This document shows positions 1 to 64,000 of a stretch of 64,000 nucleotides of DNA, piece after piece. The notes under the pieces are model-generated. The model saw only the letters and a program-made list of their open reading frames with translations. It did not search any database and was not told the DNA's origin. Both the position numbers and the translations under genes were made by a program. The stretch covers positions 62,001-126,000 of the IMG/VR virus record IMGVR_UViG_3300028676_000003, one strand, 5' to 3'. Each line of letters opens with the position of its first letter. The first letter of the stretch is position 1.

Positions 1-68
1 TTGGCGGTGTTGTTGTAACAATTATCGTCGGTCTATTTGTAATCTATCGATTATTTAGACATTGGTAA
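1..68 (+). CDS. 3' end of a membrane protein (partial)
   Basis: Frame from nt 3 reads GGVVVTIIVGLFVIYRLFRHW-stop; hydrophobic run followed by basic residues. Confidence 0.45.
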   Translation, partial: GGVVVTIIVGLFVIYRLFRHW

Positions 69-79
69 TATTTATCATT

Positions 80-190
80 ATGAATGATTTTTTTACATCA
101 CTAATAATTTGTGGAATAACGACTCTAATCGTTGGTATTCTGCTATACTTTATAATTTATTTTATCAGAGAGATTCTGAGACTAAAATAA
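80..190 (+). CDS. 36-aa single-TM peptide (absent from ORF track)
   Basis: MNDFFTSLIICGITTLIVGILLYFIIYFIREILRLK; TATTTATC 3 nt upstream. Confidence 0.55.
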   Translation: MNDFFTSLIICGITTLIVGILLYFIIYFIREILRLK

Positions 191-192
191 GA

Positions 193-318
193 ATGACAAT
201 AATTTATGACATATTACTTGGGCTTTCATCGTATTTGATTACGATGCCCTTGTACTATGTCATCATCTTTTTAATACACAAATACTATGGTTCTAGAAAT
301 AAAAGACCTAATAGCTAA
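193..318 (+). CDS. 41-aa single-TM peptide
   Basis: ATG at 193 inside track ORF 109..318, 2 nt after the previous stop; MTIIYDILLGLSSYLITMPLYYVIIFLIHKYYG. Confidence 0.5.
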   Translation: MTIIYDILLGLSSYLITMPLYYVIIFLIHKYYGSRNKRPNS

Positions 319-607
319 GCTACACGAACTTGGACACAAGGTGGAAGTTCAAGATGAACGCCCAACGTTCTATACAGGCAGTTCGGGATTCATCTCAACG
401 AATGAAAAGGTTCTACTTGAACACAAGCTTTCTAAGAAGCTAACTTTCTTTAAAGGGGATTCTTTACAAGATTCTTTTATAAATCTCTCAGAGGCTCTTA
501 AAATAGCTAAGCGGCTTGATGTAATTAATAGAGAAGGCTTATATTCGAAAGATGTTATGGATATTGCTTCATACATCGATGGTCTAGGCCCTATCAACGA
601 GGAATAA
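287..607 (+). CDS. Hypothetical protein
   Basis: 106-aa ORF with ordinary composition. Confidence 0.7.
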   Translation: MVLEIKDLIAKLHELGHKVEVQDERPTFYTGSSGFISTNEKVLLEHKLSKKLTFFKGDSLQDSFINLSEALKIAKRLDVINREGLYSKDVMDIASYIDGLGPINEE

Positions 608-642
608 TTCATATACCTTATAAAACAAAACCACCTTTGAAA

Positions 643-1278
643 TTACTTCTTAGGTGGTTTTTTATTCTTAGGTGTCTTTGTAGCCGCCTTTGGCTTAGCC
701 TTTGGAGGTAACTTGTTGATTTTCAGACTCTTTGAGCCAGGAATCGACTTAGCCTTCGGCTTCTTTTTCTTATACTTCTTCACTTCAAATATCCTTTTAT
801 CGGTCTCTTTTAACTTGATATTATAAGGTGCTTCTTCTAGAATGCTTAGGTCTAATAGCCATTGATACTTAGACCTTTCTTTATGTATGATGAAAGACAT
901 TTGTATATGGTCAAGGATTTGTTCTTTGGTCCATTTGTTTACCATAGCTAGTTGAATCATGCAAGGTAGTTGCTTCCCAATCTTTATTGCTCGGCCGATG
1001 TGCTTTACTTGGTGGCAAGTCGGGCAAAGGGAAATAAGGCCAGTTAATTTTTGGATATGGGTTTCGTCGTCGTAGTGCCAAATCTCGTGACATTCTACAT
1101 TATGTTTATATCCTTGGTTTTTTCCTGTGTCTCCACAGATTTCACATTGGTTCTTGGCTTTCTCGTATGAGATGAATCTTATCTTGTCCCATTCTGACGA
1201 TGTTACGGTTGTTCTTACGTTCGAAAAGTGGCAAGTTGATGGAATTAGTTCTACTGTTAATTTTGGTTGTTTAGGCAT
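643..1278 (-). CDS. HNH-family endonuclease-like protein with Lys-rich C-terminal tail
   Basis: CEICG ... ECHEIWHY ... LCPTCHQVKH zinc/HNH pattern. Confidence 0.75.
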   Translation of the reverse strand: MPKQPKLTVELIPSTCHFSNVRTTVTSSEWDKIRFISYEKAKNQCEICGDTGKNQGYKHNVECHEIWHYDDETHIQKLTGLISLCPTCHQVKHIGRAIKIGKQLPCMIQLAMVNKWTKEQILDHIQMSFIIHKERSKYQWLLDLSILEEAPYNIKLKETDKRIFEVKKYKKKKPKAKSIPGSKSLKINKLPPKAKPKAATKTPKNKKPPKK

Positions 1279-1721
1279 TGAATATTGAAGTGTTCTTTAA
1301 ATTGTCTTCGTGGTATAAGATAGCCGTGGGTTGCGCTTCCTATGTCGCCAGCATTCTTAATTACACGAAAATTGTTATTATTTATTAGTTGTCTTAAATC
1401 GTTGGACTTGATGAACCATATTTCATTTAAGAATGGGAAGTAGTTTACGAACCAATCAGCTTGTGTAACGGAGATTCCTGAGTCTTTGCCTCTTGAGTGG
1501 AATTCAACGAAAATGTTTCCAGTATCTTTTTCAGGCTTACATATTACGTCAGTCTTAATCTCATAGGTAATTTCTTTTCCTTCCTTAAGCATCTTGATAT
1601 CGTATTTGTTATTGTTGTTTGAATCGACGTGGGTTAGTCCCTTATATTCTAAGAATTCAACGATGTGTTGTTCTCCTTCTATACCTAGTTTTAGGTCTTG
1701 TCTGAAATTTAAATTTGCCAT
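1257..1721 (-). CDS. PD-(D/E)XK nuclease-fold protein
   Basis: E(GEQ) ... YDIK ... YEIKTD pattern; own host-type promoter. Confidence 0.65.
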   Translation of the reverse strand: MANLNFRQDLKLGIEGEQHIVEFLEYKGLTHVDSNNNNKYDIKMLKEGKEITYEIKTDVICKPEKDTGNIFVEFHSRGKDSGISVTQADWFVNYFPFLNEIWFIKSNDLRQLINNNNFRVIKNAGDIGSATHGYLIPRRQFKEHFNIQCLNNQN

Positions 1722-1732
1722 AAGTTTTTTAT

Positions 1733-1762
1733 CAAATATAACGTATTTAAAAAATCTGTCAA
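1733..1762 (-). promoter_or_regulatory. Bacteroidota-type sigma70 promoter
   Basis: TTG-N19-TATATTTG. Confidence 0.75.
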
Positions 1763-2013
1763 ATATTAAGGACTTGTGTTATGAACTTATTGGCTTCTTC
1801 TTTGTTGAATGCGAATATCTTTTGGATTGAGTTTGAGACCTTGTTTTTAATGGCTCTTGTTGTTGGTTCATCGGCAAGAAGGTGTACTTGTCCATCATCG
1901 AAGATAATGGCTCTACGAAAACGCATATTGTGTTTTACTCTAGAGACAGTATAATTTTTTTGTATGAAATTAACTACGATTTTATTGAATTCGTCTTCAT
2001 ATGAACTTTTCAT
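1759..2013 (-). CDS. Hypothetical protein
   Basis: 84-aa ORF; TATTTATA 13 nt upstream. Confidence 0.7.
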   Translation of the reverse strand: MKSSYEDEFNKIVVNFIQKNYTVSRVKHNMRFRRAIIFDDGQVHLLADEPTTRAIKNKVSNSIQKIFAFNKEEANKFITQVLNI

Positions 2014-2034
2014 GATAACATTTATATATAAATA

Positions 2035-2065
2035 TTTGGATATATGAAATAAAGTCGTACCTTTG
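2035..2065 (+). promoter_or_regulatory. Bacteroidota-type sigma70 promoter
   Basis: TTTG-N19-TACCTTTG. Confidence 0.8.
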
Positions 2066-2081
2066 TATAAATTTAGAAGAA

Positions 2082-2402
2082 ATGAAAGGAATTGAAAATC
2101 ACATTCTAATGACTATTTGTGAGGAATCATTTGAGTTTTTTGGAACAACAAAGTTTACTACTTATACCAGCTTCTGCAATACCTTTAAGTATGCGATGAT
2201 TGAGGGTAACTTCAGCTTTCCACAAAAGCAGATGATGACTAGGGTCGGAAAGATGCTAAAGTTGGTTTACGCCTTGGATGATGATTCTATTGGTTTTTAT
2301 ATCAATACGTATTTCAGCTTAAGTCAAGACCAAATAATTCAATTTGAGAAGGTTGTGAGGACCATGAAGGTTGCTTATCCGATGAGTAGTATTAATAAAT
2401 AG
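2082..2402 (+). CDS. Hypothetical protein
   Basis: 106-aa ORF behind host-type promoter. Confidence 0.7.
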   Translation: MKGIENHILMTICEESFEFFGTTKFTTYTSFCNTFKYAMIEGNFSFPQKQMMTRVGKMLKLVYALDDDSIGFYINTYFSLSQDQIIQFEKVVRTMKVAYPMSSINK

Positions 2403-2643
2403 GAACTACTTGAATTTCTCCTTTAAAGTATTGTGATTTTTTATCTTCTAGGTATTCGGTTAGAATTCTTTTAAGATAAAAGGTTGGATATGTTGGGGAA
2501 AATATTGGACTAAGCCAAGCAATTCCTTTATCTATAGCATTGGCAGAACTTCTTTTGCCACCGCAAGCATATAGGTATATGATTTGGTGGTCATTTGGAA
2601 ATTGACGTTCGATATATTCACGTAGAAATTCTTCTTCAGACAT
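2392..2643 (-). CDS. Hypothetical protein
   Basis: 83-aa ORF convergent with the previous gene. Confidence 0.65.
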   Translation of the reverse strand: MSEEEFLREYIERQFPNDHQIIYLYACGGKRSSANAIDKGIAWLSPIFSPTYPTFYLKRILTEYLEDKKSQYFKGEIQVVPIY

Positions 2644-2704
2644 TGCTTTTTAGATTAAGTATATTATATTTATAATTATAACAAAAAAAATTAAAAATTA
2701 AAGA

Positions 2705-3031
2705 ATGGCATTAGAAATAAACGCAGAAAACTTTGACGAGTTGGTTATCAACTCAGACGTACCAGTATTGATGGACTTTTGGGCCCCTTGGTGCGGACCT
2801 TGCAGAATGCTTGGCCCTATTATTGATTCATTAAATGAAGAAAACAAAGATAAAAATATCAAGATTGTTAAGATTAACGTTGACGATAATCAAGAGATTG
2901 CTCTTAAATTTGGCGTTCGTGGTATTCCATTAACCCTAGCTATCAAAGATGGTAAGGAAGTGGAAGGTAGTCGAAACGCTGGTATTCAAGCTAAGGCTGA
3001 GTATCAAAAGCTTATTGATAGCTTATTGTAA
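2705..3031 (+). CDS. trxA: Thioredoxin
   Basis: DFWAPWCGPC active site, GVRGIP cis-Pro loop, 108 aa. Confidence 0.97.
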   Translation: MALEINAENFDELVINSDVPVLMDFWAPWCGPCRMLGPIIDSLNEENKDKNIKIVKINVDDNQEIALKFGVRGIPLTLAIKDGKEVEGSRNAGIQAKAEYQKLIDSLL

Positions 3032-3051
3032 GATGTTTTTAATGATAAAAT

Positions 3052-3079
3052 AAAAGGGGCCCTCAGTGGCCCTTTTTTT
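3052..3079 (+). terminator. Intrinsic terminator
   Basis: GGGGCC-loop-GGCCC hairpin plus T7. Confidence 0.85.
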
Positions 3080-3100
3080 GTTCTGTAGATATTTATTAGT

Positions 3101-3442
3101 ATGAAAAAGAAATTAATAATTACGGAAAGTCAAATGACTCGTTTGAAACAATATATAGTTGAGGGCAGCGAGTCTGCAAAGTTTGTTAAGATGATGAAAG
3201 AGGAATTGGATGCCAACTATGAGGTATCTAATACATTCGTTCGTGAAGGTGGTGAATATTCTAATTCACCGATGATTAAGGTTAAGGTAGATGAGGAATT
3301 AATTACCCCTAAAGCCTTGTATGAGTACTTGAGTTACAAATACAAGAAAGGTAGAAAATTCACTGAACAAGTAATTAGGGATTGGGTAGATAACAAAATA
3401 TCTGATAACTATATGCTTTCCAAAAATGTACCATTAAATTAA
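3101..3442 (+). CDS. Hypothetical protein with KKKLIITESQM leader (putative head-packaged)
   Basis: ORF; late motif 3 nt upstream. Confidence 0.75.
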   Translation: MKKKLIITESQMTRLKQYIVEGSESAKFVKMMKEELDANYEVSNTFVREGGEYSNSPMIKVKVDEELITPKALYEYLSYKYKKGRKFTEQVIRDWVDNKISDNYMLSKNVPLN

Positions 3443-3458
3443 TCTAATAATACGAGCT

Positions 3459-3779
3459 ATGATACTTAAAGACAAAATAAGGCAAGTTTTACGAGAGCAC
3501 TATGGTGATTTCAATACTTATTTGGAACATGAGTATGAAGATAGGCTGACAGAGCAGTTATCTGTTGACGACATAGGGAACAAACAAGCTTGGGCCACAT
3601 ACAACCAAGTGATACTAGAATTAAAGAATACTCTTAAGGACATGTTAAAGGTCAAAGAGTTACAATATAAGCTTACAGAAAACACAAATCCTAATGAGGT
3701 TTGTATTGAAGTGATTGAAGGAATTAAACATCGAAGCCCTGAATTAAGCAGGCTATATGATAAGATAAAAAATTTTTAA
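3459..3779 (+). CDS. Hypothetical protein, paralog of 3891..4232
   Basis: WATYNQVILEL ... YKLTENTNPNEV; KIRQVLRE leader. Confidence 0.75.
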   Translation: MILKDKIRQVLREHYGDFNTYLEHEYEDRLTEQLSVDDIGNKQAWATYNQVILELKNTLKDMLKVKELQYKLTENTNPNEVCIEVIEGIKHRSPELSRLYDKIKNF

Positions 3780-3890
3780 TTGATTCTCAAGGGATTATCA
3801 AAGAGAGATAAAACATTAACAAAATAGTAAAGCTTAAGCGAGAGTCTGTAGATATTTATAGTTAAATAACACATACTTAAATGATACGCC

Positions 3891-4232
3891 ATGAATGCTA
3901 ATAAATTTTTATTGACAGCTAATCAAGGTAATAGAACTGCACTAGATAAAGCATATAATAATCATATGAATTCTGTCTTGAATTCTTTCGACGAAGAAGA
4001 AGAGAATAGATGGGAAACGTATAATTTAGTGATAAGCGAGCTTATGTCGCAAGGTAATAAGAATTATTTCAAAGAGGTTAAATATCGTTTAACTGACGGT
4101 GAAAATCCAAATGAAATTATTCTAGATATCATTGACAGAGCAAACGACGATGCAAGTAGTCTTGTATGGTTACTTAAACGTAGAATTGAGGAATATGTTG
4201 AGGATGATTATTTTAAAAGATTTTTGGTCTAA
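3891..4232 (+). CDS. Hypothetical protein, paralog of 3459..3779
   Basis: WETYNLVISEL ... YRLTDGENPNEI. Confidence 0.75.
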   Translation: MNANKFLLTANQGNRTALDKAYNNHMNSVLNSFDEEEENRWETYNLVISELMSQGNKNYFKEVKYRLTDGENPNEIILDIIDRANDDASSLVWLLKRRIEEYVEDDYFKRFLV

Positions 4233-4236
4233 GCTA

Positions 4237-4267
4237 TTGTCAAGTTTCTTTTTTTTGCGTATATTTG
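4237..4267 (+). promoter_or_regulatory. Bacteroidota-type sigma70 promoter (LRR gene)
   Basis: TTG-N20-TATATTTG. Confidence 0.8.
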
Positions 4268-4286
4268 TATAAAGACACACAAAAGA

Positions 4287-5696
4287 ATGAAAAAAGATAT
4301 TACTGATAGAATTGTTTACTTAGCGGAGATGTTTGACGTATTTGAATGCGGAGAACAACACTTGGTAGCCAGCAAATTGCAAAGCCTAGTAGAAATAGGT
4401 TTCACACCAAGTACAATAACATCAACAAATGGAACAATCCTAGCGATAATTTCAACAAAACAGAATGAAAAAGATAGAACTCTTAAAAAAGTAAGTGTTT
4501 GTTCTGATGTTTATTCTGATATAATTGCGGCCGACCCAACTGAGAACAAGATTTATCTTCAGTGGATGCTTACTGTATTTACTCAATTGATTAAAGATGG
4601 TAAACAAACCAACATTGATGCGGCTATACGTTTTGTTGAAGAGGATTTGCCTCAGTCAAATAAGTACCTTATATTGTTTGAGGACAATAAAAGAAAAAAG
4701 AAATTTAAAGATTTATGTTTGGGTTCTTACAGTTTAAAAAATGTAAATGACCCAACAAACATTAATCAATACAAATCATTATCCCAACTATTTGATGCGG
4801 TTGACCCGTTCATTGAAAAGGACCCAAGTGCAATCGAAAGAACGCTAATGAAATTTGTAAATGCAGGTAAGGCTCTTATGCCAGTTAAGGATAGAAAGTT
4901 TACGCTTTATATTCCAAAGACTACAGAGGCCAGTACTATTTTTGCTAATTTCGCTAACTGGTGTACAGCTAGGGAAGGTAATGGTATGTTTAAAAGTTAT
5001 ACCGAAGGCCACAGAAAACCCAACGGAAAGAATTCTGACATTTATATCATTATAAACAACGATTTTTTCTTAGGGAAGTCTAAGGATGTTTTTCAGATTC
5101 ATTTTGAAACAAACCAATTAAAAGACAGCCGTAATGGACAAAACGTTAGCATCTTTGAAGATGTAATTTCAAAGAGTGAGGGTATTTCTAATTTCTTCTA
5201 TGAGGAATTATTAGGAATGGCTAAAGGTTTTAACAAAGGATTAGAAGACAACAAATACATTGATTATTTGATTAAATTCGGATTTGCTGAGAGCTTATTT
5301 GAGTTGATTGATTATACAACACCGACAATAAAATTTATGACAAGAGAAATACCAAGATTACCTGATATTAGCAAGTTTAAACAACTTGACTCACTTATCA
5401 TCATTGATGCTAAGATGGTGGATTTACATCCATCCATCGGTAGCTTGCATAATCTTGCGGTATTATCGCTAACAAATAATCGTATCACAAAGTTGCCGAA
5501 AGAGATTGGGAACTTAAAAAACTTACGTTTTTTAAACATAACTGGAAATCCTATAACGGAGATTCCAGCCAGTATTTCGCAACTTGACCCAAGCAACGGT
5601 GGGTTATTATTCCGTGTAGGAGTAAATAAAAGTGACATAGGAGAAGAAAATTATAAACGCTTAAAAGAGTTGTTACCAACAACTAAGATAGGTTAA
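4287..5696 (+). CDS. Phage protein with C-terminal leucine-rich repeats
   Basis: 3-4 LxxLxxLxLxxNxIxxLPxxIG repeats (e.g. LHNLAVLSLTNNRITKLPKEIG); N-terminal DPT..K.YLQW / NWCTA domain of unknown function. Confidence 0.85.
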   Translation: MKKDITDRIVYLAEMFDVFECGEQHLVASKLQSLVEIGFTPSTITSTNGTILAIISTKQNEKDRTLKKVSVCSDVYSDIIAADPTENKIYLQWMLTVFTQLIKDGKQTNIDAAIRFVEEDLPQSNKYLILFEDNKRKKKFKDLCLGSYSLKNVNDPTNINQYKSLSQLFDAVDPFIEKDPSAIERTLMKFVNAGKALMPVKDRKFTLYIPKTTEASTIFANFANWCTAREGNGMFKSYTEGHRKPNGKNSDIYIIINNDFFLGKSKDVFQIHFETNQLKDSRNGQNVSIFEDVISKSEGISNFFYEELLGMAKGFNKGLEDNKYIDYLIKFGFAESLFELIDYTTPTIKFMTREIPRLPDISKFKQLDSLIIIDAKMVDLHPSIGSLHNLAVLSLTNNRITKLPKEIGNLKNLRFLNITGNPITEIPASISQLDPSNGGLLFRVGVNKSDIGEENYKRLKELLPTTKIG

Positions 5697-5702
5697 TGAT
5701 TT

Positions 5703-5728
5703 AAAGGCTCCATTTTGGGGCCTTTTTT
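5703..5728 (+). terminator. Intrinsic terminator
   Basis: AGGCTCC-loop-GGGGCCT plus T run. Confidence 0.8.
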
Positions 5729-5749
5729 ATTTAAAACAAATATAAAATT

Positions 5750-6259
5750 ATGGAATGGAAAAGAAACAACAAGAAAATTGACGAGCCAATCGTTGATTAC
5801 TTAGAAAAGTTATTCGACGAAGAGTTGAGTAAAAATCACATCTTAAAAGTGGCTGTAGGTACAGATTCACAAAAAGTTAGAGGTGGAACTTATAAATTTG
5901 TTACGGTTATTCTTATCAGCGTAAGTGAAGACTTAGGTGGTGGTGTTATTGTAGGTCGTGGTGGTAAAATCGTTGCGGGTTCTCACTTCAATACCTTCAA
6001 AAAACGTAATAAAGAATTGGTTAACGAAAGAATGATGTACGAGGTAGCCAAGTCTCTTGAAGTGGCTTATCAAATCCATGACCTTTTAGACTTATATGAT
6101 ATCAAGATGGAAATCCACGCTGATATCAACCCTGATTCTAAACACGAATCAAATAAAGCTTTACAAAGTGCCGTAGGTTATATCTTAGGTATGGGTTACG
6201 AATTCAAGGTAAAGCCTGACGCACCAGCTTCAAGTAACTGTGCGGATAAATTATGTTAA
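5750..6259 (+). CDS. YkuK/DUF458-type RNase H-like protein
   Basis: VAVGTDSQ ... E ... EIHADIN acidic motifs. Confidence 0.75.
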   Translation: MEWKRNNKKIDEPIVDYLEKLFDEELSKNHILKVAVGTDSQKVRGGTYKFVTVILISVSEDLGGGVIVGRGGKIVAGSHFNTFKKRNKELVNERMMYEVAKSLEVAYQIHDLLDLYDIKMEIHADINPDSKHESNKALQSAVGYILGMGYEFKVKPDAPASSNCADKLC

Positions 6260-6310
6260 AATTTTTCATTTTGGTCTAGCGTTTATATATTTATTATAAA
6301 CGTTAGTCCG

Positions 6311-6469
6311 ATGAAAAAATATGTCTTACAAGTTAGTGATGGAGAAGTAATTAACAGTGTTCTTACTTACTCTATAGAAGATGCGATAGAAATTTTCGCA
6401 ATCACAAAAAACCTCTCAATTGAACAATTACTAAAAATTTTTACAGTTGGTGAAGTATTATCTAAATAG
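6311..6469 (+). CDS. 52-aa hypothetical protein (absent from ORF track)
   Basis: MKKYVLQVSDGEVINSVLTYSIEDAIEIFAITKNLSIEQLLKIFTVGEVLSK; late motif 15 nt upstream. Confidence 0.6.
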   Translation: MKKYVLQVSDGEVINSVLTYSIEDAIEIFAITKNLSIEQLLKIFTVGEVLSK

Positions 6470-6495
6470 TTAATATTTATAGTTAAATATATATT

Positions 6496-7347
6496 ATGGC
6501 AGATAAAAAAATAAGTCAATTACCTCAAGGTGTAATTAACTCAAATAGCATATTTCCATTGCTAAGCAATGGTGTAACCTCACAAGTATCATATGATGAT
6601 ATGGCTACCGCATTCAGTAGTAGTGGTGGTAGTGGTTCTCAAGATTTTCAAGAAACACTTGAAAATGGATTCACAACAGATATTCCTTTTTATCATGAAA
6701 CATCAGATGGTATTACAGTTCAAAGTGGTATCATAGAACGTGATGGTGAAGCATTTCCTTTGAATGGTATTAACATGGATTATAGTAGTCAAGTAGCTGG
6801 AGCTTTTGTTAGAATAGGTTTCTCTACTGGTGAAGGACCAGTTATTGTTATCGAAACTAATTATATTGGTGGTGAAGAACTTGTTGATACAATTTCAACT
6901 AATTATTATTTACCTCATAGTCAAGATGGTGGGTCAAACCAAGTTATAACAGACAAGGATTTGTCTACAGGTAATTTTACTTCAGAAATTAGTTCACGTG
7001 CAACTGAAGTACCAAGTTCAGGTAATACATGGATTCAAGATTTTTATTGGACACGTGTTGGAAATACTGTTAGCTGTACTGCTGAGATTAGTGTTCAAAT
7101 TAACCAAGATGTTAGTAGCAATGGAACTTGGGTTGAATTTACTCTTCCTTTCCCTCAATCTAATTCTCAATCAAGGACCAATGTCGGAAACGGTGTACTA
7201 GCTGGTGGTGGTGTTAACGGTATTTATACCTCAGCATTTATCCAAATGGAAGATACAACACACGCTAAGGTTAGATTCTACGGAAAATCAGGCGATACTT
7301 CAAGTTCATATCAAGGTGAAATTCACTTTACATACTTAACAGAATAA
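6496..7347 (+). CDS. Fibre/appendage-like virion protein
   Basis: MADKKISQLP N-terminus shared with fibre 60962..63367; beta-rich C-terminal domain; late motif. Confidence 0.6.
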   Translation: MADKKISQLPQGVINSNSIFPLLSNGVTSQVSYDDMATAFSSSGGSGSQDFQETLENGFTTDIPFYHETSDGITVQSGIIERDGEAFPLNGINMDYSSQVAGAFVRIGFSTGEGPVIVIETNYIGGEELVDTISTNYYLPHSQDGGSNQVITDKDLSTGNFTSEISSRATEVPSSGNTWIQDFYWTRVGNTVSCTAEISVQINQDVSSNGTWVEFTLPFPQSNSQSRTNVGNGVLAGGGVNGIYTSAFIQMEDTTHAKVRFYGKSGDTSSSYQGEIHFTYLTE

Positions 7348-7351
7348 AAAT

Positions 7352-7822
7352 ATGGAATATAAAAACAATTTAGCTGACTATACAGCTTACATAAAAGAAA
7401 TGGGTGAGAAAACCAATATTGGCCCTAATGATATTATAGATGTAAAATACCTAAGACCACTATATGGAATCTTTAAACCTGAAATGAAATTCTTGGAATT
7501 GGGTTGCGGTGGTGGAAATGTTGTTAGATTTGCTAACAATATTGGATATAAATCAACTGGTGTTGAAATCAACAGAGAATTGACAAAAGACCTTGTAAAT
7601 GTTCAAATAATCAATTGTGATATTAAATTGCTTAGCCCTTATGAATATCAGACAAACGATGTAATTTATATTTATTCTCCTTTTAATGAAGGTTTTGATG
7701 AATATGTTGAGATGGTGGTTGATTCGATGAAGGTTGGTGCTTATATTATGACTCCAAATGTTCATCAAACAAAGAATAAATCACTTAAAAGAGTTGCTCA
7801 TTTTCTATACAAAAAGATATAA
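7352..7822 (+). CDS. Class I SAM-dependent methyltransferase
   Basis: FLELGCGGG motif I, GVEIN motif II. Confidence 0.85.
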   Translation: MEYKNNLADYTAYIKEMGEKTNIGPNDIIDVKYLRPLYGIFKPEMKFLELGCGGGNVVRFANNIGYKSTGVEINRELTKDLVNVQIINCDIKLLSPYEYQTNDVIYIYSPFNEGFDEYVEMVVDSMKVGAYIMTPNVHQTKNKSLKRVAHFLYKKI

Positions 7823-7900
7823 TTTTAAACAAAATTAATTTTTTTTGATTTTATAACATATTTATTATAGAAATAAGATTTTATTTAAAACTTAGAACAT

Positions 7901-8116
7901 ATGTCAGACAAAACAGTTACAAAAAAAACCGTAAAAATTAAAGAATCTCATTTAGTTGATTTAATCGACGATATCGTAAATGAAGCAGTTGCGGTTAAAA
8001 AACAGGAATGGATTAACGAACAAGCTAATCTTGAAGCTGGTAAAACAGCAATCTTAGAATCTAAGATGAAAGAATTAGAAGAAAAATTGAATAGACTTAC
8101 TGAAGGTAAGAAATAA
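7901..8116 (+). CDS. Small coiled-coil protein with VKIKESHL motif
   Basis: 71-aa ORF, late motif upstream, terminator downstream. Confidence 0.7.
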   Translation: MSDKTVTKKTVKIKESHLVDLIDDIVNEAVAVKKQEWINEQANLEAGKTAILESKMKELEEKLNRLTEGKK

Positions 8117-8142
8117 TTTAATTTTACATAAATATATAACAG

Positions 8143-8175
8143 GCTAGAGGGTTTTCGTAACATCTCTAGCTTTTT
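8143..8175 (+). terminator. Intrinsic terminator
   Basis: GCTAGAG/CTCTAGC stem plus T5. Confidence 0.7.
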
Positions 8176-8227
8176 ATTTTTATACCTTTCCTATTTTACG
8201 AGATATTTATATCAAGACATACACATT

Positions 8228-9319
8228 ATGGAAAGAGTTATACAAAAACTAGAAAGAGCTACTATACCTCTTGTATCTAGTGTCATTAAAGACGAATTTA
8301 TCGCTGCAAGTGAAACTGCTTTTGACTGTGCTTTTAACGGTACATCAACATTTTATCCTTGGAAGATGCCCGATATACCTAAAGACTTCAAGTTAGGAAT
8401 TATCGTAGGTTCTTCAGGTTCGGGGAAATCTACACTTCTTAAAGAATTTGGTACAGAAGAAGTTCCTGTTTGGGAATCTGACAAATCAATCATATCACAT
8501 TTCGAAACACCAAACGATGGAATCAACAAGCTTATGGCCGTTGGACTGAATTCTATACCGTCTTGGTACAAGCCATATCACGTATTATCCAATGGTGAAA
8601 AATTTAGAGCTGATTTAGCACGCAAATTACGCACGAACTGTGTCATAGATGAGTATACTTCCGTTGTAGATAGAAACGTGGCTAAGGCGGCTTCTGTGAG
8701 CTTATCTAAGTATGTTCAAAGACATAAGTTAAGTGGAGTTGTTTTATCGACGTGTCATCATGACATTGTTGATTGGTTGGAACCTGATTGGGTTTTGAAT
8801 ACAGATACAGGTGAATTAATTCACGGTTTTTTTTTTAAAAGACCAAGCATCGATATTGAAGTATATCGCACAACAAATGAAAGTTGGCGAATGTTTAAAG
8901 ACCATCACTATTTAACTGGAAACCATAATTCAGCTTCAAGATGCTACTTGGCTGTTTGGAACGATACCGTTGTTGGATTTGCCAGCGTAATTACTATGCC
9001 TAGCGGAACCGTTAAGAATGCGTGGCGTGGACATAGGAGTGTTGTCTTGCCTGATTTTCAGGGAATGGGAATTGGTGTGAGATTTACTGAGGCTGTTGCT
9101 CAAATTCACTTGGATGAGGGACATAAGTTTTATTCTCGTACAGCTCACCCAAAGATGATAGAGTATAAGACTGCATCACCTTTGTGGAAACCGACTAGTA
9201 AAAATAAGAAGCTAAGAAAAGATGTTACCGATGATAATACCTTTAAGAATCACGTTTACGATAATAAACGTTTATGTGGTAGCTTTGAGTATATTGGTCC
9301 TAAACAAGACCAATCTTAA
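8228..9319 (+). CDS. ABC-type ATPase fused to GNAT acetyltransferase (COG2401-like)
   Basis: Walker A GSSGSGKST, LSNGE signature, Walker B VIDE; GNAT motif VLPDFQGMGIG. Confidence 0.9.
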   Translation: MERVIQKLERATIPLVSSVIKDEFIAASETAFDCAFNGTSTFYPWKMPDIPKDFKLGIIVGSSGSGKSTLLKEFGTEEVPVWESDKSIISHFETPNDGINKLMAVGLNSIPSWYKPYHVLSNGEKFRADLARKLRTNCVIDEYTSVVDRNVAKAASVSLSKYVQRHKLSGVVLSTCHHDIVDWLEPDWVLNTDTGELIHGFFFKRPSIDIEVYRTTNESWRMFKDHHYLTGNHNSASRCYLAVWNDTVVGFASVITMPSGTVKNAWRGHRSVVLPDFQGMGIGVRFTEAVAQIHLDEGHKFYSRTAHPKMIEYKTASPLWKPTSKNKKLRKDVTDDNTFKNHVYDNKRLCGSFEYIGPKQDQS

Positions 9320-9758
9320 AGATTGCATCGTACATTTCTTGTTTCTTGAACATTGATGCGTCGAAGAATCTTTTGCTAATTTCTTCAAAAAGCTGAGTAT
9401 CAAGGTTATCCATTTCGTATGCCTTGTCTGCTTCTCTAACGATGTAATTTCTGTTTTCTAGAGTAGTAATCATATCTTCATCACAAATTTGGTTTGTGAA
9501 GTCATGGTTATTATTTTCTAGTTTTTGGATAAGTTCATCATCATCGAAATCATCAATATCTGATTCAAAATCCTTTGTATATTTTACTTCGTAGTTGTCT
9601 ACTACATAATCAGGAAGCATATCGTCTTGATATTCTTCGATTTCTTCAAGAACTTCTTTGATTGAGATTTCAATATCTGCGAAACCATCTAGTGTTTCCG
9701 AATGAATAAGTCTACCGTGAAGGGTAATTTTATCGTCTATTGTTTTTGGTGTTTCCAT
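9300..9758 (-). CDS. Acidic hypothetical protein
   Basis: Start reassigned to ATG 9758 (METPK) because the track start overlaps the promoter at 9777-9807. Confidence 0.7.
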   Translation of the reverse strand: METPKTIDDKITLHGRLIHSETLDGFADIEISIKEVLEEIEEYQDDMLPDYVVDNYEVKYTKDFESDIDDFDDDELIQKLENNNHDFTNQICDEDMITTLENRNYIVREADKAYEMDNLDTQLFEEISKRFFDASMFKKQEMYDAIFKIGLV

Positions 9759-9776
9759 ATAATGTCTTTTAATAGA

Positions 9777-9807
9777 CAAAGGTACTAAAATAAAACAATA
9801 AAAGCAA
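9777..9807 (-). promoter_or_regulatory. Bacteroidota-type sigma70 promoter
   Basis: TTG-N20-TACCTTTG. Confidence 0.8.
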
Positions 9808-9810
9808 GTC

Positions 9811-10539
9811 TTATTGGTATAGTTGAGGGTTTAGTTTTCCATATTTTCTAATGATAACACCAGCAACTGCATTGGCTTCATTTTCAATTGGACTTCCGTC
9901 TTCTCCATCTTTTCCAGCGTTTAGTAGTCTTCCTTGAATATTTTGTTGATGGTGGACCAATTCGTGAGCTATTGAACGACATACATCGATAATTGCTCTG
10001 TCTTTAACATAAATCTTGATGAATCCATCTAAGTTATAGTAAGCAGTTGTTGTTAAGTCAGGCGTTCTCTCATAGGCCAATTCAACCTTGATATCATCAT
10101 TTATTCCAAGATGTGCCTTGGCAAAGTTTATAAAGTCTGCAACTTGTCTTACATCTCTTTCATCGTGTGTTAAAAGACCTTCTCTAAGAAGACTTTTAAT
10201 CATTGGTTTATTTTCATTCATCTTAGGGTATCTAATCATATCATCTTTGAATCCAAAGTGCTTATATTGTCCTTTATTGGCTTTAAAACCAAACTTTTTA
10301 TAGAATTGAACAAGTCTGTTCTTATTTCCACCGAAATCACTTGATGGAGTAAGAGCGATAATTTGTTTATTTTTATCTGCATAGTTTATCAGGTCGGTCA
10401 TAATCTTTGAACCAACACCACTATTTCTAACGTCTTTATTTAAAATAATTTTAGATAAGATAAGACTTGTTTTGTTTTCGTAGATATCTAAACCTTGTAG
10501 ATATTCACTATATTTGTTTCTTAAAATTTCTTGTATCAT
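9811..10539 (-). CDS. GNAT domain plus HEXXH (zincin-like) domain fusion
   Basis: VRNSGVGSKIM ... FYKKFGF (GNAT); IAHELVHHQQ ... ENEANA (metallopeptidase-like); linker MIKSLLREGLL. Confidence 0.75.
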   Translation of the reverse strand: MIQEILRNKYSEYLQGLDIYENKTSLILSKIILNKDVRNSGVGSKIMTDLINYADKNKQIIALTPSSDFGGNKNRLVQFYKKFGFKANKGQYKHFGFKDDMIRYPKMNENKPMIKSLLREGLLTHDERDVRQVADFINFAKAHLGINDDIKVELAYERTPDLTTTAYYNLDGFIKIYVKDRAIIDVCRSIAHELVHHQQNIQGRLLNAGKDGEDGSPIENEANAVAGVIIRKYGKLNPQLYQ

Positions 10540-10552
10540 ACTTTATAAATAT

Positions 10553-10582
10553 AAAAAAACCCGTGAAAAAATCCACGGGTTT
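10553..10582 (-). terminator. Intrinsic terminator (clpC)
   Basis: CCCGTG/CACGGG stem, T run on minus strand. Confidence 0.8.
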
Positions 10583-10590
10583 AGTTATTT

Positions 10591-13113
10591 TTACTTAGCT
10601 ACTTTGCTTTTTTTTACCTTGACAATGATTTGACCTGTTTTCTTGTCCAAGTCAATAAGGATTGTTTCACCTTCTTTAACATTTTCGTTAAGGATTTCAT
10701 CAGCCACAGGGTCTTCAACGTAGTGTTGAATTGCTCTACCAAGAGGTCTAGCACCATATGTCTCATCATAACCTTTATCTGCAAGATAATCAACTGCTGA
10801 TGGGGTGATTTCGAACTTGAAGTGTAATTCTCCAATTCTAGATTCCAACTTAGCCAACTCTAAATAGATGATTTCGTTGATATCTTCTTTACGTAAGCTG
10901 TTGAAGATGATTGCTTCATCGATACGGTTAAGGAACTCAGGCTTGAATTTTTTCTTAAGCTCTTTATCAATGATGTTTCTAGCTCTTAATTCAGTGTCCA
11001 TTACGCTATCGATTGTCTCGAATCCCATTTTTCTACCGAAGCTTGAAACTTCTTTAACACCGATGTTTGATGTAAGGATGATAAGCGCATTCTTAAAGTT
11101 AACCTTACGACCTAAACCGTCAGTTAATTGTCCTTCATCCAACAATTGTAACAATATATTGAATACATCAGGGTGTGCTTTTTCAATCTCATCAAAAAGG
11201 ATAACACAATGAGGTTTTCTACGAACCTTTTCTGTTAATTGTCCCCCTTGGTCATACCCCACATATCCAGGAGGTGGACCAACTAAACGAGATACTGAAT
11301 GTTTCTCCATGTATTCCGACATATCCATACGGATAAGAGCATCTGAGTCTCCGAAAACTTGTTCAGCCAATAACTTAGCCAAAAGAGTCTTTCCAACACC
11401 AGTTGGACCTAAGAAAATAAACGAACCTACTGGTTTATTTTTATCTTTGATACCAATACGGTTTCTTTTGATAGCCTTAACAACCTTAGTAACAGCGGCA
11501 TCTTGTCCGATTACCTTACCTTGTAAGTCTTTATCCATGTTGATAAGCTTTTTACCTTCTTGGGTTGAGATTTTACTTAAAGGAATTCCAGTCATCATCG
11601 AAACGATTTCTGAGATTAATTCAACACCAACTTCGGTAATTTTCCCGTCAAGAGTAGCTTCCCATTCAGCTGTAGCAGTTTCAAGTTCACTTTGGATTTC
11701 TTTTTCAACATCACGAAGCTTAGCGGCTTCTTCGTATTTCTGTCTGATAACAACTTCTTTTTTCTCTTCGTTTATTTCTAAGCGTCTAGCTTCAAGTCGT
11801 TTGATATTTTCAGGTTTCTCAACGCTAACACCAGTGCTTGAACCAGCTTCATCTAATACGTCGATTGCTTTATCAGGCATAGCTCTATCCATGATATATC
11901 TATCAGAAAGCTTAACACATTCCTCAATAGCTTCATCAGTGAATTTAACCTTGTGATGTTTTTCGTATTTATCCTTGATATTCATAAGGATAGTTTTTGT
12001 TTCTTCAAGAGTTGGTTCATTAACCAATACAGGTTGAAAACGTCTTGTAAGGGCACCATCTTTTTCAATATTTTCACGATACTCATCAAGAGTAGTAGCA
12101 CCAATACATTGGATTTCACCTCTTGCTAAAGCAGGTTTAAGAATATTTGAAGCATCAAGGGAACCCGAAGCGTTTCCAGCACCTACAATAGTATGTAACT
12201 CATCAATAAACAAGACTACTTCAGGGTTTGCTTTACATTCTTCAAGAATGGCTTTCATTCTTTCTTCGAATTGTCCACGGTATTTTGTACCTGCAACGAT
12301 TGACGCTAATTCAAGGGTCATAATACGTTTATTTGCAAGGGTTCTAGGAGCTTCACCATCTTTGATAAGTTGAGCAAGACCTTCAATTATACTGGTTTTA
12401 CCAACACCTGGGTCTCCGATAAGAACTGGATTGTTTTTCTTTCTACGTGAAAGAATTTGTGAAACTCTTTTGATTTCCACTTTACGACCAACTACTGGGT
12501 CAATTTCACCTCTTTCAACGGCTTTAGATACGTCTCTACAGAAATTATCTAGAACTTGTGTTTTTGATTTGGAATCGTTTGTTGTCGGTTTTTTGAAGTT
12601 ACGCATAGACTTGTTTAAATCGTCTTGGTCTTCGTCGTCACCACTAAAGGCACTGTTTTTGTTTTCTTTGTTCCCCATATCTTTCATTATTTTTAAAAAA
12701 CTATTATACGTTACACCACCTTCTCTTGAAAGGTGATTGTTAACTGGTATTTCGGCACGTAGTATTCCTAACATAAGATGGGTTGTATCAATAACAGAAT
12801 CATTTAGTTTCTCACATTCTGAGTCTACTGTTTTGATTATCAATTTCATGTCTTTAGAAAATGGCAATTTACCTTTTTTGGACCCTACTCTAGGTGTTAA
12901 GTCGGTGTCTCTTAAATACTGAGAAACTTTATCGTGTAGTTCTTCAGTATTCACTTTTAATTTTTCGAACACTTGAGTACATGCATTATCATCGTCTTGT
13001 AAGATAGATAATAGTATGTGTTCGGGTTTGATTTCAATATCATCAAACGTCTTTGCCACAACCGTAGCTTGATTCATTATAATTTTTACTTTAGGAAAAA
13101 TATCATTATTCAT
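10591..13113 (-). CDS. clpC: ClpC-type Hsp100 AAA+ ATPase
   Basis: Clp-N domain, GDPGVGKT and GPTGVGKT Walker A motifs, UVR-like middle domain ([11 protein letters not shown]), MGF ClpP-binding loop. Confidence 0.93.
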
Positions 13114-13144
13114 ATTATATTGTAGGTTTAAATCGTTTACTTAG

Positions 13145-13175
13145 CAAAGGTACTAAATATTTTTTATATAATCAA
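13145..13175 (-). promoter_or_regulatory. Bacteroidota-type sigma70 promoter (clpC)
   Basis: TTG-N20-TACCTTTG. Confidence 0.8.
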
Positions 13176-13177
13176 GC

Positions 13178-13208
13178 TTGATTACTAACATAAATATTCG
13201 TATATTTG
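13178..13208 (+). promoter_or_regulatory. Bacteroidota-type sigma70 promoter (KTSC-thyA operon)
   Basis: TTG-N20-TATATTTG. Confidence 0.8.
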
Positions 13209-13223
13209 TATAAACTATTAATT

Positions 13224-13433
13224 ATGGCAGAATTAACAAAATACGGATTCCCAAAAATTGAGGTCCTAATAAGGTCTAACACTGGTTCAATCAGTAGATT
13301 AGAATTTTTAAATTCGACATATTCCATTGAATGTGGATTTATGATGATTGAAAAATACGACGAAAATAATAATATAATTTGTGAGGTTTTCAGCTTAAAT
13401 GAAGTAAAATCTTACAAAGCATATACAAATTAA
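13224..13433 (+). CDS. Hypothetical protein
   Basis: Start reassigned to ATG 13224 (track TTG lies inside the promoter). Confidence 0.7.
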   Translation: MAELTKYGFPKIEVLIRSNTGSISRLEFLNSTYSIECGFMMIEKYDENNNIICEVFSLNEVKSYKAYTN

Positions 13434-13446
13434 ATAAATTTAAAAA

Positions 13447-13887
13447 ATGTTACTAAAAAAAACAGAACAACAAGGAAAAATTAAAGCATTATATTTGTCA
13501 TCAAATATTTGTGCGTCAATCTATGACAAAGAGAATAAGGATTTAATCATCATTTACAAAAACGGTGGTCAATACAAATATCCAACTGTTAGTCTTACAG
13601 ATTACACAAGATTCGAAATGGCCGATAGTCAAGGAGCCGTATTCAACTCACACTTGAAAAAATATGCTCACTTGAAATTAGACAGAGTTGATACTGCTGA
13701 AATCATGAACGAGGTTAACGACCTTAAAGAAGCTGAAGATAAAAAGATGCTTGAGGATGCTACAATCCTTATGATTCACCAATTACAATCAGTTCTTACA
13801 ATGTATAATGTTAGTGGAGCTATTGACAGTGCTATCTTAGATAAAGCTGACAAATCTATTCAACACTACAAAGGTATAAAAAAATAA
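13447..13887 (+). CDS. KTSC-domain protein
   Basis: SSNI..SIYD....L.I.YKNGG.Y.Y..V ... SQGAVFN pattern. Confidence 0.8.
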   Translation: MLLKKTEQQGKIKALYLSSNICASIYDKENKDLIIIYKNGGQYKYPTVSLTDYTRFEMADSQGAVFNSHLKKYAHLKLDRVDTAEIMNEVNDLKEAEDKKMLEDATILMIHQLQSVLTMYNVSGAIDSAILDKADKSIQHYKGIKK

Positions 13888-14072
13888 TGGAACAACCAAA
13901 TTATTTAGATGGTTTTATCCAACAATCCAAAGAAGAGCTGTCCGATGAAGATTGGACAGTTTCTCGTTGGTTGCAATGGATGAAGTTGAATAAGTATAAA
14001 ATAATAAACGAAAGAGATGAGCAAAGAAACAGTACAAATCAGCAAGAAAAAACTTCAGAAGCTTCTGAATAA
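13887..14072 (+). CDS. Small hypothetical protein
   Basis: TAATG coupling to previous gene. Confidence 0.55.
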   Translation: MEQPNYLDGFIQQSKEELSDEDWTVSRWLQWMKLNKYKIINERDEQRNSTNQQEKTSEASE

Positions 14073-14205
14073 TTTTTATAGTGTTTGTAGTATGTGTGAT
14101 GAACTTGATATCTATGAACACCAAGAATTAGATAAAAGCATGCAGAAAAAAGAAGAATGGGCTGAAAAGAACTTCGGAAGAGACATTGATAAAGAACAAT
14201 ATTAA
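14017..14205 (+). CDS. Small hypothetical protein
   Basis: 62-aa ORF in operon. Confidence 0.6.
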   Translation: MSKETVQISKKKLQKLLNNFYSVCSMCDELDIYEHQELDKSMQKKEEWAEKNFGRDIDKEQY

Positions 14206-14662
14206 TATGGATTTAACTAAAATAAATGGTGATGAAATCATAGCTTTCCTCAACGAACAATCAGAAAATAACGATGATTTAATTGATATCAGTGTTTATC
14301 CAAGTACATTTGTTTTTGTAGACCAAAAAATTGAAAATGGTATTTATACACTTACTTGTACTGGTAAATATAATAATTGGGGGACACTTCAAGTAATTGA
14401 AGATAACTTAATACAGATTTCTGATAATAAGGTTGAATGTTGGTTTAGTGAACCTTTTGATGGTGATGGAACCTGTGAGGCTTTAGAAGAGGTATTATTA
14501 CCTTGGCTTGAGACACATGAATTTAAAGATGATAAAGAAGAGCAATTCTACATAGAATTGGCTGATGTTTATGAAGGAATCCGTGATGTTAAATTTGATG
14601 ATAAAGAATACTTACAAACACTAATTGATGATTTGATAAGGATTAAAACATATATGAAATAA
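14186..14662 (+). CDS. Acidic hypothetical protein
   Basis: 158-aa ORF coupled to thyA. Confidence 0.7.
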   Translation: MIKNNINMDLTKINGDEIIAFLNEQSENNDDLIDISVYPSTFVFVDQKIENGIYTLTCTGKYNNWGTLQVIEDNLIQISDNKVECWFSEPFDGDGTCEALEEVLLPWLETHEFKDDKEEQFYIELADVYEGIRDVKFDDKEYLQTLIDDLIRIKTYMK

Positions 14663-15780
14663 TGAATAATTTAGATAAACAATATCAAAACCTACTTCAA
14701 GACATTCTTGATAACGGTAATGTAAAAGGAGACAGAACTGGAACTGGAACGATTTCAACGTTCGGACGACAATTTCGTCATAATATGAAAGATGGTTTTC
14801 CACTTCTTACAACAAAAAAGGTTCCATTTAAGCTAGTTTTAACTGAACTTATTTGGTTTCTTAAAGGAGATACCAACATTAAGTTCCTTGTTGATAACGG
14901 ATGTAATATTTGGAATGGTGATGCTTACAAGAATTACATAAATAATTCTAAATCAACCAAAGAAGGTCCTGATTGGATGCAACATGATGTTGATTTTCAG
15001 TATCTAACTATGGACGAATTCGTATCTAGAATCAAAGATGATGAGGGTTTTGCTAGAAAATGGGGTGAATTAGGACCTGTTTATGGAAAGCAATGGAGAG
15101 ATTGGGAAGTAAACGAATTGGGTGATGGTGCTTATGCAACAACAAATGATGATGGTTATATGAAACAATCATTTTTTGGTCATGTCGATATTAAAAGAAT
15201 TGACCAAATTGCCGATATCATTCAAGAAATAAAAACAAACCCTGATTCAAGAAGACTTATTGTTAGTGCTTGGAACGTTGGAAAGATTAACGAGATGGTA
15301 TTGCCGCCTTGTCATAACTTCTTCCAATTTTATACAAGAGAATTAACTCATAATGAGAGAATGGTAATATGGCAAAACCAACAGGATGGTAGAAGTGAAT
15401 TTATTATGGAGTGTTTAGATAATATTCCTAGAAGAGCTATTAGCCTTATGTGGAACCAACGTAGTGTTGACACATTCCTTGGATTACCTTTCAACATAGC
15501 ATCTTATGGTCTTTTACTTGAAATCATCGCTACAGAAGTTAATATGGTTGCTGAGGAATTGATTGGTAACTTGGGTGATACTCACTTATATACAAATCAT
15601 TTGGAACAAGCCAAGGAACAAATTGGTAGAGATTCATTTGATTTACCAAAAATTAAAATTAATGATTCTTGGAAATTTGGTTCAAGTTCGCCAATATTTG
15701 CTGACAAGTTAGAACTAGAAATGTTCGAATTACTAGATTATAAATCACACGGAGTAATAAAAGCTCCATTATCAAATTAA
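14662..15780 (+). CDS. thyA: Thymidylate synthase
   Basis: DRTGTGT, LPPCH catalytic Cys, NQRSVD.FLGLPFNIASY, GDTHLY. Confidence 0.98.
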   Translation: MNNLDKQYQNLLQDILDNGNVKGDRTGTGTISTFGRQFRHNMKDGFPLLTTKKVPFKLVLTELIWFLKGDTNIKFLVDNGCNIWNGDAYKNYINNSKSTKEGPDWMQHDVDFQYLTMDEFVSRIKDDEGFARKWGELGPVYGKQWRDWEVNELGDGAYATTNDDGYMKQSFFGHVDIKRIDQIADIIQEIKTNPDSRRLIVSAWNVGKINEMVLPPCHNFFQFYTRELTHNERMVIWQNQQDGRSEFIMECLDNIPRRAISLMWNQRSVDTFLGLPFNIASYGLLLEIIATEVNMVAEELIGNLGDTHLYTNHLEQAKEQIGRDSFDLPKIKINDSWKFGSSSPIFADKLELEMFELLDYKSHGVIKAPLSN

Positions 15781-15783
15781 ATT

Positions 15784-15808
15784 AAAGCATCGTTTAGATG
15801 CTTTTTTT
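15784..15808 (+). terminator. Intrinsic terminator (thyA)
   Basis: AAAGCATC/GATGCTTT plus T run. Confidence 0.8.
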
Positions 15809-15843
15809 GTTTTCTATAATATTTATAAATAAAGATAAAAATT

Positions 15844-16089
15844 ATGGCAAAAATTAATGATATTCACAGTATTATCGTATCTGCGGATGCTCCTATCTTC
15901 AGCGCACACACTTACACTGAGATACTTGGTGGAACAGCTGGGTGTTCGGTAACTCTTAACGGTACAGCCGTTGAAATTGCTCCTAGTTCAAGTATTAGTA
16001 TTTGGGTTAGAACAATTAGTGGTGGAGCGGGTTGTTACTTATTGGGTGACAATAGAGATGTAACTCAAGGAAGTCCAACAGTTGGATAA
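15844..16089 (+). CDS. Small late (probably structural) protein
   Basis: Late motif 16 nt upstream; beta-rich 81 aa. Confidence 0.6.
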   Translation: MAKINDIHSIIVSADAPIFSAHTYTEILGGTAGCSVTLNGTAVEIAPSSSISIWVRTISGGAGCYLLGDNRDVTQGSPTVG

Positions 16090-16147
16090 CAACTTTGGTT
16101 AAAACCTAGATATTTATATAACATAAAAGAAAACAAAAATATTTAAT

Positions 16148-16870
16148 ATGAAAAACAATAACATAAATGTAAACCCAATTGGTTTAAAAGGTTCTGAAGT
16201 TAACGCTCGTATGAAAGAGTTAATGGGAATTAGCACTATCAACGAAAACAAAACCAATTCTAAGGTTGAATTAACTAAGATTGGTCCTGATGGGAAGTCT
16301 TATGCTATCATAAGAGAAAACCATAAATACTTTATCAAAAGCAGTGAAAAAACCAAAGGTTTAATTGCTGAAGATTTTAGCTACATTGGTGGTTTAAAAA
16401 ACAAAACTTCTGAAGCTTACGATTCATATGCTAGTGCTATCAAACACTTGAACATCAACTTTAAATCACTTGCTGATGCACATGGTCAAGGTGGTGATAT
16501 CAACGTGTTCAAAAACGACAACTTGATTAATGAATCAGGTGTTGCTGGATTCTCTAATCATAGTGGTAACGGTTTCTCAGGTGCTGGTAACATGGAAGGT
16601 AACACTCCATTATACGAAGATACTGAAGAAGTAACTGAAGGTTATGATGACGAACCATACTACGACGATGTTAAAGGTAAAAAAAGCGACAGATGGGATT
16701 CTGATGATGCTGACGACAAAGAAAGCGATGATGCTGATGATATGTCAGAAGCTGAATTGGCTGTTGATGCTATCCTACAAGAAACTGAAGGTAAGAGATT
16801 ATCTATCCGTTTTGCTATGGAGAACATGGACGCTATCATTGAGTCTATCGACGTAAAAAAAAAAGACTAG
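16148..16870 (+). CDS. Putative prohead core protein, N-terminal part (ends at A10 run)
   Basis: Acidic, several INE/INES sites; ends GTA AAA AAA AAA GAC TAG. Confidence 0.75.
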   Translation: MKNNNINVNPIGLKGSEVNARMKELMGISTINENKTNSKVELTKIGPDGKSYAIIRENHKYFIKSSEKTKGLIAEDFSYIGGLKNKTSEAYDSYASAIKHLNINFKSLADAHGQGGDINVFKNDNLINESGVAGFSNHSGNGFSGAGNMEGNTPLYEDTEEVTEGYDDEPYYDDVKGKKSDRWDSDDADDKESDDADDMSEAELAVDAILQETEGKRLSIRFAMENMDAIIESIDVKKKD

Positions 16871-17715
16871 TTAAAGAAGAAAAATATACATTAAAGGTTG
16901 CGAGCCCTGCGCCAGCACCTGTTCCACAACCCCAAGAACCAGCACCTACTGCTGGTTTTGGTGCTTCTGAAAACCCTGAACCAACTGATAAACCATTCAA
17001 CGATGAACCGTTTGATGCTGGTGTTGAGGCCGATGAAGAAACAGACCCAAAAAGATACATTGAACAATTAACTGGAAAGCTTGGACAATCACTTAGACAA
17101 TATACGTCTAGTATTGGTCGTCCTGATTTCGACCTTGAAAAGTTCGCAATAAATTCATTATTGTCAGCTACTCATACCGCTGAAATGGATGAAAAAGATA
17201 GAGAAGATATAATAACTAAAGTTAACACAGCTGGTAACAATGATGACGATTCAGAGAATTCTGATTTTGATAGTACTGACCGTACTCCCGATAATAACGA
17301 TGGTAGTAACGATGGGGGTAATGATGAGTTTGGCGGTGATGCTGAATTTGGGAATGATAACGATGAAGAAGACTTGGAAGAAGTCCAAATATACGAAAAC
17401 GAAAGTCTTTTTCTTGAAGAGCCAGTGAGATGTAATATGTTTCAGCATGGGTCGAATGATATTTTAGATGAAACTCTTAATGAGGGCTTGATTAATCAAA
17501 AAAAAAGTAGTATCTTTGAAAAAAGATATTTAAAGTCTAAATTACAAGAAAGTTTTAATCAAGAAGAAGAAATGAAGAACAACGAAGAACCATTAACTGC
17601 ACCTGCGCCTGTCGTTAAACCTGACGTAAAGCCTGACGTGGCACCAAGTAGAAGAAATAAACCCTTCTTACCGATGCCTGAAGTGCAACCAGACCCTAAA
17701 GCTAAGAATGAGTAA
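16864..17715 (+). CDS. Minus-1-frame continuation of 16148..16870 (Pro/acidic putative core protein)
   Basis: Frame open 16843-17715; first ATG only at 17185; 16864-17160 encodes protein-like RLVKEEKYTLKV ... DPKRYIEQLTGKLGQSLRQY. Confidence 0.7.
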   Translation, partial: RLVKEEKYTLKVASPAPAPVPQPQEPAPTAGFGASENPEPTDKPFNDEPFDAGVEADEETDPKRYIEQLTGKLGQSLRQYTSSIGRPDFDLEKFAINSLLSATHTAEMDEKDREDIITKVNTAGNNDDDSENSDFDSTDRTPDNNDGSNDGGNDEFGGDAEFGNDNDEEDLEEVQIYENESLFLEEPVRCNMFQHGSNDILDETLNEGLINQKKSSIFEKRYLKSKLQESFNQEEEMKNNEEPLTAPAPVVKPDVKPDVAPSRRNKPFLPMPEVQPDPKAKNE

Positions 17716-18128
17716 TGAAAGACTTATTCTTAATCTACATCAACGTAGTTGGTAAGGATTACACAGGGAACTTCATCTATGAATTCATATTGTCAGATAC
17801 AATAGAAGACATAGATGGAGAAGAATGGGACACGTTTCCAGCTTCGGGAAGACCAGCACCACCACATGTTAATTTCATTAAAAAGGTAGGTCGTCTCGAA
17901 ACTGAAATTCAATTGGATGTAATTCAAAATAGTGATACGTTCGCTGTTTGGGATGCAGTCGATGGAGTTATAGCTTTGGCTTGGGAATATATCAATGCAT
18001 ATGATTCATATCCTGAGAAAAGACTTTGTTTTAAATTTGGTGAACCAATTGAAGAAGTTGAGGCCAAGTTATATGAAAAAGACCTAATACTAGACTATAA
18101 ATACAAAACACATGAAAAAACTAAATAA
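17715..18128 (+). CDS. Hypothetical protein
   Basis: TAATG-coupled 137-aa ORF. Confidence 0.75.
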   Translation: MKDLFLIYINVVGKDYTGNFIYEFILSDTIEDIDGEEWDTFPASGRPAPPHVNFIKKVGRLETEIQLDVIQNSDTFAVWDAVDGVIALAWEYINAYDSYPEKRLCFKFGEPIEEVEAKLYEKDLILDYKYKTHEKTK

Positions 18129-19203
18129 TGAGAGCTTAAATGTAACTACGGACCAACTTACAAAGGATGCAAATCTTAAAAGATACTTGCAGACACCTGA
18201 TGCTAAGAAAACACCTATTAACATTGTTGATAAGAACTCAAATACTGCTACGGCAACAAACTCAACATCTCCTACTACAACTACACTTGGTGAAGGAGAC
18301 ATGATTGAACCACAAGACCAAGCAACTCTTAAGTATCTTTCAAATCTACAAGACGCAAACGGTCAAGTTTCACAACCATTCGAAATCAACGCAAGAAAAT
18401 ACCAAATGGTAAGAGCTATGCAACCTGATAGACAAGTTGTACCTGCTGTTTATTCTCTTGATGAAATGGACGAACAAGGCCAAAATAAATTGTATTCAGT
18501 AGAAGAATTTGATAGAAGCATAGCTACACCCGCACGTCAAATGATGGAGAATAAACCTGTTCCTAGCGAAGACCCTCATTTCTCTAAAATGGCTGAACTT
18601 AGTAGAAACAATGAAACTATCGATTATCTAAATACTGATGATATGGCAGGTTCTAAACACTTCTTTATAAACAAGAAAACTGGTGAAGTAATCGCTAAAT
18701 TTGGTAATACAAGAGACATGATTAAATCAGGTATCAAGTTAAGTGAAGATGAGGACTATATGGATGCTAAGGCACTTAGAAGACACAGACTTGGAAAGTT
18801 GCTTAACAATGATGAAGAATTAGATGAAGCGGTAAATGTAGGTAAGCTTCAACAAGACGTAAAAAAATTATCTAAATTGATTAAGGATAAATTCGTAATC
18901 GCTTTAGAGAAAATAAACACACCGCTTGAACAATCACAATTTTTGGTTGCAATGGCAAAAGAAATTGGTGTACCTTTTAGCAAGCTAACAAGTATTATCA
19001 ATTCATTCAAAGACATATCTAAGGACCAAGACACGCTTAGTTCAATGACTTCGTTAGATGCCGATTCAGGTATTGACACAAGCTCAACAACTGGTGCTAT
19101 AGCCGAAGGGAGTAGAATAATAACAAAAAATGATTTGTTGGAATCACTAAAACCAATTTCAACAAGAATAAAAGTAAAAGACATAAAGAATGGCAGATTA
19201 TAA
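18112..19203 (+). CDS. Hypothetical head-module protein
   Basis: 363-aa ORF with several L/I-x-E sites, upstream of terL. Confidence 0.75.
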   Translation: MKKLNNESLNVTTDQLTKDANLKRYLQTPDAKKTPINIVDKNSNTATATNSTSPTTTTLGEGDMIEPQDQATLKYLSNLQDANGQVSQPFEINARKYQMVRAMQPDRQVVPAVYSLDEMDEQGQNKLYSVEEFDRSIATPARQMMENKPVPSEDPHFSKMAELSRNNETIDYLNTDDMAGSKHFFINKKTGEVIAKFGNTRDMIKSGIKLSEDEDYMDAKALRRHRLGKLLNNDEELDEAVNVGKLQQDVKKLSKLIKDKFVIALEKINTPLEQSQFLVAMAKEIGVPFSKLTSIINSFKDISKDQDTLSSMTSLDADSGIDTSSTTGAIAEGSRIITKNDLLESLKPISTRIKVKDIKNGRL

Positions 19204-20473
19204 AAAAATCGCAGAAGAAGCTTTAAGAAGAGCGCAACAAGGCAAACCTAAACCAACTCTTAATGAGAGTGTTGTTTATCCTGATGGATTAACTGAAAGA
19301 ATGCACCCTGAATTAGAAGTTGAATTGGCCGAGCAAAAACACTCTTTGGGTAAACACCCTATCTTCCCTGAAGGAGATGAGACTTCTTTTGAACAAAAGA
19401 TTATGGGTGAGCGTTTTAGCGAAGTTGCTAAACGTTACAAAAAAGCTTTCGATTGTGATGATATTGATAACAAGTTACTATTAAGCCAAATGATGCCTCT
19501 TGTTGATGAGGCTATGAAAATGGAAGGTAAACATAAAAAAGACCTTGAAGAATTGGCTGTTAAGATGATTCGTGAAGAATATGATATGGGAGAGGATGTT
19601 GTTGAAATACACGCTGAACTTACACCAAAAATCAGTCTTATTGGAACAAAGAAAAATCCTAAACCAATGTCAGTTGAGATGGAATTTAATAACCACAACG
19701 ATATTACAAGTGCTAACGAAGAAGTTTATAAAAGACGTTTCCTTAATGCTATGACACAAGGTGCCGCTAAGAAATGTAATCACATGTTCCACATGGTAGA
19801 TGAAGAACTAAGTGACATGGAACCTAGACTTGGTAATGTATATTCTAAGATGATGGCGGCCGCTGATTACATGTATTATGTAATCCCTAAGATGGAAAAC
19901 GGTACAACTGGTGGTATTGTTAAGGTTCAATTTCCAACTGCAAAGAATCCAAAAGCTGTTATCTATGCTCAAGCAATGGTTTTCCCTGTTCTTATTCATG
20001 AATTGGTTAAGGGTGTTATGGAATTGCTTTCAGCACACGGACTTCCAAAAGATAAACAAATTGGTGAATATGTTATCAATAAAGCAGATTTCTTGGCCGC
20101 TGAGCCTTGGGATATGAGACTTGGCCCTGCATTATGGGAAAGATTTACAAGTCAAATCGACCCTGCTGATTTTGAATTGAAACATCATATTTATTCTGAA
20201 TTAGCCGCATTGCCAGTAAGAGAATTCAATCAAAAGATGAAAGAAATAATGGCTGGAACCAAAGAAGGAAAGAATTTAATCAAACACATGGTTAACGAAA
20301 TCAGAAATGGACTTCAAGAGGAAGATTATAATATTGCAATGGATGAAATTTCAAGCAAAGGTGCTAAAAAAGAAACACCACAACAAGATGATACTTTTGA
20401 CTTGGGTGACTTCTTAAATCTTGGAAATGAAGATGATGATGAAGATACATATGACTACGACGATTTATTCTAA
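19190..20473 (+). CDS. Hypothetical head-module protein
   Basis: 427 aa; TLNES near the N-terminus; IHELVKG segment; acidic tail; terminator follows. Confidence 0.75.
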   Translation: MADYKKIAEEALRRAQQGKPKPTLNESVVYPDGLTERMHPELEVELAEQKHSLGKHPIFPEGDETSFEQKIMGERFSEVAKRYKKAFDCDDIDNKLLLSQMMPLVDEAMKMEGKHKKDLEELAVKMIREEYDMGEDVVEIHAELTPKISLIGTKKNPKPMSVEMEFNNHNDITSANEEVYKRRFLNAMTQGAAKKCNHMFHMVDEELSDMEPRLGNVYSKMMAAADYMYYVIPKMENGTTGGIVKVQFPTAKNPKAVIYAQAMVFPVLIHELVKGVMELLSAHGLPKDKQIGEYVINKADFLAAEPWDMRLGPALWERFTSQIDPADFELKHHIYSELAALPVREFNQKMKEIMAGTKEGKNLIKHMVNEIRNGLQEEDYNIAMDEISSKGAKKETPQQDDTFDLGDFLNLGNEDDDEDTYDYDDLF

Positions 20474-20481
20474 AAGATACT

Positions 20482-20507
20482 AAAAGGGCCTTAATTGGCC
20501 CTTTTTT
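20482..20507 (+). terminator. Intrinsic terminator
   Basis: GGGCC-TTAATT-GGCCC plus T6. Confidence 0.85.
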
Positions 20508-20563
20508 ATTACCCATAAATTAGGAGTAATCTTGTAACCCTTAATTTTTAGGCATTTGCGACA

Positions 20564-20571
20564 TATTTATA
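20564..20571 (+). promoter_or_regulatory. Putative late promoter (terL)
   Basis: TATTTATA 20 nt before ATG. Confidence 0.65.
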
Positions 20572-20591
20572 AGAAACTAAAACTTATAATT

Positions 20592-22361
20592 ATGTTAACA
20601 ACAAATGAAATATTTAAGGAATATTCTAAGTGTTTGATGAATCCAGCATACGCTATTGAAACGTATTTGGAAACATTCGATAAAACACAAGAAGGTTTTG
20701 TGCCGTTTAAACTATTTCCAAGACAGCATGAAATTATCAAAGCATACGATAAACACAGATTTAATATTGTAACAAAACCAAGACAAGCTGGTGTATCAAC
20801 AACTACTGCCGCTTATATGTCTATCAAGGTTGGTTGGGCTGACCCTGAGAACCCTGAGAGTATTCTTATTATTGCCAATAAACAAGAACTTGCATTTGAG
20901 TTCTTAGGAAAGATTAAAGATTTCTTAAGACAACTTCCAAGATGGGTTTGGGGTGAAGAATACTATGGAACACCACAAAAAGAAGGTAAATCTATTTTTA
21001 ATACAGATTCAAAAAAAGAAATCAAATTACCAAATGGAAGCCGTGTTAAAGCCGTTGCGACATCTAAGGATGCCCTTCGTGGATTTACACCAACTTATCT
21101 TGTAATGGATGAGGCCGCTTATATTGATAATGGAGCTGAGGTGTTTGGTGCCGCTCTTACATCGTTAGGTACTGGGGGTAGAGCTACCCTTATTTCTACA
21201 CCTAATGGTATGGATGCTTTATACTACAAAACATATGACCAAGCTATCAATAAAAGAAATAACTTTAATGTTATTGAAATGAAATGGTACGAAGACTTAC
21301 GTTATAATAAAGACTTACGTTGGATTAGAGGTGATGAAGAAGAAGAAGAACCTGATAAGTTATCATTCGCAACATATGAACAAAGAATCAAGGACGGTTG
21401 GAAACCAACATCTTCTTGGTATGAGGAAATGTGTCTTGGTATGAACAACGATGAAAAAATGATTGCTCAAGAGCTTGATGTATCATTCATTGGTTCAGGG
21501 GGTAATATCATCAACGAGAAATATATAGAATATCAAGAAAAAAATAATGTTCAAAAACCAATGTTATATTTTGGGCCTGAACAAGAAACTTGGGTTTGGG
21601 CTGAACCTAAAGAAGGACACCAATACATTATGGGTGTCGATGTAGCTAGAGGTGATGGTGCCGATGCTTCAACTATTGTTATTATTGATTTTACAACAAT
21701 GGAACAAGTTATGGAATACCAAGCTAAGATTCAACCCGATTTGCTTGCACACGTTGTGTTTGAATGGGGTAATCGTTATAAAGCTTATACTGTCGTAGAT
21801 ATTACTGGTGGTATGGGTGTTTCTACAGTACTTAAGCTTCTTGAATTAAACTACAAACACTTACACTACGATACTACTGTTGGGAAGATTCTTTCACCTA
21901 AACAAAGAAATATGCAAATTATGAATAATTCTGAAAAAATCCCAGGTTTCCAAGCCAATGGTGTACGTACATCTATGGTTGCAAATCTAGAATACAGAAT
22001 TAGAGAAAACCACGTAAAGATTCGTTCATCAAGAATGATTTCTGAAATGAAAACATTTATCTATGATAAGAATGGTCGTCCTGACCACATGGCTGGATAT
22101 CATGATGATTTACTTATGTCACTAGGTATGGCTTTATGGGTATTGGATAATTCATTCAAAAATTTAGAAAGACTTGAAGCTCAAACTAAAGCTATTCTTA
22201 ATTCTTGGATGAGTACTGGAACTCAACACACTTTGAATAGTGTTGATGCTAGTGGTAAAGAGGTAAGAAAACCAGTTCATGCGAAGCCATTTGTGAACCC
22301 ACGTGACCCAAAAGGTGAACATATGTGGTTATTTGCTGGTATGGCTGGTAATAAAAGGTAA
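20592..22361 (+). CDS. terL: Terminase large subunit (T4 gp17-like)
   Basis: KPRQAGVST Walker A, LVMDEAA Walker B, ISTPNG motif III, GVDVARG and HDDLLM nuclease motifs; start set at ATG 20592. Confidence 0.96.
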   Translation: MLTTNEIFKEYSKCLMNPAYAIETYLETFDKTQEGFVPFKLFPRQHEIIKAYDKHRFNIVTKPRQAGVSTTTAAYMSIKVGWADPENPESILIIANKQELAFEFLGKIKDFLRQLPRWVWGEEYYGTPQKEGKSIFNTDSKKEIKLPNGSRVKAVATSKDALRGFTPTYLVMDEAAYIDNGAEVFGAALTSLGTGGRATLISTPNGMDALYYKTYDQAINKRNNFNVIEMKWYEDLRYNKDLRWIRGDEEEEEPDKLSFATYEQRIKDGWKPTSSWYEEMCLGMNNDEKMIAQELDVSFIGSGGNIINEKYIEYQEKNNVQKPMLYFGPEQETWVWAEPKEGHQYIMGVDVARGDGADASTIVIIDFTTMEQVMEYQAKIQPDLLAHVVFEWGNRYKAYTVVDITGGMGVSTVLKLLELNYKHLHYDTTVGKILSPKQRNMQIMNNSEKIPGFQANGVRTSMVANLEYRIRENHVKIRSSRMISEMKTFIYDKNGRPDHMAGYHDDLLMSLGMALWVLDNSFKNLERLEAQTKAILNSWMSTGTQHTLNSVDASGKEVRKPVHAKPFVNPRDPKGEHMWLFAGMAGNKR

Positions 22362-22409
22362 TTACTATTTAATTACTGGAAAAAATGATTATAATTTAAT
22401 AAAAAAACT

Positions 22410-24476
22410 ATGGCAGATAAAAAATTAACAATATTTAATAGATTAGGTCAAGTACTTAATCCTAACTATATTGCGACAAAGCAACAACAACCATCTCAAA
22501 GATACAATATCGGTAGTAACGAATTACTTAGAACCGATAGTAAAGCTGAGTATGAGCGAGCAAAGTTACAAGCGATGCAAAACAAATTGCTTGGAAATAC
22601 TTGGAAGAAAGTTGAAACTGGACTTTTCCAACAATCGATTAATTATGAAACAACACGTATTGGTTCATATTCTGATTTTGAAGCAATGGAATTCTACCCT
22701 ACGATTGCGGCCGCTTTGGACGTAATGATGGAAGAATCTACAACAATCAACGATAACGGTAGAATCATGAATATCTATTCAGATAGCAAGCGTGTTAAGG
22801 GTATCTTAGAGGACCTTTTCTTCAACAGACTTGACGTACACACTGCTTTACCTATGTGGACTAGAAATACGTGTAAATACGGGGATAATTTCGTTTATTT
22901 GAACATCAATGATACTCATGGTATTCTTGGTGCTAAGCAAATGCCTAATTACGAAATGGAACGTAGAGAAACTGGTTTATTTGATATGGTTTCAGGTAGA
23001 GAATTACCTGAAGAAGAACAAACAACTACAGATAAGGTTAAATTCTTTTGGAGAGGTCGTGATGTTGAATTCAACTCTTGGCAAATTGCTCACTTTAGAC
23101 TTCTAGGTGATGACAGACGTTTACCTTATGGAACTAGTATCTTAGAGAAAGCTAGACGTATTTGGAAACAACTTGTATTATCAGAAGACTCTATGCTTGT
23201 GTATCGTGTTACACGTGCGCCTGAGAGACGTGTTTATAAAATTTATGTTGGTAACATTGATGATGCCGATGTGGAAGCTTATGTAAATACAATTGCTGAC
23301 AGATTTAAAAGAACTCAAGTTATTGACCCAGCGACTGGACAAATTGATTTAAGATTTAACCAATTGGCTAATGACCAAGATTACTTTATTCCTGTTAGAA
23401 GCGAGGATGCTCCTAACCCTATTGATACACTGCCTGGGGCTCAGAACTTGGACCAAATTGCTGATATTGAATACTTACAAAGAAACTTATTTACTGCACT
23501 TCGTGTACCAAAGCCTTTCTTAGGGTTTGAAGATACAGCTGGTGAAGGTAAAAACTTAGCATTACAAGATATTCGTTTCTCTAGAACAATCAATAGAATT
23601 CAACAATCTATGCTTCAAGAGATGAATAAACTAGCTATCATTCATTTATACATTCTTGGTTTTGAAGAAGAATTGGATAATTTTACTCTTACGTTGAATA
23701 ATCCTTCTACACAAGCTGAAATGCTTAAGGTTGAACACATGCAACAAAAAATTACTCTTCTTAAAGATGCAGTTTCTGATACTGGTAACGGATTTGGTGC
23801 AATGTCTTGGACAAGAGCTCACAGAGAAATCATGGGTTGGTCAGATGATGATATCAAACAAGATTTACTTGAACAACGTATGGAAAAAGCAGCGGCCGCT
23901 GAGTTGGCTAATTCTGCTAACGTTATCAAGCATACTGGTATGTTCGATACTGTTGATAAGATTTACGGTGATTACCAAGTAGCACTTAATGGTGGAATGC
24001 CTGAAGGTGGTGCTCCTGCTGAAGGTGGTGAAGAAGGTGCCGCTGGTGGTGGACTTGGTGGTTCATTCGGTGGTGGCGGTGGTGGAGGTGAAGACCTTGA
24101 CTTCGGAGCTGATGAAGAAGAAGTAGACTTGGATGCTGAGGCTGATGGTGGAGATTTTGGTGGTGAAGAAGGTGGAGATGTAGATGCTGGCGAGGCACCT
24201 GACGGAGACGCTGTAGAAGCACCTGCTGAAACTGTTAACGAGTCTATTAGAATATACGAAAAGAAACTTCTTAATGAGAAGGTTCAATTAAGTAAAAGAC
24301 TTGAGCAAAGAACTCAAAAATACCAAGGAAAATGGATTGATGCTTTGATTGAGAATTTCGTTCATGACAAAAAAGATAAAAGTGTTGAGAGTATTAAAAT
24401 GACCGATAAGAATATCAAAATAAATGAAGGTGTTGATTCTATGATAAAAGATATCAATAATATGTTAGATGAATAA
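22410..24476 (+). CDS. Portal protein (T4 gp20-like)
   Basis: EDSMLVYRVTRAPERRVYKIYVGN, QDYFIP, I.TLPGAQNL, DIEY....LF.ALRVP, RFSRTI.RIQ. Confidence 0.96.
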   Translation: MADKKLTIFNRLGQVLNPNYIATKQQQPSQRYNIGSNELLRTDSKAEYERAKLQAMQNKLLGNTWKKVETGLFQQSINYETTRIGSYSDFEAMEFYPTIAAALDVMMEESTTINDNGRIMNIYSDSKRVKGILEDLFFNRLDVHTALPMWTRNTCKYGDNFVYLNINDTHGILGAKQMPNYEMERRETGLFDMVSGRELPEEEQTTTDKVKFFWRGRDVEFNSWQIAHFRLLGDDRRLPYGTSILEKARRIWKQLVLSEDSMLVYRVTRAPERRVYKIYVGNIDDADVEAYVNTIADRFKRTQVIDPATGQIDLRFNQLANDQDYFIPVRSEDAPNPIDTLPGAQNLDQIADIEYLQRNLFTALRVPKPFLGFEDTAGEGKNLALQDIRFSRTINRIQQSMLQEMNKLAIIHLYILGFEEELDNFTLTLNNPSTQAEMLKVEHMQQKITLLKDAVSDTGNGFGAMSWTRAHREIMGWSDDDIKQDLLEQRMEKAAAAELANSANVIKHTGMFDTVDKIYGDYQVALNGGMPEGGAPAEGGEEGAAGGGLGGSFGGGGGGGEDLDFGADEEEVDLDAEADGGDFGGEEGGDVDAGEAPDGDAVEAPAETVNESIRIYEKKLLNEKVQLSKRLEQRTQKYQGKWIDALIENFVHDKKDKSVESIKMTDKNIKINEGVDSMIKDINNMLDE

Positions 24477-24520
24477 GTTTTTTGTCTAAAATTATAATAT
24501 TTATTAATAAATTAAAACAC

Positions 24521-25282
24521 ATGCAAAATTTTGGTAAAATAAAAAATACGTTTAACGGGATTTTGTCCGAAGCTTTGGTTACTAACAATAACAAAGACAA
24601 GCAATTATTCGGTAAATACGTTAAAACAATCAAGGAAAATAAAGTATTAAGAACTCAGTTTTTGATATACAATAATATTGAAAATAAGGTAGAAGATAAC
24701 GAATTCAAAGCAAGCTTGTTCTTGCAAGAAAACCTAAACCTTTTAAACCAATTTTCAAAGAAAGAGATTTTAGAGGCTAATCAAAAGTTAGCTTCTTCTT
24801 TATCTGAAATTTCAGAGGACTGTGATAAAGCAAGCCTTTATGAAAATATTTCTACTCTAATTTTTACTGATAGAATCAGTGAAAACATTGATACGGTAAT
24901 TGATGCCACAGCTAATATCATTAAATACATAATGGAAAATAAGTCAAAAGAGGTTAATGAATCTTTTGATTTACCTACCACTATGTTGACAAGTATTATG
25001 GTTGACAAATACAATGACAAGTACTCAACTATCGATGAGTCTGATTTAAAGATTATCAAGTCTTTAATCGATTCTACCGATGAAACGAAAAAACAAGTTT
25101 ACACTGAAACAGTAAGAGAATGCATTGATTTAATCAATGAACAATATGCTGATGCTTCTCTAGAAACAAAGGAGAAACTATTGAAAGTTAAAGATAAATT
25201 GTTAAACGATAAAGCTGAAATCAATGAAGATTATTTGACTAATATTACAAAATTAGTTGAGTTAAAGAGCAGTTTACAATAA
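24521..25282 (+). CDS. Helical hypothetical head-module protein
   Basis: Start set at ATG 24521 (MQNFG), 15 nt after late motif. Confidence 0.75.
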   Translation: MQNFGKIKNTFNGILSEALVTNNNKDKQLFGKYVKTIKENKVLRTQFLIYNNIENKVEDNEFKASLFLQENLNLLNQFSKKEILEANQKLASSLSEISEDCDKASLYENISTLIFTDRISENIDTVIDATANIIKYIMENKSKEVNESFDLPTTMLTSIMVDKYNDKYSTIDESDLKIIKSLIDSTDETKKQVYTETVRECIDLINEQYADASLETKEKLLKVKDKLLNDKAEINEDYLTNITKLVELKSSLQ

Positions 25283-25302
25283 CATAATTTAACACCCGAA
25301 AA

Positions 25303-25533
25303 ATGAATAATGTTCCAAGTGAAAATATCCTTAAGTTAATAGAATTAACGGATAAAATTTGTATCGACGATAACAACAGAGACTACAAAGATGTTGTTGT
25401 GAAATTAAAAGAAATTATTGAAAGCGGAAAAGGAGATGTTCTGAAATCGAGAACGATTAAAAATAAAATAAAATGTTACGAAACCATGTGCGTTACGATA
25501 ACAAATGTTTTAAATAATATAAAAATTATATAA
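25303..25533 (+). CDS. Hypothetical protein
   Basis: 76-aa ORF. Confidence 0.65.
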   Translation: MNNVPSENILKLIELTDKICIDDNNRDYKDVVVKLKEIIESGKGDVLKSRTIKNKIKCYETMCVTITNVLNNIKII

Positions 25534-25534
25534 A

Positions 25535-25873
25535 ATGTCAGAACAAAAAGATAGTTGGGGAGAATACAGTAAATTAGTTTTGAACGAGTTAGTTCGTCTA
25601 AATGATAATCATGAGAAAATGAGAAATGATTTTGACACTAAGCTTCAAGAAATGAATTTCAAACTAGGAGATATTAAAAGTATCGAAAAAAATGTAAGCA
25701 CTAATACTGCGTGGATGGAGAAGGTGAACGATGTATGGTCACCAAATCAAATGAAAGAGGCTAAGGATGAGATTTATAAACAAAAGTCAAGATGGGTAGC
25801 GGCAATTGCTATTATTACTTTTGTTCAGATAATTATTGGATTTGTCATTTCTATTTGGAGTAAGATGCACTAA
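25535..25873 (+). CDS. Coiled-coil protein with C-terminal TM anchor
   Basis: WVAAIAIITFVQIIIGFVISIW hydrophobic helix. Confidence 0.7.
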   Translation: MSEQKDSWGEYSKLVLNELVRLNDNHEKMRNDFDTKLQEMNFKLGDIKSIEKNVSTNTAWMEKVNDVWSPNQMKEAKDEIYKQKSRWVAAIAIITFVQIIIGFVISIWSKMH

Positions 25874-25878
25874 GGGAG

Positions 25879-25908
25879 TTGACTTTCCTGGATTTTTCGT
25901 TATATTTG
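25879..25908 (+). promoter_or_regulatory. Bacteroidota-type sigma70 promoter
   Basis: TTG-N19-TATATTTG. Confidence 0.78.
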
Positions 25909-25927
25909 TAATAAATAAAACCAGGAG

Positions 25928-26371
25928 ATGAAAACAGGAAAAGAACTAAAAATTAGCAAATTCAAAAACTATAACGTAGTATTTGGAAGCGTTAATAATA
26001 AAAACGCTAAAGCAGTATACATTAACATTTCAGCATGGGCTGAACCCGTATCAGAATATGATGCGAACTATAATAGAGTCATTAAAGATTTGAATAAGAA
26101 GTTGAAGCAAGTTCTTTTTAATCACTTTGATTCTAGAGTAGCGTCAAATTTTATCAAGAATAACACCATTGTCGATTTAGACATTCGTGAATCAGGAATC
26201 AAGTTTGGGAAACGAAGCTTTATTAATTGTGAAACAACTCTGTTTCTAAATGAAGAAATCCCAGTAAATTCCGAGCTTATGAAATATGACTTAGATGAAA
26301 TAACAAATCTGTTGATTAAAAGTGTATTTGAAAACAATAAAACATTTGATTTTCACAGGAAAAAGAATTAA
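25928..26371 (+). CDS. Hypothetical protein
   Basis: Own host-type promoter and terminator. Confidence 0.75.
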   Translation: MKTGKELKISKFKNYNVVFGSVNNKNAKAVYINISAWAEPVSEYDANYNRVIKDLNKKLKQVLFNHFDSRVASNFIKNNTIVDLDIRESGIKFGKRSFINCETTLFLNEEIPVNSELMKYDLDEITNLLIKSVFENNKTFDFHRKKN

Positions 26372-26383
26372 AACAATAATATT

Positions 26384-26415
26384 AAACCCTCAATAGAAAT
26401 ATTGGGGGTTTTTTT
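26384..26415 (+). terminator. Intrinsic terminator
   Basis: CCCTCAATA-GAAA-TATTGGGGG plus T7. Confidence 0.85.
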
Positions 26416-26427
26416 GTTATTGGCATA

Positions 26428-26435
26428 TATTTATA
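26428..26435 (+). promoter_or_regulatory. Putative late promoter (protease)
   Basis: TATTTATA 20 nt before ATG, just after a terminator. Confidence 0.65.
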
Positions 26436-26455
26436 TCTATAAAGACTAGCAAAAC

Positions 26456-27181
26456 ATGGATATAAATTATAAAGATTTAAAGGTATTAAAACGTGGTGAA
26501 AGTGGAACAGGTTATCTTATTGAACAAGATGCTGGTTATATTTCACCTGACGAACCAAGAAATCAACCTTTCATTAACGAAATCAAGAAACTTGATGGTG
26601 GAAACAGACTAGCGATAGTTGAGCCGCTTATTGTTTTCGTTGTACTACAAAAATACGGTATTCTTAACCGTAATGGGAGAATCTATCCTGAAGCAATCTT
26701 AAGAAGACAAGACCAATTATATCAACAAGCGATTAAAGAACGTAGAGCTGTAGGTGAATTAGACCACCCTGAATCTAGTATTATTGCTGGTGACAGAATA
26801 TCTCATAACATCATTGAAACATGGTGGGAAGGACAAACTCTTATGGGTAAGATGGAGATATTGATGACTCCTGGGTTTATTAATTATGGTATTGTTTCTA
26901 CTAAAGGAGACGAAGTTGCAAATTTACTAAGAAATAGAATTAAGATTGGTGTATCTTCTAGAGGTGTTGGTTCACTTAAAGAAGGTAGAAATGGTGAGCA
27001 AATTGTTCAAGAGGATTTCGAGATTATTTGTTGGGACGTAGTAACGGCTCCATCAACTCCTGATGCTTGGATATTCAGAAGTCACGAAGAATCTAGACCT
27101 TATGTTGAGAACGTAGAAGTGAAAAAACCACTACTAAAAGAAAGCTTAAATGATGATTTGGATAAATTTTTATCTGAATAG
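26456..27181 (+). CDS. Prohead protease (T4 gp21-like)
   Basis: NRNGRIYP, GELDHPE, GVSSRGVGS, WDVVTAPSTPDAW. Confidence 0.96.
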   Translation: MDINYKDLKVLKRGESGTGYLIEQDAGYISPDEPRNQPFINEIKKLDGGNRLAIVEPLIVFVVLQKYGILNRNGRIYPEAILRRQDQLYQQAIKERRAVGELDHPESSIIAGDRISHNIIETWWEGQTLMGKMEILMTPGFINYGIVSTKGDEVANLLRNRIKIGVSSRGVGSLKEGRNGEQIVQEDFEIICWDVVTAPSTPDAWIFRSHEESRPYVENVEVKKPLLKESLNDDLDKFLSE

Positions 27182-27234
27182 CACTTTTTTTGCTGAAATT
27201 TTATCAAAAAAAAGTTTTTTGGTGAAATCATATA

Positions 27235-27242
27235 TATTTATT
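27235..27242 (+). promoter_or_regulatory. Putative late promoter (scaffold-MCP)
   Basis: TATTTATT 61 nt before ATG. Confidence 0.6.
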
Positions 27243-27303
27243 AACAAATGATGACTACACAAATAGTTTATTACACAAAAACAAAAAAAATTTAAAAAAT
27301 AAA

Positions 27304-28590
27304 ATGGCTGAAAAAAATTCAATTATAAAAGAAGCTTTATTGGATATTCAAAATATCCAAAATGCTCTTAGTGCCAATACCAAAGAAATACTTCGTGGCG
27401 TAGCTAGAGAAGAAATTGACGGTGTGGTTAAAGAATCTCTTATGAAAGAGATTTACGAAGAAGAAGATTTAGACGCTCCTGAATTTGGTGGTGATGACTT
27501 AGGTCAAGAAGCTCCAATGGATGCTCCGATAGGTGCAGATTTAGGAAGTGAAGATGATTCAGTAGCAGGTGGTTTAGGTGATATCGACGCTCCGATGGAT
27601 GGTGCCCCAATGGGTGCAGATTTAGGAATGGACTCAGTAGAGTTAGGTGGAGATGATTTGGATATGACAGCGGCATCTGATGATGAAGTAATCGCAATTT
27701 ACAAAAAATTAAGTGGCGAGGACGAAATCGAAATTGTAGGTGATGAAATTCACTTAAATATTTCAGAACCTGGGGAATACGTAGTTAAACTAGACGATTC
27801 AACAGCTCCAGCGGCAGGAGGATTTGATGCACCAATGGGTGGAGATGATTTAGGTGCTGAAGAAGGTGGAGACGAAGCTGAGTATGAAATCGAAATGGGT
27901 GATGACGAAGAAGAAACTGAAGAACCAGCATTTGGTGGTGAAGAAGGTGAATCTGATTCTGAAGACGCTCCTGATGATTTAGTAGCAGTTGGTGGTGATG
28001 AAGAAGAAAGCGACGACGAAGAGGAAGAAGAAGAGACAGAAGAATTAACAGAAGCAATTCCAGTTGGTTCAGCTCAAGCTCACAGATTACCTGCAAAGTC
28101 TTTAAAAGGAATTCCTTTAGGAGCTGGAGCAGATAACTTAAAAGAATCTCAAGCCGCAAAAAAATTAGTTTCTGAAACAGTAACAAAATATAATGCTTTA
28201 TTGACTGAAGCAAATCAACTTAAAGCTGAGAACTTAGAATTTAGAACTGCGTTAAAACACTTTAGAACAAAATTAGTTGAAACTGTATTACACAACGCTA
28301 ATTTAACTTATGTTACAACTCTTTTCTTAGAGCACTCTACAACTAAAGCGGAGAAAGATGCAATCTTGATGCGTTTTGATGAAGTAACAAGCTTAGCTGA
28401 GTCAAAAAAATTAAACAGAATTATTGAGAACGAATTGAGCCTAAGAAAGCCAATTACTGAATCAGTAGAGAATAAAATAATCAAAGGTGGAACGACAAGC
28501 ATTTCAAAACAATTAAATGAAAGCACAGCTTACGTTGACCCTTCAACAAAGAGAATCATGGATTTGATTAACAGAGTTGAAAAAAGATAA
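27304..28590 (+). CDS. Prohead scaffold/core protein (T4 gp22-like position)
   Basis: Highly acidic low-complexity middle, coiled-coil C-terminus, between protease and MCP. Confidence 0.8.
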   Translation: MAEKNSIIKEALLDIQNIQNALSANTKEILRGVAREEIDGVVKESLMKEIYEEEDLDAPEFGGDDLGQEAPMDAPIGADLGSEDDSVAGGLGDIDAPMDGAPMGADLGMDSVELGGDDLDMTAASDDEVIAIYKKLSGEDEIEIVGDEIHLNISEPGEYVVKLDDSTAPAAGGFDAPMGGDDLGAEEGGDEAEYEIEMGDDEEETEEPAFGGEEGESDSEDAPDDLVAVGGDEEESDDEEEEEETEELTEAIPVGSAQAHRLPAKSLKGIPLGAGADNLKESQAAKKLVSETVTKYNALLTEANQLKAENLEFRTALKHFRTKLVETVLHNANLTYVTTLFLEHSTTKAEKDAILMRFDEVTSLAESKKLNRIIENELSLRKPITESVENKIIKGGTTSISKQLNESTAYVDPSTKRIMDLINRVEKR

Positions 28591-28625
28591 TAACCCTAAC
28601 AACAAAAAAAAATAAAAAACAAATT

Positions 28626-30452
28626 ATGTCACACTTATTAACATCTGGACAAGTTGGAAATATCGGATTAAACCACATGAAGGCTATCCGTAAAGAGACT
28701 CAATCTAAATGGGATTCATTAGGATTCCTTGACGGTCTTAAAGGTCACGTTAAAGAGAATATCGCTCAATTATACGAAAACCAAGCGTCAACATTATTAA
28801 CTGAAAGCACAACGACAAACTCTTCAGGTTCATTCGAAACTGTAGTTTTCCCAATCGTTCGTAGAGTTTTCTCAAAATTATTAGCTAACGATATCGTTTC
28901 TGTACAAGCTATGAACATGCCAATTGGTAAATTGTTCTACTTCGTACCAGTTACATCAAGCCGTGTGGATGCTTTAGGTAACCCTGGTTCTGATTACGCT
29001 GCAAACGGTGGTAACGGAGCTTACGCAACTCAATACTCTGCACACACAGGTATGGCGGCTCAAGGTCTTCCATCATGTGTTGTTGGTTCAGGTTGTACAC
29101 TTACTCCATTCGAGGGTAAAAACTTATACGATGCATTCTACAATGACGGTTTATTTGATAACTCAAAAGGTACTCTTACAATCGTTGCAGGTGGATATAA
29201 CGTATACACTTTAGGTATTGACGGTAAATATACAGTTGCGACTGGAGCTGCTCAATTACCAACAGCTAATGACGGTTCATTAAGAGAAGTTGTTATCGGT
29301 ATCACTGGATTCTCTCCAAACGTACACGCTAAACAAGTTATGACAGGTGCTAACGGTGACCCAATGGACACTGAATCATTCTTAGCTTCATTACACGTTC
29401 TTTCAACTAATGCAATTTTAGATAAAGATGGTAATACAATTATCGCTGCTGGTAAGGAAATTCCTTTCAGATTAGTAACTCAACAATACGGTAGAGGTAT
29501 CGTAGACTACACTAACTTAACAGATACTTCAGGTACTCTTTATGTTGCTTTAGATTTACGTCACCCTGTTGGAACATCTGCTGGTGTTATTGGTGGTGCT
29601 GGAACATCAACTTATGATGGTTACGTTGGAGCTTCTGCTTCTACAGTATCAGCGTTTACTTTCACTGCGGCTTGGGCTGAGTACGCTACATTAGAGCTTG
29701 AAACTGAAATGGGAGAGGTATCTTTCAAATTAGATGAAATCGTTGTTGCGGTTGAAGAAAGAAAATTACGTGCTACATGGTCTCCTGAGTTAGCTCAAGA
29801 CGTTAGTGCATTCCACAACATTGATGCAGAAGCTGAATTAACAGCTATGTTATCTGAGCAAGTTGCTGCGGAAATCGATAGAGAAATCTTGAGAGAGTTA
29901 CGTAAAGCTGGTGCTTGGCAATTAAGATGGGATTACAACGGTTGGAGAAAAGCTTCTACAGCGGCAAGCCCATACACACAAAAAGACTGGAACCAAACTT
30001 TAATCACTAGATTAAACCAAGTTTCTGCACAAATCCACAAGTCTACTCTTAGAGGTGGTGCTAACTTTATCGTAGTTTCTTCTGAAATCTCTGCTATCTT
30101 TGATGATTTAGAATACTTCCACGTAAGTGATGCTAACCCAGAGCAAGACCAATATAACATGGGTATCGAAAGAATCGGTTCTTTATCAGGACGTTTCCAA
30201 GTATACCGTGACCCTTATGCTCCAGCTTATTCAATTATCATTGGACACAAAGGTAAATCATTATTAGACACAGGGTATATCTATGCTCCATACGTGCCTC
30301 TTCAATTGACACCTACAATGTTTAATCCGTTTAACTTTGCGCCAGTAAAAGGTATCATGACACGTTATGCTAAAAAAGTGGTTAACAACAGATTCTACGG
30401 ACACGTAAGAGTTGACGGTGTACCTACATTCGACGTAAACGAATTAAGATAA
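28626..30452 (+). CDS. Major capsid protein (T4 gp23-like)
   Basis: VFPIVRRVF ... VSVQAMNMPIG, RKLRATWSPELAQDV, AEAEL...LSEQVAAEIDREI, GYIYAPYVPL, GIMTRYA. Confidence 0.97.
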   Translation: MSHLLTSGQVGNIGLNHMKAIRKETQSKWDSLGFLDGLKGHVKENIAQLYENQASTLLTESTTTNSSGSFETVVFPIVRRVFSKLLANDIVSVQAMNMPIGKLFYFVPVTSSRVDALGNPGSDYAANGGNGAYATQYSAHTGMAAQGLPSCVVGSGCTLTPFEGKNLYDAFYNDGLFDNSKGTLTIVAGGYNVYTLGIDGKYTVATGAAQLPTANDGSLREVVIGITGFSPNVHAKQVMTGANGDPMDTESFLASLHVLSTNAILDKDGNTIIAAGKEIPFRLVTQQYGRGIVDYTNLTDTSGTLYVALDLRHPVGTSAGVIGGAGTSTYDGYVGASASTVSAFTFTAAWAEYATLELETEMGEVSFKLDEIVVAVEERKLRATWSPELAQDVSAFHNIDAEAELTAMLSEQVAAEIDREILRELRKAGAWQLRWDYNGWRKASTAASPYTQKDWNQTLITRLNQVSAQIHKSTLRGGANFIVVSSEISAIFDDLEYFHVSDANPEQDQYNMGIERIGSLSGRFQVYRDPYAPAYSIIIGHKGKSLLDTGYIYAPYVPLQLTPTMFNPFNFAPVKGIMTRYAKKVVNNRFYGHVRVDGVPTFDVNELR

Positions 30453-30480
30453 TCTAAACAATTATCTTTCTTAGATAAAT

Positions 30481-30516
30481 AAAAAAAGACCCACCGATAT
30501 GGTAGGTCTTTTTTTT
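30481..30516 (+). terminator. Intrinsic terminator (MCP)
   Basis: AAAGACC ... GGTCTTT stem plus T8. Confidence 0.8.
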
Positions 30517-30537
30517 GTTTTTAAGATATTTATTAAT

Positions 30538-30993
30538 ATGAAACATACAATAAAAAAACTACTTAGAGAATCTCTATTGAAAGAATCATTATTAGATAAT
30601 GATATTAAATCTTTAATAAGAGATACCAATGTTTTTGCTTCTTTTGGGAATCCATATGGGTTTAAAGAAAATAAAATAATTGGTAGAAATACTGATATAT
30701 TAGATAAGACTGTACCATATGAAGGAACTGATTTTAGAATTGCTGTAACTCCATTAGGTGACAAAAAAAAGTTAAGTATACACTTTCCACAAATTGAACA
30801 AACTTCAAGTAGAGGTGGTGGTCATGCTGGATTAAGTTTTCTATTTGATAATGATGTTGTAATAAATAAACAATTGGTTAATATGTTGCTACCAGCTGTT
30901 GATGATTTTAGAAGTCAAAATTTTACATTAAACAATGGTGTTTATCAAATAAATACAAATAATCCTAGCGAAATGAAACCTGTTAATCTTTAA
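30538..30993 (+). CDS. Hypothetical protein with IKKLLRE leader
   Basis: Start set at ATG 30538 (MKHTIKKLLRESLLKES), 3 nt after late motif. Confidence 0.75.
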   Translation: MKHTIKKLLRESLLKESLLDNDIKSLIRDTNVFASFGNPYGFKENKIIGRNTDILDKTVPYEGTDFRIAVTPLGDKKKLSIHFPQIEQTSSRGGGHAGLSFLFDNDVVINKQLVNMLLPAVDDFRSQNFTLNNGVYQINTNNPSEMKPVNL

Positions 30994-31412
30994 GAAGCTA
31001 CTCGTTCGTGATATGTATGTTTGTCTCCACAAGAAGTACATTTACACTCATTTAAGTCTTTATAATCATCTAGGTTGTTGACATCTATAATATACCCAGC
31101 AAGGGTAGTTATATACGTTTCTCCTTTACAGTTAGGGTTAGGACAATATGCATGGTCCTTCTTATATTTCTTACGAAATTCTTCGACCTTCTTCTCAGTT
31201 TCTCTATGCTTGATAGCGCAGTCAATATGAACTGGTTCAACATAGATTGGACTCTTTTGATTTACATCTACTTCCTCAGAACACAGAACACATTTCATAG
31301 GTTCAGGTTCATCAATTCTAGCGAAGTATTTTCTAACAAGTCGGCCCAATTCCATATCATTAGGTTCAGCTTCGACAATTTGTCGTATGTGTTGAACGTA
31401 AGCTTTTTTCAT
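30990..31412 (-). CDS. Zn-finger hypothetical protein
   Basis: CVLC ... HIDC and CPNPNC ... CTSC. Confidence 0.7.
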   Translation of the reverse strand: MKKAYVQHIRQIVEAEPNDMELGRLVRKYFARIDEPEPMKCVLCSEEVDVNQKSPIYVEPVHIDCAIKHRETEKKVEEFRKKYKKDHAYCPNPNCKGETYITTLAGYIIDVNNLDDYKDLNECKCTSCGDKHTYHERVAS

Positions 31413-31645
31413 TAAGCTTTTTCTTTTACAAGTCTGTAACGAGTGTATCTAGTTTTCTCACCAAACTTATCAACACCATTTTCTTTTTCAGACGAAATTT
31501 CATATCCCTCTTTCTTCAAGGAATTAATTGTTGCCGCAAGTCTTAAGTTTGCTAAATGAATTGCCGCATACCAAGGTGAAACACCTCTTGGGTCTCTAAG
31601 GGCTGTTAATACTCTTTGTTTTTTTGAATTTAATTTAGTTGCCAT
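31412..31645 (-). CDS. Phage helix-turn-helix protein
   Basis: LRLAATINSLKKEGYEI pattern ... Y.L. Confidence 0.7.
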   Translation of the reverse strand: MATKLNSKKQRVLTALRDPRGVSPWYAAIHLANLRLAATINSLKKEGYEISSEKENGVDKFGEKTRYTRYRLVKEKA

Positions 31646-31670
31646 AATTTAATTGTTTAAAGTTAAAGTA

Positions 31671-31702
31671 CAAAGGTAAGACTTATTTTCGAGACTACCA
31701 AA
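31671..31702 (-). promoter_or_regulatory. Bacteroidota-type sigma70 promoter
   Basis: TTTG-N20-TACCTTTG. Confidence 0.8.
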
Positions 31703-31703
31703 T

Positions 31704-32345
31704 TTATTTTAAAATATTTTCCAATAAAGTGAAATCATCCATAACTCCCTTATAGTAATTATCATGAACAAACTCACCATAAGGTGTAATAAACTTGATA
31801 TTATCCAAGAAAACTCTTTGTCCAATCATCAATTGATTAACTGGATAGTGCATTTCTTCTGATAAACCAAGTACCATTTGTTTAATCCAATCGTATTCTA
31901 GTATTTGACATAAGTCAGCATCACGAATAATGCTTTGGTAAATATTCAAATCATCAACCTTAATAACGTATGGATATTGTGTTGCATAAATGATTTCTTT
32001 CATGAACTCAAAATCTAAATGAACTATTTGATATTCACTTAAGAATGTACCTAATCCAACGATTGCTTGTTCCACGTTGAAAGCATCATCTCTTCGTCCC
32101 ATAGAGTGGTTAAAATCGTGAAATAAAGCAGCCATAAGCAAAGCTTCTACCTTATCATCTTCTAACATCTTCATGAAGTCTAGAGCTTGATAACAGTTCT
32201 TAACAACAGTAAGCATATGGTTGAAGTTATGATATGGTGCATGATTTGATTTGTTATTTTCAACCAAATACTTTAAACCAAACCTAAGTGAAGGATATTG
32301 GTTTATTATGTGTAATACGTTCTTCTTATTCATTAGCAAGTACAA
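31704..32345 (-). CDS. HD/PDEase-superfamily phosphohydrolase
   Basis: PYHNFNH ... ALFHDFNH ... IRDADL. Confidence 0.85.
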   Translation of the reverse strand: MYLLMNKKNVLHIINQYPSLRFGLKYLVENNKSNHAPYHNFNHMLTVVKNCYQALDFMKMLEDDKVEALLMAALFHDFNHSMGRRDDAFNVEQAIVGLGTFLSEYQIVHLDFEFMKEIIYATQYPYVIKVDDLNIYQSIIRDADLCQILEYDWIKQMVLGLSEEMHYPVNQLMIGQRVFLDNIKFITPYGEFVHDNYYKGVMDDFTLLENILK

Positions 32346-32578
32346 TTATCATTTCCACACCAACCACATTTATCCAATTCTTTTTGACGAGCATCTTCTC
32401 TAGCTTGATTCTGTGCGTCAAGAACCCATTCTTCACCGTTCCACTCCATACCTTCGTAGAAGCCACCCTTAGCGTTTGATGTAAAGAATTCTCTATTGGT
32501 CATAAGACCGTTCTTTCTATGATGGTCGTCCCAATTGGTATCGTCCTCATTGTATGCTGGGTATTTATTTTTATCCAT
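32333..32578 (-). CDS. Hypothetical protein
   Basis: 81-aa ORF with CGWCG tail; host-type promoter. Confidence 0.65.
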   Translation of the reverse strand: MDKNKYPAYNEDDTNWDDHHRKNGLMTNREFFTSNAKGGFYEGMEWNGEEWVLDAQNQAREDARQKELDKCGWCGNDNCTC

Positions 32579-32596
32579 AGTTATTTAATTACGAAA

Positions 32597-32628
32597 CAAA
32601 GGTACAAAAAAAATCCCGATAATACAAA
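32597..32628 (-). promoter_or_regulatory. Bacteroidota-type sigma70 promoter
   Basis: TTTG-N20-TACCTTTG. Confidence 0.8.
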
Positions 32629-32637
32629 TTATCAGGA
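32606..32637 (-). terminator. Intrinsic terminator
   Basis: TCCTGATAAT/ATTATCGGGA plus T run on minus strand. Confidence 0.75.
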
Positions 32638-32668
32638 CTATTTTTTACGTTAACTCTAGTTATTATTT

Positions 32669-33598
32669 TTATGCTTTTGTTCCGCAGTTTGAGCAAAACT
32701 TATCAGTTTTACCTAATTTTGCACCGCAGTTTGTACAGTATTTTTTTACATTGATATCTTCTGATGTATTCACTTTTTGTGAAATAGGAAGCATCTTATA
32801 TTCAAGTGTGTGGAATGCAAAGTATTCAAACTCCTTGCTTACTGTTGTGAATTTTTGGTCAGATTTAGAACCTTCCTCAACTCTACCAGTTTCTATGGTT
32901 TTTGATTTCTTTTCAAGCTTAGGAGCCGCTGACGAACTTCTAAGGATTCCTTTAGAAATTGGTTGGCTTTTAAGTCTATCCATTTGATTAAGCGCAGATG
33001 AAGTAACATTGAAGTCAAGACCATCAAGACTAATACCACCAGTGTTTGAAACATTGGTACTAGATAAGAAAGCGTTATTATCTGTTGCATTAAATGAAGT
33101 TGTTGTGAATGAACCACCAAGACTAACAATTGAACCACTGTTATAGCTTTTATAATCATTATAGTCAGGACCACCGAATGAACCACCAAGTCTTGTTGTA
33201 CCGATGTTGCCAAGAGTTAGAATTGGTCTTCTTTGTTGTTCTCTAAAGAACTCAACCTTGAAGTCTCCGTTGCTTTTGATTGCTTCTTTCACTTCAGCAG
33301 TATTTGCTACTTCGTATGTGTCGAATAAGAATTTCTTTTCAACATCTAAGAAACGCTCCAAGAATACTCTCTGTCCAGGTCTCAATACAAGACCACCTTG
33401 AGAAATGATTTTTCCGTTTAATTTGATTTTTGCAAGAATATTATCTGTAGTTGGATTGAATAATTCAATCTGAAATTCTTGCCCTTTTTGAAGGTAATAA
33501 GTTGGCATTTCGCCTTTTTTGTTGTAAACTTTTAGTCTACTTTTGTTCACAGCAATACTAGCTGTAGGAACCGCAGTCCCTAGTGTTTTTTGAGTCAT
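32669..33598 (-). CDS. Hypothetical protein with C-terminal zinc ribbon
   Basis: Beta-rich N-domain, Ser/Gly linker, CTNCG ... FCSNCG. Confidence 0.8.
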   Translation of the reverse strand: MTQKTLGTAVPTASIAVNKSRLKVYNKKGEMPTYYLQKGQEFQIELFNPTTDNILAKIKLNGKIISQGGLVLRPGQRVFLERFLDVEKKFLFDTYEVANTAEVKEAIKSNGDFKVEFFREQQRRPILTLGNIGTTRLGGSFGGPDYNDYKSYNSGSIVSLGGSFTTTSFNATDNNAFLSSTNVSNTGGISLDGLDFNVTSSALNQMDRLKSQPISKGILRSSSAAPKLEKKSKTIETGRVEEGSKSDQKFTTVSKEFEYFAFHTLEYKMLPISQKVNTSEDINVKKYCTNCGAKLGKTDKFCSNCGTKA

Positions 33599-33625
33599 TT
33601 TTTAACTTTTAATTTTTGTAATTAT

Positions 33626-33686
33626 GTACTAATTTCTTTGTTGCCTTAACAACTCCAAAGCCATATTTCAGGCTCGAAACTAATAC
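33626..33686 (-). promoter_or_regulatory. Candidate structured 5' leader RNA (three-way junction)
   Basis: GUAUUAGUUUC/GAAAUUAGUAC 11-bp closing stem with two internal hairpins, between promoter and ATG. Confidence 0.55.
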
Positions 33687-33702
33687 GTGAGTTAACGTAA
33701 TA

Positions 33703-33733
33703 CAAAGGTACTATATAATTTCTTGAAAGTCAA
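33703..33733 (-). promoter_or_regulatory. Bacteroidota-type sigma70 promoter
   Basis: TTG-N20-TACCTTTG. Confidence 0.8.
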
Positions 33734-33738
33734 GTACT

Positions 33739-34389
33739 TTAGTCATATTTTGAGAAAAATAAATCAGAACCACTCTTGAAAGCCTTGATAGGGTTGAATC
33801 CTTTCTTAATATAATTTTGTCCACGGCCAAGCATTTCTTTGAAATCATCATTGGGTTGCATCGAATAAACAGTATTATATTTTTTTATCAGCTCTTGAGT
33901 TTCAGGGTTAATTTCACTTAACCATTCCTCATATTCTTCAGGGTTTTCAAATGTGTCGTTACTACCAGTATATAATGCAACACTAAATTCTGGGTTCCAT
34001 TTACCACTGGCATCAAATGGTGCAATGTTTGTTTTATTAACATCAGGTCTATCATAAAATTTAACCCATACATTCAATGCTTCACTTCTAACGTCACCTT
34101 TTCTAGCTGGCATAAGTCCTTTACCCTTCGTACTAGCCATCATCATAGCCATTTCGTAGATATAAGGCCCGAAACCATCTTCTGCGGCCACTTTATCCAC
34201 ATCGAAATTTTGACCTCTTAGAGAGGCTGAAATCACGCCATATGATTTATTGGTCATAGGGTCATATAAGACAAGACTTATCCTGTTATCCTTTTGGAAT
34301 AACGCAGTTTCTATTGGTAGATTTTTTGATGTAAGCATAGTTTCTCCTAATAGATTTTCTCTAAGTAATTTTTTAATTATATGTTTCAT
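33739..34389 (-). CDS. GNAT-like-fold protein with IKKLLRE leader
   Basis: MKHIIKKLLRENLLGE; VDKVAAEDGFGPYIYE ... ALNVWVKFY. Confidence 0.55.
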   Translation of the reverse strand: MKHIIKKLLRENLLGETMLTSKNLPIETALFQKDNRISLVLYDPMTNKSYGVISASLRGQNFDVDKVAAEDGFGPYIYEMAMMMASTKGKGLMPARKGDVRSEALNVWVKFYDRPDVNKTNIAPFDASGKWNPEFSVALYTGSNDTFENPEEYEEWLSEINPETQELIKKYNTVYSMQPNDDFKEMLGRGQNYIKKGFNPIKAFKSGSDLFFSKYD

Positions 34390-34391
34390 TT

Positions 34392-35798
34392 TTATTGACT
34401 TTTACGAAGATTAACTTGATTTACAATATCGAAGTTAATCACATTTTTTAGTGTTGTAACTTCCAAATCAGAACTAACAAGAACATCTAAATAATAAGTG
34501 TTAGGTAAAAGGCTGTCAGTATCTAACAAGAAATAATAATTGTTGATGCTTCTTTCAATTGGTTCGAAATCAATAACTGTTAATTCACCTTGCCCTTCTT
34601 TCACATAAAGTCTGTATTTCAAACCATCAATTTTTTGTGTTTGCTCAACTGTATAAGGAATTCTAGCAGAAACAATTACCTTACGAATATCTCCACGTTT
34701 AATTTTTTCATTAGCATATATTCCTGAAACGCTGATAGCAGTTTTCTTAGGTTGAGAGTCTGAATTTGCAATATTGTAATATCCAAGTGAGTTTTTCATA
34801 ACAAAATCAAGACTTGCGTCAGGTCTTGCTACACCGTTGATGATAAGGCCACTCCATACGTCATTGTACATAGTACAATCGTTATCAGCAGTTGTTGGAA
34901 CCGTGATATCGATAGAGTATACTCCTTTTGTAACTTGTGTTACACCTGAACCAGTAAACGTAGCAAAAGATGTGCCAGTATTATCAAACACTTCAACACT
35001 TGGTAAAGTATCAAGGTTTGTTGGATTACCGCCAAGACTAACGTAAAGATATAATTTATTTGGCTTATCTAAATAGAAATCATTTCTATCATCAGTAATA
35101 TGACCATCATAGATAGTTTCAACAAATGGTTCGTAAAATGTTTGTGTATTGTTTGTAAAGAAACCAACATATTGTGGGTTAACAGTTTCTAGGTCCTCAT
35201 AGTAATCAGGGAATGCAATTCCAAGACCATAATTCGTATCACCAGTAAGAACACCATTAACATAATCAGTAATATCAATTTCAATATTTTCATTACCCTT
35301 GTCGAAGTGTTGAGTTGCAACGGTTACACCAGTTGATGAACCTGTATACACACCTGAACCACCTGACCAAAAAATTCCATTTTGAGAGTAGTACCAATTT
35401 GAATAACCTTCTCTGTAAGCTTGGTCTCCAAATGTTAGAATTGGTAATTCATAGTCATAACCAGTACCGTTATCCCATGGTTGGTCCACCTTGAAAACAA
35501 TAAGGTCGAATGAAGTAGTTCTTTCTTTAGAACCCATTCCCTTGTTTAAAAGGTCTGTATCGAATGCACCAGTATTGGTCATTTTAAGTGTATGTCTAAG
35601 CTTAGTTAAATCAGGGAATGTTCCACCAGTATATAGGTTAGTCAGCTTAGTTTCATCGAAATGAAATAAGAACCTGCTATGGCTTTTAGTTGCTGACTCA
35701 CCACCGTAGTATAATTCAGCAATAGGGTTTAAACCAGTGTTAATGTTTGATTTGCTTAGAATCGTATTGTTTTTATCGAAATATGTACGTATTACCAT
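34392..35798 (-). CDS. Virion structural protein
   Basis: 468 aa beta-rich, late motif upstream, follows spike gene. Confidence 0.65.
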   Translation of the reverse strand: MVIRTYFDKNNTILSKSNINTGLNPIAELYYGGESATKSHSRFLFHFDETKLTNLYTGGTFPDLTKLRHTLKMTNTGAFDTDLLNKGMGSKERTTSFDLIVFKVDQPWDNGTGYDYELPILTFGDQAYREGYSNWYYSQNGIFWSGGSGVYTGSSTGVTVATQHFDKGNENIEIDITDYVNGVLTGDTNYGLGIAFPDYYEDLETVNPQYVGFFTNNTQTFYEPFVETIYDGHITDDRNDFYLDKPNKLYLYVSLGGNPTNLDTLPSVEVFDNTGTSFATFTGSGVTQVTKGVYSIDITVPTTADNDCTMYNDVWSGLIINGVARPDASLDFVMKNSLGYYNIANSDSQPKKTAISVSGIYANEKIKRGDIRKVIVSARIPYTVEQTQKIDGLKYRLYVKEGQGELTVIDFEPIERSINNYYFLLDTDSLLPNTYYLDVLVSSDLEVTTLKNVINFDIVNQVNLRKSQ

Positions 35799-35812
35799 TT
35801 TTATCTTTTTAT

Positions 35813-35820
35813 AATAAATA
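35813..35820 (-). promoter_or_regulatory. Putative late promoter
   Basis: TATTTATT on minus strand, 14 nt before ATG. Confidence 0.6.
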
Positions 35821-35830
35821 TCTAAAAAGT

Positions 35831-36817
35831 TTAGTTTATTCGTACATTTGCGCTTAACATTGATTTTTCTAAATCATCAGCTTTTGCTTTAAAAATAGCT
35901 AGAGCTTGTTTATTCCCTGAAGCAGTTAAATCGGTCGCTGGGTTACCGTTTCCATTATGTACGTGAGCGAAAAGAGCCTCTTTCAAAAGTATAAGATATT
36001 GAATAAGAACATCACCAAATGGTACTTGATGTGCTGACTCTAAGATAATAGCCATTTCCTCATCAGAGATAAGTTCATCTTGTCCTGTAAGGTTGAATCT
36101 TGGGCTACCACCGCTATGTGTAAGTAAGTTGATTTTATTTGCTACAATATTTGTAATAGTTCCTTTTTGAGCAACAGAATTTTGTTGAGTAGGTTTCTCT
36201 ACTACAGCATCGTTTTTGATTTGAATGTAGGCTTGTGTTTTTGTATTAAACTGAATTCCATATGGGTTTTGAGCCGTTGTAGGTATTGTTTCAAACTTTC
36301 CAGCTCTAAGTATTATCTCATTGGCTTTTTGTGTAATATCAGTATTGTATCTACCTTGAACACTGATATCTTCAGATTCAGGAAAAACACCTCTTAATTG
36401 TGGTAGTGTATTGATATTTACGCTTGGTGTTGTTGCACCAAAAGTAAACCCACGAAATGCTGTAAACTTGGCATTATCGAAGTTTAATTTATCAGGTTGT
36501 GAAATAACTGGCCCAATATAAATTCTATCTGCATGTTGTCTGTTTTTATCGAATACGAATATCCAAACAGCTTCACCAACCTTTGGAACACTTGAAAAGT
36601 GCTTAGGTATCATAGGGAAGGCATAAGGTAAATTACCATTAAGAATACCATCATCACCACCCGCAGATTGTGACCCTTTAATTCTAACTTGGATTCTACC
36701 TAAATTAAATTCGTCAGTATTAGAAACAACCTCACCGTATTTTAGATATTGGAAACTACTTACGTTCTCATATGCTCCCGAACCTGTTCTATTTAATTTA
36801 TTGGTACCTTCTGCCAT
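35831..36817 (-). CDS. Baseplate central spike (gp5/gpV-like OB-fold)
   Basis: GEVV...D...LGRIQVRI, VPKVGEAVWI; C-terminal HVH metal-binding apex motif. Confidence 0.8.
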   Translation of the reverse strand: MAEGTNKLNRTGSGAYENVSSFQYLKYGEVVSNTDEFNLGRIQVRIKGSQSAGGDDGILNGNLPYAFPMIPKHFSSVPKVGEAVWIFVFDKNRQHADRIYIGPVISQPDKLNFDNAKFTAFRGFTFGATTPSVNINTLPQLRGVFPESEDISVQGRYNTDITQKANEIILRAGKFETIPTTAQNPYGIQFNTKTQAYIQIKNDAVVEKPTQQNSVAQKGTITNIVANKINLLTHSGGSPRFNLTGQDELISDEEMAIILESAHQVPFGDVLIQYLILLKEALFAHVHNGNGNPATDLTASGNKQALAIFKAKADDLEKSMLSANVRIN

Positions 36818-36996
36818 TATTTATCTCCTTTTAACCTTTTTAATATAATTTTATTTGCTTCATCGAAACGTTTCTCGATTTCCACCATTTTATCGTAATC
36901 CTTAAGCATTCTTAATTTGATTGCTTCATGGTCCGCTTCCATTTGTTTTATTTCAAATAGAATTTCGTTGTTTGATTTATCCTCTAGTTTATCCAT
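36817..36996 (-). CDS. 59-aa coiled-coil protein (absent from ORF track)
   Basis: MDKLEDKSNNEILFEIKQMEADHE...; TAATG overlaps at both ends. Confidence 0.75.
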   Translation of the reverse strand: MDKLEDKSNNEILFEIKQMEADHEAIKLRMLKDYDKMVEIEKRFDEANKIILKRLKGDK

Positions 36997-37448
36997 TATC
37001 TGATTATACCGTCTCCTACGGCCATTGTTGTTGTTACACCTTGTGAAACCACTGGAATACCTAAGTTTCCAATTCCAACTGTCATAACAGAAATCCCAGG
37101 TGGTATAACCACATTAACTACTGATTCTGTTAGTATTGTGTTGATTATTTCTTCGATTCTAATAAGCTCCATTGCTTCTTCATTGTTAGGTCCATCGGCA
37201 AATACATCACCAACTTGTCTTCCAGCTTCAGATTGTCTCGCTATGATTCGAGAGGCTACAGCTTGTGCTGAGACTCCTGGTCTTAGTTTGGCACCAACCA
37301 TAATAAGAGGTGGTGGGAGTGCCGCTACTGGTTCATCGGGTATTGAAAATGCTGATAAAATCAGATTTAAAACTCCACTAATTGAACCTAGATTAAAAGA
37401 TGAATTATTCTTTACGTCTTCTAACTTTTCTTGATTAAATGTACTCAT
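36996..37448 (-). CDS. Hypothetical baseplate-region protein
   Basis: Coupled in late operon. Confidence 0.7.
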   Translation of the reverse strand: MSTFNQEKLEDVKNNSSFNLGSISGVLNLILSAFSIPDEPVAALPPPLIMVGAKLRPGVSAQAVASRIIARQSEAGRQVGDVFADGPNNEEAMELIRIEEIINTILTESVVNVVIPPGISVMTVGIGNLGIPVVSQGVTTTMAVGDGIIR

Positions 37449-38863
37449 TATGCTAATCCTTTTATAATTCTAATTGCCTCTTGTGGTACACCACTTAAGC
37501 TTAACAGCTGAGAGATTTTATTTTTATTCTTATCTATTTGTTTTTTGACTTGGGCCTGTGCAACCAATTCTGCAATTCTTTTAAGTGCTATAACTACAAG
37601 CATTTCAACGATTGTTTTAGTAACTTCTTTAATAAGCTGTCTAAATAATTGTTTGTTTTTTTGTATGAAATCAACACCATCTGCAAATATGGCACCTGAA
37701 CCGTAGATTATCTTGAAATTAATCAAGAATGTCATAACAACCTTTGGTGATAATATAACACCAACAATTGATTTAATCAAGGTTTCAATTATATTTTGAA
37801 TAAAATTTAACTTTATTGTTTGGTTATCCGCTACGTTCGTTGATTTGTTTGCTGATTCACTAGCCATAACTTCCAAGTTAGTTGAAAGTACGTTCTTTTG
37901 TTCTTCTACTGTAACAGCATTACCCATTTGAGTATTGAACTCAATAAGTGAGTTTTGTGATACACTAGAATCGATTTCTGTTGAAGCTTTAACCTTGATG
38001 ATTCCTTGTTTGCGTAAATCAACTTGGTTTTCTATCTTTGAAAGTTCAGTACTATCAAATGTAAAGTAAGTATCGCTAACTGTTTCACCAGCATCTGATT
38101 GTACCATCTTATCAACAACTGCGTTTATCTTTCCTTCAGCTTCCAATTGTTTTCTAGTTTTATTAAGATTGATTGAAATACTACCGAAGATAGTGTTAAT
38201 AATACTTGTAACAAGATTGCTAGTATTGAATAGTTGAATACTATCAATATAGTCATTGTTTAGGTCGTTAAGAGTTTTTGAATTGTAAGCTGGATTTGAC
38301 CTAATTATAAGTGAATTGTTTGGATTAACACCATTTGGGTCAAGCGAAACAAACGTTACATCTAGAATTCCTTTCCATGTGTTGGTAATTCCGTCTTGTT
38401 GGATTACTCCGTATAAGAAGGTATTGAAATCTGTTGAATCTGTTAGGTTATTTGTTACATCATTGTATAATAGCTTCCCTGAAGCAGACTTTGGGTCTAC
38501 TTTCAATAAATCCAAAAAATCAATCTTTTTTAATTCGATTACAATTCCAGTTGTTTTGATAAAACTTGGTAGGCTTGGATTAACACCACAACTAACAATT
38601 CCTTTAAGTTCACGTTTCATTGCTTTTTTTACTTTAATCTCTATGTCTCCAAGTGAATGTGTTAGCATATCCACTAGACTTTTAACCAAAGCATCATACC
38701 CTATTAAAGATTTAATAAGGTCAGTTAAGAATGTGATGCTATCACCGTTATTGTTGATTGATGGGAATGATGAACTAAGTTTAAGTTGTGGCATCGATTC
38801 TGTAAGAGTCTTTGCGGCCGCAATATTACCAAAAACCTTTCTTTTTTTATCTAATATTGACAT
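37448..38863 (-). CDS. Hypothetical virion-region protein
   Basis: 471-aa ORF in late operon. Confidence 0.7.
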   Translation of the reverse strand: MSILDKKRKVFGNIAAAKTLTESMPQLKLSSSFPSINNNGDSITFLTDLIKSLIGYDALVKSLVDMLTHSLGDIEIKVKKAMKRELKGIVSCGVNPSLPSFIKTTGIVIELKKIDFLDLLKVDPKSASGKLLYNDVTNNLTDSTDFNTFLYGVIQQDGITNTWKGILDVTFVSLDPNGVNPNNSLIIRSNPAYNSKTLNDLNNDYIDSIQLFNTSNLVTSIINTIFGSISINLNKTRKQLEAEGKINAVVDKMVQSDAGETVSDTYFTFDSTELSKIENQVDLRKQGIIKVKASTEIDSSVSQNSLIEFNTQMGNAVTVEEQKNVLSTNLEVMASESANKSTNVADNQTIKLNFIQNIIETLIKSIVGVILSPKVVMTFLINFKIIYGSGAIFADGVDFIQKNKQLFRQLIKEVTKTIVEMLVVIALKRIAELVAQAQVKKQIDKNKNKISQLLSLSGVPQEAIRIIKGLA

Positions 38864-38865
38864 GT

Positions 38866-39243
38866 TTATTCTTCGTTCTCTTGTCCTTTATTTTTGAACA
38901 TTTCTCTAATTGTTCTGAAGTCACTAAGTGATGCTGTACCACTGCTTCTTTCGGAAACAGCCGCTTCTTCGTTACCACGATTCTTGATAATATCGCTTTG
39001 TAATTTTGCTAGTTCTAACTTAATACGAATAGCTGAATCTTTAATTTTCAAAAGACCACCTTTTTCTTTGGCAACCTTTGTTAATTCATCTACTGTTTCA
39101 GAAATAGCACTTACTGATAATTCGTTAATTGTACGTTGTGCATCAGTTATTTGTAAACAAGCATCATTATAGGTTTCTTGCATAAGTCCTTCTAATGATT
39201 CATTGTTATTTACTTTTACTACTTGTTTTGTTTTTCTTGGCAT
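38866..39243 (-). CDS. Helical hypothetical protein
   Basis: First gene after late motif 39273-39280. Confidence 0.7.
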   Translation of the reverse strand: MPRKTKQVVKVNNNESLEGLMQETYNDACLQITDAQRTINELSVSAISETVDELTKVAKEKGGLLKIKDSAIRIKLELAKLQSDIIKNRGNEEAAVSERSSGTASLSDFRTIREMFKNKGQENEE

Positions 39244-39272
39244 GATTTTATTAATAGTTTACGTTATTTAAC

Positions 39273-39280
39273 TATAAATA
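39273..39280 (-). promoter_or_regulatory. Putative late promoter (spike operon)
   Basis: TATTTATA on minus strand, 29 nt before ATG. Confidence 0.65.
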
Positions 39281-39307
39281 TCTGTAAATCTGTTTTAAAA
39301 CCAATTT

Positions 39308-40036
39308 CTACAAACCACGTAGCTTTAAGAGCTCATACATCTCTTTGAAACGTTTCATAGCTAACCTAATATCTTTTGTAGATAGATTGGTATAGTTTCT
39401 CATGGTTTCTAATACAGAATTTTTATTGTATTTTGAACCACCTTCCATTGATTCAAATGCGGTTTCCCAATTCTCAAGAATTTCAATTAGGGCATAGCCG
39501 ACTTTTCTTTCATTGTCATTTAGTTTTTTCTTTGGTGGTTGGTCTTCATCGTTTAATTCATCCTTGATTCCACTAGAAAGTTTTTTGATGAAATCATCCA
39601 TCATAAATCCGTCATTATCGATTACGTAAGTTAAGTCTTCACGTTCTTCGATACTACTAGACATATCTTCATACGAAGCATTTTGCTTCATATATTTTTC
39701 ATCTTTGATAAGCAAACCCAAGATATAGTGTTTTGCTATTGTTCCAAAATATGAATAGGCTTTTTTTCCTCTCCCTGCTTCAAATTTATGCACTTTGGTC
39801 ATTAGAAACGAAAGGGTGTCTCCGTGTAATTCTTCAAACGTTTCACCCTTTCTATATAATTTATATCTTCTAATGATTGATTCAATCATTTTATCTAACG
39901 GGGCCTTTAGCCACTCGTTGAATATTTGGTTTCTTTCTGCTTCGTCTTCTGATTCTAGAAAATTGATTACTGCTTCTTCTTCATTTGGACCAAAGTACAT
40001 GTCATTTGTTCTTTTACGTCCTCTTTTATTAACCAT
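39308..40036 (-). CDS. T4 gp55-like late sigma factor
   Basis: Region-2-like MIESII ... LMTKVHKFEAGRGKKAYSYFGTIAKHYIL; no recognisable region 4. Confidence 0.72.
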   Translation of the reverse strand: MVNKRGRKRTNDMYFGPNEEEAVINFLESEDEAERNQIFNEWLKAPLDKMIESIIRRYKLYRKGETFEELHGDTLSFLMTKVHKFEAGRGKKAYSYFGTIAKHYILGLLIKDEKYMKQNASYEDMSSSIEEREDLTYVIDNDGFMMDDFIKKLSSGIKDELNDEDQPPKKKLNDNERKVGYALIEILENWETAFESMEGGSKYNKNSVLETMRNYTNLSTKDIRLAMKRFKEMYELLKLRGL

Positions 40037-40834
40037 TTATCCATTCTGTACTTCATACGTTATTTTTCTATCATTTGGAAAATAGTATTCTTTTTTAGCA
40101 GTCTGTAACCACCATCTAGCCTCAATTGGGTCAAGATTTTCTTTGTAGTCAGCAAATAATGAACCAACTCTTTGATTAACGTGTTTGTAACCGAATTTAG
40201 GGATAACCATAACCTTAACATCTTTGAATGTCATTCTTAATAAGAATTCATAAATGAATGTTAATTTGATACTTGGTTTGAATCCTCCGAACTCATCTAA
40301 CACTGATTTCTTAACAACCATTCCGTCAATATTGAAGTTTTGATAAGCTAATAAAGCTGTGTTATCTAATACTCCTAATTCATCAGAAAAACTGTTTGCC
40401 CATACTGCTTCATTAGTAAATCCTAAGAAGTTTCCTTCAGGGTCAACGTCAATGATAATCGGCATGAATAAATCGATGTTTGTATGTTTTGTTTTGTATT
40501 CTACTGCGTTTTTAATCCAAATGTTTGCGAATTCGTCATCGAACTCTAAGATGCTTAACCATTCAGTTTTTACATTCGCAACACCCAAGTTAACTTGAGA
40601 GGCAAAGTCTGTTGGACCATCATTTTGAATAACTCTAACTGAGTCTTTGTAATCACCAAAGTCAAATGAATCTAAATAGCTTACTAAATCACTCCCTGCT
40701 GGAACTACAATAAGTAATTCATCAGGTCTTACGATTTGTGATTTAACACTTGCAATTGCATTAGCGAACATTGGTTTTGTAACTTCGTTCAATTCATGAA
40801 CAGGAAGTATAATTGATATTTGTGTTTTTTCCAT
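40037..40834 (-). CDS. GT2 (GT-A) glycosyltransferase
   Basis: ISIILPVH, LEFDDE DxD-type motif. Confidence 0.85.
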   Translation of the reverse strand: MEKTQISIILPVHELNEVTKPMFANAIASVKSQIVRPDELLIVVPAGSDLVSYLDSFDFGDYKDSVRVIQNDGPTDFASQVNLGVANVKTEWLSILEFDDEFANIWIKNAVEYKTKHTNIDLFMPIIIDVDPEGNFLGFTNEAVWANSFSDELGVLDNTALLAYQNFNIDGMVVKKSVLDEFGGFKPSIKLTFIYEFLLRMTFKDVKVMVIPKFGYKHVNQRVGSLFADYKENLDPIEARWWLQTAKKEYYFPNDRKITYEVQNG

Positions 40835-40845
40835 TTGTTTATTTA

Positions 40846-42006
40846 TTATTTAGCTTCTGCTTTTGATGTTTTCTCTTTTAAAGCTTCCTCTAAAGTAGAT
40901 AATGTTTTTTTAAGCTCAACTAGTCTGTTTTCAACAAGAGTTGAATACGTTACCGTCATAGCTTCAACTTGATTTTCTTCAGTGTACTGACCTTTGCTTT
41001 CAAGAGCACCTTTAACTAAATCAGTTGGAACTCCATCTTCTAACCAAAGCTTCAAGTAAGTAGCAATCAATTCAGGAATGTTTGTAGTTGTATTTGTCCA
41101 AACTCCATTATTTTTGATTGTACCAACACCATTCTCATCAACTTCTTCCATCCATTCAGGAATAAGATTAGGTAATTTACCGATTACTGGTGTATTTGCT
41201 TCCATAGCCTCTAATGGGAATGTACCGAAACCTGAAGTATCGTCAATCCATACAGCTAAACAAGCTTTACCTAATTCTTCAGCAAATTGTTGTCTTGGTA
41301 GACCTCTTAATTCTCTGAAGGTAATCCATTTGTAGATTGGGTATTGTAAGTAGAATGACTTAGCAATCTTAGCCGCATCACTTTGATTTCTTGTGTGTAT
41401 CGCAACAACTGGAATCTTAGGTTTCTCGCTATCTTTGAAATAAGATGGGATAGAAACTGGAACAATGTGTGTTGCAATTGTTGGGAACAAGCTTGTTAAG
41501 TAATCTGCTTGTTTTTGACTTGTTGTAATTACATCATTGAAACCGAAGTCAGTTGTCCATCTTTTACCAATAGGTAATAATTCAAGCAAGTAATCATAAC
41601 TTTGAGAAATTACAACCTTTTTGCAAGGGAAACCTTTTACTTGGTCCATAATGTTTGAGAAAATCTCAGGGATAACAATAAAATCAGCTGGGCTAATGTT
41701 TAATTGTTGTGCTTCAATAGAGATGTGAGGCAAGTTTGCATATTCTTCACCTAACCATTCAGCGATACCTTGACCATCTTCATTTGCTCTTAATTTGTAG
41801 TCATTTTTTTCATGTAAAATCTTAGCTGAATATCCTAATTCATTAAGAATTTTTACGTGTTCGTAAATGTTAGCAATACCAGCCGTTGGGTTACCTTTGG
41901 TATCTAGAGTAAAAAAATATAGTGAGAAATCTTTATTTTTTAATTTATCGATAACTCCAGTCAATTGACCGATTTGTTCTTCGAATTGTTTTATTTGTTC
42001 TTCCAT
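40846..42006 (-). CDS. GT-B (GT4-like) glycosyltransferase
   Basis: GIANIYEHV..L, IVIPE, GFGTFPLEAM. Confidence 0.8.
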   Translation of the reverse strand: MEEQIKQFEEQIGQLTGVIDKLKNKDFSLYFFTLDTKGNPTAGIANIYEHVKILNELGYSAKILHEKNDYKLRANEDGQGIAEWLGEEYANLPHISIEAQQLNISPADFIVIPEIFSNIMDQVKGFPCKKVVISQSYDYLLELLPIGKRWTTDFGFNDVITTSQKQADYLTSLFPTIATHIVPVSIPSYFKDSEKPKIPVVAIHTRNQSDAAKIAKSFYLQYPIYKWITFRELRGLPRQQFAEELGKACLAVWIDDTSGFGTFPLEAMEANTPVIGKLPNLIPEWMEEVDENGVGTIKNNGVWTNTTTNIPELIATYLKLWLEDGVPTDLVKGALESKGQYTEENQVEAMTVTYSTLVENRLVELKKTLSTLEEALKEKTSKAEAK

Positions 42007-42029
42007 TTTTATGTTTATTGGATAATTAA

Positions 42030-42395
42030 TTATTCTGTTTCTATTTCTTTGATAATTCCATAAGAAATAAGGGTATTAAATGCTATTTTATAAGATAACC
42101 CTAATTTATCTAAAGCTCTGTCGGCACCTAACGTGTCATCAGTTTCTTCATCTACATCGTCCATTATTATTTCTAATAACATTCTAAGTGTATCGTACTT
42201 TCCACCATCCACTTCAAATCCTCTTTCTGTTAAGATTTCTGTCATCTCAGAGCTGACGATTTTTCCATGCTCATCTCTAAATGTTTTCACTGTTTTATGT
42301 GAAACCACATCTGTAGGTTTTGTATCACCTAATTTAATGGCTTTGCTAAAAGCCTCAAGGTCTATTGAATAAACCACTCCACCAAAATCAATCAT
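42030..42395 (-). CDS. Hypothetical protein
   Basis: 121-aa ORF in operon. Confidence 0.7.
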   Translation of the reverse strand: MIDFGGVVYSIDLEAFSKAIKLGDTKPTDVVSHKTVKTFRDEHGKIVSSEMTEILTERGFEVDGGKYDTLRMLLEIIMDDVDEETDDTLGADRALDKLGLSYKIAFNTLISYGIIKEIETE

Positions 42396-42398
42396 AAT

Positions 42399-43001
42399 TT
42401 AAATCTCTTCGTATGTCGTTATTTTTGTTGAAAGTATTCTGTTTCTAAGTTCTTCATCTTTGATGAAATCAAGAATAGAATCTATCTCATAATCAGCTAC
42501 AGAATCAGCGTTATATGACGCTTTTACCTTAACACTAATTTTACCGCTTGGCTTGTTTGCTAGGGCAATTGGATTGGCTGTGATTAGAACATCTGCATCT
42601 CCCCACTCTTCCTCATTGTGTTTAACAAATCTTAACTTGTCAATTCTACAACTTGTTTTTGATAAAAAGAAATACGTTGAAGGAATACTCTTGTCGATTT
42701 CTCTACTAACTAATTCAACTTCATGTTCTTCATCATCTTTCATATCCATGATAAAATGATTAAATTGGTTCATTAAACCATCTGACATTTGGTCGGCATG
42801 GCCGAATATTTCTAGAGGTGCTTCCAAATATATGAAAGAGTTAAGTCTGTTAATGTCATCAAACTTAAAGAACTCAATTAAATTAAAGTTTGTTACATCA
42901 CCTACTGTCAATTCTGTCGGCTCGACATACTTGTCATAAGTGTAAACTAACTGTTCAATAAAACCTCGTAAAACCTCATTAATGCTAATTGCTATTTTCA
43001 T
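42399..43001 (-). CDS. 5'(3')-deoxyribonucleotidase (HAD)-like protein with degenerate motif I
   Basis: KIAISINEVLR in place of DxDGVL; DVLITANP, YN near C-terminus. Confidence 0.6.
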   Translation of the reverse strand: MKIAISINEVLRGFIEQLVYTYDKYVEPTELTVGDVTNFNLIEFFKFDDINRLNSFIYLEAPLEIFGHADQMSDGLMNQFNHFIMDMKDDEEHEVELVSREIDKSIPSTYFFLSKTSCRIDKLRFVKHNEEEWGDADVLITANPIALANKPSGKISVKVKASYNADSVADYEIDSILDFIKDEELRNRILSTKITTYEEI

Positions 43002-43040
43002 AAACCCAATTTAAGACTGTAAGGCCCATAAGTAAAGTAA

Positions 43041-43916
43041 TTATCTAAATAAATCCGCTAATTTATCCCAAAAAGTTCTTTTTTTGATATTTTTAGGTTT
43101 AGATTCTATAATAATCACTTCTTTTTTCTTATAATCTTTGTGTTCAAATATTTGAATGAAGTATTTTGTTAGTCTATGTCTTACAACTTCATTCTCAGTA
43201 AACTCAACTACATTAACCCCTTCTTCAGGGTGTAACTTAGCCATTCTAACTAATTCAAACAAACAACTTGACTCAGGGTTTTTTAAATCGACCTGATTGC
43301 TATCACCTAATGCGATAACCTTTGTATTTTCAGCAAAACGAGTAAGAAGTGTTTTACCGTTGTTATCTGTTACGTTTTGAAACTCATCAAATAAAATGAT
43401 ACAGTTTGAAAGCGAACGTCCACGAATGCTTCCGAATACTTCCATCTTAACATATCCAGCATTGATTAGTTTTCCAGTTAATTCTTCTCCGATAAGCTTA
43501 TAGAAAGCATCTAAGAATGACATCATGATGAATTTAAGTTTATCTTTTTCATCACCTGGGAGTGTACCAAGGTCCTCATCTTTTAATTGAACAATAGACT
43601 TAACCAATTTGATTTCATGATATGTGTCAGGATTATTCTTTAAAAGAATAAGAGCTTCTGCAACACTTAAAAGAGTTTTACCAGTTCCTGCTGGCCCTGT
43701 ACAAATTGTAACATCTCCTTTTTTAATTGATTGTGTAAGCTTTTTTTGAACCTCATTTTTATGTTTCAAATCAATCTTAATTTGACTTAATAAATCTTCT
43801 TTACTAGAAACTTCTTGAGCTACTACTGCATCTGTTTTTTTAACCCTAGTAGTTCTTGTTGTTCCAGTTTTTGCTGTTGATGCCGACTTCGTTGTTGAAG
43901 ATGTTTTTCGTTGCAT
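43041..43916 (-). CDS. phoH: PhoH-family ATPase
   Basis: GPAGTGKT, SIRGRSL, ILFDEFQN, LTRF, GDSNQVD, VVRH. Confidence 0.95.
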   Translation of the reverse strand: MQRKTSSTTKSASTAKTGTTRTTRVKKTDAVVAQEVSSKEDLLSQIKIDLKHKNEVQKKLTQSIKKGDVTICTGPAGTGKTLLSVAEALILLKNNPDTYHEIKLVKSIVQLKDEDLGTLPGDEKDKLKFIMMSFLDAFYKLIGEELTGKLINAGYVKMEVFGSIRGRSLSNCIILFDEFQNVTDNNGKTLLTRFAENTKVIALGDSNQVDLKNPESSCLFELVRMAKLHPEEGVNVVEFTENEVVRHRLTKYFIQIFEHKDYKKKEVIIIESKPKNIKKRTFWDKLADLFR

Positions 43917-44565
43917 GTGTGTTGTTGTTAATTCTATTATGGTTATTGAAATAGTCTACTTTTTTGTTTTGAATATCACTATAATCAATCTTTTGTACCG
44001 TCATATTTGGGAAAAAACCATAAATATTATTTGTCTTTTGTAAATCAGCGTAATAACCATCAATCGGTTTCTCACGTTTGGTAGCCAATTCAAGAATCTT
44101 ATTAAATAAGGTATCTCTAATTACAACTCCTTCTAGAGCAAATGTATTATGAAGTCTCATAATCTTTTCATTCACTTGGTCAGGAATTCCACCGTATGTA
44201 TGATTACCACCGAAATAAATCATATCCCAATCACTTGGTACGCTATTGATGTACTCTTCTAAATTAGCGATTTCAGGCATAAAGTAAACATCATCTTCAA
44301 AAATAACTACAGAAGAATATCCTTTTTCGATTGCTTCAGTTATTATATTTATATGTGTTTCCATGATTCCTAACTCACCCTTAAGCAGATTTTCGTTGTA
44401 TGTAGTTGTTGACCAATCATATAACTTTCCATCAATTGCTTGATATCTTTCAATATCATCTAAATTATGCTTAGCAAATTCCTTTAAAGAATTTTTCCAT
44501 CTGTCAGGTCTTCTTTTTAAATTAACACAAAAAGCCTTATCAAAATATTTTGTTAATACACTCAT
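43846..44565 (-). CDS. GT25-family glycosyltransferase
   Basis: CVNLKRRPDRW, AIDG, GELG..ETH, IFEDDV, DWDMIYFG. Confidence 0.88.
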   Translation of the reverse strand: MSVLTKYFDKAFCVNLKRRPDRWKNSLKEFAKHNLDDIERYQAIDGKLYDWSTTTYNENLLKGELGIMETHINIITEAIEKGYSSVVIFEDDVYFMPEIANLEEYINSVPSDWDMIYFGGNHTYGGIPDQVNEKIMRLHNTFALEGVVIRDTLFNKILELATKREKPIDGYYADLQKTNNIYGFFPNMTVQKIDYSDIQNKKVDYFNNHNRINNNTHATKNIFNNEVGINSKNWNNKNY

Positions 44566-45494
44566 TATTTTTTCTCTTTATTCTCGTATTTAGTATCTAG
44601 TTTATCTTGTCTATATCCTTCCATGATATATTCACCGTTAGTTTTTACATCAGCAATGAACTTTACAACGTAGTGTCCATTATGTGTTACAATCTTGTCG
44701 AATACCAAATTGTTATATTCGTATAAATGATTGTTTGCCGCACCTTGGGTTTTATCAGTAACAAAACCAACCTCATCTAGTTCAAGCATTGTACCACCCA
44801 TTTGAGTGTTTTCAATTACTTTTTTAATATTTGAAATGAAGAACCTACTAGCTCTGTTGTATTCATCAGGGTATAGGCTAACATAAAATTCTAATAAGTG
44901 TTTTGTTTCATCTATCTTACGAATCTTAAGTGTTTTTGTATAGTCTTCCAAATAAAAGTTAGGAGCGTTGCTTCTTTTAATCTTGATTGGTCTTTCATTT
45001 TTATCTTGTACAAAATAATCATGTCCGCTAATCTCAGCACGTGTTACCTCACCAACATCTTCATTCACTGGTTTTTCTTCCAAATTAGAGATATCAAATG
45101 TTTCATGAACACTTTTACCAATCTCAGTATTATCTACGATTAAAACAGCTGGATATGGGTCAAAACTATCTAGATTAGGTTTTGTAATCTTTAATTTTTT
45201 ATCAGCCATTTTATAAATTGGGTTATCATTTTCATCATACCCTTCTAACTTGATGGTTTTACCTTCTGTTGCTTCCATAATCTTATACATTCTCCAACGT
45301 AAATCCATAACTTCTTGAGTTATCTCACCATTGATTAATGAATCAGATATCTTTCCTTGATTTAAACGAGTTGATTGGGTTGCATCTGTTACTAACCCTT
45401 CACCTGTTTGTGATAATGCATTCTTTTCTACGTTGCTTAACGCTACAGCCGCTACAGCCGCTTGTTTTTTAACCCATTTGGTAATTTTTCCCAT
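44565..45494 (-). CDS. Hypothetical protein
   Basis: 309-aa ORF coupled within cluster. Confidence 0.7.
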   Translation of the reverse strand: MGKITKWVKKQAAVAAVALSNVEKNALSQTGEGLVTDATQSTRLNQGKISDSLINGEITQEVMDLRWRMYKIMEATEGKTIKLEGYDENDNPIYKMADKKLKITKPNLDSFDPYPAVLIVDNTEIGKSVHETFDISNLEEKPVNEDVGEVTRAEISGHDYFVQDKNERPIKIKRSNAPNFYLEDYTKTLKIRKIDETKHLLEFYVSLYPDEYNRASRFFISNIKKVIENTQMGGTMLELDEVGFVTDKTQGAANNHLYEYNNLVFDKIVTHNGHYVVKFIADVKTNGEYIMEGYRQDKLDTKYENKEKK

Positions 45495-45495
45495 T

Positions 45496-46149
45496 TTAGT
45501 TGTGTTTTAAATAACTGCAATTCAAAAGATTGAAGTTATATGTATTGTAATTTGTTTTATGTTTTGTTAGAAGATATGGTAGACTCAATTGGTCTTGTAT
45601 TGAATACATTGCATTGTGGTAAAACCAATCTTTCATTAGATTATTATCTTTATCCTTGATTAATTCTTTTGAATACATAAAGCATCCGCAAGCAAATAAC
45701 TTATCATCTACGAATTCTTCATCCTGAGTGTATTTAAGCACTTGTTTATCCATATCCTCTCCTTGGTATCGACTAATCAAATAATTATCACCACGGGCCA
45801 TAAGATTGTTCATGAAGTCTAATTCTGATTGTATTGTATTTCTATAAGGATGATTGAATAAACATAAGTCATATCCTTCTATTCCTTTTAGTAGCTGTTC
45901 AATTATTCCATCATTTAGTGTAAACTTTGAATCGGCCCAAATATAATAATCATAATCTTCATCTAATTCCCATTCAAGCATCTTAGGAATCTTACCTTTG
46001 AGTCTTGAATGTAGACTAAGTGCTCTAGATGGTGTATTTGAATCATTATAAAGAACCACATCAACATTGTACTTAGCCAATTCTTCATGGTTATTAATTA
46101 TAAGTTGTGAATGTCCACCGAAAGCACCTGATATAAGTTTTATTTTCAT
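45496..46149 (-). CDS. DUF616/TOD1-MUCI70-like glycosyltransferase
   Basis: YYIWADS, FNHPYR..I..E, QDQLSLPY. Confidence 0.7.
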   Translation of the reverse strand: MKIKLISGAFGGHSQLIINNHEELAKYNVDVVLYNDSNTPSRALSLHSRLKGKIPKMLEWELDEDYDYYIWADSKFTLNDGIIEQLLKGIEGYDLCLFNHPYRNTIQSELDFMNNLMARGDNYLISRYQGEDMDKQVLKYTQDEEFVDDKLFACGCFMYSKELIKDKDNNLMKDWFYHNAMYSIQDQLSLPYLLTKHKTNYNTYNFNLLNCSYLKHN

Positions 46150-46703
46150 TAAAAGGTTATTTTAAAGACAATTTCTTTATTGTAACCAGTATCAGTATCA
46201 AGAGTTTCAACTTCTACCAATTTAGGATTAGCTATTTTTAAAATATCATCAAAAATATCCTTAGAAATAGCCAAATCAGGAACATCTACACCATGTTGTA
46301 AATTATGCGCTAATTCCTCTGTAGCTCCGTCAGCAAATGGTATAAATAATGTGATACATAATTTTTTTGTTGCGCTATTTAAAGCATTCGCAAATATTCT
46401 TTCCCATTCATAGTTATGTTCCAATACGTGTCTCATATGAATTCCTTCAACACTTGATTCATATTCACATAAATCAATGTGTTTTTTTGTTGCAAATGGA
46501 GTATCACTTCCATCGATACCAATAGCCTGTGGACAGAATCTAAGGAAACCACCACCACCTACTCCCCAATCTTCAATTGTTTCACAGTCAGCTAAAAAAT
46601 CAGCACCAATTTGGTACGTTGATGTTTCTCCATATTTGTATGAACTTGGTATTCCTGATTTTAAATCTTTATACCAATTGTCCCATTTTCCTACATTACT
46701 CAT
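46149..46703 (-). CDS. SAM-dependent methyltransferase-like protein
   Basis: IEDWGVGGGG, GIDGS, RHVLEHN. Confidence 0.75.
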   Translation of the reverse strand: MSNVGKWDNWYKDLKSGIPSSYKYGETSTYQIGADFLADCETIEDWGVGGGGFLRFCPQAIGIDGSDTPFATKKHIDLCEYESSVEGIHMRHVLEHNYEWERIFANALNSATKKLCITLFIPFADGATEELAHNLQHGVDVPDLAISKDIFDDILKIANPKLVEVETLDTDTGYNKEIVFKITF

Positions 46704-48018
46704 TTCTTTTTAATATTGTTAATCCGTTGTTATTTGTTAAGTCTTCTAGAATACTCCAATTGGTATTCTCAGCCAAGAAATCTTCCATAGCCGTTCTAAG
46801 TCCAAGCTTCGTTGATGATTGTCCTTTAATAATCTCACTTGCATGTTGATAGATTTGCTCATCAACTCTACCAAACGTAGTTGTATCATGAAGTATGATA
46901 TACTTAGATACATTACCTTCGTGAATTCTTAATTCTGCAATTAATTGATTGTAAGTGTGAAGTGTATCTATGAAAAGAAGCTCCGTTGGTTCAATTGTTA
47001 AATTAAGAGTATCTGCCAATACAAAAGAATGATTTAGTAATTGAGTACTTTCAGTCATTATTTGTTGTATTTCATGAGTTGATTGGATATCATAAGAGAT
47101 AAGTCTTTCAGGATTTGCCATTATAAAAGCAAGAGTCGAAGCTCCCCATCTAACACCCATTTCTGTTATGTGCTTACACTCTTCACCATATCTTTTAAGA
47201 ACTGGCATGTGTTCATAAATGTCTATACTCTGTGTTACATTTGGATTAACCAAAGAAACATTATATAGTTCTGTAATTCTATTGCTCATTGCGTTTTCAT
47301 TTGTTTTTGTAAATGTTAAAAACGTAGGTCTTAAATTTGAATATTCAAAGTTAGGTTTCAAATAATGTGGATTATTATTGTCAACATAAGCTCTGATATC
47401 TTCAACACCACTCGTTTTCATTGATTTTTTTGATTGACCTTCATAGTGTATGATAGGTGAGTTTAAAACATAGGCTAAGTTAAATCCTCTTTCGTAAATA
47501 GAATGAAAGATAAAATCATCACCACAATATGTTTTAATGTAGCTTGGTAGTGTTGGAAATAATGCATGTCTAAGACTGAAATCCCATCCTTGCATATTAA
47601 CAAACGGCTCAACTACTCTATAGTTTAATTGTGTTTGTTCTGAACTATAACTCATATGGTTAGTTGAATGTACTACGATACCAACATAAGGTTCTTTATC
47701 GAAAACCGCAATGGTTGATTCAACAAAGTTGCTACATAAATTAATATCGTTATTCAAGAAACATAAGTATTCATTCTTATAGGTTGCATGAAACCAAGAC
47801 CACACATGATTAAGTGGGATATTCTCAGCATTCCTAACTATTTCTACGTTTTCGTAGTCTATTGAATCTAAAAATTCGCTAGTTCCTTCTTCGGTTGAAG
47901 CTTGGTCAACCAAAACGATTTCAAAATCATCACTTGTTTGTGTTTGTAAGTCTTTCAAACAATCTCTAGTGAACTCAATGTTATCTAAATTCACTATTAA
48001 AATTTTTAGTTTTTTCAT
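46696..48018 (-). CDS. GT2 glycosyltransferase fused to a C-terminal methyltransferase (Methyltransf_24-like)
   Basis: VLVDQAS.E.T, FLNND, CGDD; then ITEMGVRWGAS, LLFIDTLH.Y, ILHDT. Confidence 0.82.
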   Translation of the reverse strand: MKKLKILIVNLDNIEFTRDCLKDLQTQTSDDFEIVLVDQASTEEGTSEFLDSIDYENVEIVRNAENIPLNHVWSWFHATYKNEYLCFLNNDINLCSNFVESTIAVFDKEPYVGIVVHSTNHMSYSSEQTQLNYRVVEPFVNMQGWDFSLRHALFPTLPSYIKTYCGDDFIFHSIYERGFNLAYVLNSPIIHYEGQSKKSMKTSGVEDIRAYVDNNNPHYLKPNFEYSNLRPTFLTFTKTNENAMSNRITELYNVSLVNPNVTQSIDIYEHMPVLKRYGEECKHITEMGVRWGASTLAFIMANPERLISYDIQSTHEIQQIMTESTQLLNHSFVLADTLNLTIEPTELLFIDTLHTYNQLIAELRIHEGNVSKYIILHDTTTFGRVDEQIYQHASEIIKGQSSTKLGLRTAMEDFLAENTNWSILEDLTNNNGLTILKRNE

Positions 48019-49694
48019 TATATAAGTTTTTTATAAATGTCAATTATCTCCTTAGCAACAACATCACTCTTAAATTTATCTAAGTCAGTTGGTACTTCAT
48101 GTAGTGTTTTTGATATTATATCACCAGTAGCGTTAACATTATATATCCAACCTTTTTTACCACATAACCATCCTTCAATAGTTGTTCTACCTAAAAGAAT
48201 TCCAGCTGTCTCATCACATTGGTGAATAAACTTTTCGATGTTAGGTGTTGGCTCAAAATATGTCACGTGGTCATTTTGTGCAATGTATGCATCTAGCGTA
48301 GCTTCACGTTTTTTACCAACAATCCATAATTCACCACCTTCTTCTTTGGTTGTGTTAATTAAGTCTACTAGGGTTTGGATTCTCAAGAAATCAATAGTTC
48401 CAACGAATAGTGTTCTTTTCTTGGTTCTTTTTTCTGTTAGTTTAACTTCTTTAAATCTTGTTGTGTCAATTGGATTATAGATAATATCAATCATCTCACT
48501 ATCAATCCCAAATTTATCAATAAGATAGTCTTTGATTTCAGGACGAATAGCAATGTATTTTTTTACATTATCAGTAATAAAAGGTTCTTCCATTGGAATT
48601 ACTTCTGAGTGGATTGAAGTTACTATCGGAGTATTTGGATAGAACTTAGCCAAGTGTTCAGTAATTGGTTTGTGGTTTGAATGGATTACATCGAATTCTA
48701 CATTAGAAACTTTATAAAGAGTCGCTTCTTGTGATGGAATTTCACCTTGTGGTGTCTTAAGTAACCATTTACCATCCCCTAACTTATACCCAGGAGGTGA
48801 TTTCAAGTCATATGTCTTGATTCCTATACCATTAGCAATCTTATTAAGTGGATTACCCAAGTTGGCCCAAATACTAACCTCACAACCTTGTTTCATAAGT
48901 TGTTTAGCCAATTCAAAAACATATAATTCTGAACCAGTATGTGATTGTAAACTTAAACAACCAATAAGGACCTTAAGCTTCTCACCTTTACGAATAACTC
49001 TTTTTATTTCAGCTGGCAATACACTAGCATATTTTTCACTAAAATTAATACGGTTTGTTTCCCAAGAATCATTTGTTTCACCAATTGATTTATGGTTTAT
49101 TCTGATTTGAGTTGAAACTCCTACCTTAACACCTTCCAAGTAATTATCAAATGAGAATGTAACATCATAGAAATGGAATCCTTCAACTGATTCATCAAAG
49201 GTTGCTTTGATACGTGTTTTGTCAACTGCGAAGAATACACCATCAACATTTACAACTTCTTCCAAGTGTTGCCCTAAGTCATCAGAATAAGCTGATAACC
49301 AAGATTTACCACCACTAGTATGTTGTACTCTACCAAACATTTTTTTAGGGTCTTCCCACCATTTACCTGAAGAAGGCATAGCTTTACTTCCAGCAACACC
49401 AATTATTCCAAATTCAGGGTTCTTTTCAAACTGTTTAAGTAATTTATTACCCCATTGCTTAGTATCAATAGAAATATCATCATGACAAAATACAACTATA
49501 TCGTATTTCGCTTGATTTAAGCCTTGATTATATGCTGAGGTTAGTGATTGTCCACCATTGAAATATGTTGACGCAGGGTCGTTGTTATTGATGATTTCAA
49601 TAACTTCAATGTGTTTATGTAGACCAGAAGATTTGATTATATGGTCAATGTGTGGTTTATTATGTTCTTTTGTGCAATATACAACTGTTATCAT
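48018..49694 (-). CDS. GT-A plus GT-B double glycosyltransferase
   Basis: AYNQGL..A, VFCHDD, FHFYD (GT-A); TGSELYVFELA, GRTTIEGW (GT-B). Confidence 0.82.
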   Translation of the reverse strand: MITVVYCTKEHNKPHIDHIIKSSGLHKHIEVIEIINNNDPASTYFNGGQSLTSAYNQGLNQAKYDIVVFCHDDISIDTKQWGNKLLKQFEKNPEFGIIGVAGSKAMPSSGKWWEDPKKMFGRVQHTSGGKSWLSAYSDDLGQHLEEVVNVDGVFFAVDKTRIKATFDESVEGFHFYDVTFSFDNYLEGVKVGVSTQIRINHKSIGETNDSWETNRINFSEKYASVLPAEIKRVIRKGEKLKVLIGCLSLQSHTGSELYVFELAKQLMKQGCEVSIWANLGNPLNKIANGIGIKTYDLKSPPGYKLGDGKWLLKTPQGEIPSQEATLYKVSNVEFDVIHSNHKPITEHLAKFYPNTPIVTSIHSEVIPMEEPFITDNVKKYIAIRPEIKDYLIDKFGIDSEMIDIIYNPIDTTRFKEVKLTEKRTKKRTLFVGTIDFLRIQTLVDLINTTKEEGGELWIVGKKREATLDAYIAQNDHVTYFEPTPNIEKFIHQCDETAGILLGRTTIEGWLCGKKGWIYNVNATGDIISKTLHEVPTDLDKFKSDVVAKEIIDIYKKLI

Positions 49695-49752
49695 GATTTT
49701 AATTTTTCATAATAATAGTATTTAAATATCAAAGTGTAAATGGTTTATAAAC

Positions 49753-49783
49753 AAAAAAACCCTACTCGTTAAAGTAGGGTTTT
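49753..49783 (-). terminator. Intrinsic terminator (guaC)
   Basis: CCCTACT/AGTAGGG plus T run on minus strand. Confidence 0.8.
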
Positions 49784-49786
49784 AAT

Positions 49787-50779
49787 TTATTTCTTATATC
49801 TTTGGTAAGCATTATCTGTAATTTTGATAATATCTGCCATTCCAATAAATTCATCAAGAGTTTTTGTGTTTGAATAACTCATGGCCGAGCGTAGGTAATC
49901 TTCAAAATTACTAGCCCATTGTCTTAGGTTATATTCAGCTTTTCTAAATCGAATAACACCTTCAGAAGAAATTAATTCTTCTTTTCCCCATTCTTTTTGA
50001 ACTTCTTTGGTGCTCATACCTCTAAACTTCTTATAAACAGGTAGGTTATTGTTATAACACCATCTTGCAAAGCTTTGTTTAATCTTTATGCATTTGAAAA
50101 GATAATTATCACCACATGAATCAATAGCTTTGTTGAAGATGCTTCCTACCATTACGTAATCAGCTCCAAGTGCTAGTGCTTTGATAATATCGCTGTAGTT
50201 TTGCATCCCACCATCTGCGACTATCTTAGCTGGTTTATCTAAACTACAAGAAATTTCGTAACACTCTCGGATAAGACTTGCCATTGGATATCCAACACCA
50301 GTATGTACAGTAGTACTACATCCACCGCCATTTCCGATTCCAACCCTAACATAATCAGCACCAGCATCAGAAAGAACCTTGTATGTTTCAGGGTTAGCAA
50401 CATTACCAACCATAAGGGTCATTTCAGGATATTTAGCTTTTAATGCTTTGGTCATTTCCACTAGGGTTGCCATGTGTCCATTTGCGATATCAATAAGATA
50501 CATACCTTTTTGGTTAAGATTTCCTTTTCTAGCTTGTTTCTCAATTTCTTGTAAAGAATATGATTCAAATCCAGTTAAGTTCATTTCACCTCTTGGAGTA
50601 CAAGTAATAATCTTTAACCCTTTGTAAATGTATTTGTTATCTTTACTAATAACAGTGTCCATTGGTGCTGTAATTAAAGGTAAAAACCCATCGTGAAATG
50701 GGTTTATATCTTTTCGAGAATTAATATTAGATATCTTAGCTGGTTTAATTAAAATATCGTTAAAATCGAATTTGTTCAT
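49787..50779 (-). CDS. guaC: GMP reductase / IMPDH-family protein (no CBS domain)
   Basis: FNDILI.P, TAPMDT, IDIANGH, VGIGNGGGCST, IVADGG, ALALGAD.VM.G. Confidence 0.8.
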   Translation of the reverse strand: MNKFDFNDILIKPAKISNINSRKDINPFHDGFLPLITAPMDTVISKDNKYIYKGLKIITCTPRGEMNLTGFESYSLQEIEKQARKGNLNQKGMYLIDIANGHMATLVEMTKALKAKYPEMTLMVGNVANPETYKVLSDAGADYVRVGIGNGGGCSTTVHTGVGYPMASLIRECYEISCSLDKPAKIVADGGMQNYSDIIKALALGADYVMVGSIFNKAIDSCGDNYLFKCIKIKQSFARWCYNNNLPVYKKFRGMSTKEVQKEWGKEELISSEGVIRFRKAEYNLRQWASNFEDYLRSAMSYSNTKTLDEFIGMADIIKITDNAYQRYKK

Positions 50780-50794
50780 TAAAATATTTGTGTT

Positions 50795-51385
50795 TTATTT
50801 TGTTCCTGTACTTCCAAATCCACCAGCTCCACGCTCAGTATCATTAGATATTTCGTCTATTTTGTTTAAATTAATTGTGTTCTTAGCTGTTACAGTTGCT
50901 ACTACTGCTTGTGCAATTCTTTCACCATGCTTGATTATGAATTCTTGCTTACCATGATTGATAAGGATAACCTTAACTTCTCCACGATAATCTGCATCAA
51001 CCGTCCCAGGTGTATTCAACACAGTAATACCATGCTTTGCCGCTAGTCCGCTTCTTGGTCTAACTTGAATCTCAAAATTAGGTGGTAATTCAAAGTATAA
51101 ACCTGTCGGAATAAGCTTTATTTCACCACTTTCAAGTATGATATCATCTTCACCTAAATCAGCTCTTAAATCGAAGCCTGATGCTCCGTCAGTTGCATAT
51201 TCAGGGTCAGGGTTATTTGATTTATTTACGAAGTTAACCTTCATTCTAAAATCATTTGATACGTTTACTATGTTTCCATTCATAGCTCCACCGAATTCTT
51301 TGTCAAAATCTGCTTGACTGTAAGGATTAGAAGGGTCCGCAATTTCGAGAACCCTCTCCTTCATTTTTTGAATGTCAAATGTCAT
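50795..51385 (-). CDS. dut: dUTP pyrophosphatase
   Basis: [34 protein letters not shown]. Confidence 0.97.
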
Positions 51386-51948
51386 TATTTACTTGCTTTT
51401 TCGTTTTTGATAGCGAACAAGTTAGCAACCTTTAATAAGTCACCCATAGTTGAGTTATGATACTCTACCATTTTGTCGTCCTCTCTATCAAACATTATGA
51501 TTGCTTGGTATTCCTCTTCTGTAAAAGTAACACCGTGAGCTGAAGCATAAAAAATGCTACGGTCACTAACTCTCATAGAAACTAAATCCTCATTGAACTT
51601 GTACATTTGTCCAAGATTTTTTTTATGCCATTCAGATTCATTCTCAATGTATAATTTTGCTTTACCAATTTGGTGTAAAAGTGCAACCTTCAATAATGAA
51701 GATTGGTCAACTCTTTCATCTGCTGGTAAAGCGTTATTAAACATCACTGCATACTTAGCAACATTTAATAAGTGAGCAATAAGGCCACCTTCAAATGCGT
51801 TATGTAATTTTGTTACAGTAGATGCTGGAGCTTTAATGAAATCTGTTCCTAAGAAAGCTTGTAATTCATCTGTCATGAATCCTAAATTTGTTGCTGTCTC
51901 AAAGTATTTTTTTGTATTAGCAACGATTTTTGTTTGGTCTAAAGACAT
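51385..51948 (-). CDS. YhaM-like HD protein with HD changed to HQ
   Basis: [22 protein letters not shown]; start set at ATG 51948 because the track start overlaps the promoter. Confidence 0.7.
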
Positions 51949-51979
51949 GTCTTTATGTATTATCTTCTCGTTATTTGTA

Positions 51980-52011
51980 CAAATATACACCTTTATTTTG
52001 ACTAAAGCAAA
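51980..52011 (-). promoter_or_regulatory. Bacteroidota-type sigma70 promoter (HD-dut-guaC)
   Basis: TTTG-N20-TATATTTG. Confidence 0.8.
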
Positions 52012-52023
52012 TAAATTTTAAAA

Positions 52024-52464
52024 TTATTCACCTAAAACTCTAGTTTGTCCGAATCCGTGTTTAAACTCATCTTTAAATCTAACTGCATCCATTTTTGGTT
52101 CAGGGTCAGCTTTTAGTTTAGGTTCATCACTTGATTTAAGAACACTCAACAAATCAGCTTTTAATGATTTGATTGTATCTTCAAATTGTTTCTTTTGATT
52201 AGAAAGAATATTCTTGATTTGGTCTTCTTCAGGTGTTTTGTACTTATCATCAACTCTGTCCATAAGTTCTTTGATGTGAGATGTTTTTGTTGTATCATCT
52301 AAATCAATTGTATACTTAGGTTTAACGTTGTCAGTTAACAATTGGTTAACTCCAACAAATTTTTCAGGTGCTTTTTTCTCACCATCACTAGTTGAATTTG
52401 CTTTATCCTCTTTCAAGGCTTTAGCTAGGAATTCGAAAACTAGAATTAAATCATCTTGTTTCAT
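52024..52464 (-). CDS. Hypothetical protein
   Basis: 146-aa ORF. Confidence 0.65.
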   Translation of the reverse strand: MKQDDLILVFEFLAKALKEDKANSTSDGEKKAPEKFVGVNQLLTDNVKPKYTIDLDDTTKTSHIKELMDRVDDKYKTPEEDQIKNILSNQKKQFEDTIKSLKADLLSVLKSSDEPKLKADPEPKMDAVRFKDEFKHGFGQTRVLGE

Positions 52465-52467
52465 AAT

Positions 52468-53694
52468 TTATTTTTTTAAAAGGCTCAAGTATAAGTCTCT
52501 TCTTTGTTCAGTTACTTTATCCATAGAATATGTGTCTTTAACTGTTTCGAAAAGATTTTCTTGAAGTGTTGTTATAATTTCAGGATTATTGATTAATTTC
52601 TTAATCGCAGTATACCAATCCTTGTTATTTTTTTTGCTGTCAATCAAGATACCATTTGCTGTTGTATCAAAACCACCACCATATTGTATAGCGTTTTTAA
52701 GGTCAATTTGGTATGGCCCGAAATCTTGTGCAATTAATGCTTTTTTATGGAAACCAGCTTCAATAACCTTCAACTGACTCTTAACCTTGTTGAATACGTT
52801 TTCTTCAAGTGGTGCCAAAGAAATATCAAATAAGTTATAGTTTGTTGCATATGTTGAGATTGGTTTTGTCCAAACTCTACGGTATGCTTCATTGGTAGTA
52901 TCAAATTCTTGGTCTTGCGTGAATTTTAACAAATAATTTTTATATTCAGGGCTAACAGTAGAATAGTTGTCTGTAAAGATTTGCTCATAACGGAACCAAA
53001 CACTTTCTTTTGGTGTAATTTGTCTAGTTGTTTGTTGCTTAGTAATACTATCAATTGTTGTGTGTGTTCCTCTAACATCAAATCCGCAAAGTACAAATTG
53101 TACCTTATCTAGTAAATTATCAGCTCTTAGTTTACCAACAACTCCTTGAAGGATTTCTAAATCTTTTAAGTGAGATGAACCACCTAACCAACCAATTCTG
53201 ATTCTATCAGAAGGTTCAACGTTAGAAATAAATTGTTTTTCTTTAGGGTCGATAGCATTAGGTAAAACGTAAACATTTTTGTTTACTTTTCTAATTTCAT
53301 CAGCGAAGAATGGTGTTGTTGTTGTAACATTTCTAGCAGAACGAATATTATCAAGAATCTTTTTATCTAATTCAGCATTTTTAATAAGGTGATAAGCAGG
53401 GTGGTGTAACCCAGGAGCCCAATAATCATCCAAATCCATAATCGTTACAATTCCAAGACCGTCTAATTTTTTCAATAGATTTTCCATCTGCTCATAAGAA
53501 CCTAATGCTCTATGGTAGTGAATAATATCATATTGTTTTAAGAAAACGTCATCATCCAAGTTTATATCATATTCGATATCGATGTGAAATTCATCAGGAT
53601 ATTTATTTTCTAATGCAATGTGTGGGTTAGTACTTCTGTAGTAAGAAACACCTGTTCTATCGCTAGGAACTACTAGCACTTTTATTTTTTTCAT
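52468..53694 (-). CDS. GT-B glycosyltransferase
   Basis: GVSYYRS..PH, DLDDYW, LPNAID, IGWLGGSSH..DL, DISLAPL..N.FN..KS.LK..E. Confidence 0.85.
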   Translation of the reverse strand: MKKIKVLVVPSDRTGVSYYRSTNPHIALENKYPDEFHIDIEYDINLDDDVFLKQYDIIHYHRALGSYEQMENLLKKLDGLGIVTIMDLDDYWAPGLHHPAYHLIKNAELDKKILDNIRSARNVTTTTPFFADEIRKVNKNVYVLPNAIDPKEKQFISNVEPSDRIRIGWLGGSSHLKDLEILQGVVGKLRADNLLDKVQFVLCGFDVRGTHTTIDSITKQQTTRQITPKESVWFRYEQIFTDNYSTVSPEYKNYLLKFTQDQEFDTTNEAYRRVWTKPISTYATNYNLFDISLAPLEENVFNKVKSQLKVIEAGFHKKALIAQDFGPYQIDLKNAIQYGGGFDTTANGILIDSKKNNKDWYTAIKKLINNPEIITTLQENLFETVKDTYSMDKVTEQRRDLYLSLLKK

Positions 53695-53758
53695 ATTAAA
53701 TTTTTTAAAACTATTTTATAAGTAAAACAAATATATCTTTATTAAAATATTAGTAAAT

Positions 53759-53786
53759 AAAAAAGGAGCCTAAATAGCTCCTTTTT
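53759..53786 (-). terminator. Intrinsic terminator
   Basis: GGAGC/GCTCC stem flanked by A and T runs. Confidence 0.8.
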
Positions 53787-53796
53787 GTTAATTATT

Positions 53797-54429
53797 TTAA
53801 ATTGTTTTCTTTTTCGTTGGGATTATTCCTTCTTTTATCAGCGTAGTAATTGTTTTTTTAATTGTTTCTTCTGTTAAGGTTTTGTCATAAATCTGTTTAA
53901 AAAACGTTGAAATACCTTCATTTATCATATCTTTAAGTTCTGTCTTGCTGATAGTTATCATTTCTGAATTCCCTCTTGGTTGTTGAATGTTCTCTCTTAT
54001 CGGCTGTTGTCTTGGTGGCAGAGCCTGTGGAGCTTGTTTTGTATCATTTAAATTCTTACGAGTCATTCTAGCAATCTGTTCCACTGAAACACCACCAGTC
54101 ATACTTACTTGCGGAATTGGTTTAGCTATCATAATTGCTTTGATTGCATCAGGCAATCTAGAATTCTGTACCATTTCAGCTGTATAATCAGTAGGTGCTT
54201 GATATTCTGTTTCGTTAGGGTTACTTGGTAAATAACTTTCATAAACAGGTTCTCTCTCATCATTTTCATTGTAAAATCCTGAATCATAGATATTACTATA
54301 AGATTCATTCATGCTTTCTCTCCTAGTAGGAGTTGGCATGTCACCCTCGACCTTTTGCATAACCTGTTTTGATTTGGCTAAAAGTCCTTGTAGAGCGGAT
54401 AAATTTACTGGTTGTGGCATTCCATCCAT
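53797..54429 (-). CDS. Hypothetical protein (late operon)
   Basis: 210-aa Pro/Gln-rich ORF before terminator. Confidence 0.7.
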   Translation of the reverse strand: MDGMPQPVNLSALQGLLAKSKQVMQKVEGDMPTPTRRESMNESYSNIYDSGFYNENDEREPVYESYLPSNPNETEYQAPTDYTAEMVQNSRLPDAIKAIMIAKPIPQVSMTGGVSVEQIARMTRKNLNDTKQAPQALPPRQQPIRENIQQPRGNSEMITISKTELKDMINEGISTFFKQIYDKTLTEETIKKTITTLIKEGIIPTKKKTI

Positions 54430-54435
54430 ATTATT

Positions 54436-54981
54436 TTATGTATTAAGTTCATTATTTGTAGCTTGAGGCTGTTGTGGTGCCTGTTGCTGTTGTGTTGGTG
54501 CTGGCGGTTGAGGCGCAGGTTCCGTTGGTTTTTGATTGATATCGCTTCTTTTACGATTAAATTTATTAGGGTCTACAATCTTGTAAACAACACTAAATGA
54601 ATCATCACCCATTTGATTAAATGGTGGAATACTAGCATCATAATCAGAAACTGGATTATACCATTTCATGTTGGTAGGTAACCAAGACTCAATTCTATCA
54701 AGTCTAAAGATTTTCCAACCATTTGATACTGTTTTGGTACCACCATCAATTTGGTATGCTCTGATTGCATCATTACCACCGTGTGTTTTACCGTAAACAT
54801 AAACTTGGATATATCGTTTACTTGGAACGCTTTGTCCTTCGTCACGATATGTAATATTTACGTTATATAATCCATCTATTGCGGCTCCAACACTATCCGT
54901 ATCTACTCCTTCAACTAACAAGCCTAACGCTTTCTGTGTTTCTTCAAGTATAACTTGTTCGAATAAATTGTAAAGCTTCAT
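54436..54981 (-). CDS. Stand-alone WYL-like domain protein
   Basis: VNITY ... KRYIQVYVYG ... IRAYQ ... WKIFRLDRI. Confidence 0.7.
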   Translation of the reverse strand: MKLYNLFEQVILEETQKALGLLVEGVDTDSVGAAIDGLYNVNITYRDEGQSVPSKRYIQVYVYGKTHGGNDAIRAYQIDGGTKTVSNGWKIFRLDRIESWLPTNMKWYNPVSDYDASIPPFNQMGDDSFSVVYKIVDPNKFNRKRSDINQKPTEPAPQPPAPTQQQQAPQQPQATNNELNT

Positions 54982-54993
54982 ATATTATTTTTA

Positions 54994-55452
54994 TTAGAAA
55001 TATACTTGACCTGAATTCTTAGAAGTATCAGGAGATACATATCTACTACCAGCAACAATTGAAGGTCCGTAACCCCAATTACCAGCATTAAGTGTTATTT
55101 GTGCGATTCTACCTGAACCAGCTAATCCAATAGCTCCGTTGATATCTTCAGTACTACCACCTGCATAGTTTTCAATAGCAGCGAACATACCTAAAGAAAT
55201 ACCATCACCAGTACCTTTACCGTTATATGGTGAGTTGTTATCAGCTAATGCATTCGTATGGTTTACGTTATAAGCATCACCGTCATTACCTGTAATTTCA
55301 GGGTTTTTGTATGTACCTGCATACTTGTATTTTGATGTTCCAATTTTAGTTTGTTGGATGATTGCAAGTCTTCCTGTTCCTGGGTAAATAGGGTTACCAT
55401 TGATTGCGTAGTATTCTAATGGTGATTGATTACCGTTATATGGTGTTGGCAT
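54994..55452 (-). CDS. Gly/Asn-rich putative structural protein
   Basis: 152-aa ORF in late operon. Confidence 0.6.
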   Translation of the reverse strand: MPTPYNGNQSPLEYYAINGNPIYPGTGRLAIIQQTKIGTSKYKYAGTYKNPEITGNDGDAYNVNHTNALADNNSPYNGKGTGDGISLGMFAAIENYAGGSTEDINGAIGLAGSGRIAQITLNAGNWGYGPSIVAGSRYVSPDTSKNSGQVYF

Positions 55453-55454
55453 AA

Positions 55455-55898
55455 TTATAAAATTTGTTTATTGTTATTGTTATTCATGTATTCTATTAAA
55501 TATCTGATATCAGAAATTTCTTTGTTTAATCCTTCACTTAATGCTTGGTTGTTACTAAGAATTTTGTGTTTTTCTCCACCTGAGTGGTCAGCTTTTCTAC
55601 TAACACTAGCTGGCCCTGCTACCTTTGTCGGGTCATGTTGTTGATACATTCCATTTGGGTTTGTATCTTTCTGAACCTTTCTTCTTAATTCATCAGCTTT
55701 CTTAGGTACTTCAACAACTGGTTCGATTTCCCTCATTCTAGTGTCGCCACCCAATGAATTATATTCTGAGCAATTCTTGGTATCAACACAAGTCTTCTGA
55801 GCTGATTTAAGTCTTGATAACTCCATAGCATAAGCTTGGTGTTTCTTACCATCTTCATTCCCAGTCGTTAAATGTCTGTCTTTGATATTTGAATTCAT
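55455..55898 (-). CDS. Hypothetical protein
   Basis: 147-aa ORF; ALSEG site near C-terminus. Confidence 0.65.
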   Translation of the reverse strand: MNSNIKDRHLTTGNEDGKKHQAYAMELSRLKSAQKTCVDTKNCSEYNSLGGDTRMREIEPVVEVPKKADELRRKVQKDTNPNGMYQQHDPTKVAGPASVSRKADHSGGEKHKILSNNQALSEGLNKEISDIRYLIEYMNNNNNKQIL

Positions 55899-56371
55899 TA
55901 TAGTTTTTTTGGTTTATTCACATCAGCTTTTTTAGCTTCTATGGTTTTACATAATTCTTCGATTTGTTCTTCCGATAAATCTGTATCTTTTATATTGTCA
56001 ATTATCTTGGCAAGCTTGGGGTTATAATTTTTATCAGTAAGGTCTGAAGATTTACTTTTTTTAACCAAGTCTTCAATTTTTTCTTCGACATTTTTCTTTT
56101 TAATAATTGTTGATTTATTTTCTGCAATTGGATTACCTCTATTAGCTCCCCATGCATATACTGCAAACCAAGGAATATCTTGACGATAACGACTTGTCAC
56201 CTTATCAGTTGTAGGCGGCATTCCTTTCTCATAGTCAGAATCATCATTAAATGGTTTTTGAATCGGCCCAGTTTCAATTTCACTATTGCTGGTAACGTTT
56301 CTGTCACCACCGCTAGAAAAAGGGTCACCACCAACTAATTCATCTAACTGTTTCTTTATATTTGTATTCAT
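55898..56371 (-). CDS. Hypothetical protein
   Basis: First gene after late motif 56386-56393. Confidence 0.7.
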   Translation of the reverse strand: MNTNIKKQLDELVGGDPFSSGGDRNVTSNSEIETGPIQKPFNDDSDYEKGMPPTTDKVTSRYRQDIPWFAVYAWGANRGNPIAENKSTIIKKKNVEEKIEDLVKKSKSSDLTDKNYNPKLAKIIDNIKDTDLSEEQIEELCKTIEAKKADVNKPKKL

Positions 56372-56385
56372 AATTTGACTTTTAA

Positions 56386-56417
56386 TATAAATATATTCAA
56401 AACGTAGAATATTTATA
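56386..56417. promoter_or_regulatory. Divergent pair of putative late promoters
   Basis: TATTTATA on minus (56386-93, 14 nt before ATG) and on plus (56410-17, 15 nt before ATG). Confidence 0.7.
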
Positions 56418-56432
56418 ATAAAACCTATAAAT

Positions 56433-59066
56433 ATGGCATTTACAACAAAATTAGACTATTCTAATAATAGACAAATCAAACAACATATAGAAACCTTCAC
56501 ACTTTTATCAGGTGGGACTGTATTTGGTGTGACTTTCAACGATTTACCAACTGGACCAAATGAATCAACAAGTGCGATTACTGAAACACATACGCTAGTA
56601 GCAAGTACGTTCTCAGGAAACAACACAACAACGAATTTCAATTGGTATCATCCTCTTATGGAATTGGGTCACCCTCAACTTTCAGCTATAACTCCATCAA
56701 ACTCAGGGGAAACACAAACCGCTTTACCTGCTTATTCTGCAACTGCATTCACAACCATTGATGGTAACGTTGCGGCTACTGAATATACAGGTTCAACATT
56801 TGATATTACTGTTATTACAATGACAGATTTAGGTGGTGGTAATTATACTGGAACACTACAAACAGATGAACTTCTTATACTTTCAGCTCAAACAGCTGAT
56901 TTTACTGGTAGAACAATATGGAATGATGTTCAAGGAATTTCTAGAACTGAAAGACTTATAGTGACAAATAACCCACAAGTTGGTTATGTATTAACTTGTG
57001 CTGATACTGAAGGTATGGCCGAATGGTCTCCATCATCAGGTGGTTCGGGTGGAACTGGTGATACATACGTAACAGGTGGTACATATAATGGTGGAACAGC
57101 AATTTTTACAAATAATACAGGTGGAACATTTAGTGTTACAGGTTGGAAATTATCAGGTGGAACTGGCCTAAATAGTCAAGCAACCGTTAATGGTAATAAT
57201 CAAGCATTAGGTGATTATTCATTAGCTGTTGGTTCAGGTTCAACAGCTTTAGGTTATGCATCGTTTGCAAGTGGTAGAAACACAATTGCTGGTAGTTTTG
57301 CTCATGCAGAAGGGATTAATACTCAAGCCAATGGCCCTGAATCTCACGCTGAGGGTGCATTTAGTATAGCTGGTGGTGCGGCATCTCATGCTGAAGGTCA
57401 AGATACTCAAGCTATTGCAAATAGGTCACACGCTGAGGGAAGCGGGACAACAGCAAATGGTGATTCAAGTCATGCTGAAGGTTCAGGAAGTATTGCAAGT
57501 GGTATAGCGTCACATGCTGAAGGTCTTCAATCACAAGCATTAGGTGTTGCTAGTCATGCTCAAGGTAATACAACAATAGCTTCAGGTCACTCATCTTTTG
57601 CTAGTGGAACATTAACAAATGCTAATGGTGCTGGTAGTTTCGTTCATGGAACTGGAAGTACCGTTAACGGTAACTATTCAATCGTATTAGGTAGAAATAT
57701 TACTGGAAATACAGCCGATACAACATATGTCGATTTTTTAAATATTAAAAATATACCAGCGGGTACACCAATAAATAATTTAGGTTATGATGCAACAGGA
57801 CGTGTAGTTATTGGTACTACTGGTGGTGGTGGAACCAATTATTGGTCTGCATCAACTGGAACAAACGCAATCGGAGTAATAAACTTTGGTGGAACAGCTT
57901 CAGGTGACTATGGTATTACAATGGGTTGGCAAACAACAGCTTCAGGGGTAATGTCTTTGGCTCAGAACTCAGGGACGACAGCTTCAGGTACTGCTTCATA
58001 TGCTGAGGGTTCATTTACAATTGCTGGTGGTGATGGAGCACATGCTGAAGGTGGTTATACTAACGCTTCAGGTTTCTTCTCTCATGCACAAGGATATGGT
58101 TGTGTTGCTAGTAATGAATTTTGTCATGCTGAAGGTTCGGGAAGTATTGCAAGTGGTCATACATCTCACGCTGAAGGTACGTTTTGTATCGCTGGTGGTT
58201 CAGATGCACATGCTCAAGGATTTAGAACACAAGCATATGGGAATGGTGCTCACTCAGGTGGACTAGAAACACAAGCAAATGGTATTGCTAGTTTTGTTCA
58301 TGGTTCAGGAAGTACAGCAAATGGAAATTACTCAATTGTATTGGGTAGATTTATCACAGGAAATACAGCTGACACAACATATGTTGATAATTTGAATATT
58401 AAGACTGTTGGAACTGGTCCTGGGACTATTGATTTAGGTGTTAATGCTTCAGGTGTTGTAGTTAATCAAGCTTCTGATGCTAGACTTAAAGAAAATGTAA
58501 ACACAATTGATAATGCTTTGGGTATCGTTATGAATCTTAGAGGTGTTAGTTATAATTGGATAGATAGAGTTAATGGTGGTAATGATTTAAGACTTGGGTT
58601 TATCGCTCAAGAAGTTCAAGAGGTTGTACCTGAATTGGTAACACAAAATGGTGAATACTTAGGTGTTCAATATAAAGATGTACCTGCGTTGCTTGTTGAA
58701 GCTATCAAGGAATTGGTTAATGGTAAAACTTTGTATACCAACACACAGATTGAAACACAAACAATTCTTGCTGAGGATAATAATATCGAACTTAATGTAA
58801 ATGGTACTACTGAAACTAGTATAGGTGGTGGTATTAAGGTATTAAACACAAAAAATGAAGAAGGATTTTCTGACTTAACTCTTAACGAAAACGGTGATTG
58901 GATAACAAATACAGGTTTTGAACCAAAAGCTATTAGTATTCCTTTCTATACTCCAACATCTTCAAATGATGAAATCGGTAGTATTGGAAACGTAACGAGA
59001 AATGATGATTATTTATACATAAAAACAACCAATGGTTGGAAACGTAGCAGTTTAGAAAGCTTTTAA
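56433..59066 (+). CDS. Tail fibre with two YadA-head-like repeat modules and an S74 intramolecular chaperone
   Basis: 14-aa SHAEG repeats; QASDARLKENV ... LRGVSYNW ... GFIAQEV ... LLVEAIKEL. Confidence 0.88.
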   Translation: MAFTTKLDYSNNRQIKQHIETFTLLSGGTVFGVTFNDLPTGPNESTSAITETHTLVASTFSGNNTTTNFNWYHPLMELGHPQLSAITPSNSGETQTALPAYSATAFTTIDGNVAATEYTGSTFDITVITMTDLGGGNYTGTLQTDELLILSAQTADFTGRTIWNDVQGISRTERLIVTNNPQVGYVLTCADTEGMAEWSPSSGGSGGTGDTYVTGGTYNGGTAIFTNNTGGTFSVTGWKLSGGTGLNSQATVNGNNQALGDYSLAVGSGSTALGYASFASGRNTIAGSFAHAEGINTQANGPESHAEGAFSIAGGAASHAEGQDTQAIANRSHAEGSGTTANGDSSHAEGSGSIASGIASHAEGLQSQALGVASHAQGNTTIASGHSSFASGTLTNANGAGSFVHGTGSTVNGNYSIVLGRNITGNTADTTYVDFLNIKNIPAGTPINNLGYDATGRVVIGTTGGGGTNYWSASTGTNAIGVINFGGTASGDYGITMGWQTTASGVMSLAQNSGTTASGTASYAEGSFTIAGGDGAHAEGGYTNASGFFSHAQGYGCVASNEFCHAEGSGSIASGHTSHAEGTFCIAGGSDAHAQGFRTQAYGNGAHSGGLETQANGIASFVHGSGSTANGNYSIVLGRFITGNTADTTYVDNLNIKTVGTGPGTIDLGVNASGVVVNQASDARLKENVNTIDNALGIVMNLRGVSYNWIDRVNGGNDLRLGFIAQEVQEVVPELVTQNGEYLGVQYKDVPALLVEAIKELVNGKTLYTNTQIETQTILAEDNNIELNVNGTTETSIGGGIKVLNTKNEEGFSDLTLNENGDWITNTGFEPKAISIPFYTPTSSNDEIGSIGNVTRNDDYLYIKTTNGWKRSSLESF

Positions 59067-59068
59067 TA

Positions 59069-60913
59069 ATGGGAAACATAAGAAATTATAATTTTAGTCT
59101 ACAAGACCTTAAATTAACGGATGCTGGGTTTTGGGATTTTTATTTAACAAATGATGCTGGTGGTGATGGTGCTTACAATTATTGTGAGCCACTTCTAACT
59201 GGAAGTTGTTCAGTTGTTTGGTATGATTTTAATAACCTAAGTATCTACACGAATTCAGCTATAACATCAAATGATATTTACAGCTTGTATACTTGGACTG
59301 GTGCAACCAATTCAGGTTATACCTTTAATACTATTGGTCTAACTGGAATTGACAATGGTTTTATTCTTTTTGATAAGTTGAGTGGTGATACTTCTAATGA
59401 AGCATTATTATCTGCCTTGACTGGAAGCACTCTTGTAATTCCTTCAGGTGATACGAGACTTCATATGAATAGAGTTAGCGGTACTACAGGTTTATATACC
59501 TATGGTGGTGATGTGATGCTTGAACCAACAAACCCTGATGTAGGTTATTTCTTTAATTTATATGGTGGATTTTATCAAGGATTCTATAAAATTGATGGTT
59601 CAACCTACGAAGTTTTGCCAGTTAGAGTAAATTACTCATGGGCCGCTGAATTTTGGTTAACAACAACACAATTCTCAGCTTCAACTGGAACTACACTAAA
59701 TGATTTTTACCCTGAAAATTCAGGATTCTTCTTTTATATTGGAACTCGTGCTGAGAATAAATTTTGGAATAAATGGGAAGGTGCAGATACTGGTTGTACT
59801 TCAGGTTGTACAGCTGATTCAGGATGTACAGATACAGTTAGTGAATGGTGTACAGTACCAAAAGAAAGTGAAATCACTCTTATTGGTGATTATGGAATTG
59901 GTATTCCGCTTGACCCACCTAGAGTTGATATTGACCTTGTTACAAACGGGTTTCTTATCTATGGTAGAGCTTGCGATTGTAGACCTGAAGAATTAACTGG
60001 TGATACTGGAAGTATCATTTACGAACCACCAATGATACTAACTGGTGACACACAACAACCTTGTAATGTTTGTCGTAAGTGTGGTGGGTGTAGTCCAACT
60101 GGTTTAGGAACTCAAACCGCTTGTTCATATGATGGTAAGGGTATTGCTGTTGCAAGTACTAGAGAGGTTCTAACAAATACTCAAAACCCATTCTTGGTTT
60201 ACGGTAGAGCAAGCAAAAATAAAGGTTGTTCATGTTGTTCAGGGCCTGAAGATGGTTTAGGTAATGAAACAGTTTGTTCATTTAGTGGGTTTACTTCAGA
60301 AGAAGTTAGTATAGATTATAACCTAGATATCATTGATAATGCTTTAGGTTTTAGAATTACACCTGAAGGTGCTATTGGATATCGTCTGCTTACCTCGACT
60401 GGAACTTGTGTTACAGAAAGTGGTGAGACTAAATATATTAGCGGTACAACGATTGAGGAAAAATATTCTGAAGATGGATTAATAAAAGATGGTTTTTGGT
60501 ATTATGTTGTTATTAAGTTTGTAACAAATTACTTAGATGATTGTGACTTAGAAACAGCGAAGCCAAGGAAAGGAAAATTAATGTTTTATATAAATGGTTT
60601 TTTAAAATTTGTCGTAGATGATTTCGATGAATTTGTAGCTAGAAGACTAGATGAATACAAAGATAAACAAGTAGGAGTACCATTCAACTTTAGCATAGGT
60701 GGTGGTTCTCAAGGACTTATTGATTCACAGACATTTGACGGGCTTGACCCTAATGATAGAGGACTACCAATTGAAACACATTTTGGTGGTACATTTATCG
60801 GTGGAATATCGCAATTCAAGTTTGATATTTGTGATTTGAGCCTTTGTAATATAAGGGAAAATTACGCTAGTCAATCTATTAGGTATGGTGTACAAGATTT
60901 ATTTACACTTTAA
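59069..60913 (+). CDS. Cys-rich virion protein with probable C-terminal LamG/ConA-like domain
   Basis: WYYVVI ... LMFYING ... FSIGG ... FIGGISQF; about 20 Cys. Confidence 0.6.
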   Translation: MGNIRNYNFSLQDLKLTDAGFWDFYLTNDAGGDGAYNYCEPLLTGSCSVVWYDFNNLSIYTNSAITSNDIYSLYTWTGATNSGYTFNTIGLTGIDNGFILFDKLSGDTSNEALLSALTGSTLVIPSGDTRLHMNRVSGTTGLYTYGGDVMLEPTNPDVGYFFNLYGGFYQGFYKIDGSTYEVLPVRVNYSWAAEFWLTTTQFSASTGTTLNDFYPENSGFFFYIGTRAENKFWNKWEGADTGCTSGCTADSGCTDTVSEWCTVPKESEITLIGDYGIGIPLDPPRVDIDLVTNGFLIYGRACDCRPEELTGDTGSIIYEPPMILTGDTQQPCNVCRKCGGCSPTGLGTQTACSYDGKGIAVASTREVLTNTQNPFLVYGRASKNKGCSCCSGPEDGLGNETVCSFSGFTSEEVSIDYNLDIIDNALGFRITPEGAIGYRLLTSTGTCVTESGETKYISGTTIEEKYSEDGLIKDGFWYYVVIKFVTNYLDDCDLETAKPRKGKLMFYINGFLKFVVDDFDEFVARRLDEYKDKQVGVPFNFSIGGGSQGLIDSQTFDGLDPNDRGLPIETHFGGTFIGGISQFKFDICDLSLCNIRENYASQSIRYGVQDLFTL

Positions 60914-60936
60914 TCAAATAAATACATAAAATAATA

Positions 60937-60944
60937 TATTTATA
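60937..60944 (+). promoter_or_regulatory. Putative late promoter (fibre)
   Basis: TATTTATA 17 nt before ATG. Confidence 0.6.
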
Positions 60945-60961
60945 AATAAAACAATTTAAAC

Positions 60962-63367
60962 ATGGCAGATAAAAAAATATCACAGTTACCTAATGGTACC
61001 ATAACACCTGAAACAATATTTCCTATTGTTGCATTGGATGTAACTTCGCAAACATCATTTAATGACCTTGTTGATGCTTTAGAACCTTATTTTAGTGGTT
61101 CTACTTCAGGTGGAAATCACTATATGATTGGTTGGGAAGTTGAACAAGAAGTTGGGTCAACTGAAACTATCGGTATAGGTAAAGGGAAAATCCGTTTAAC
61201 AAATGGTTCAAACGAAATTTTAGGTATTGATGGAGTTATATTCTCTGACACAAAAGGATATAATTCACCATTTTCAACTGGTGAAATAACAGTTATTTTA
61301 CCAAATTCATTCGGTAATAGAAGATATATAACTATGGATGATTATACTGATGACACTCATGGTACATTTATTGAAATTTTTTATGATAATAGATTAGAGG
61401 GTTCAATTGGTAGTGTTTGGGATGGTGAGACTGGTGATTATGAGTATTATGCTTATCTTATTGGAGCAACAACAAGACTTGCACATGCTGAAGGTGAAGC
61501 TACTCAAGCATTTGGTCAACGTTCACATGCTGAAGGTCTTAGAACAACTGCTAGTGGAAATTATTCACATGCTCAAGGTTCAGGTAGTATTGCTAGTGGT
61601 GATTATTCACACGCTATGGGTGCAGATACAACAGCAAGTGGTCAATTTTCATTTGCTGGTGGTGTTAATTCATTTGCAGAAGCTGACTTTTCATTTGTTT
61701 TTGGTAGCCAATCAACAGCTAGTGGTAACCATACTTTTGTATTAGGTACTAATATGACTGGAACAAATGATAACACAACATATGTTGATAGACTTAATGT
61801 TAGAACTATTGGTAGTAATTCACCAGTTATAAATTTAGGACTTGATTCTAATGGAAATGTTGTTACTGGTAGTACTGGTGGCGGTGGTTCAAGTGTTTGG
61901 GTTGCTAGTAACGGTGCAAACTCTGCTGTTATTCCTAATTTAAACAATATTGCTTATGGTGTTGGTGCTATTGCTCATGGTACAGGTACGACTGCCGCAG
62001 GTGCTTATTCACATACTGAAGGTTCAGGTACAACTGCATCAGGAAACTCAGCTCACGCTGAAGGTATGGGGTCAAGAACCCAAGGACAAGCCGCTCACGC
62101 TGAAGGTACTAATACAATTGCAAACGCAAATAATGGACACTCAGAAGGTTTAAATACTATCGTTTTAGGTGAAAATGCTCACGCTGAAGGTGAAGGTACA
62201 TCTGCTACAACAAGAAATGCGCATGCTCAAGGTTCAGGGACAACAGCATCAGGTAATAACTCACATGCTGAAGGTTCAGGTACTGTTGCATTCGGACCTA
62301 ATTCACATGCTGAAGGTTCTAATACTCAAGCAACTGGAAGTTTTTCACATGCTGAAGGTCTTCAAACTCAAGCATCAGGAGATGCATCACATGCTGAAGG
62401 TTATGGTAGTGTTGCTTCAGGTCTTTATTCACATGCTCAAAATGATACAACAATTGCTAGTGGAACATATTCACATGCAGAAGGTCATGGTGCTCAAGCT
62501 ATTGGTTATACTTCACACGCTGAAGGAAGCTCAACAGCTTATGGTTATTATTCACACGCTGAAGGTAATTCTACTGCCGCTAATGGTGACTATTCACACT
62601 CGCAAGGTAATGAAACAACCGCTAATGGTACTTATGGTTTCGTAGGTGGTTTCCAATCAACAAGTGTTGGTGAATCATCTTTTGCATATGGTACTAAGGT
62701 GAATGTATCGGGTGATTGGTCAGTTGGTACTGGAACTGGTTCAACAACTTCTAATGAAGGTTCATTTGTTCACGGTTCAGGTGCTACTTCTGATGGTCTT
62801 TGGAGTGTTGCTTTTGGTAGAAACACACAAGTATCAGGAGATTGGTCATTTGGTGCTGGTGCAGGTGTAGTTGTATCAGGTGAGTCATCTGTTGCTTTTG
62901 GATGGAATAGTATTGCTGGTGGTTATGCATCTTGTTCTATTGGTGAAAACAATAGAGCTTTAGGTTCTCGTAGTACTGCATTTGGTAGTGGTACACATGC
63001 AAATGACCAATGTTCTTTCTCTTGGGGTCAAAATACACAAGCTAACGGTGCTGGAGCAACAGCCTTTGGAGCAACAACACAAGCTAACGGTGGTGGGTCA
63101 TTTGTTGGTGGTTACTTAAGTAATGCTGACGCTAATAACTCATTCGTATTTGGTTCTGCATCAACTACTAATTCTAATGCTGACTGGTCATTCATTTTAG
63201 GTAATGGAATTACAGCAAACACACCAAATACAGTATTTGTTGAAAGACTTAGTATCAAGACAGCTGGTCCATATGCAAATGATGCGGCCGCAGATGCTGA
63301 TGTGAGTCTTGCATCAGGTGGTCTTTATACTCTAACAGGTTCAAGAGTTGTTTATAGAAAACCATAA
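60962..63367 (+). CDS. Tail fibre with two YadA-head-like repeat modules
   Basis: MADKKISQLP N-terminus; long array of 14-aa SHAEG repeats; TTYV..LN neck motifs. Confidence 0.85.
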   Translation: MADKKISQLPNGTITPETIFPIVALDVTSQTSFNDLVDALEPYFSGSTSGGNHYMIGWEVEQEVGSTETIGIGKGKIRLTNGSNEILGIDGVIFSDTKGYNSPFSTGEITVILPNSFGNRRYITMDDYTDDTHGTFIEIFYDNRLEGSIGSVWDGETGDYEYYAYLIGATTRLAHAEGEATQAFGQRSHAEGLRTTASGNYSHAQGSGSIASGDYSHAMGADTTASGQFSFAGGVNSFAEADFSFVFGSQSTASGNHTFVLGTNMTGTNDNTTYVDRLNVRTIGSNSPVINLGLDSNGNVVTGSTGGGGSSVWVASNGANSAVIPNLNNIAYGVGAIAHGTGTTAAGAYSHTEGSGTTASGNSAHAEGMGSRTQGQAAHAEGTNTIANANNGHSEGLNTIVLGENAHAEGEGTSATTRNAHAQGSGTTASGNNSHAEGSGTVAFGPNSHAEGSNTQATGSFSHAEGLQTQASGDASHAEGYGSVASGLYSHAQNDTTIASGTYSHAEGHGAQAIGYTSHAEGSSTAYGYYSHAEGNSTAANGDYSHSQGNETTANGTYGFVGGFQSTSVGESSFAYGTKVNVSGDWSVGTGTGSTTSNEGSFVHGSGATSDGLWSVAFGRNTQVSGDWSFGAGAGVVVSGESSVAFGWNSIAGGYASCSIGENNRALGSRSTAFGSGTHANDQCSFSWGQNTQANGAGATAFGATTQANGGGSFVGGYLSNADANNSFVFGSASTTNSNADWSFILGNGITANTPNTVFVERLSIKTAGPYANDAAADADVSLASGGLYTLTGSRVVYRKP

Positions 63368-63373
63368 TAATAT

Positions 63374-63616
63374 ATGCCAATATTAATAAAAAAAATAAGT
63401 GGAGAAGCCTTAAAGAATGTTAGCGATAGCATTCTTTATGTTTCTGCCATTAACGGACAAATTCAAAGAGAAGACTATATTAATTTATATGGTTTCATTG
63501 GATATACCCAAAACTTAAGCAGAGTTGAAGAGACTTCATTATTGAATAAACCTTCACCTTTTGGGTTAAAAAATGCTTATGATAATACAATAGTTACACT
63601 AGAAATAAATTATTAA
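63374..63616 (+). CDS. Hypothetical protein
   Basis: 80-aa ORF. Confidence 0.6.
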   Translation: MPILIKKISGEALKNVSDSILYVSAINGQIQREDYINLYGFIGYTQNLSRVEETSLLNKPSPFGLKNAYDNTIVTLEINY

Positions 63617-64000
63617 TGAGATATCAAGAACGCATATACATACAAAATGAGAATAAAGCTGTTAGAAATAAAGACATTTTAAATGTTAACATGAGTTCTG
63701 ACATTTGTATTTTCGAGACACCTATGTTTTCATTCAGTGGTGGTACGAAATTAGACTGTAGCACAGGTGCTACCAGTGGTACATCTTATGTTATTACAGG
63801 TTCTACAGATACAATTCCTTTAACGTTTGATTTTACAGCAAATACAAGCAGTTTTATTAACACAAATGCGATATTTAAATACGAAATCTATAAGTATTCA
63901 GATGCAATTGGTGAATTCAACTCAACAGCCGTTTACAAATCAAACCAAATTCCATATTCTGCATTTAGCGCAACAAATTCTACTACACAATATATTCCTT
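63616..64000 (+). CDS. Virion protein, partial (runs off window)
   Basis: TAATG-coupled ATG at 63616; frame open to the end (MRYQERIYIQ ... FSGGT ... TGAT ... TGST). Confidence 0.7.
   Translation, partial: MRYQERIYIQNENKAVRNKDILNVNMSSDICIFETPMFSFSGGTKLDCSTGATSGTSYVITGSTDTIPLTFDFTANTSSFINTNAIFKYEIYKYSDAIGEFNSTAVYKSNQIPYSAFSATNSTTQYIP

Follow-up and report, generated by a model that had tools for sequence, protein, structure and literature searches.

Glycosylation of proteins by dedicated enzymes in the cytoplasm or periplasm has been described in several settings. In Gram-positive bacteria, SdgA/SdgB and GtfA/GtfB are GT4-family cytoplasmic O-GlcNAc transferases, soluble GT-B/GT4 enzymes that glycosylate Ser in a short sequence motif on surface fibre-like proteins before export; their targets are the long tandem SD or Ser-rich repeats of Ser-Asp-repeat and serine-rich adhesins. 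In Bacteroidota, general O-glycosylation is directed by the sequon D-(S/T)-(A/I/L/V/M/T) and acts in the periplasm on exported proteins, with a lipid-linked glycan. Among viruses, chlorovirus PBCV-1 carries a cluster of cytoplasmic glycosyltransferases that glycosylate its major capsid protein at non-canonical acceptor motifs, independently of the host machinery. Virion glycosylation by phage-encoded enzymes has so far been documented experimentally only for mycobacteriophages, where glycosyltransferases reportedly decorate the C-termini of capsid and tail-tube subunits inside the host cell (Freeman et al. 2023, as cited in PMC12619734), and no acceptor rule is known. The 'moraphages' and related huge aquatic phages, which are predicted to infect Flavobacteriia, encode several core glycosyltransferase orthogroups, and virion glycosylation was listed as one of their possible roles (PMC12619734). 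Literature searches for phage glycoproteomics or a phage sequon returned nothing relevant.

Here we analyzed a 64,000-nucleotide stretch (hereafter, the window; positions 62,001 to 126,000 of IMG/VR record IMGVR_UViG_3300028676_000003) of a 369-kb jumbo phage. In a preliminary description of this sequence, a four-residue motif, [ST]-G-x-T, was reported to saturate exterior virion proteins and, given the adjacent block of glycosyltransferase (GT) genes, was proposed to be the sequon of an undescribed, cytoplasmic, phage-encoded system that coats the virion with glycans, with a structural beta-turn as the alternative.

The [ST]GxT motif is concentrated in tail and fibre proteins

The observation of motif enrichment was confirmed, and all of the original hand counts were reproduced. 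The principal motif carriers in the window are:
56433..59066 (+), 877-aa tail fibre with a motif-rich N-terminal part, YadA-head-type SHAEG repeats and a C-terminal Peptidase_S74 chaperone domain
59069..60913 (+), 614-aa Cys-rich virion protein with a predicted concanavalin A/LamG-type jelly-roll, the densest motif carrier
60962..63367 (+), 801-aa second YadA-head-repeat fibre
63616..64000 (+), start of a 477-aa protein of unknown family that runs past the window end (to window position 65049)
34392..35798 (-), 468-aa protein of unknown family next to the head and neck genes

The 614-aa protein contains 15 copies against 1.2 expected, a count that none of 1000 shuffles reached, and 15 of its 23 [ST]G dipeptides have T at +3. 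The 877-aa fibre contains 17 copies against 3.6 expected, 9 of them in residues 1-241. The 468-aa protein is modestly enriched (4 against 0.7, p 0.004), and the 477-aa protein has 3 copies within the window and 7 against 0.76 over its full length. The second fibre is only weakly enriched (7 against 3.1), with most copies inside the repeats. The 2 copies in the 6496-7347 product and the single copy in the major capsid protein (MCP; 28626-30452; 0.65 expected) are not significant, and the ClpC-like protein (10591-13113), TerL (20556-22361) and portal (22410-24476) have none. Across the 509 ORFs of the genome, 154 copies were observed against 69 expected, and the excess sits in genes at window positions 56.4-85.5 kb, which extend past the window end; the rest of the genome has an observed-to-expected ratio (O/E) of 1.38, the same as the control phages.

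In the non-repeat parts of eight exterior tail and fibre proteins (3942 aa), we found 64 copies against 9.6 expected (p 4.5e-31). Each fixed position is sharply defined: position 0 accepts only S (7.6-fold) or T (6.0-fold), not N or D; position +1 is G (6.7-fold) or, more weakly, A (3-fold); and position +3 is T only (S 1.6-fold; V and I not enriched). Among about 16,400 gapped tripeptide patterns, SG.T and TG.T are the top ones that are not YadA repeats, and they are the top two overall in a relative that lacks those repeats near the locus (G004). The motif is enriched only in the coding frame (78 against 14.1, with the other five frames at expectation), and codon usage inside the motif is ordinary. 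The copies are dispersed, and the proteins are not paralogous apart from the two YadA fibres and one shared 31-aa piece.

The fibre matches PF05658 and PF13884 as well as PHROG tail fibre families, whereas no Pfam or PHROG match was found for the 614-aa and 468-aa proteins and no PHROG match for the 477-aa protein. The AF2 model of the 614-aa protein (pLDDT 67.5) matched CBM40, pentraxin and phage LamG/ConA-like virion proteins in a Foldseek search. Judging from the DSSP states of this model alone, 13 of the 15 position-0 residues are in coil; the local structure of the sites is heterogeneous (helix end, long loops, a hairpin and mid-strand). The family of this protein comprises more than 1696 clusters at 90% identity, with a mean of 11.9 motifs against 1.1 expected. 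Of these, 7.9 motifs per sequence lie in conserved columns, a further 3.0 in columns held by 10-50% of the sequences and 1.0 in sporadic columns, spread over 53 columns; the control patterns [ND]G.T, [ST]G.S and T.G[ST] are at or below expectation.

Distribution of the motif among related phages

A megablast search with positions 56433-64000 and a tblastn search with the 614-aa protein against the phage collection found nothing, and a search with the MCP reached only distant T4-like phages at 42-44% identity or less. The enrichment is not a general property of phage fibres: T4, S-PM2, Flavobacterium phage immuto and an uncultured huge phage (LR756508) have no protein with p<1e-3, and neither do two related jumbo phage genomes, G013 and G015, whereas the seven genomes or part-genomes that carry the glycosyltransferase described below have 1-7 such proteins each. 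The enrichment runs through a very large clade of 340-390 kb aquatic jumbo phages and was replicated in more than 100 independent contigs, with the exception of one nested subclade where it falls to chance. Homologs of the 614-aa protein have O/E of 11.1 in clade A and 11.9 in clade B, which both carry this glycosyltransferase, and 0.7 in the nested motif-free clade, which lacks it, and their 10-kb flanks have O/E of 3.6, 2.4 and 1.1, respectively. At aligned motif columns, the motif-free clade keeps the Gly but has N, K, D or A in place of S/T; for example, V[ST]GNT becomes VNGNN. No comparable dispersed pattern that could be a replacement motif was found in this clade.

A single glycosyltransferase gene tracks the motif

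The GT genes of the window are:
40037..42006 (-), pair of a GT2 (265 aa) and a 386-aa GT-B-like protein, core genes
43846..48018 (-), variable GT genes: GT25 (43846-44565), TOD1/MUCI70-like (45496-46149), a 184-aa ORF and a 440-aa GT2 (46696-48018); the 309-aa ORF at 44565-45494 inside this stretch is core
48018..49694 (-), 558-aa two-domain GT (Glyco_tranf_2_5 plus GT4)
52468..53694 (-), 408-aa GT-like protein with a predicted GT-B fold of the GT4 type (hereafter, GT4), without a motif copy of its own

In an unbiased screen of all 509 ORFs, the GT4 gene was the only non-structural one present in the motif-positive relatives G004, G006 and G017 and absent from the motif-free G013 and G015; the only other gene with this pattern is the 877-aa fibre. 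Among complete genomes, nine are GT4-positive, with 2-16 motifs in the homolog of the 614-aa protein, and two are GT4-negative, with 0 motifs. However, the GT4-free, motif-free sequences form one clade (100% aLRT) nested among GT4-positive lineages, so that the association rests on about one independent loss event, plus a 38-kb fragment of uncertain placement, and this clade might differ in host or habitat in ways that explain both losses. Several motif-positive contigs lack a detectable GT4; all of these are incomplete (10-61%), and in the two complete genomes of their subclade, the GT4 lies about 190-200 kb from the locus, but these contigs are not positive evidence either. In most clade A relatives, the GT4 gene lies 4-6 kb upstream of the fibre module. 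In several relatives, it carries inteins, which usually sit in conserved, important genes. The contig G019, an apparent counter-example that is motif-rich without a GT4, was rejected as such because its two extreme proteins consist of collagen-like or PTGE repeats, the contig ends 13 kb upstream of the locus, and a complete genome of the same sublineage (G059), whose 614-aa homolog has the same length and motif count, has the GT4. GT4 homologs in contigs of prokaryote metagenome-assembled genomes were phage-like fragments whose flanks mostly lack structural genes; only one was informative, a rumen-derived contig with a 45%-identical GT4 and an adjacent 614-aa homolog with 5 motifs against 0.43 expected.

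The other GT genes follow the motif less strictly or not at all. Homologs of the 558-aa protein are found in motif-positive records and are absent from the motif-free clade, but also from motif-positive G017, and only the N-terminal GT2_5 domain, roughly the first 235-245 residues, is conserved in the more distant relatives. The GT2 at 40037 and the GT-B-like gene at 40846-42006, which contains a weak Glycos_transf_1 hit, are retained in G013 and G015 and are not linked to the motif. The variable GT genes have no homolog in the four whole genomes compared (G004, G006, G013 and G015). The presence of a GT2 (PF00535) was rejected as the correlate because nearly all genomes, including motif-free ones, have at least one.

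The AF2 model of the GT4 (pLDDT 92.6, pTM 0.89) is a confident GT-B fold with two Rossmann-like domains, and Foldseek matched it to GlgM, BshA, MshA, PglA and PimA (E about 1e-13, TM 0.58-0.64), and also to the protein O-GlcNAc transferase SdgB. By sequence, the protein shows only a weak match to Pfam Glyco_transf_4 (24.8 bits, E 2.5e-5, below the 28.5-bit cut-off) and no NCBIfam hit; searches of PDB with the sequences of two of the GTs yielded no useful hits. The canonical E-x7-E catalytic/sugar-binding motif is missing from the C-terminal domain, the only such spacing starting at E152 in the N-terminal half; P295 and E312 are invariant and E297/E298 are present, but the spacing is 13-14 residues. 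The protein is therefore GT4-like by fold, whereas strict family membership is unproven. A complex prediction of the GT4 with residues 98-146 of the 614-aa protein, which include four motifs, scored 0.02, a value that gives no answer in either direction.

A candidate O-glycosylation sequon and alternative explanations

The interpretation offered in the preliminary description is partly supported. Equal enrichment in phages lacking the GT cluster had been set beforehand as a refuting condition, and the hypothesis survived it: the enrichment disappears in related jumbo phages that lack one GT. The replacement of S/T next to a retained Gly argues against the beta-turn alternative. Three refinements are needed: only the GT4, and less strictly the GT2_5 domain of the 558-aa protein, rather than the GT block as a whole, tracks the motif; the targets would be tail proteins, namely fibres, sheath insertion domains and the LamG-like protein, and not the capsid; and glycosylation remains an inference from comparative evidence.

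The explanation that we consider somewhat more likely than not is that [ST]GxT is the acceptor motif of a phage-encoded cytoplasmic protein O-glycosyltransferase, the GT4. The analysis establishes that the motif is under protein-level selection in surface-exposed tail proteins, that it is gained and lost at many sites across a very large jumbo phage clade, and that its presence coincides with one gene, that of the GT4. The activity of the enzyme and everything that follows is inferred from this correlation, without any observed glycan, mass shift or enzyme activity. In this view, during late infection, the soluble enzyme would use a nucleotide sugar to put a first sugar on the Ser/Thr at position 0, the likely acceptor because S and T interchange freely there whereas +3 is strictly Thr; the Gly (or Ala) at +1 would give room and flexibility in the active-site cleft, and Thr at +3 would act as a recognition handle. 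The sites would lie in exposed loops, and the neighbouring GTs, that is, the 558-aa protein and the strain-specific GT25, TOD1-like and GT2 genes, would extend the sugar into a lineage-specific glycan. The likely benefit, which is speculative, is a glycan coat that protects or solubilises the tail, for example, against proteases or unproductive sticking. The non-target proteome shows no depletion of the motif, although depletion might be expected if the bare motif sufficed for modification.

It remains possible, although we consider it rather unlikely, that the motif and the GT4 gene are both markers of the same lineages with no enzyme-substrate link. The GT4 would then act on something else, such as phage DNA, a host envelope glycan or a small molecule, and [ST]GxT would be a site for a different modification, such as phosphorylation, or a contact motif for an assembly factor or a host surface component. 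Apart from the single loss event, this reading is favoured by the closest structural matches of the GT4, which are small-molecule and lipid-linked sugar transferases (BshA, MshA, GlgM and PglA), and by the location of the GT block among nucleotide metabolism genes (dUTPase/dCTP-deaminase-like, HD, GMP-reductase-like and PhoH), which, together with a ThyA-family gene in the genome, means that DNA glycosylation cannot be excluded. However, the ThyA-family gene is also present in motif-free G015, no TET/JBP-type gene was found (although this search detected none in any control genome either and is uninformative), the only non-structural gene matching the distribution of a motif built around hydroxyl residues is a glycosyltransferase, and this gene usually lies right next to the fibre module.

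A purely structural role, as a turn, a strand cap or an ST-turn followed by a beta-branched residue favoured by the Gly/Ser/Thr-rich tail proteins of this lineage, appears less likely still. Eight positions are conserved in more than 50% of the family members, Gly is retained even in motif-free relatives, +2/+3 begin a beta-strand in a third of the sites, one site is a two-residue hairpin, and T at +3 alternates with V or I at a few columns, so that part of the motif is structural. However, N and D, the classic turn formers before Gly, are not enriched at position 0 in motif-positive phages, yet replace S/T in motif-free relatives with the same fold; moreover, the local structure is heterogeneous, the carriers have unrelated folds, about 4 motifs per sequence lie in non-conserved columns, and the fibres and sheaths of T4, S-PM2, immuto and the GT4-free clade show no enrichment. 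A statistical or compositional artefact, or a DNA-level signal, was tested and is not supported. Collagen-like G-x-T repeats do generate false counts in G019 (64 copies in 1007 aa), and YadA repeats contribute some copies in the two fibres, but the enrichment holds after removal of the repeats and after masking of collagen-like runs, the pattern ranks top in two genomes, and the signal is limited to the coding frame.

Whether a globally distributed clade of aquatic jumbo phages, probably infecting Bacteroidota, runs its own cytoplasmic O-glycosylation pathway, in which a dedicated GT4-like enzyme reads [ST]GxT and coats tail fibres, the sheath surface and a lectin-like tail protein with glycans diversified by variable accessory GTs, is in our estimate about an even question. 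If so, this would be the first defined O-glycosylation sequon for any virus of prokaryotes and a compact enzyme-plus-tag pair, the short genetically encodable tag being usable for cytoplasmic glycoengineering. It would explain why many huge aquatic phages keep core GTs and would predict that the tail surfaces of an abundant phage group are sugar-coated, affecting adsorption, protease resistance and particle behaviour in water, with the modified peptides missed by metaproteomic searches. If not, an unexplained and very specific sequence constraint remains on the tail proteins of more than a thousand phage lineages. A four-residue rule, a named candidate enzyme and a natural loss-of-function clade are all available here.

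Comparison with known glycosylation systems

The 'moraphages' are, like the phage analyzed here, large T4-like aquatic phages with ClpA/ClpC-like proteins and PhoH, but their genomes are 200-307 kb, compared with 340-390 kb in this clade, and neither an acceptor motif nor a specific link between a GT and its target was reported for them (PMC12619734). The sequon of Bacteroidota, the probable host phylum, likewise directs O-glycosylation to Ser/Thr, but it is a different motif, as stated in the preliminary description, and is under-represented in the exterior proteins (13 against 22.3 expected); Asp is not enriched at -1 of [ST]GxT, and the Bacteroidota system acts in the periplasm, whereas phage proteins assemble in the cytoplasm. 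The mycobacteriophage systems share with our proposal the decoration of virion proteins by phage-encoded GTs inside the host cell. However, the MCP of this phage has one motif copy and the portal none, and the copies in the carrier proteins are internal, in loops of fibres, sheath insertions and the LamG-like protein, rather than in C-terminal tails of the capsid or of the tail tube, the gene for which was not identified here; the host phylum and the morphotype (jumbo T4-like myovirus) differ as well.

The predicted GT4 resembles SdgA/SdgB and GtfA/GtfB in its GT-B/GT4-type fold, its inferred cytoplasmic action and the proposed use of a short motif on surface fibre-like proteins. It differs from them in that the motif is dispersed in globular and fibrous phage proteins, sequence identity is only 13-17%, a DUF1975-type acceptor domain is lacking, and the system is encoded by a phage. 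With PBCV-1, the proposed system shares a GT cluster carried by a large DNA virus and non-canonical acceptor motifs independent of the host machinery, but the PBCV-1 glycans are N-linked on the capsid of a eukaryotic virus, whereas O-linked sites on tail proteins of a bacteriophage are proposed here.

Genomic context of the analyzed window

The window (bases 62001-126000) of the single 368,549-bp IMG/VR virus contig, about 33% G+C, encodes a T4-type Gp23 major capsid protein (28626-30452), TerL, portal and an 840-aa ClpC/ClpA-type AAA+ chaperone-protease ATPase (10591-13113; PHROG 4871, E-value 2e-253). The closest deposited capsid proteins are only 42-44% identical and belong to uncultured huge phages and to Flavobacterium phage immuto, so that a Bacteroidota host is plausible, although this inference rests on distant similarity alone. 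Broadly similar 'moraphages', with core glycosyltransferases and predicted Flavobacteriia hosts, were described in 2025 (PMC12619734). A second IMG/VR contig (IMGVR_UViG_3300030838_000001, 274 kb) carries identical copies of the 614-aa protein, the GT4-like glycosyltransferase and the 558-aa glycosyltransferase discussed below, and is probably the same phage assembled separately.

The [ST]GxT motif in exterior tail proteins

The observation made in the preliminary description, that [ST]GxT is packed into exterior virion proteins, was confirmed, every count given there was reproduced, and the signal is much stronger than could have been known at that stage. The 614-aa protein contains 15 copies of the motif against 1.2 expected; the first fibre contains 17 against 3.6, nine of which precede its repeats; the partial ORF at 63616 contains three within the window; and the ClpC-like ATPase, TerL and portal contain none. 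Across the whole genome, 154 copies were detected against 69 expected, and the excess sits in a run of late genes located at window positions 56.4-85.5 kb, whereas the rest of the genome shows an observed to expected ratio (O/E) of 1.38, the same as the control phages. The products of the motif-enriched late genes are:

56433-59066, tail fibre with YadA-head repeats and a Peptidase_S74 chaperone domain
59069-60913, 614-aa protein with a predicted concanavalin A/LamG-type jelly-roll
60962, second tail fibre with YadA-head repeats
proteins of 477 aa, 713 aa and 526 aa
a 243-aa LamG-like-looking protein
the 944-aa tail sheath, in its insertion regions (residues about 200-255 and 540-570)

After removal of the YadA-type SHAEG repeats of the two fibres (Pfam PF05658), the remaining 3942 residues of the eight exterior proteins contain 64 copies against 9.6 expected (p 4.5e-31). 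Position 0 is S or T only, with N, D and every other residue at or below chance; position +1 is G, with A enriched threefold; and position +3 is T only, with S at 1.6x and V and I not enriched. In an unbiased scan of about 16,400 gapped tripeptide patterns, SG.T and TG.T come directly after the YadA-repeat patterns, and in G004, a complete genome of a motif-positive relative where no such repeats are nearby, they are the top two patterns. The flanking positions carry little information. The enriched proteins are not paralogous, with the exception of the two YadA fibres and one shared 31-residue module of the form TGGTYN..T.TNN.GGTF.VTG, which is itself made of overlapping [ST]GxT copies and is shared, at 68% identity, between residues 210-238 of the fibre 56433-59066 and residues 97-127 of an otherwise unrelated tail protein encoded at genome positions 142071-143651 (window 80071-81651). 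The signal is present only in the coding frame (78 against 14.1, with the other five frames at expectation), and codon usage is normal; the selection therefore acts on the protein.

The 614-aa protein belongs to no Pfam or PHROG family. Its AF2 model (pLDDT 67.5) contains a concanavalin A/LamG-type jelly-roll that matches CBM40, pentraxins and many phage LamG-like virion proteins. This protein represents a very large family of more than 1696 clusters at 90% identity, many of which lie on 340-376 kb contigs, and the family members carry 6-18 copies of the motif, with a mean of 11.9 against 1.1 expected. In the model, 13 of the 15 position-0 residues are in coil, and the local contexts vary, including a helix end, long loops, a hairpin and mid-strand. 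The protein also contains 21 Cys, many of which are invariant across the family (C243, C247, C261, C492, C588); in residues 241-262 and 330-395, these include a T-G-C-T / S-G-C-T / S-G-C-T cluster and CxxC-type runs in low-confidence loops, suggestive of metal binding or disulfides in a cytoplasmically assembled virion protein.

The enrichment is not simply a property of phage fibres. T4, cyanophage S-PM2, Flavobacterium phage immuto and the first 240 kb of the uncultured huge phage LR756508 contain no protein with p<1e-3, and their genome-wide O/E is 1.3-1.7.

Distribution of the motif among related phages

Searching IMG/VR with the 614-aa family yielded 80 loci, and a second search seeded from distant members yielded 78 more, each with 10-kb flanks. 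In most of these loci (denoted L), both the homolog of the 614-aa protein and the neighboring fibre genes are enriched, although these neighbors are variable and often unrelated. Some relatives encode giant neighboring proteins of 1800-3200 aa with 43-108 [ST]GxT copies at O/E 4.6-4.8 (L061:395-9997, L064:13595-19585 and L076:2174-7573), which might be repeat-driven. In the relative G019, collagen-like (G-x-T)n and PTGE-repeat proteins (L217:387-3410 and G019 181699-183513) inflate the motif counts (64 in 1007 aa) and must be masked in any motif survey. By contrast, one group of about 30%-identical homologs contains zero copies and has flanks at chance. Analysis of whole genomes of relatives (denoted G) confirmed this: G013 (339 kb, terminal repeats, complete) and G015 (279 kb) encode no enriched protein, whereas G004 and G006 (both complete), G017 and G008 encode 3-7 each. 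Base composition is not the cause, because G015 has the same G+C as the window genome.

To identify genes that share the distribution of the motif, all 509 ORFs of the genome were compared by BLAST with motif-positive G004, G006 and G017 and with motif-free G013 and G015. Exactly two genes are present in all the positives and absent from both negatives, namely, the 408-aa glycosyltransferase at 52468-53694 and the fibre 56433, which is itself a motif carrier. The rest of the glycosyltransferase block, which the preliminary description had linked to the motif as a whole, behaves differently:

40037-40834, GT2, also present in motif-free genomes
40846-42006, 386-aa GT-B-like protein, also present in motif-free genomes
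44565-45494, 309-aa ORF, also present in motif-free genomes
43846, GT25, with no homolog in any of the four whole genomes compared at this step (G004, G006, G013, G015)
45496, TOD1-like, with no homolog in these four genomes
46149, ORF, with no homolog in these four genomes
46696, GT2, with no homolog in these four genomes
48018-49694, 558-aa GT2_5+GT4 protein, present in most positives but missing from G017

Directly beside this block, at 39308-40036, lies a gene for a 242-aa protein with a weak sigma-70 region 2 match, which is conserved in all four compared genomes and may be a phage late sigma factor. Nucleotide-metabolism genes (GMP-reductase/IMPDH-like, dUTPase/dCTP-deaminase-like and HD-domain genes at 49787-51990, as well as PhoH at 43041-43916) are interleaved with the glycosyltransferases, and a ThyA-family gene is located at 14662-15780, so that DNA base modification in this phage is possible. 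A 309-aa protein with a C-terminal zinc-ribbon (32669-33598) is present in motif-positive G004 and G006 but has no homolog in G013 or G015.

The 408-aa glycosyltransferase (hereafter GT4) was then searched across 71 related records and directly in the flanks, and was found in every motif-positive record of adequate completeness. All nine complete motif-positive genomes encode it (G000, G003, G004, G005, G006, G043, G050, G058 and G059), whereas both complete motif-free genomes (G013 and G063) and all 14 zero-copy loci lack it. Summed over non-identical loci, the O/E of the 614-aa homolog is 11.1 in clade A (GT4+), 11.9 in clade B (GT4+) and 0.7 in the GT4-free clade, and the respective values for the flanks are 3.6, 2.4 and 1.1. 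No GT4 was detected in eleven motif-positive fragments, but these are only 10-61% complete, and in the two complete genomes of their subclade, the GT4 gene lies about 190-200 kb from the locus. A yak-rumen contig with a 45%-identical GT4 has an adjacent homolog of the 614-aa protein with 5 copies against 0.43. In the tree of the 614-aa family, however, the GT4-free, motif-free sequences form a single well-supported clade (100% aLRT, 15 rows) nested among GT4-positive lineages. The simplest history is a single joint loss, plus possibly a second one in the 38-kb fragment L309/L122, so that the correlation, although clean, amounts to about one independent event.

The candidate enzyme

The 408-aa protein is predicted with high confidence (pLDDT 92.6) to adopt the GT-B fold. 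Its best structural matches are retaining GT4 enzymes (GlgM, BshA, MshA, PglA and PimA), with TarM and the protein O-GlcNAc transferase SdgB appearing further down the list. Because the Pfam support is sub-threshold and the classical E-x7-E spacing is absent, we refer to this protein as GT4-like by fold. Its residue E312 is invariant. Prediction of its complex with a four-motif peptide gave no answer. In several relatives (L056:2314-5775, L063:1496-3646, L073:4016-6241 and L107:3230-5482), the gene encodes 716-1153 aa due to insertions at two different sites, after about residue 182 and about residue 306. These insertions carry LAGLIDADG homing-endonuclease domains and, in L056 and L107, also intein-splicing domains; interruption by inteins is a hallmark of conserved, important genes.

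Interpretation and alternative explanations

The analysis itself establishes the specificity of the motif, its restriction to exterior tail proteins, and its coupling to the GT4 gene, the latter within the limits of about one independent event. That the GT4 transfers a sugar from a nucleotide sugar to the Ser/Thr at position 0, where S and T interchange freely while +3 is strictly T, is inferred, as are its action on exposed loops in the cytoplasm and the extension of the glycan by the other glycosyltransferases. The benefit, whether protection, solubility or avoidance of unproductive binding, is speculative. The interpretation offered in the preliminary description, a phage-encoded cytoplasmic system modifying a dedicated sequon, is thus supported in part: it passed the computational tests that could have refuted it, but remains unproven.

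We consider the sequon model somewhat more likely than not. A coupling between the motif and the GT4 without a direct enzyme-substrate link is possible but unlikely, a purely structural role of the motif appears less likely still, and an artefact is highly improbable. With respect to the structural alternative, at the aligned motif columns the GT4-free clade retains the Gly but has N, K, D or A in place of S/T, and sometimes N in place of T; for example, V[ST]GNT becomes VNGNN, and [ST]GYT becomes KGYT, NGYT or DGYT. The turn or loop therefore survives without the hydroxyl residues, which is hard to reconcile with a purely structural reason for S/T and is compatible with S/T being maintained only while the transferase is present. 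Within the family, about four copies per sequence lie in non-conserved columns, spread over 53 columns in all, and the control patterns ([ND]G.T, [ST]G.S, T.G[ST] and [ST]G.[VI]) are at or below chance. Some of the motif is still structural, given that the Gly is conserved and the Thr at +3 often begins a strand.

Comparison with known glycosylation systems

The proposed system is not the Bacteroidota general O-glycosylation system, whose sequon is under-represented here (13 against 22.3). The working analogy is with the GT4 protein O-glycosyltransferases of Gram-positive adhesins (SdgB, GtfA) and with mycobacteriophage virion glycosylation. The proposed system differs from the former in the motif and the type of target, and from the latter in the target proteins and the position of the sites.
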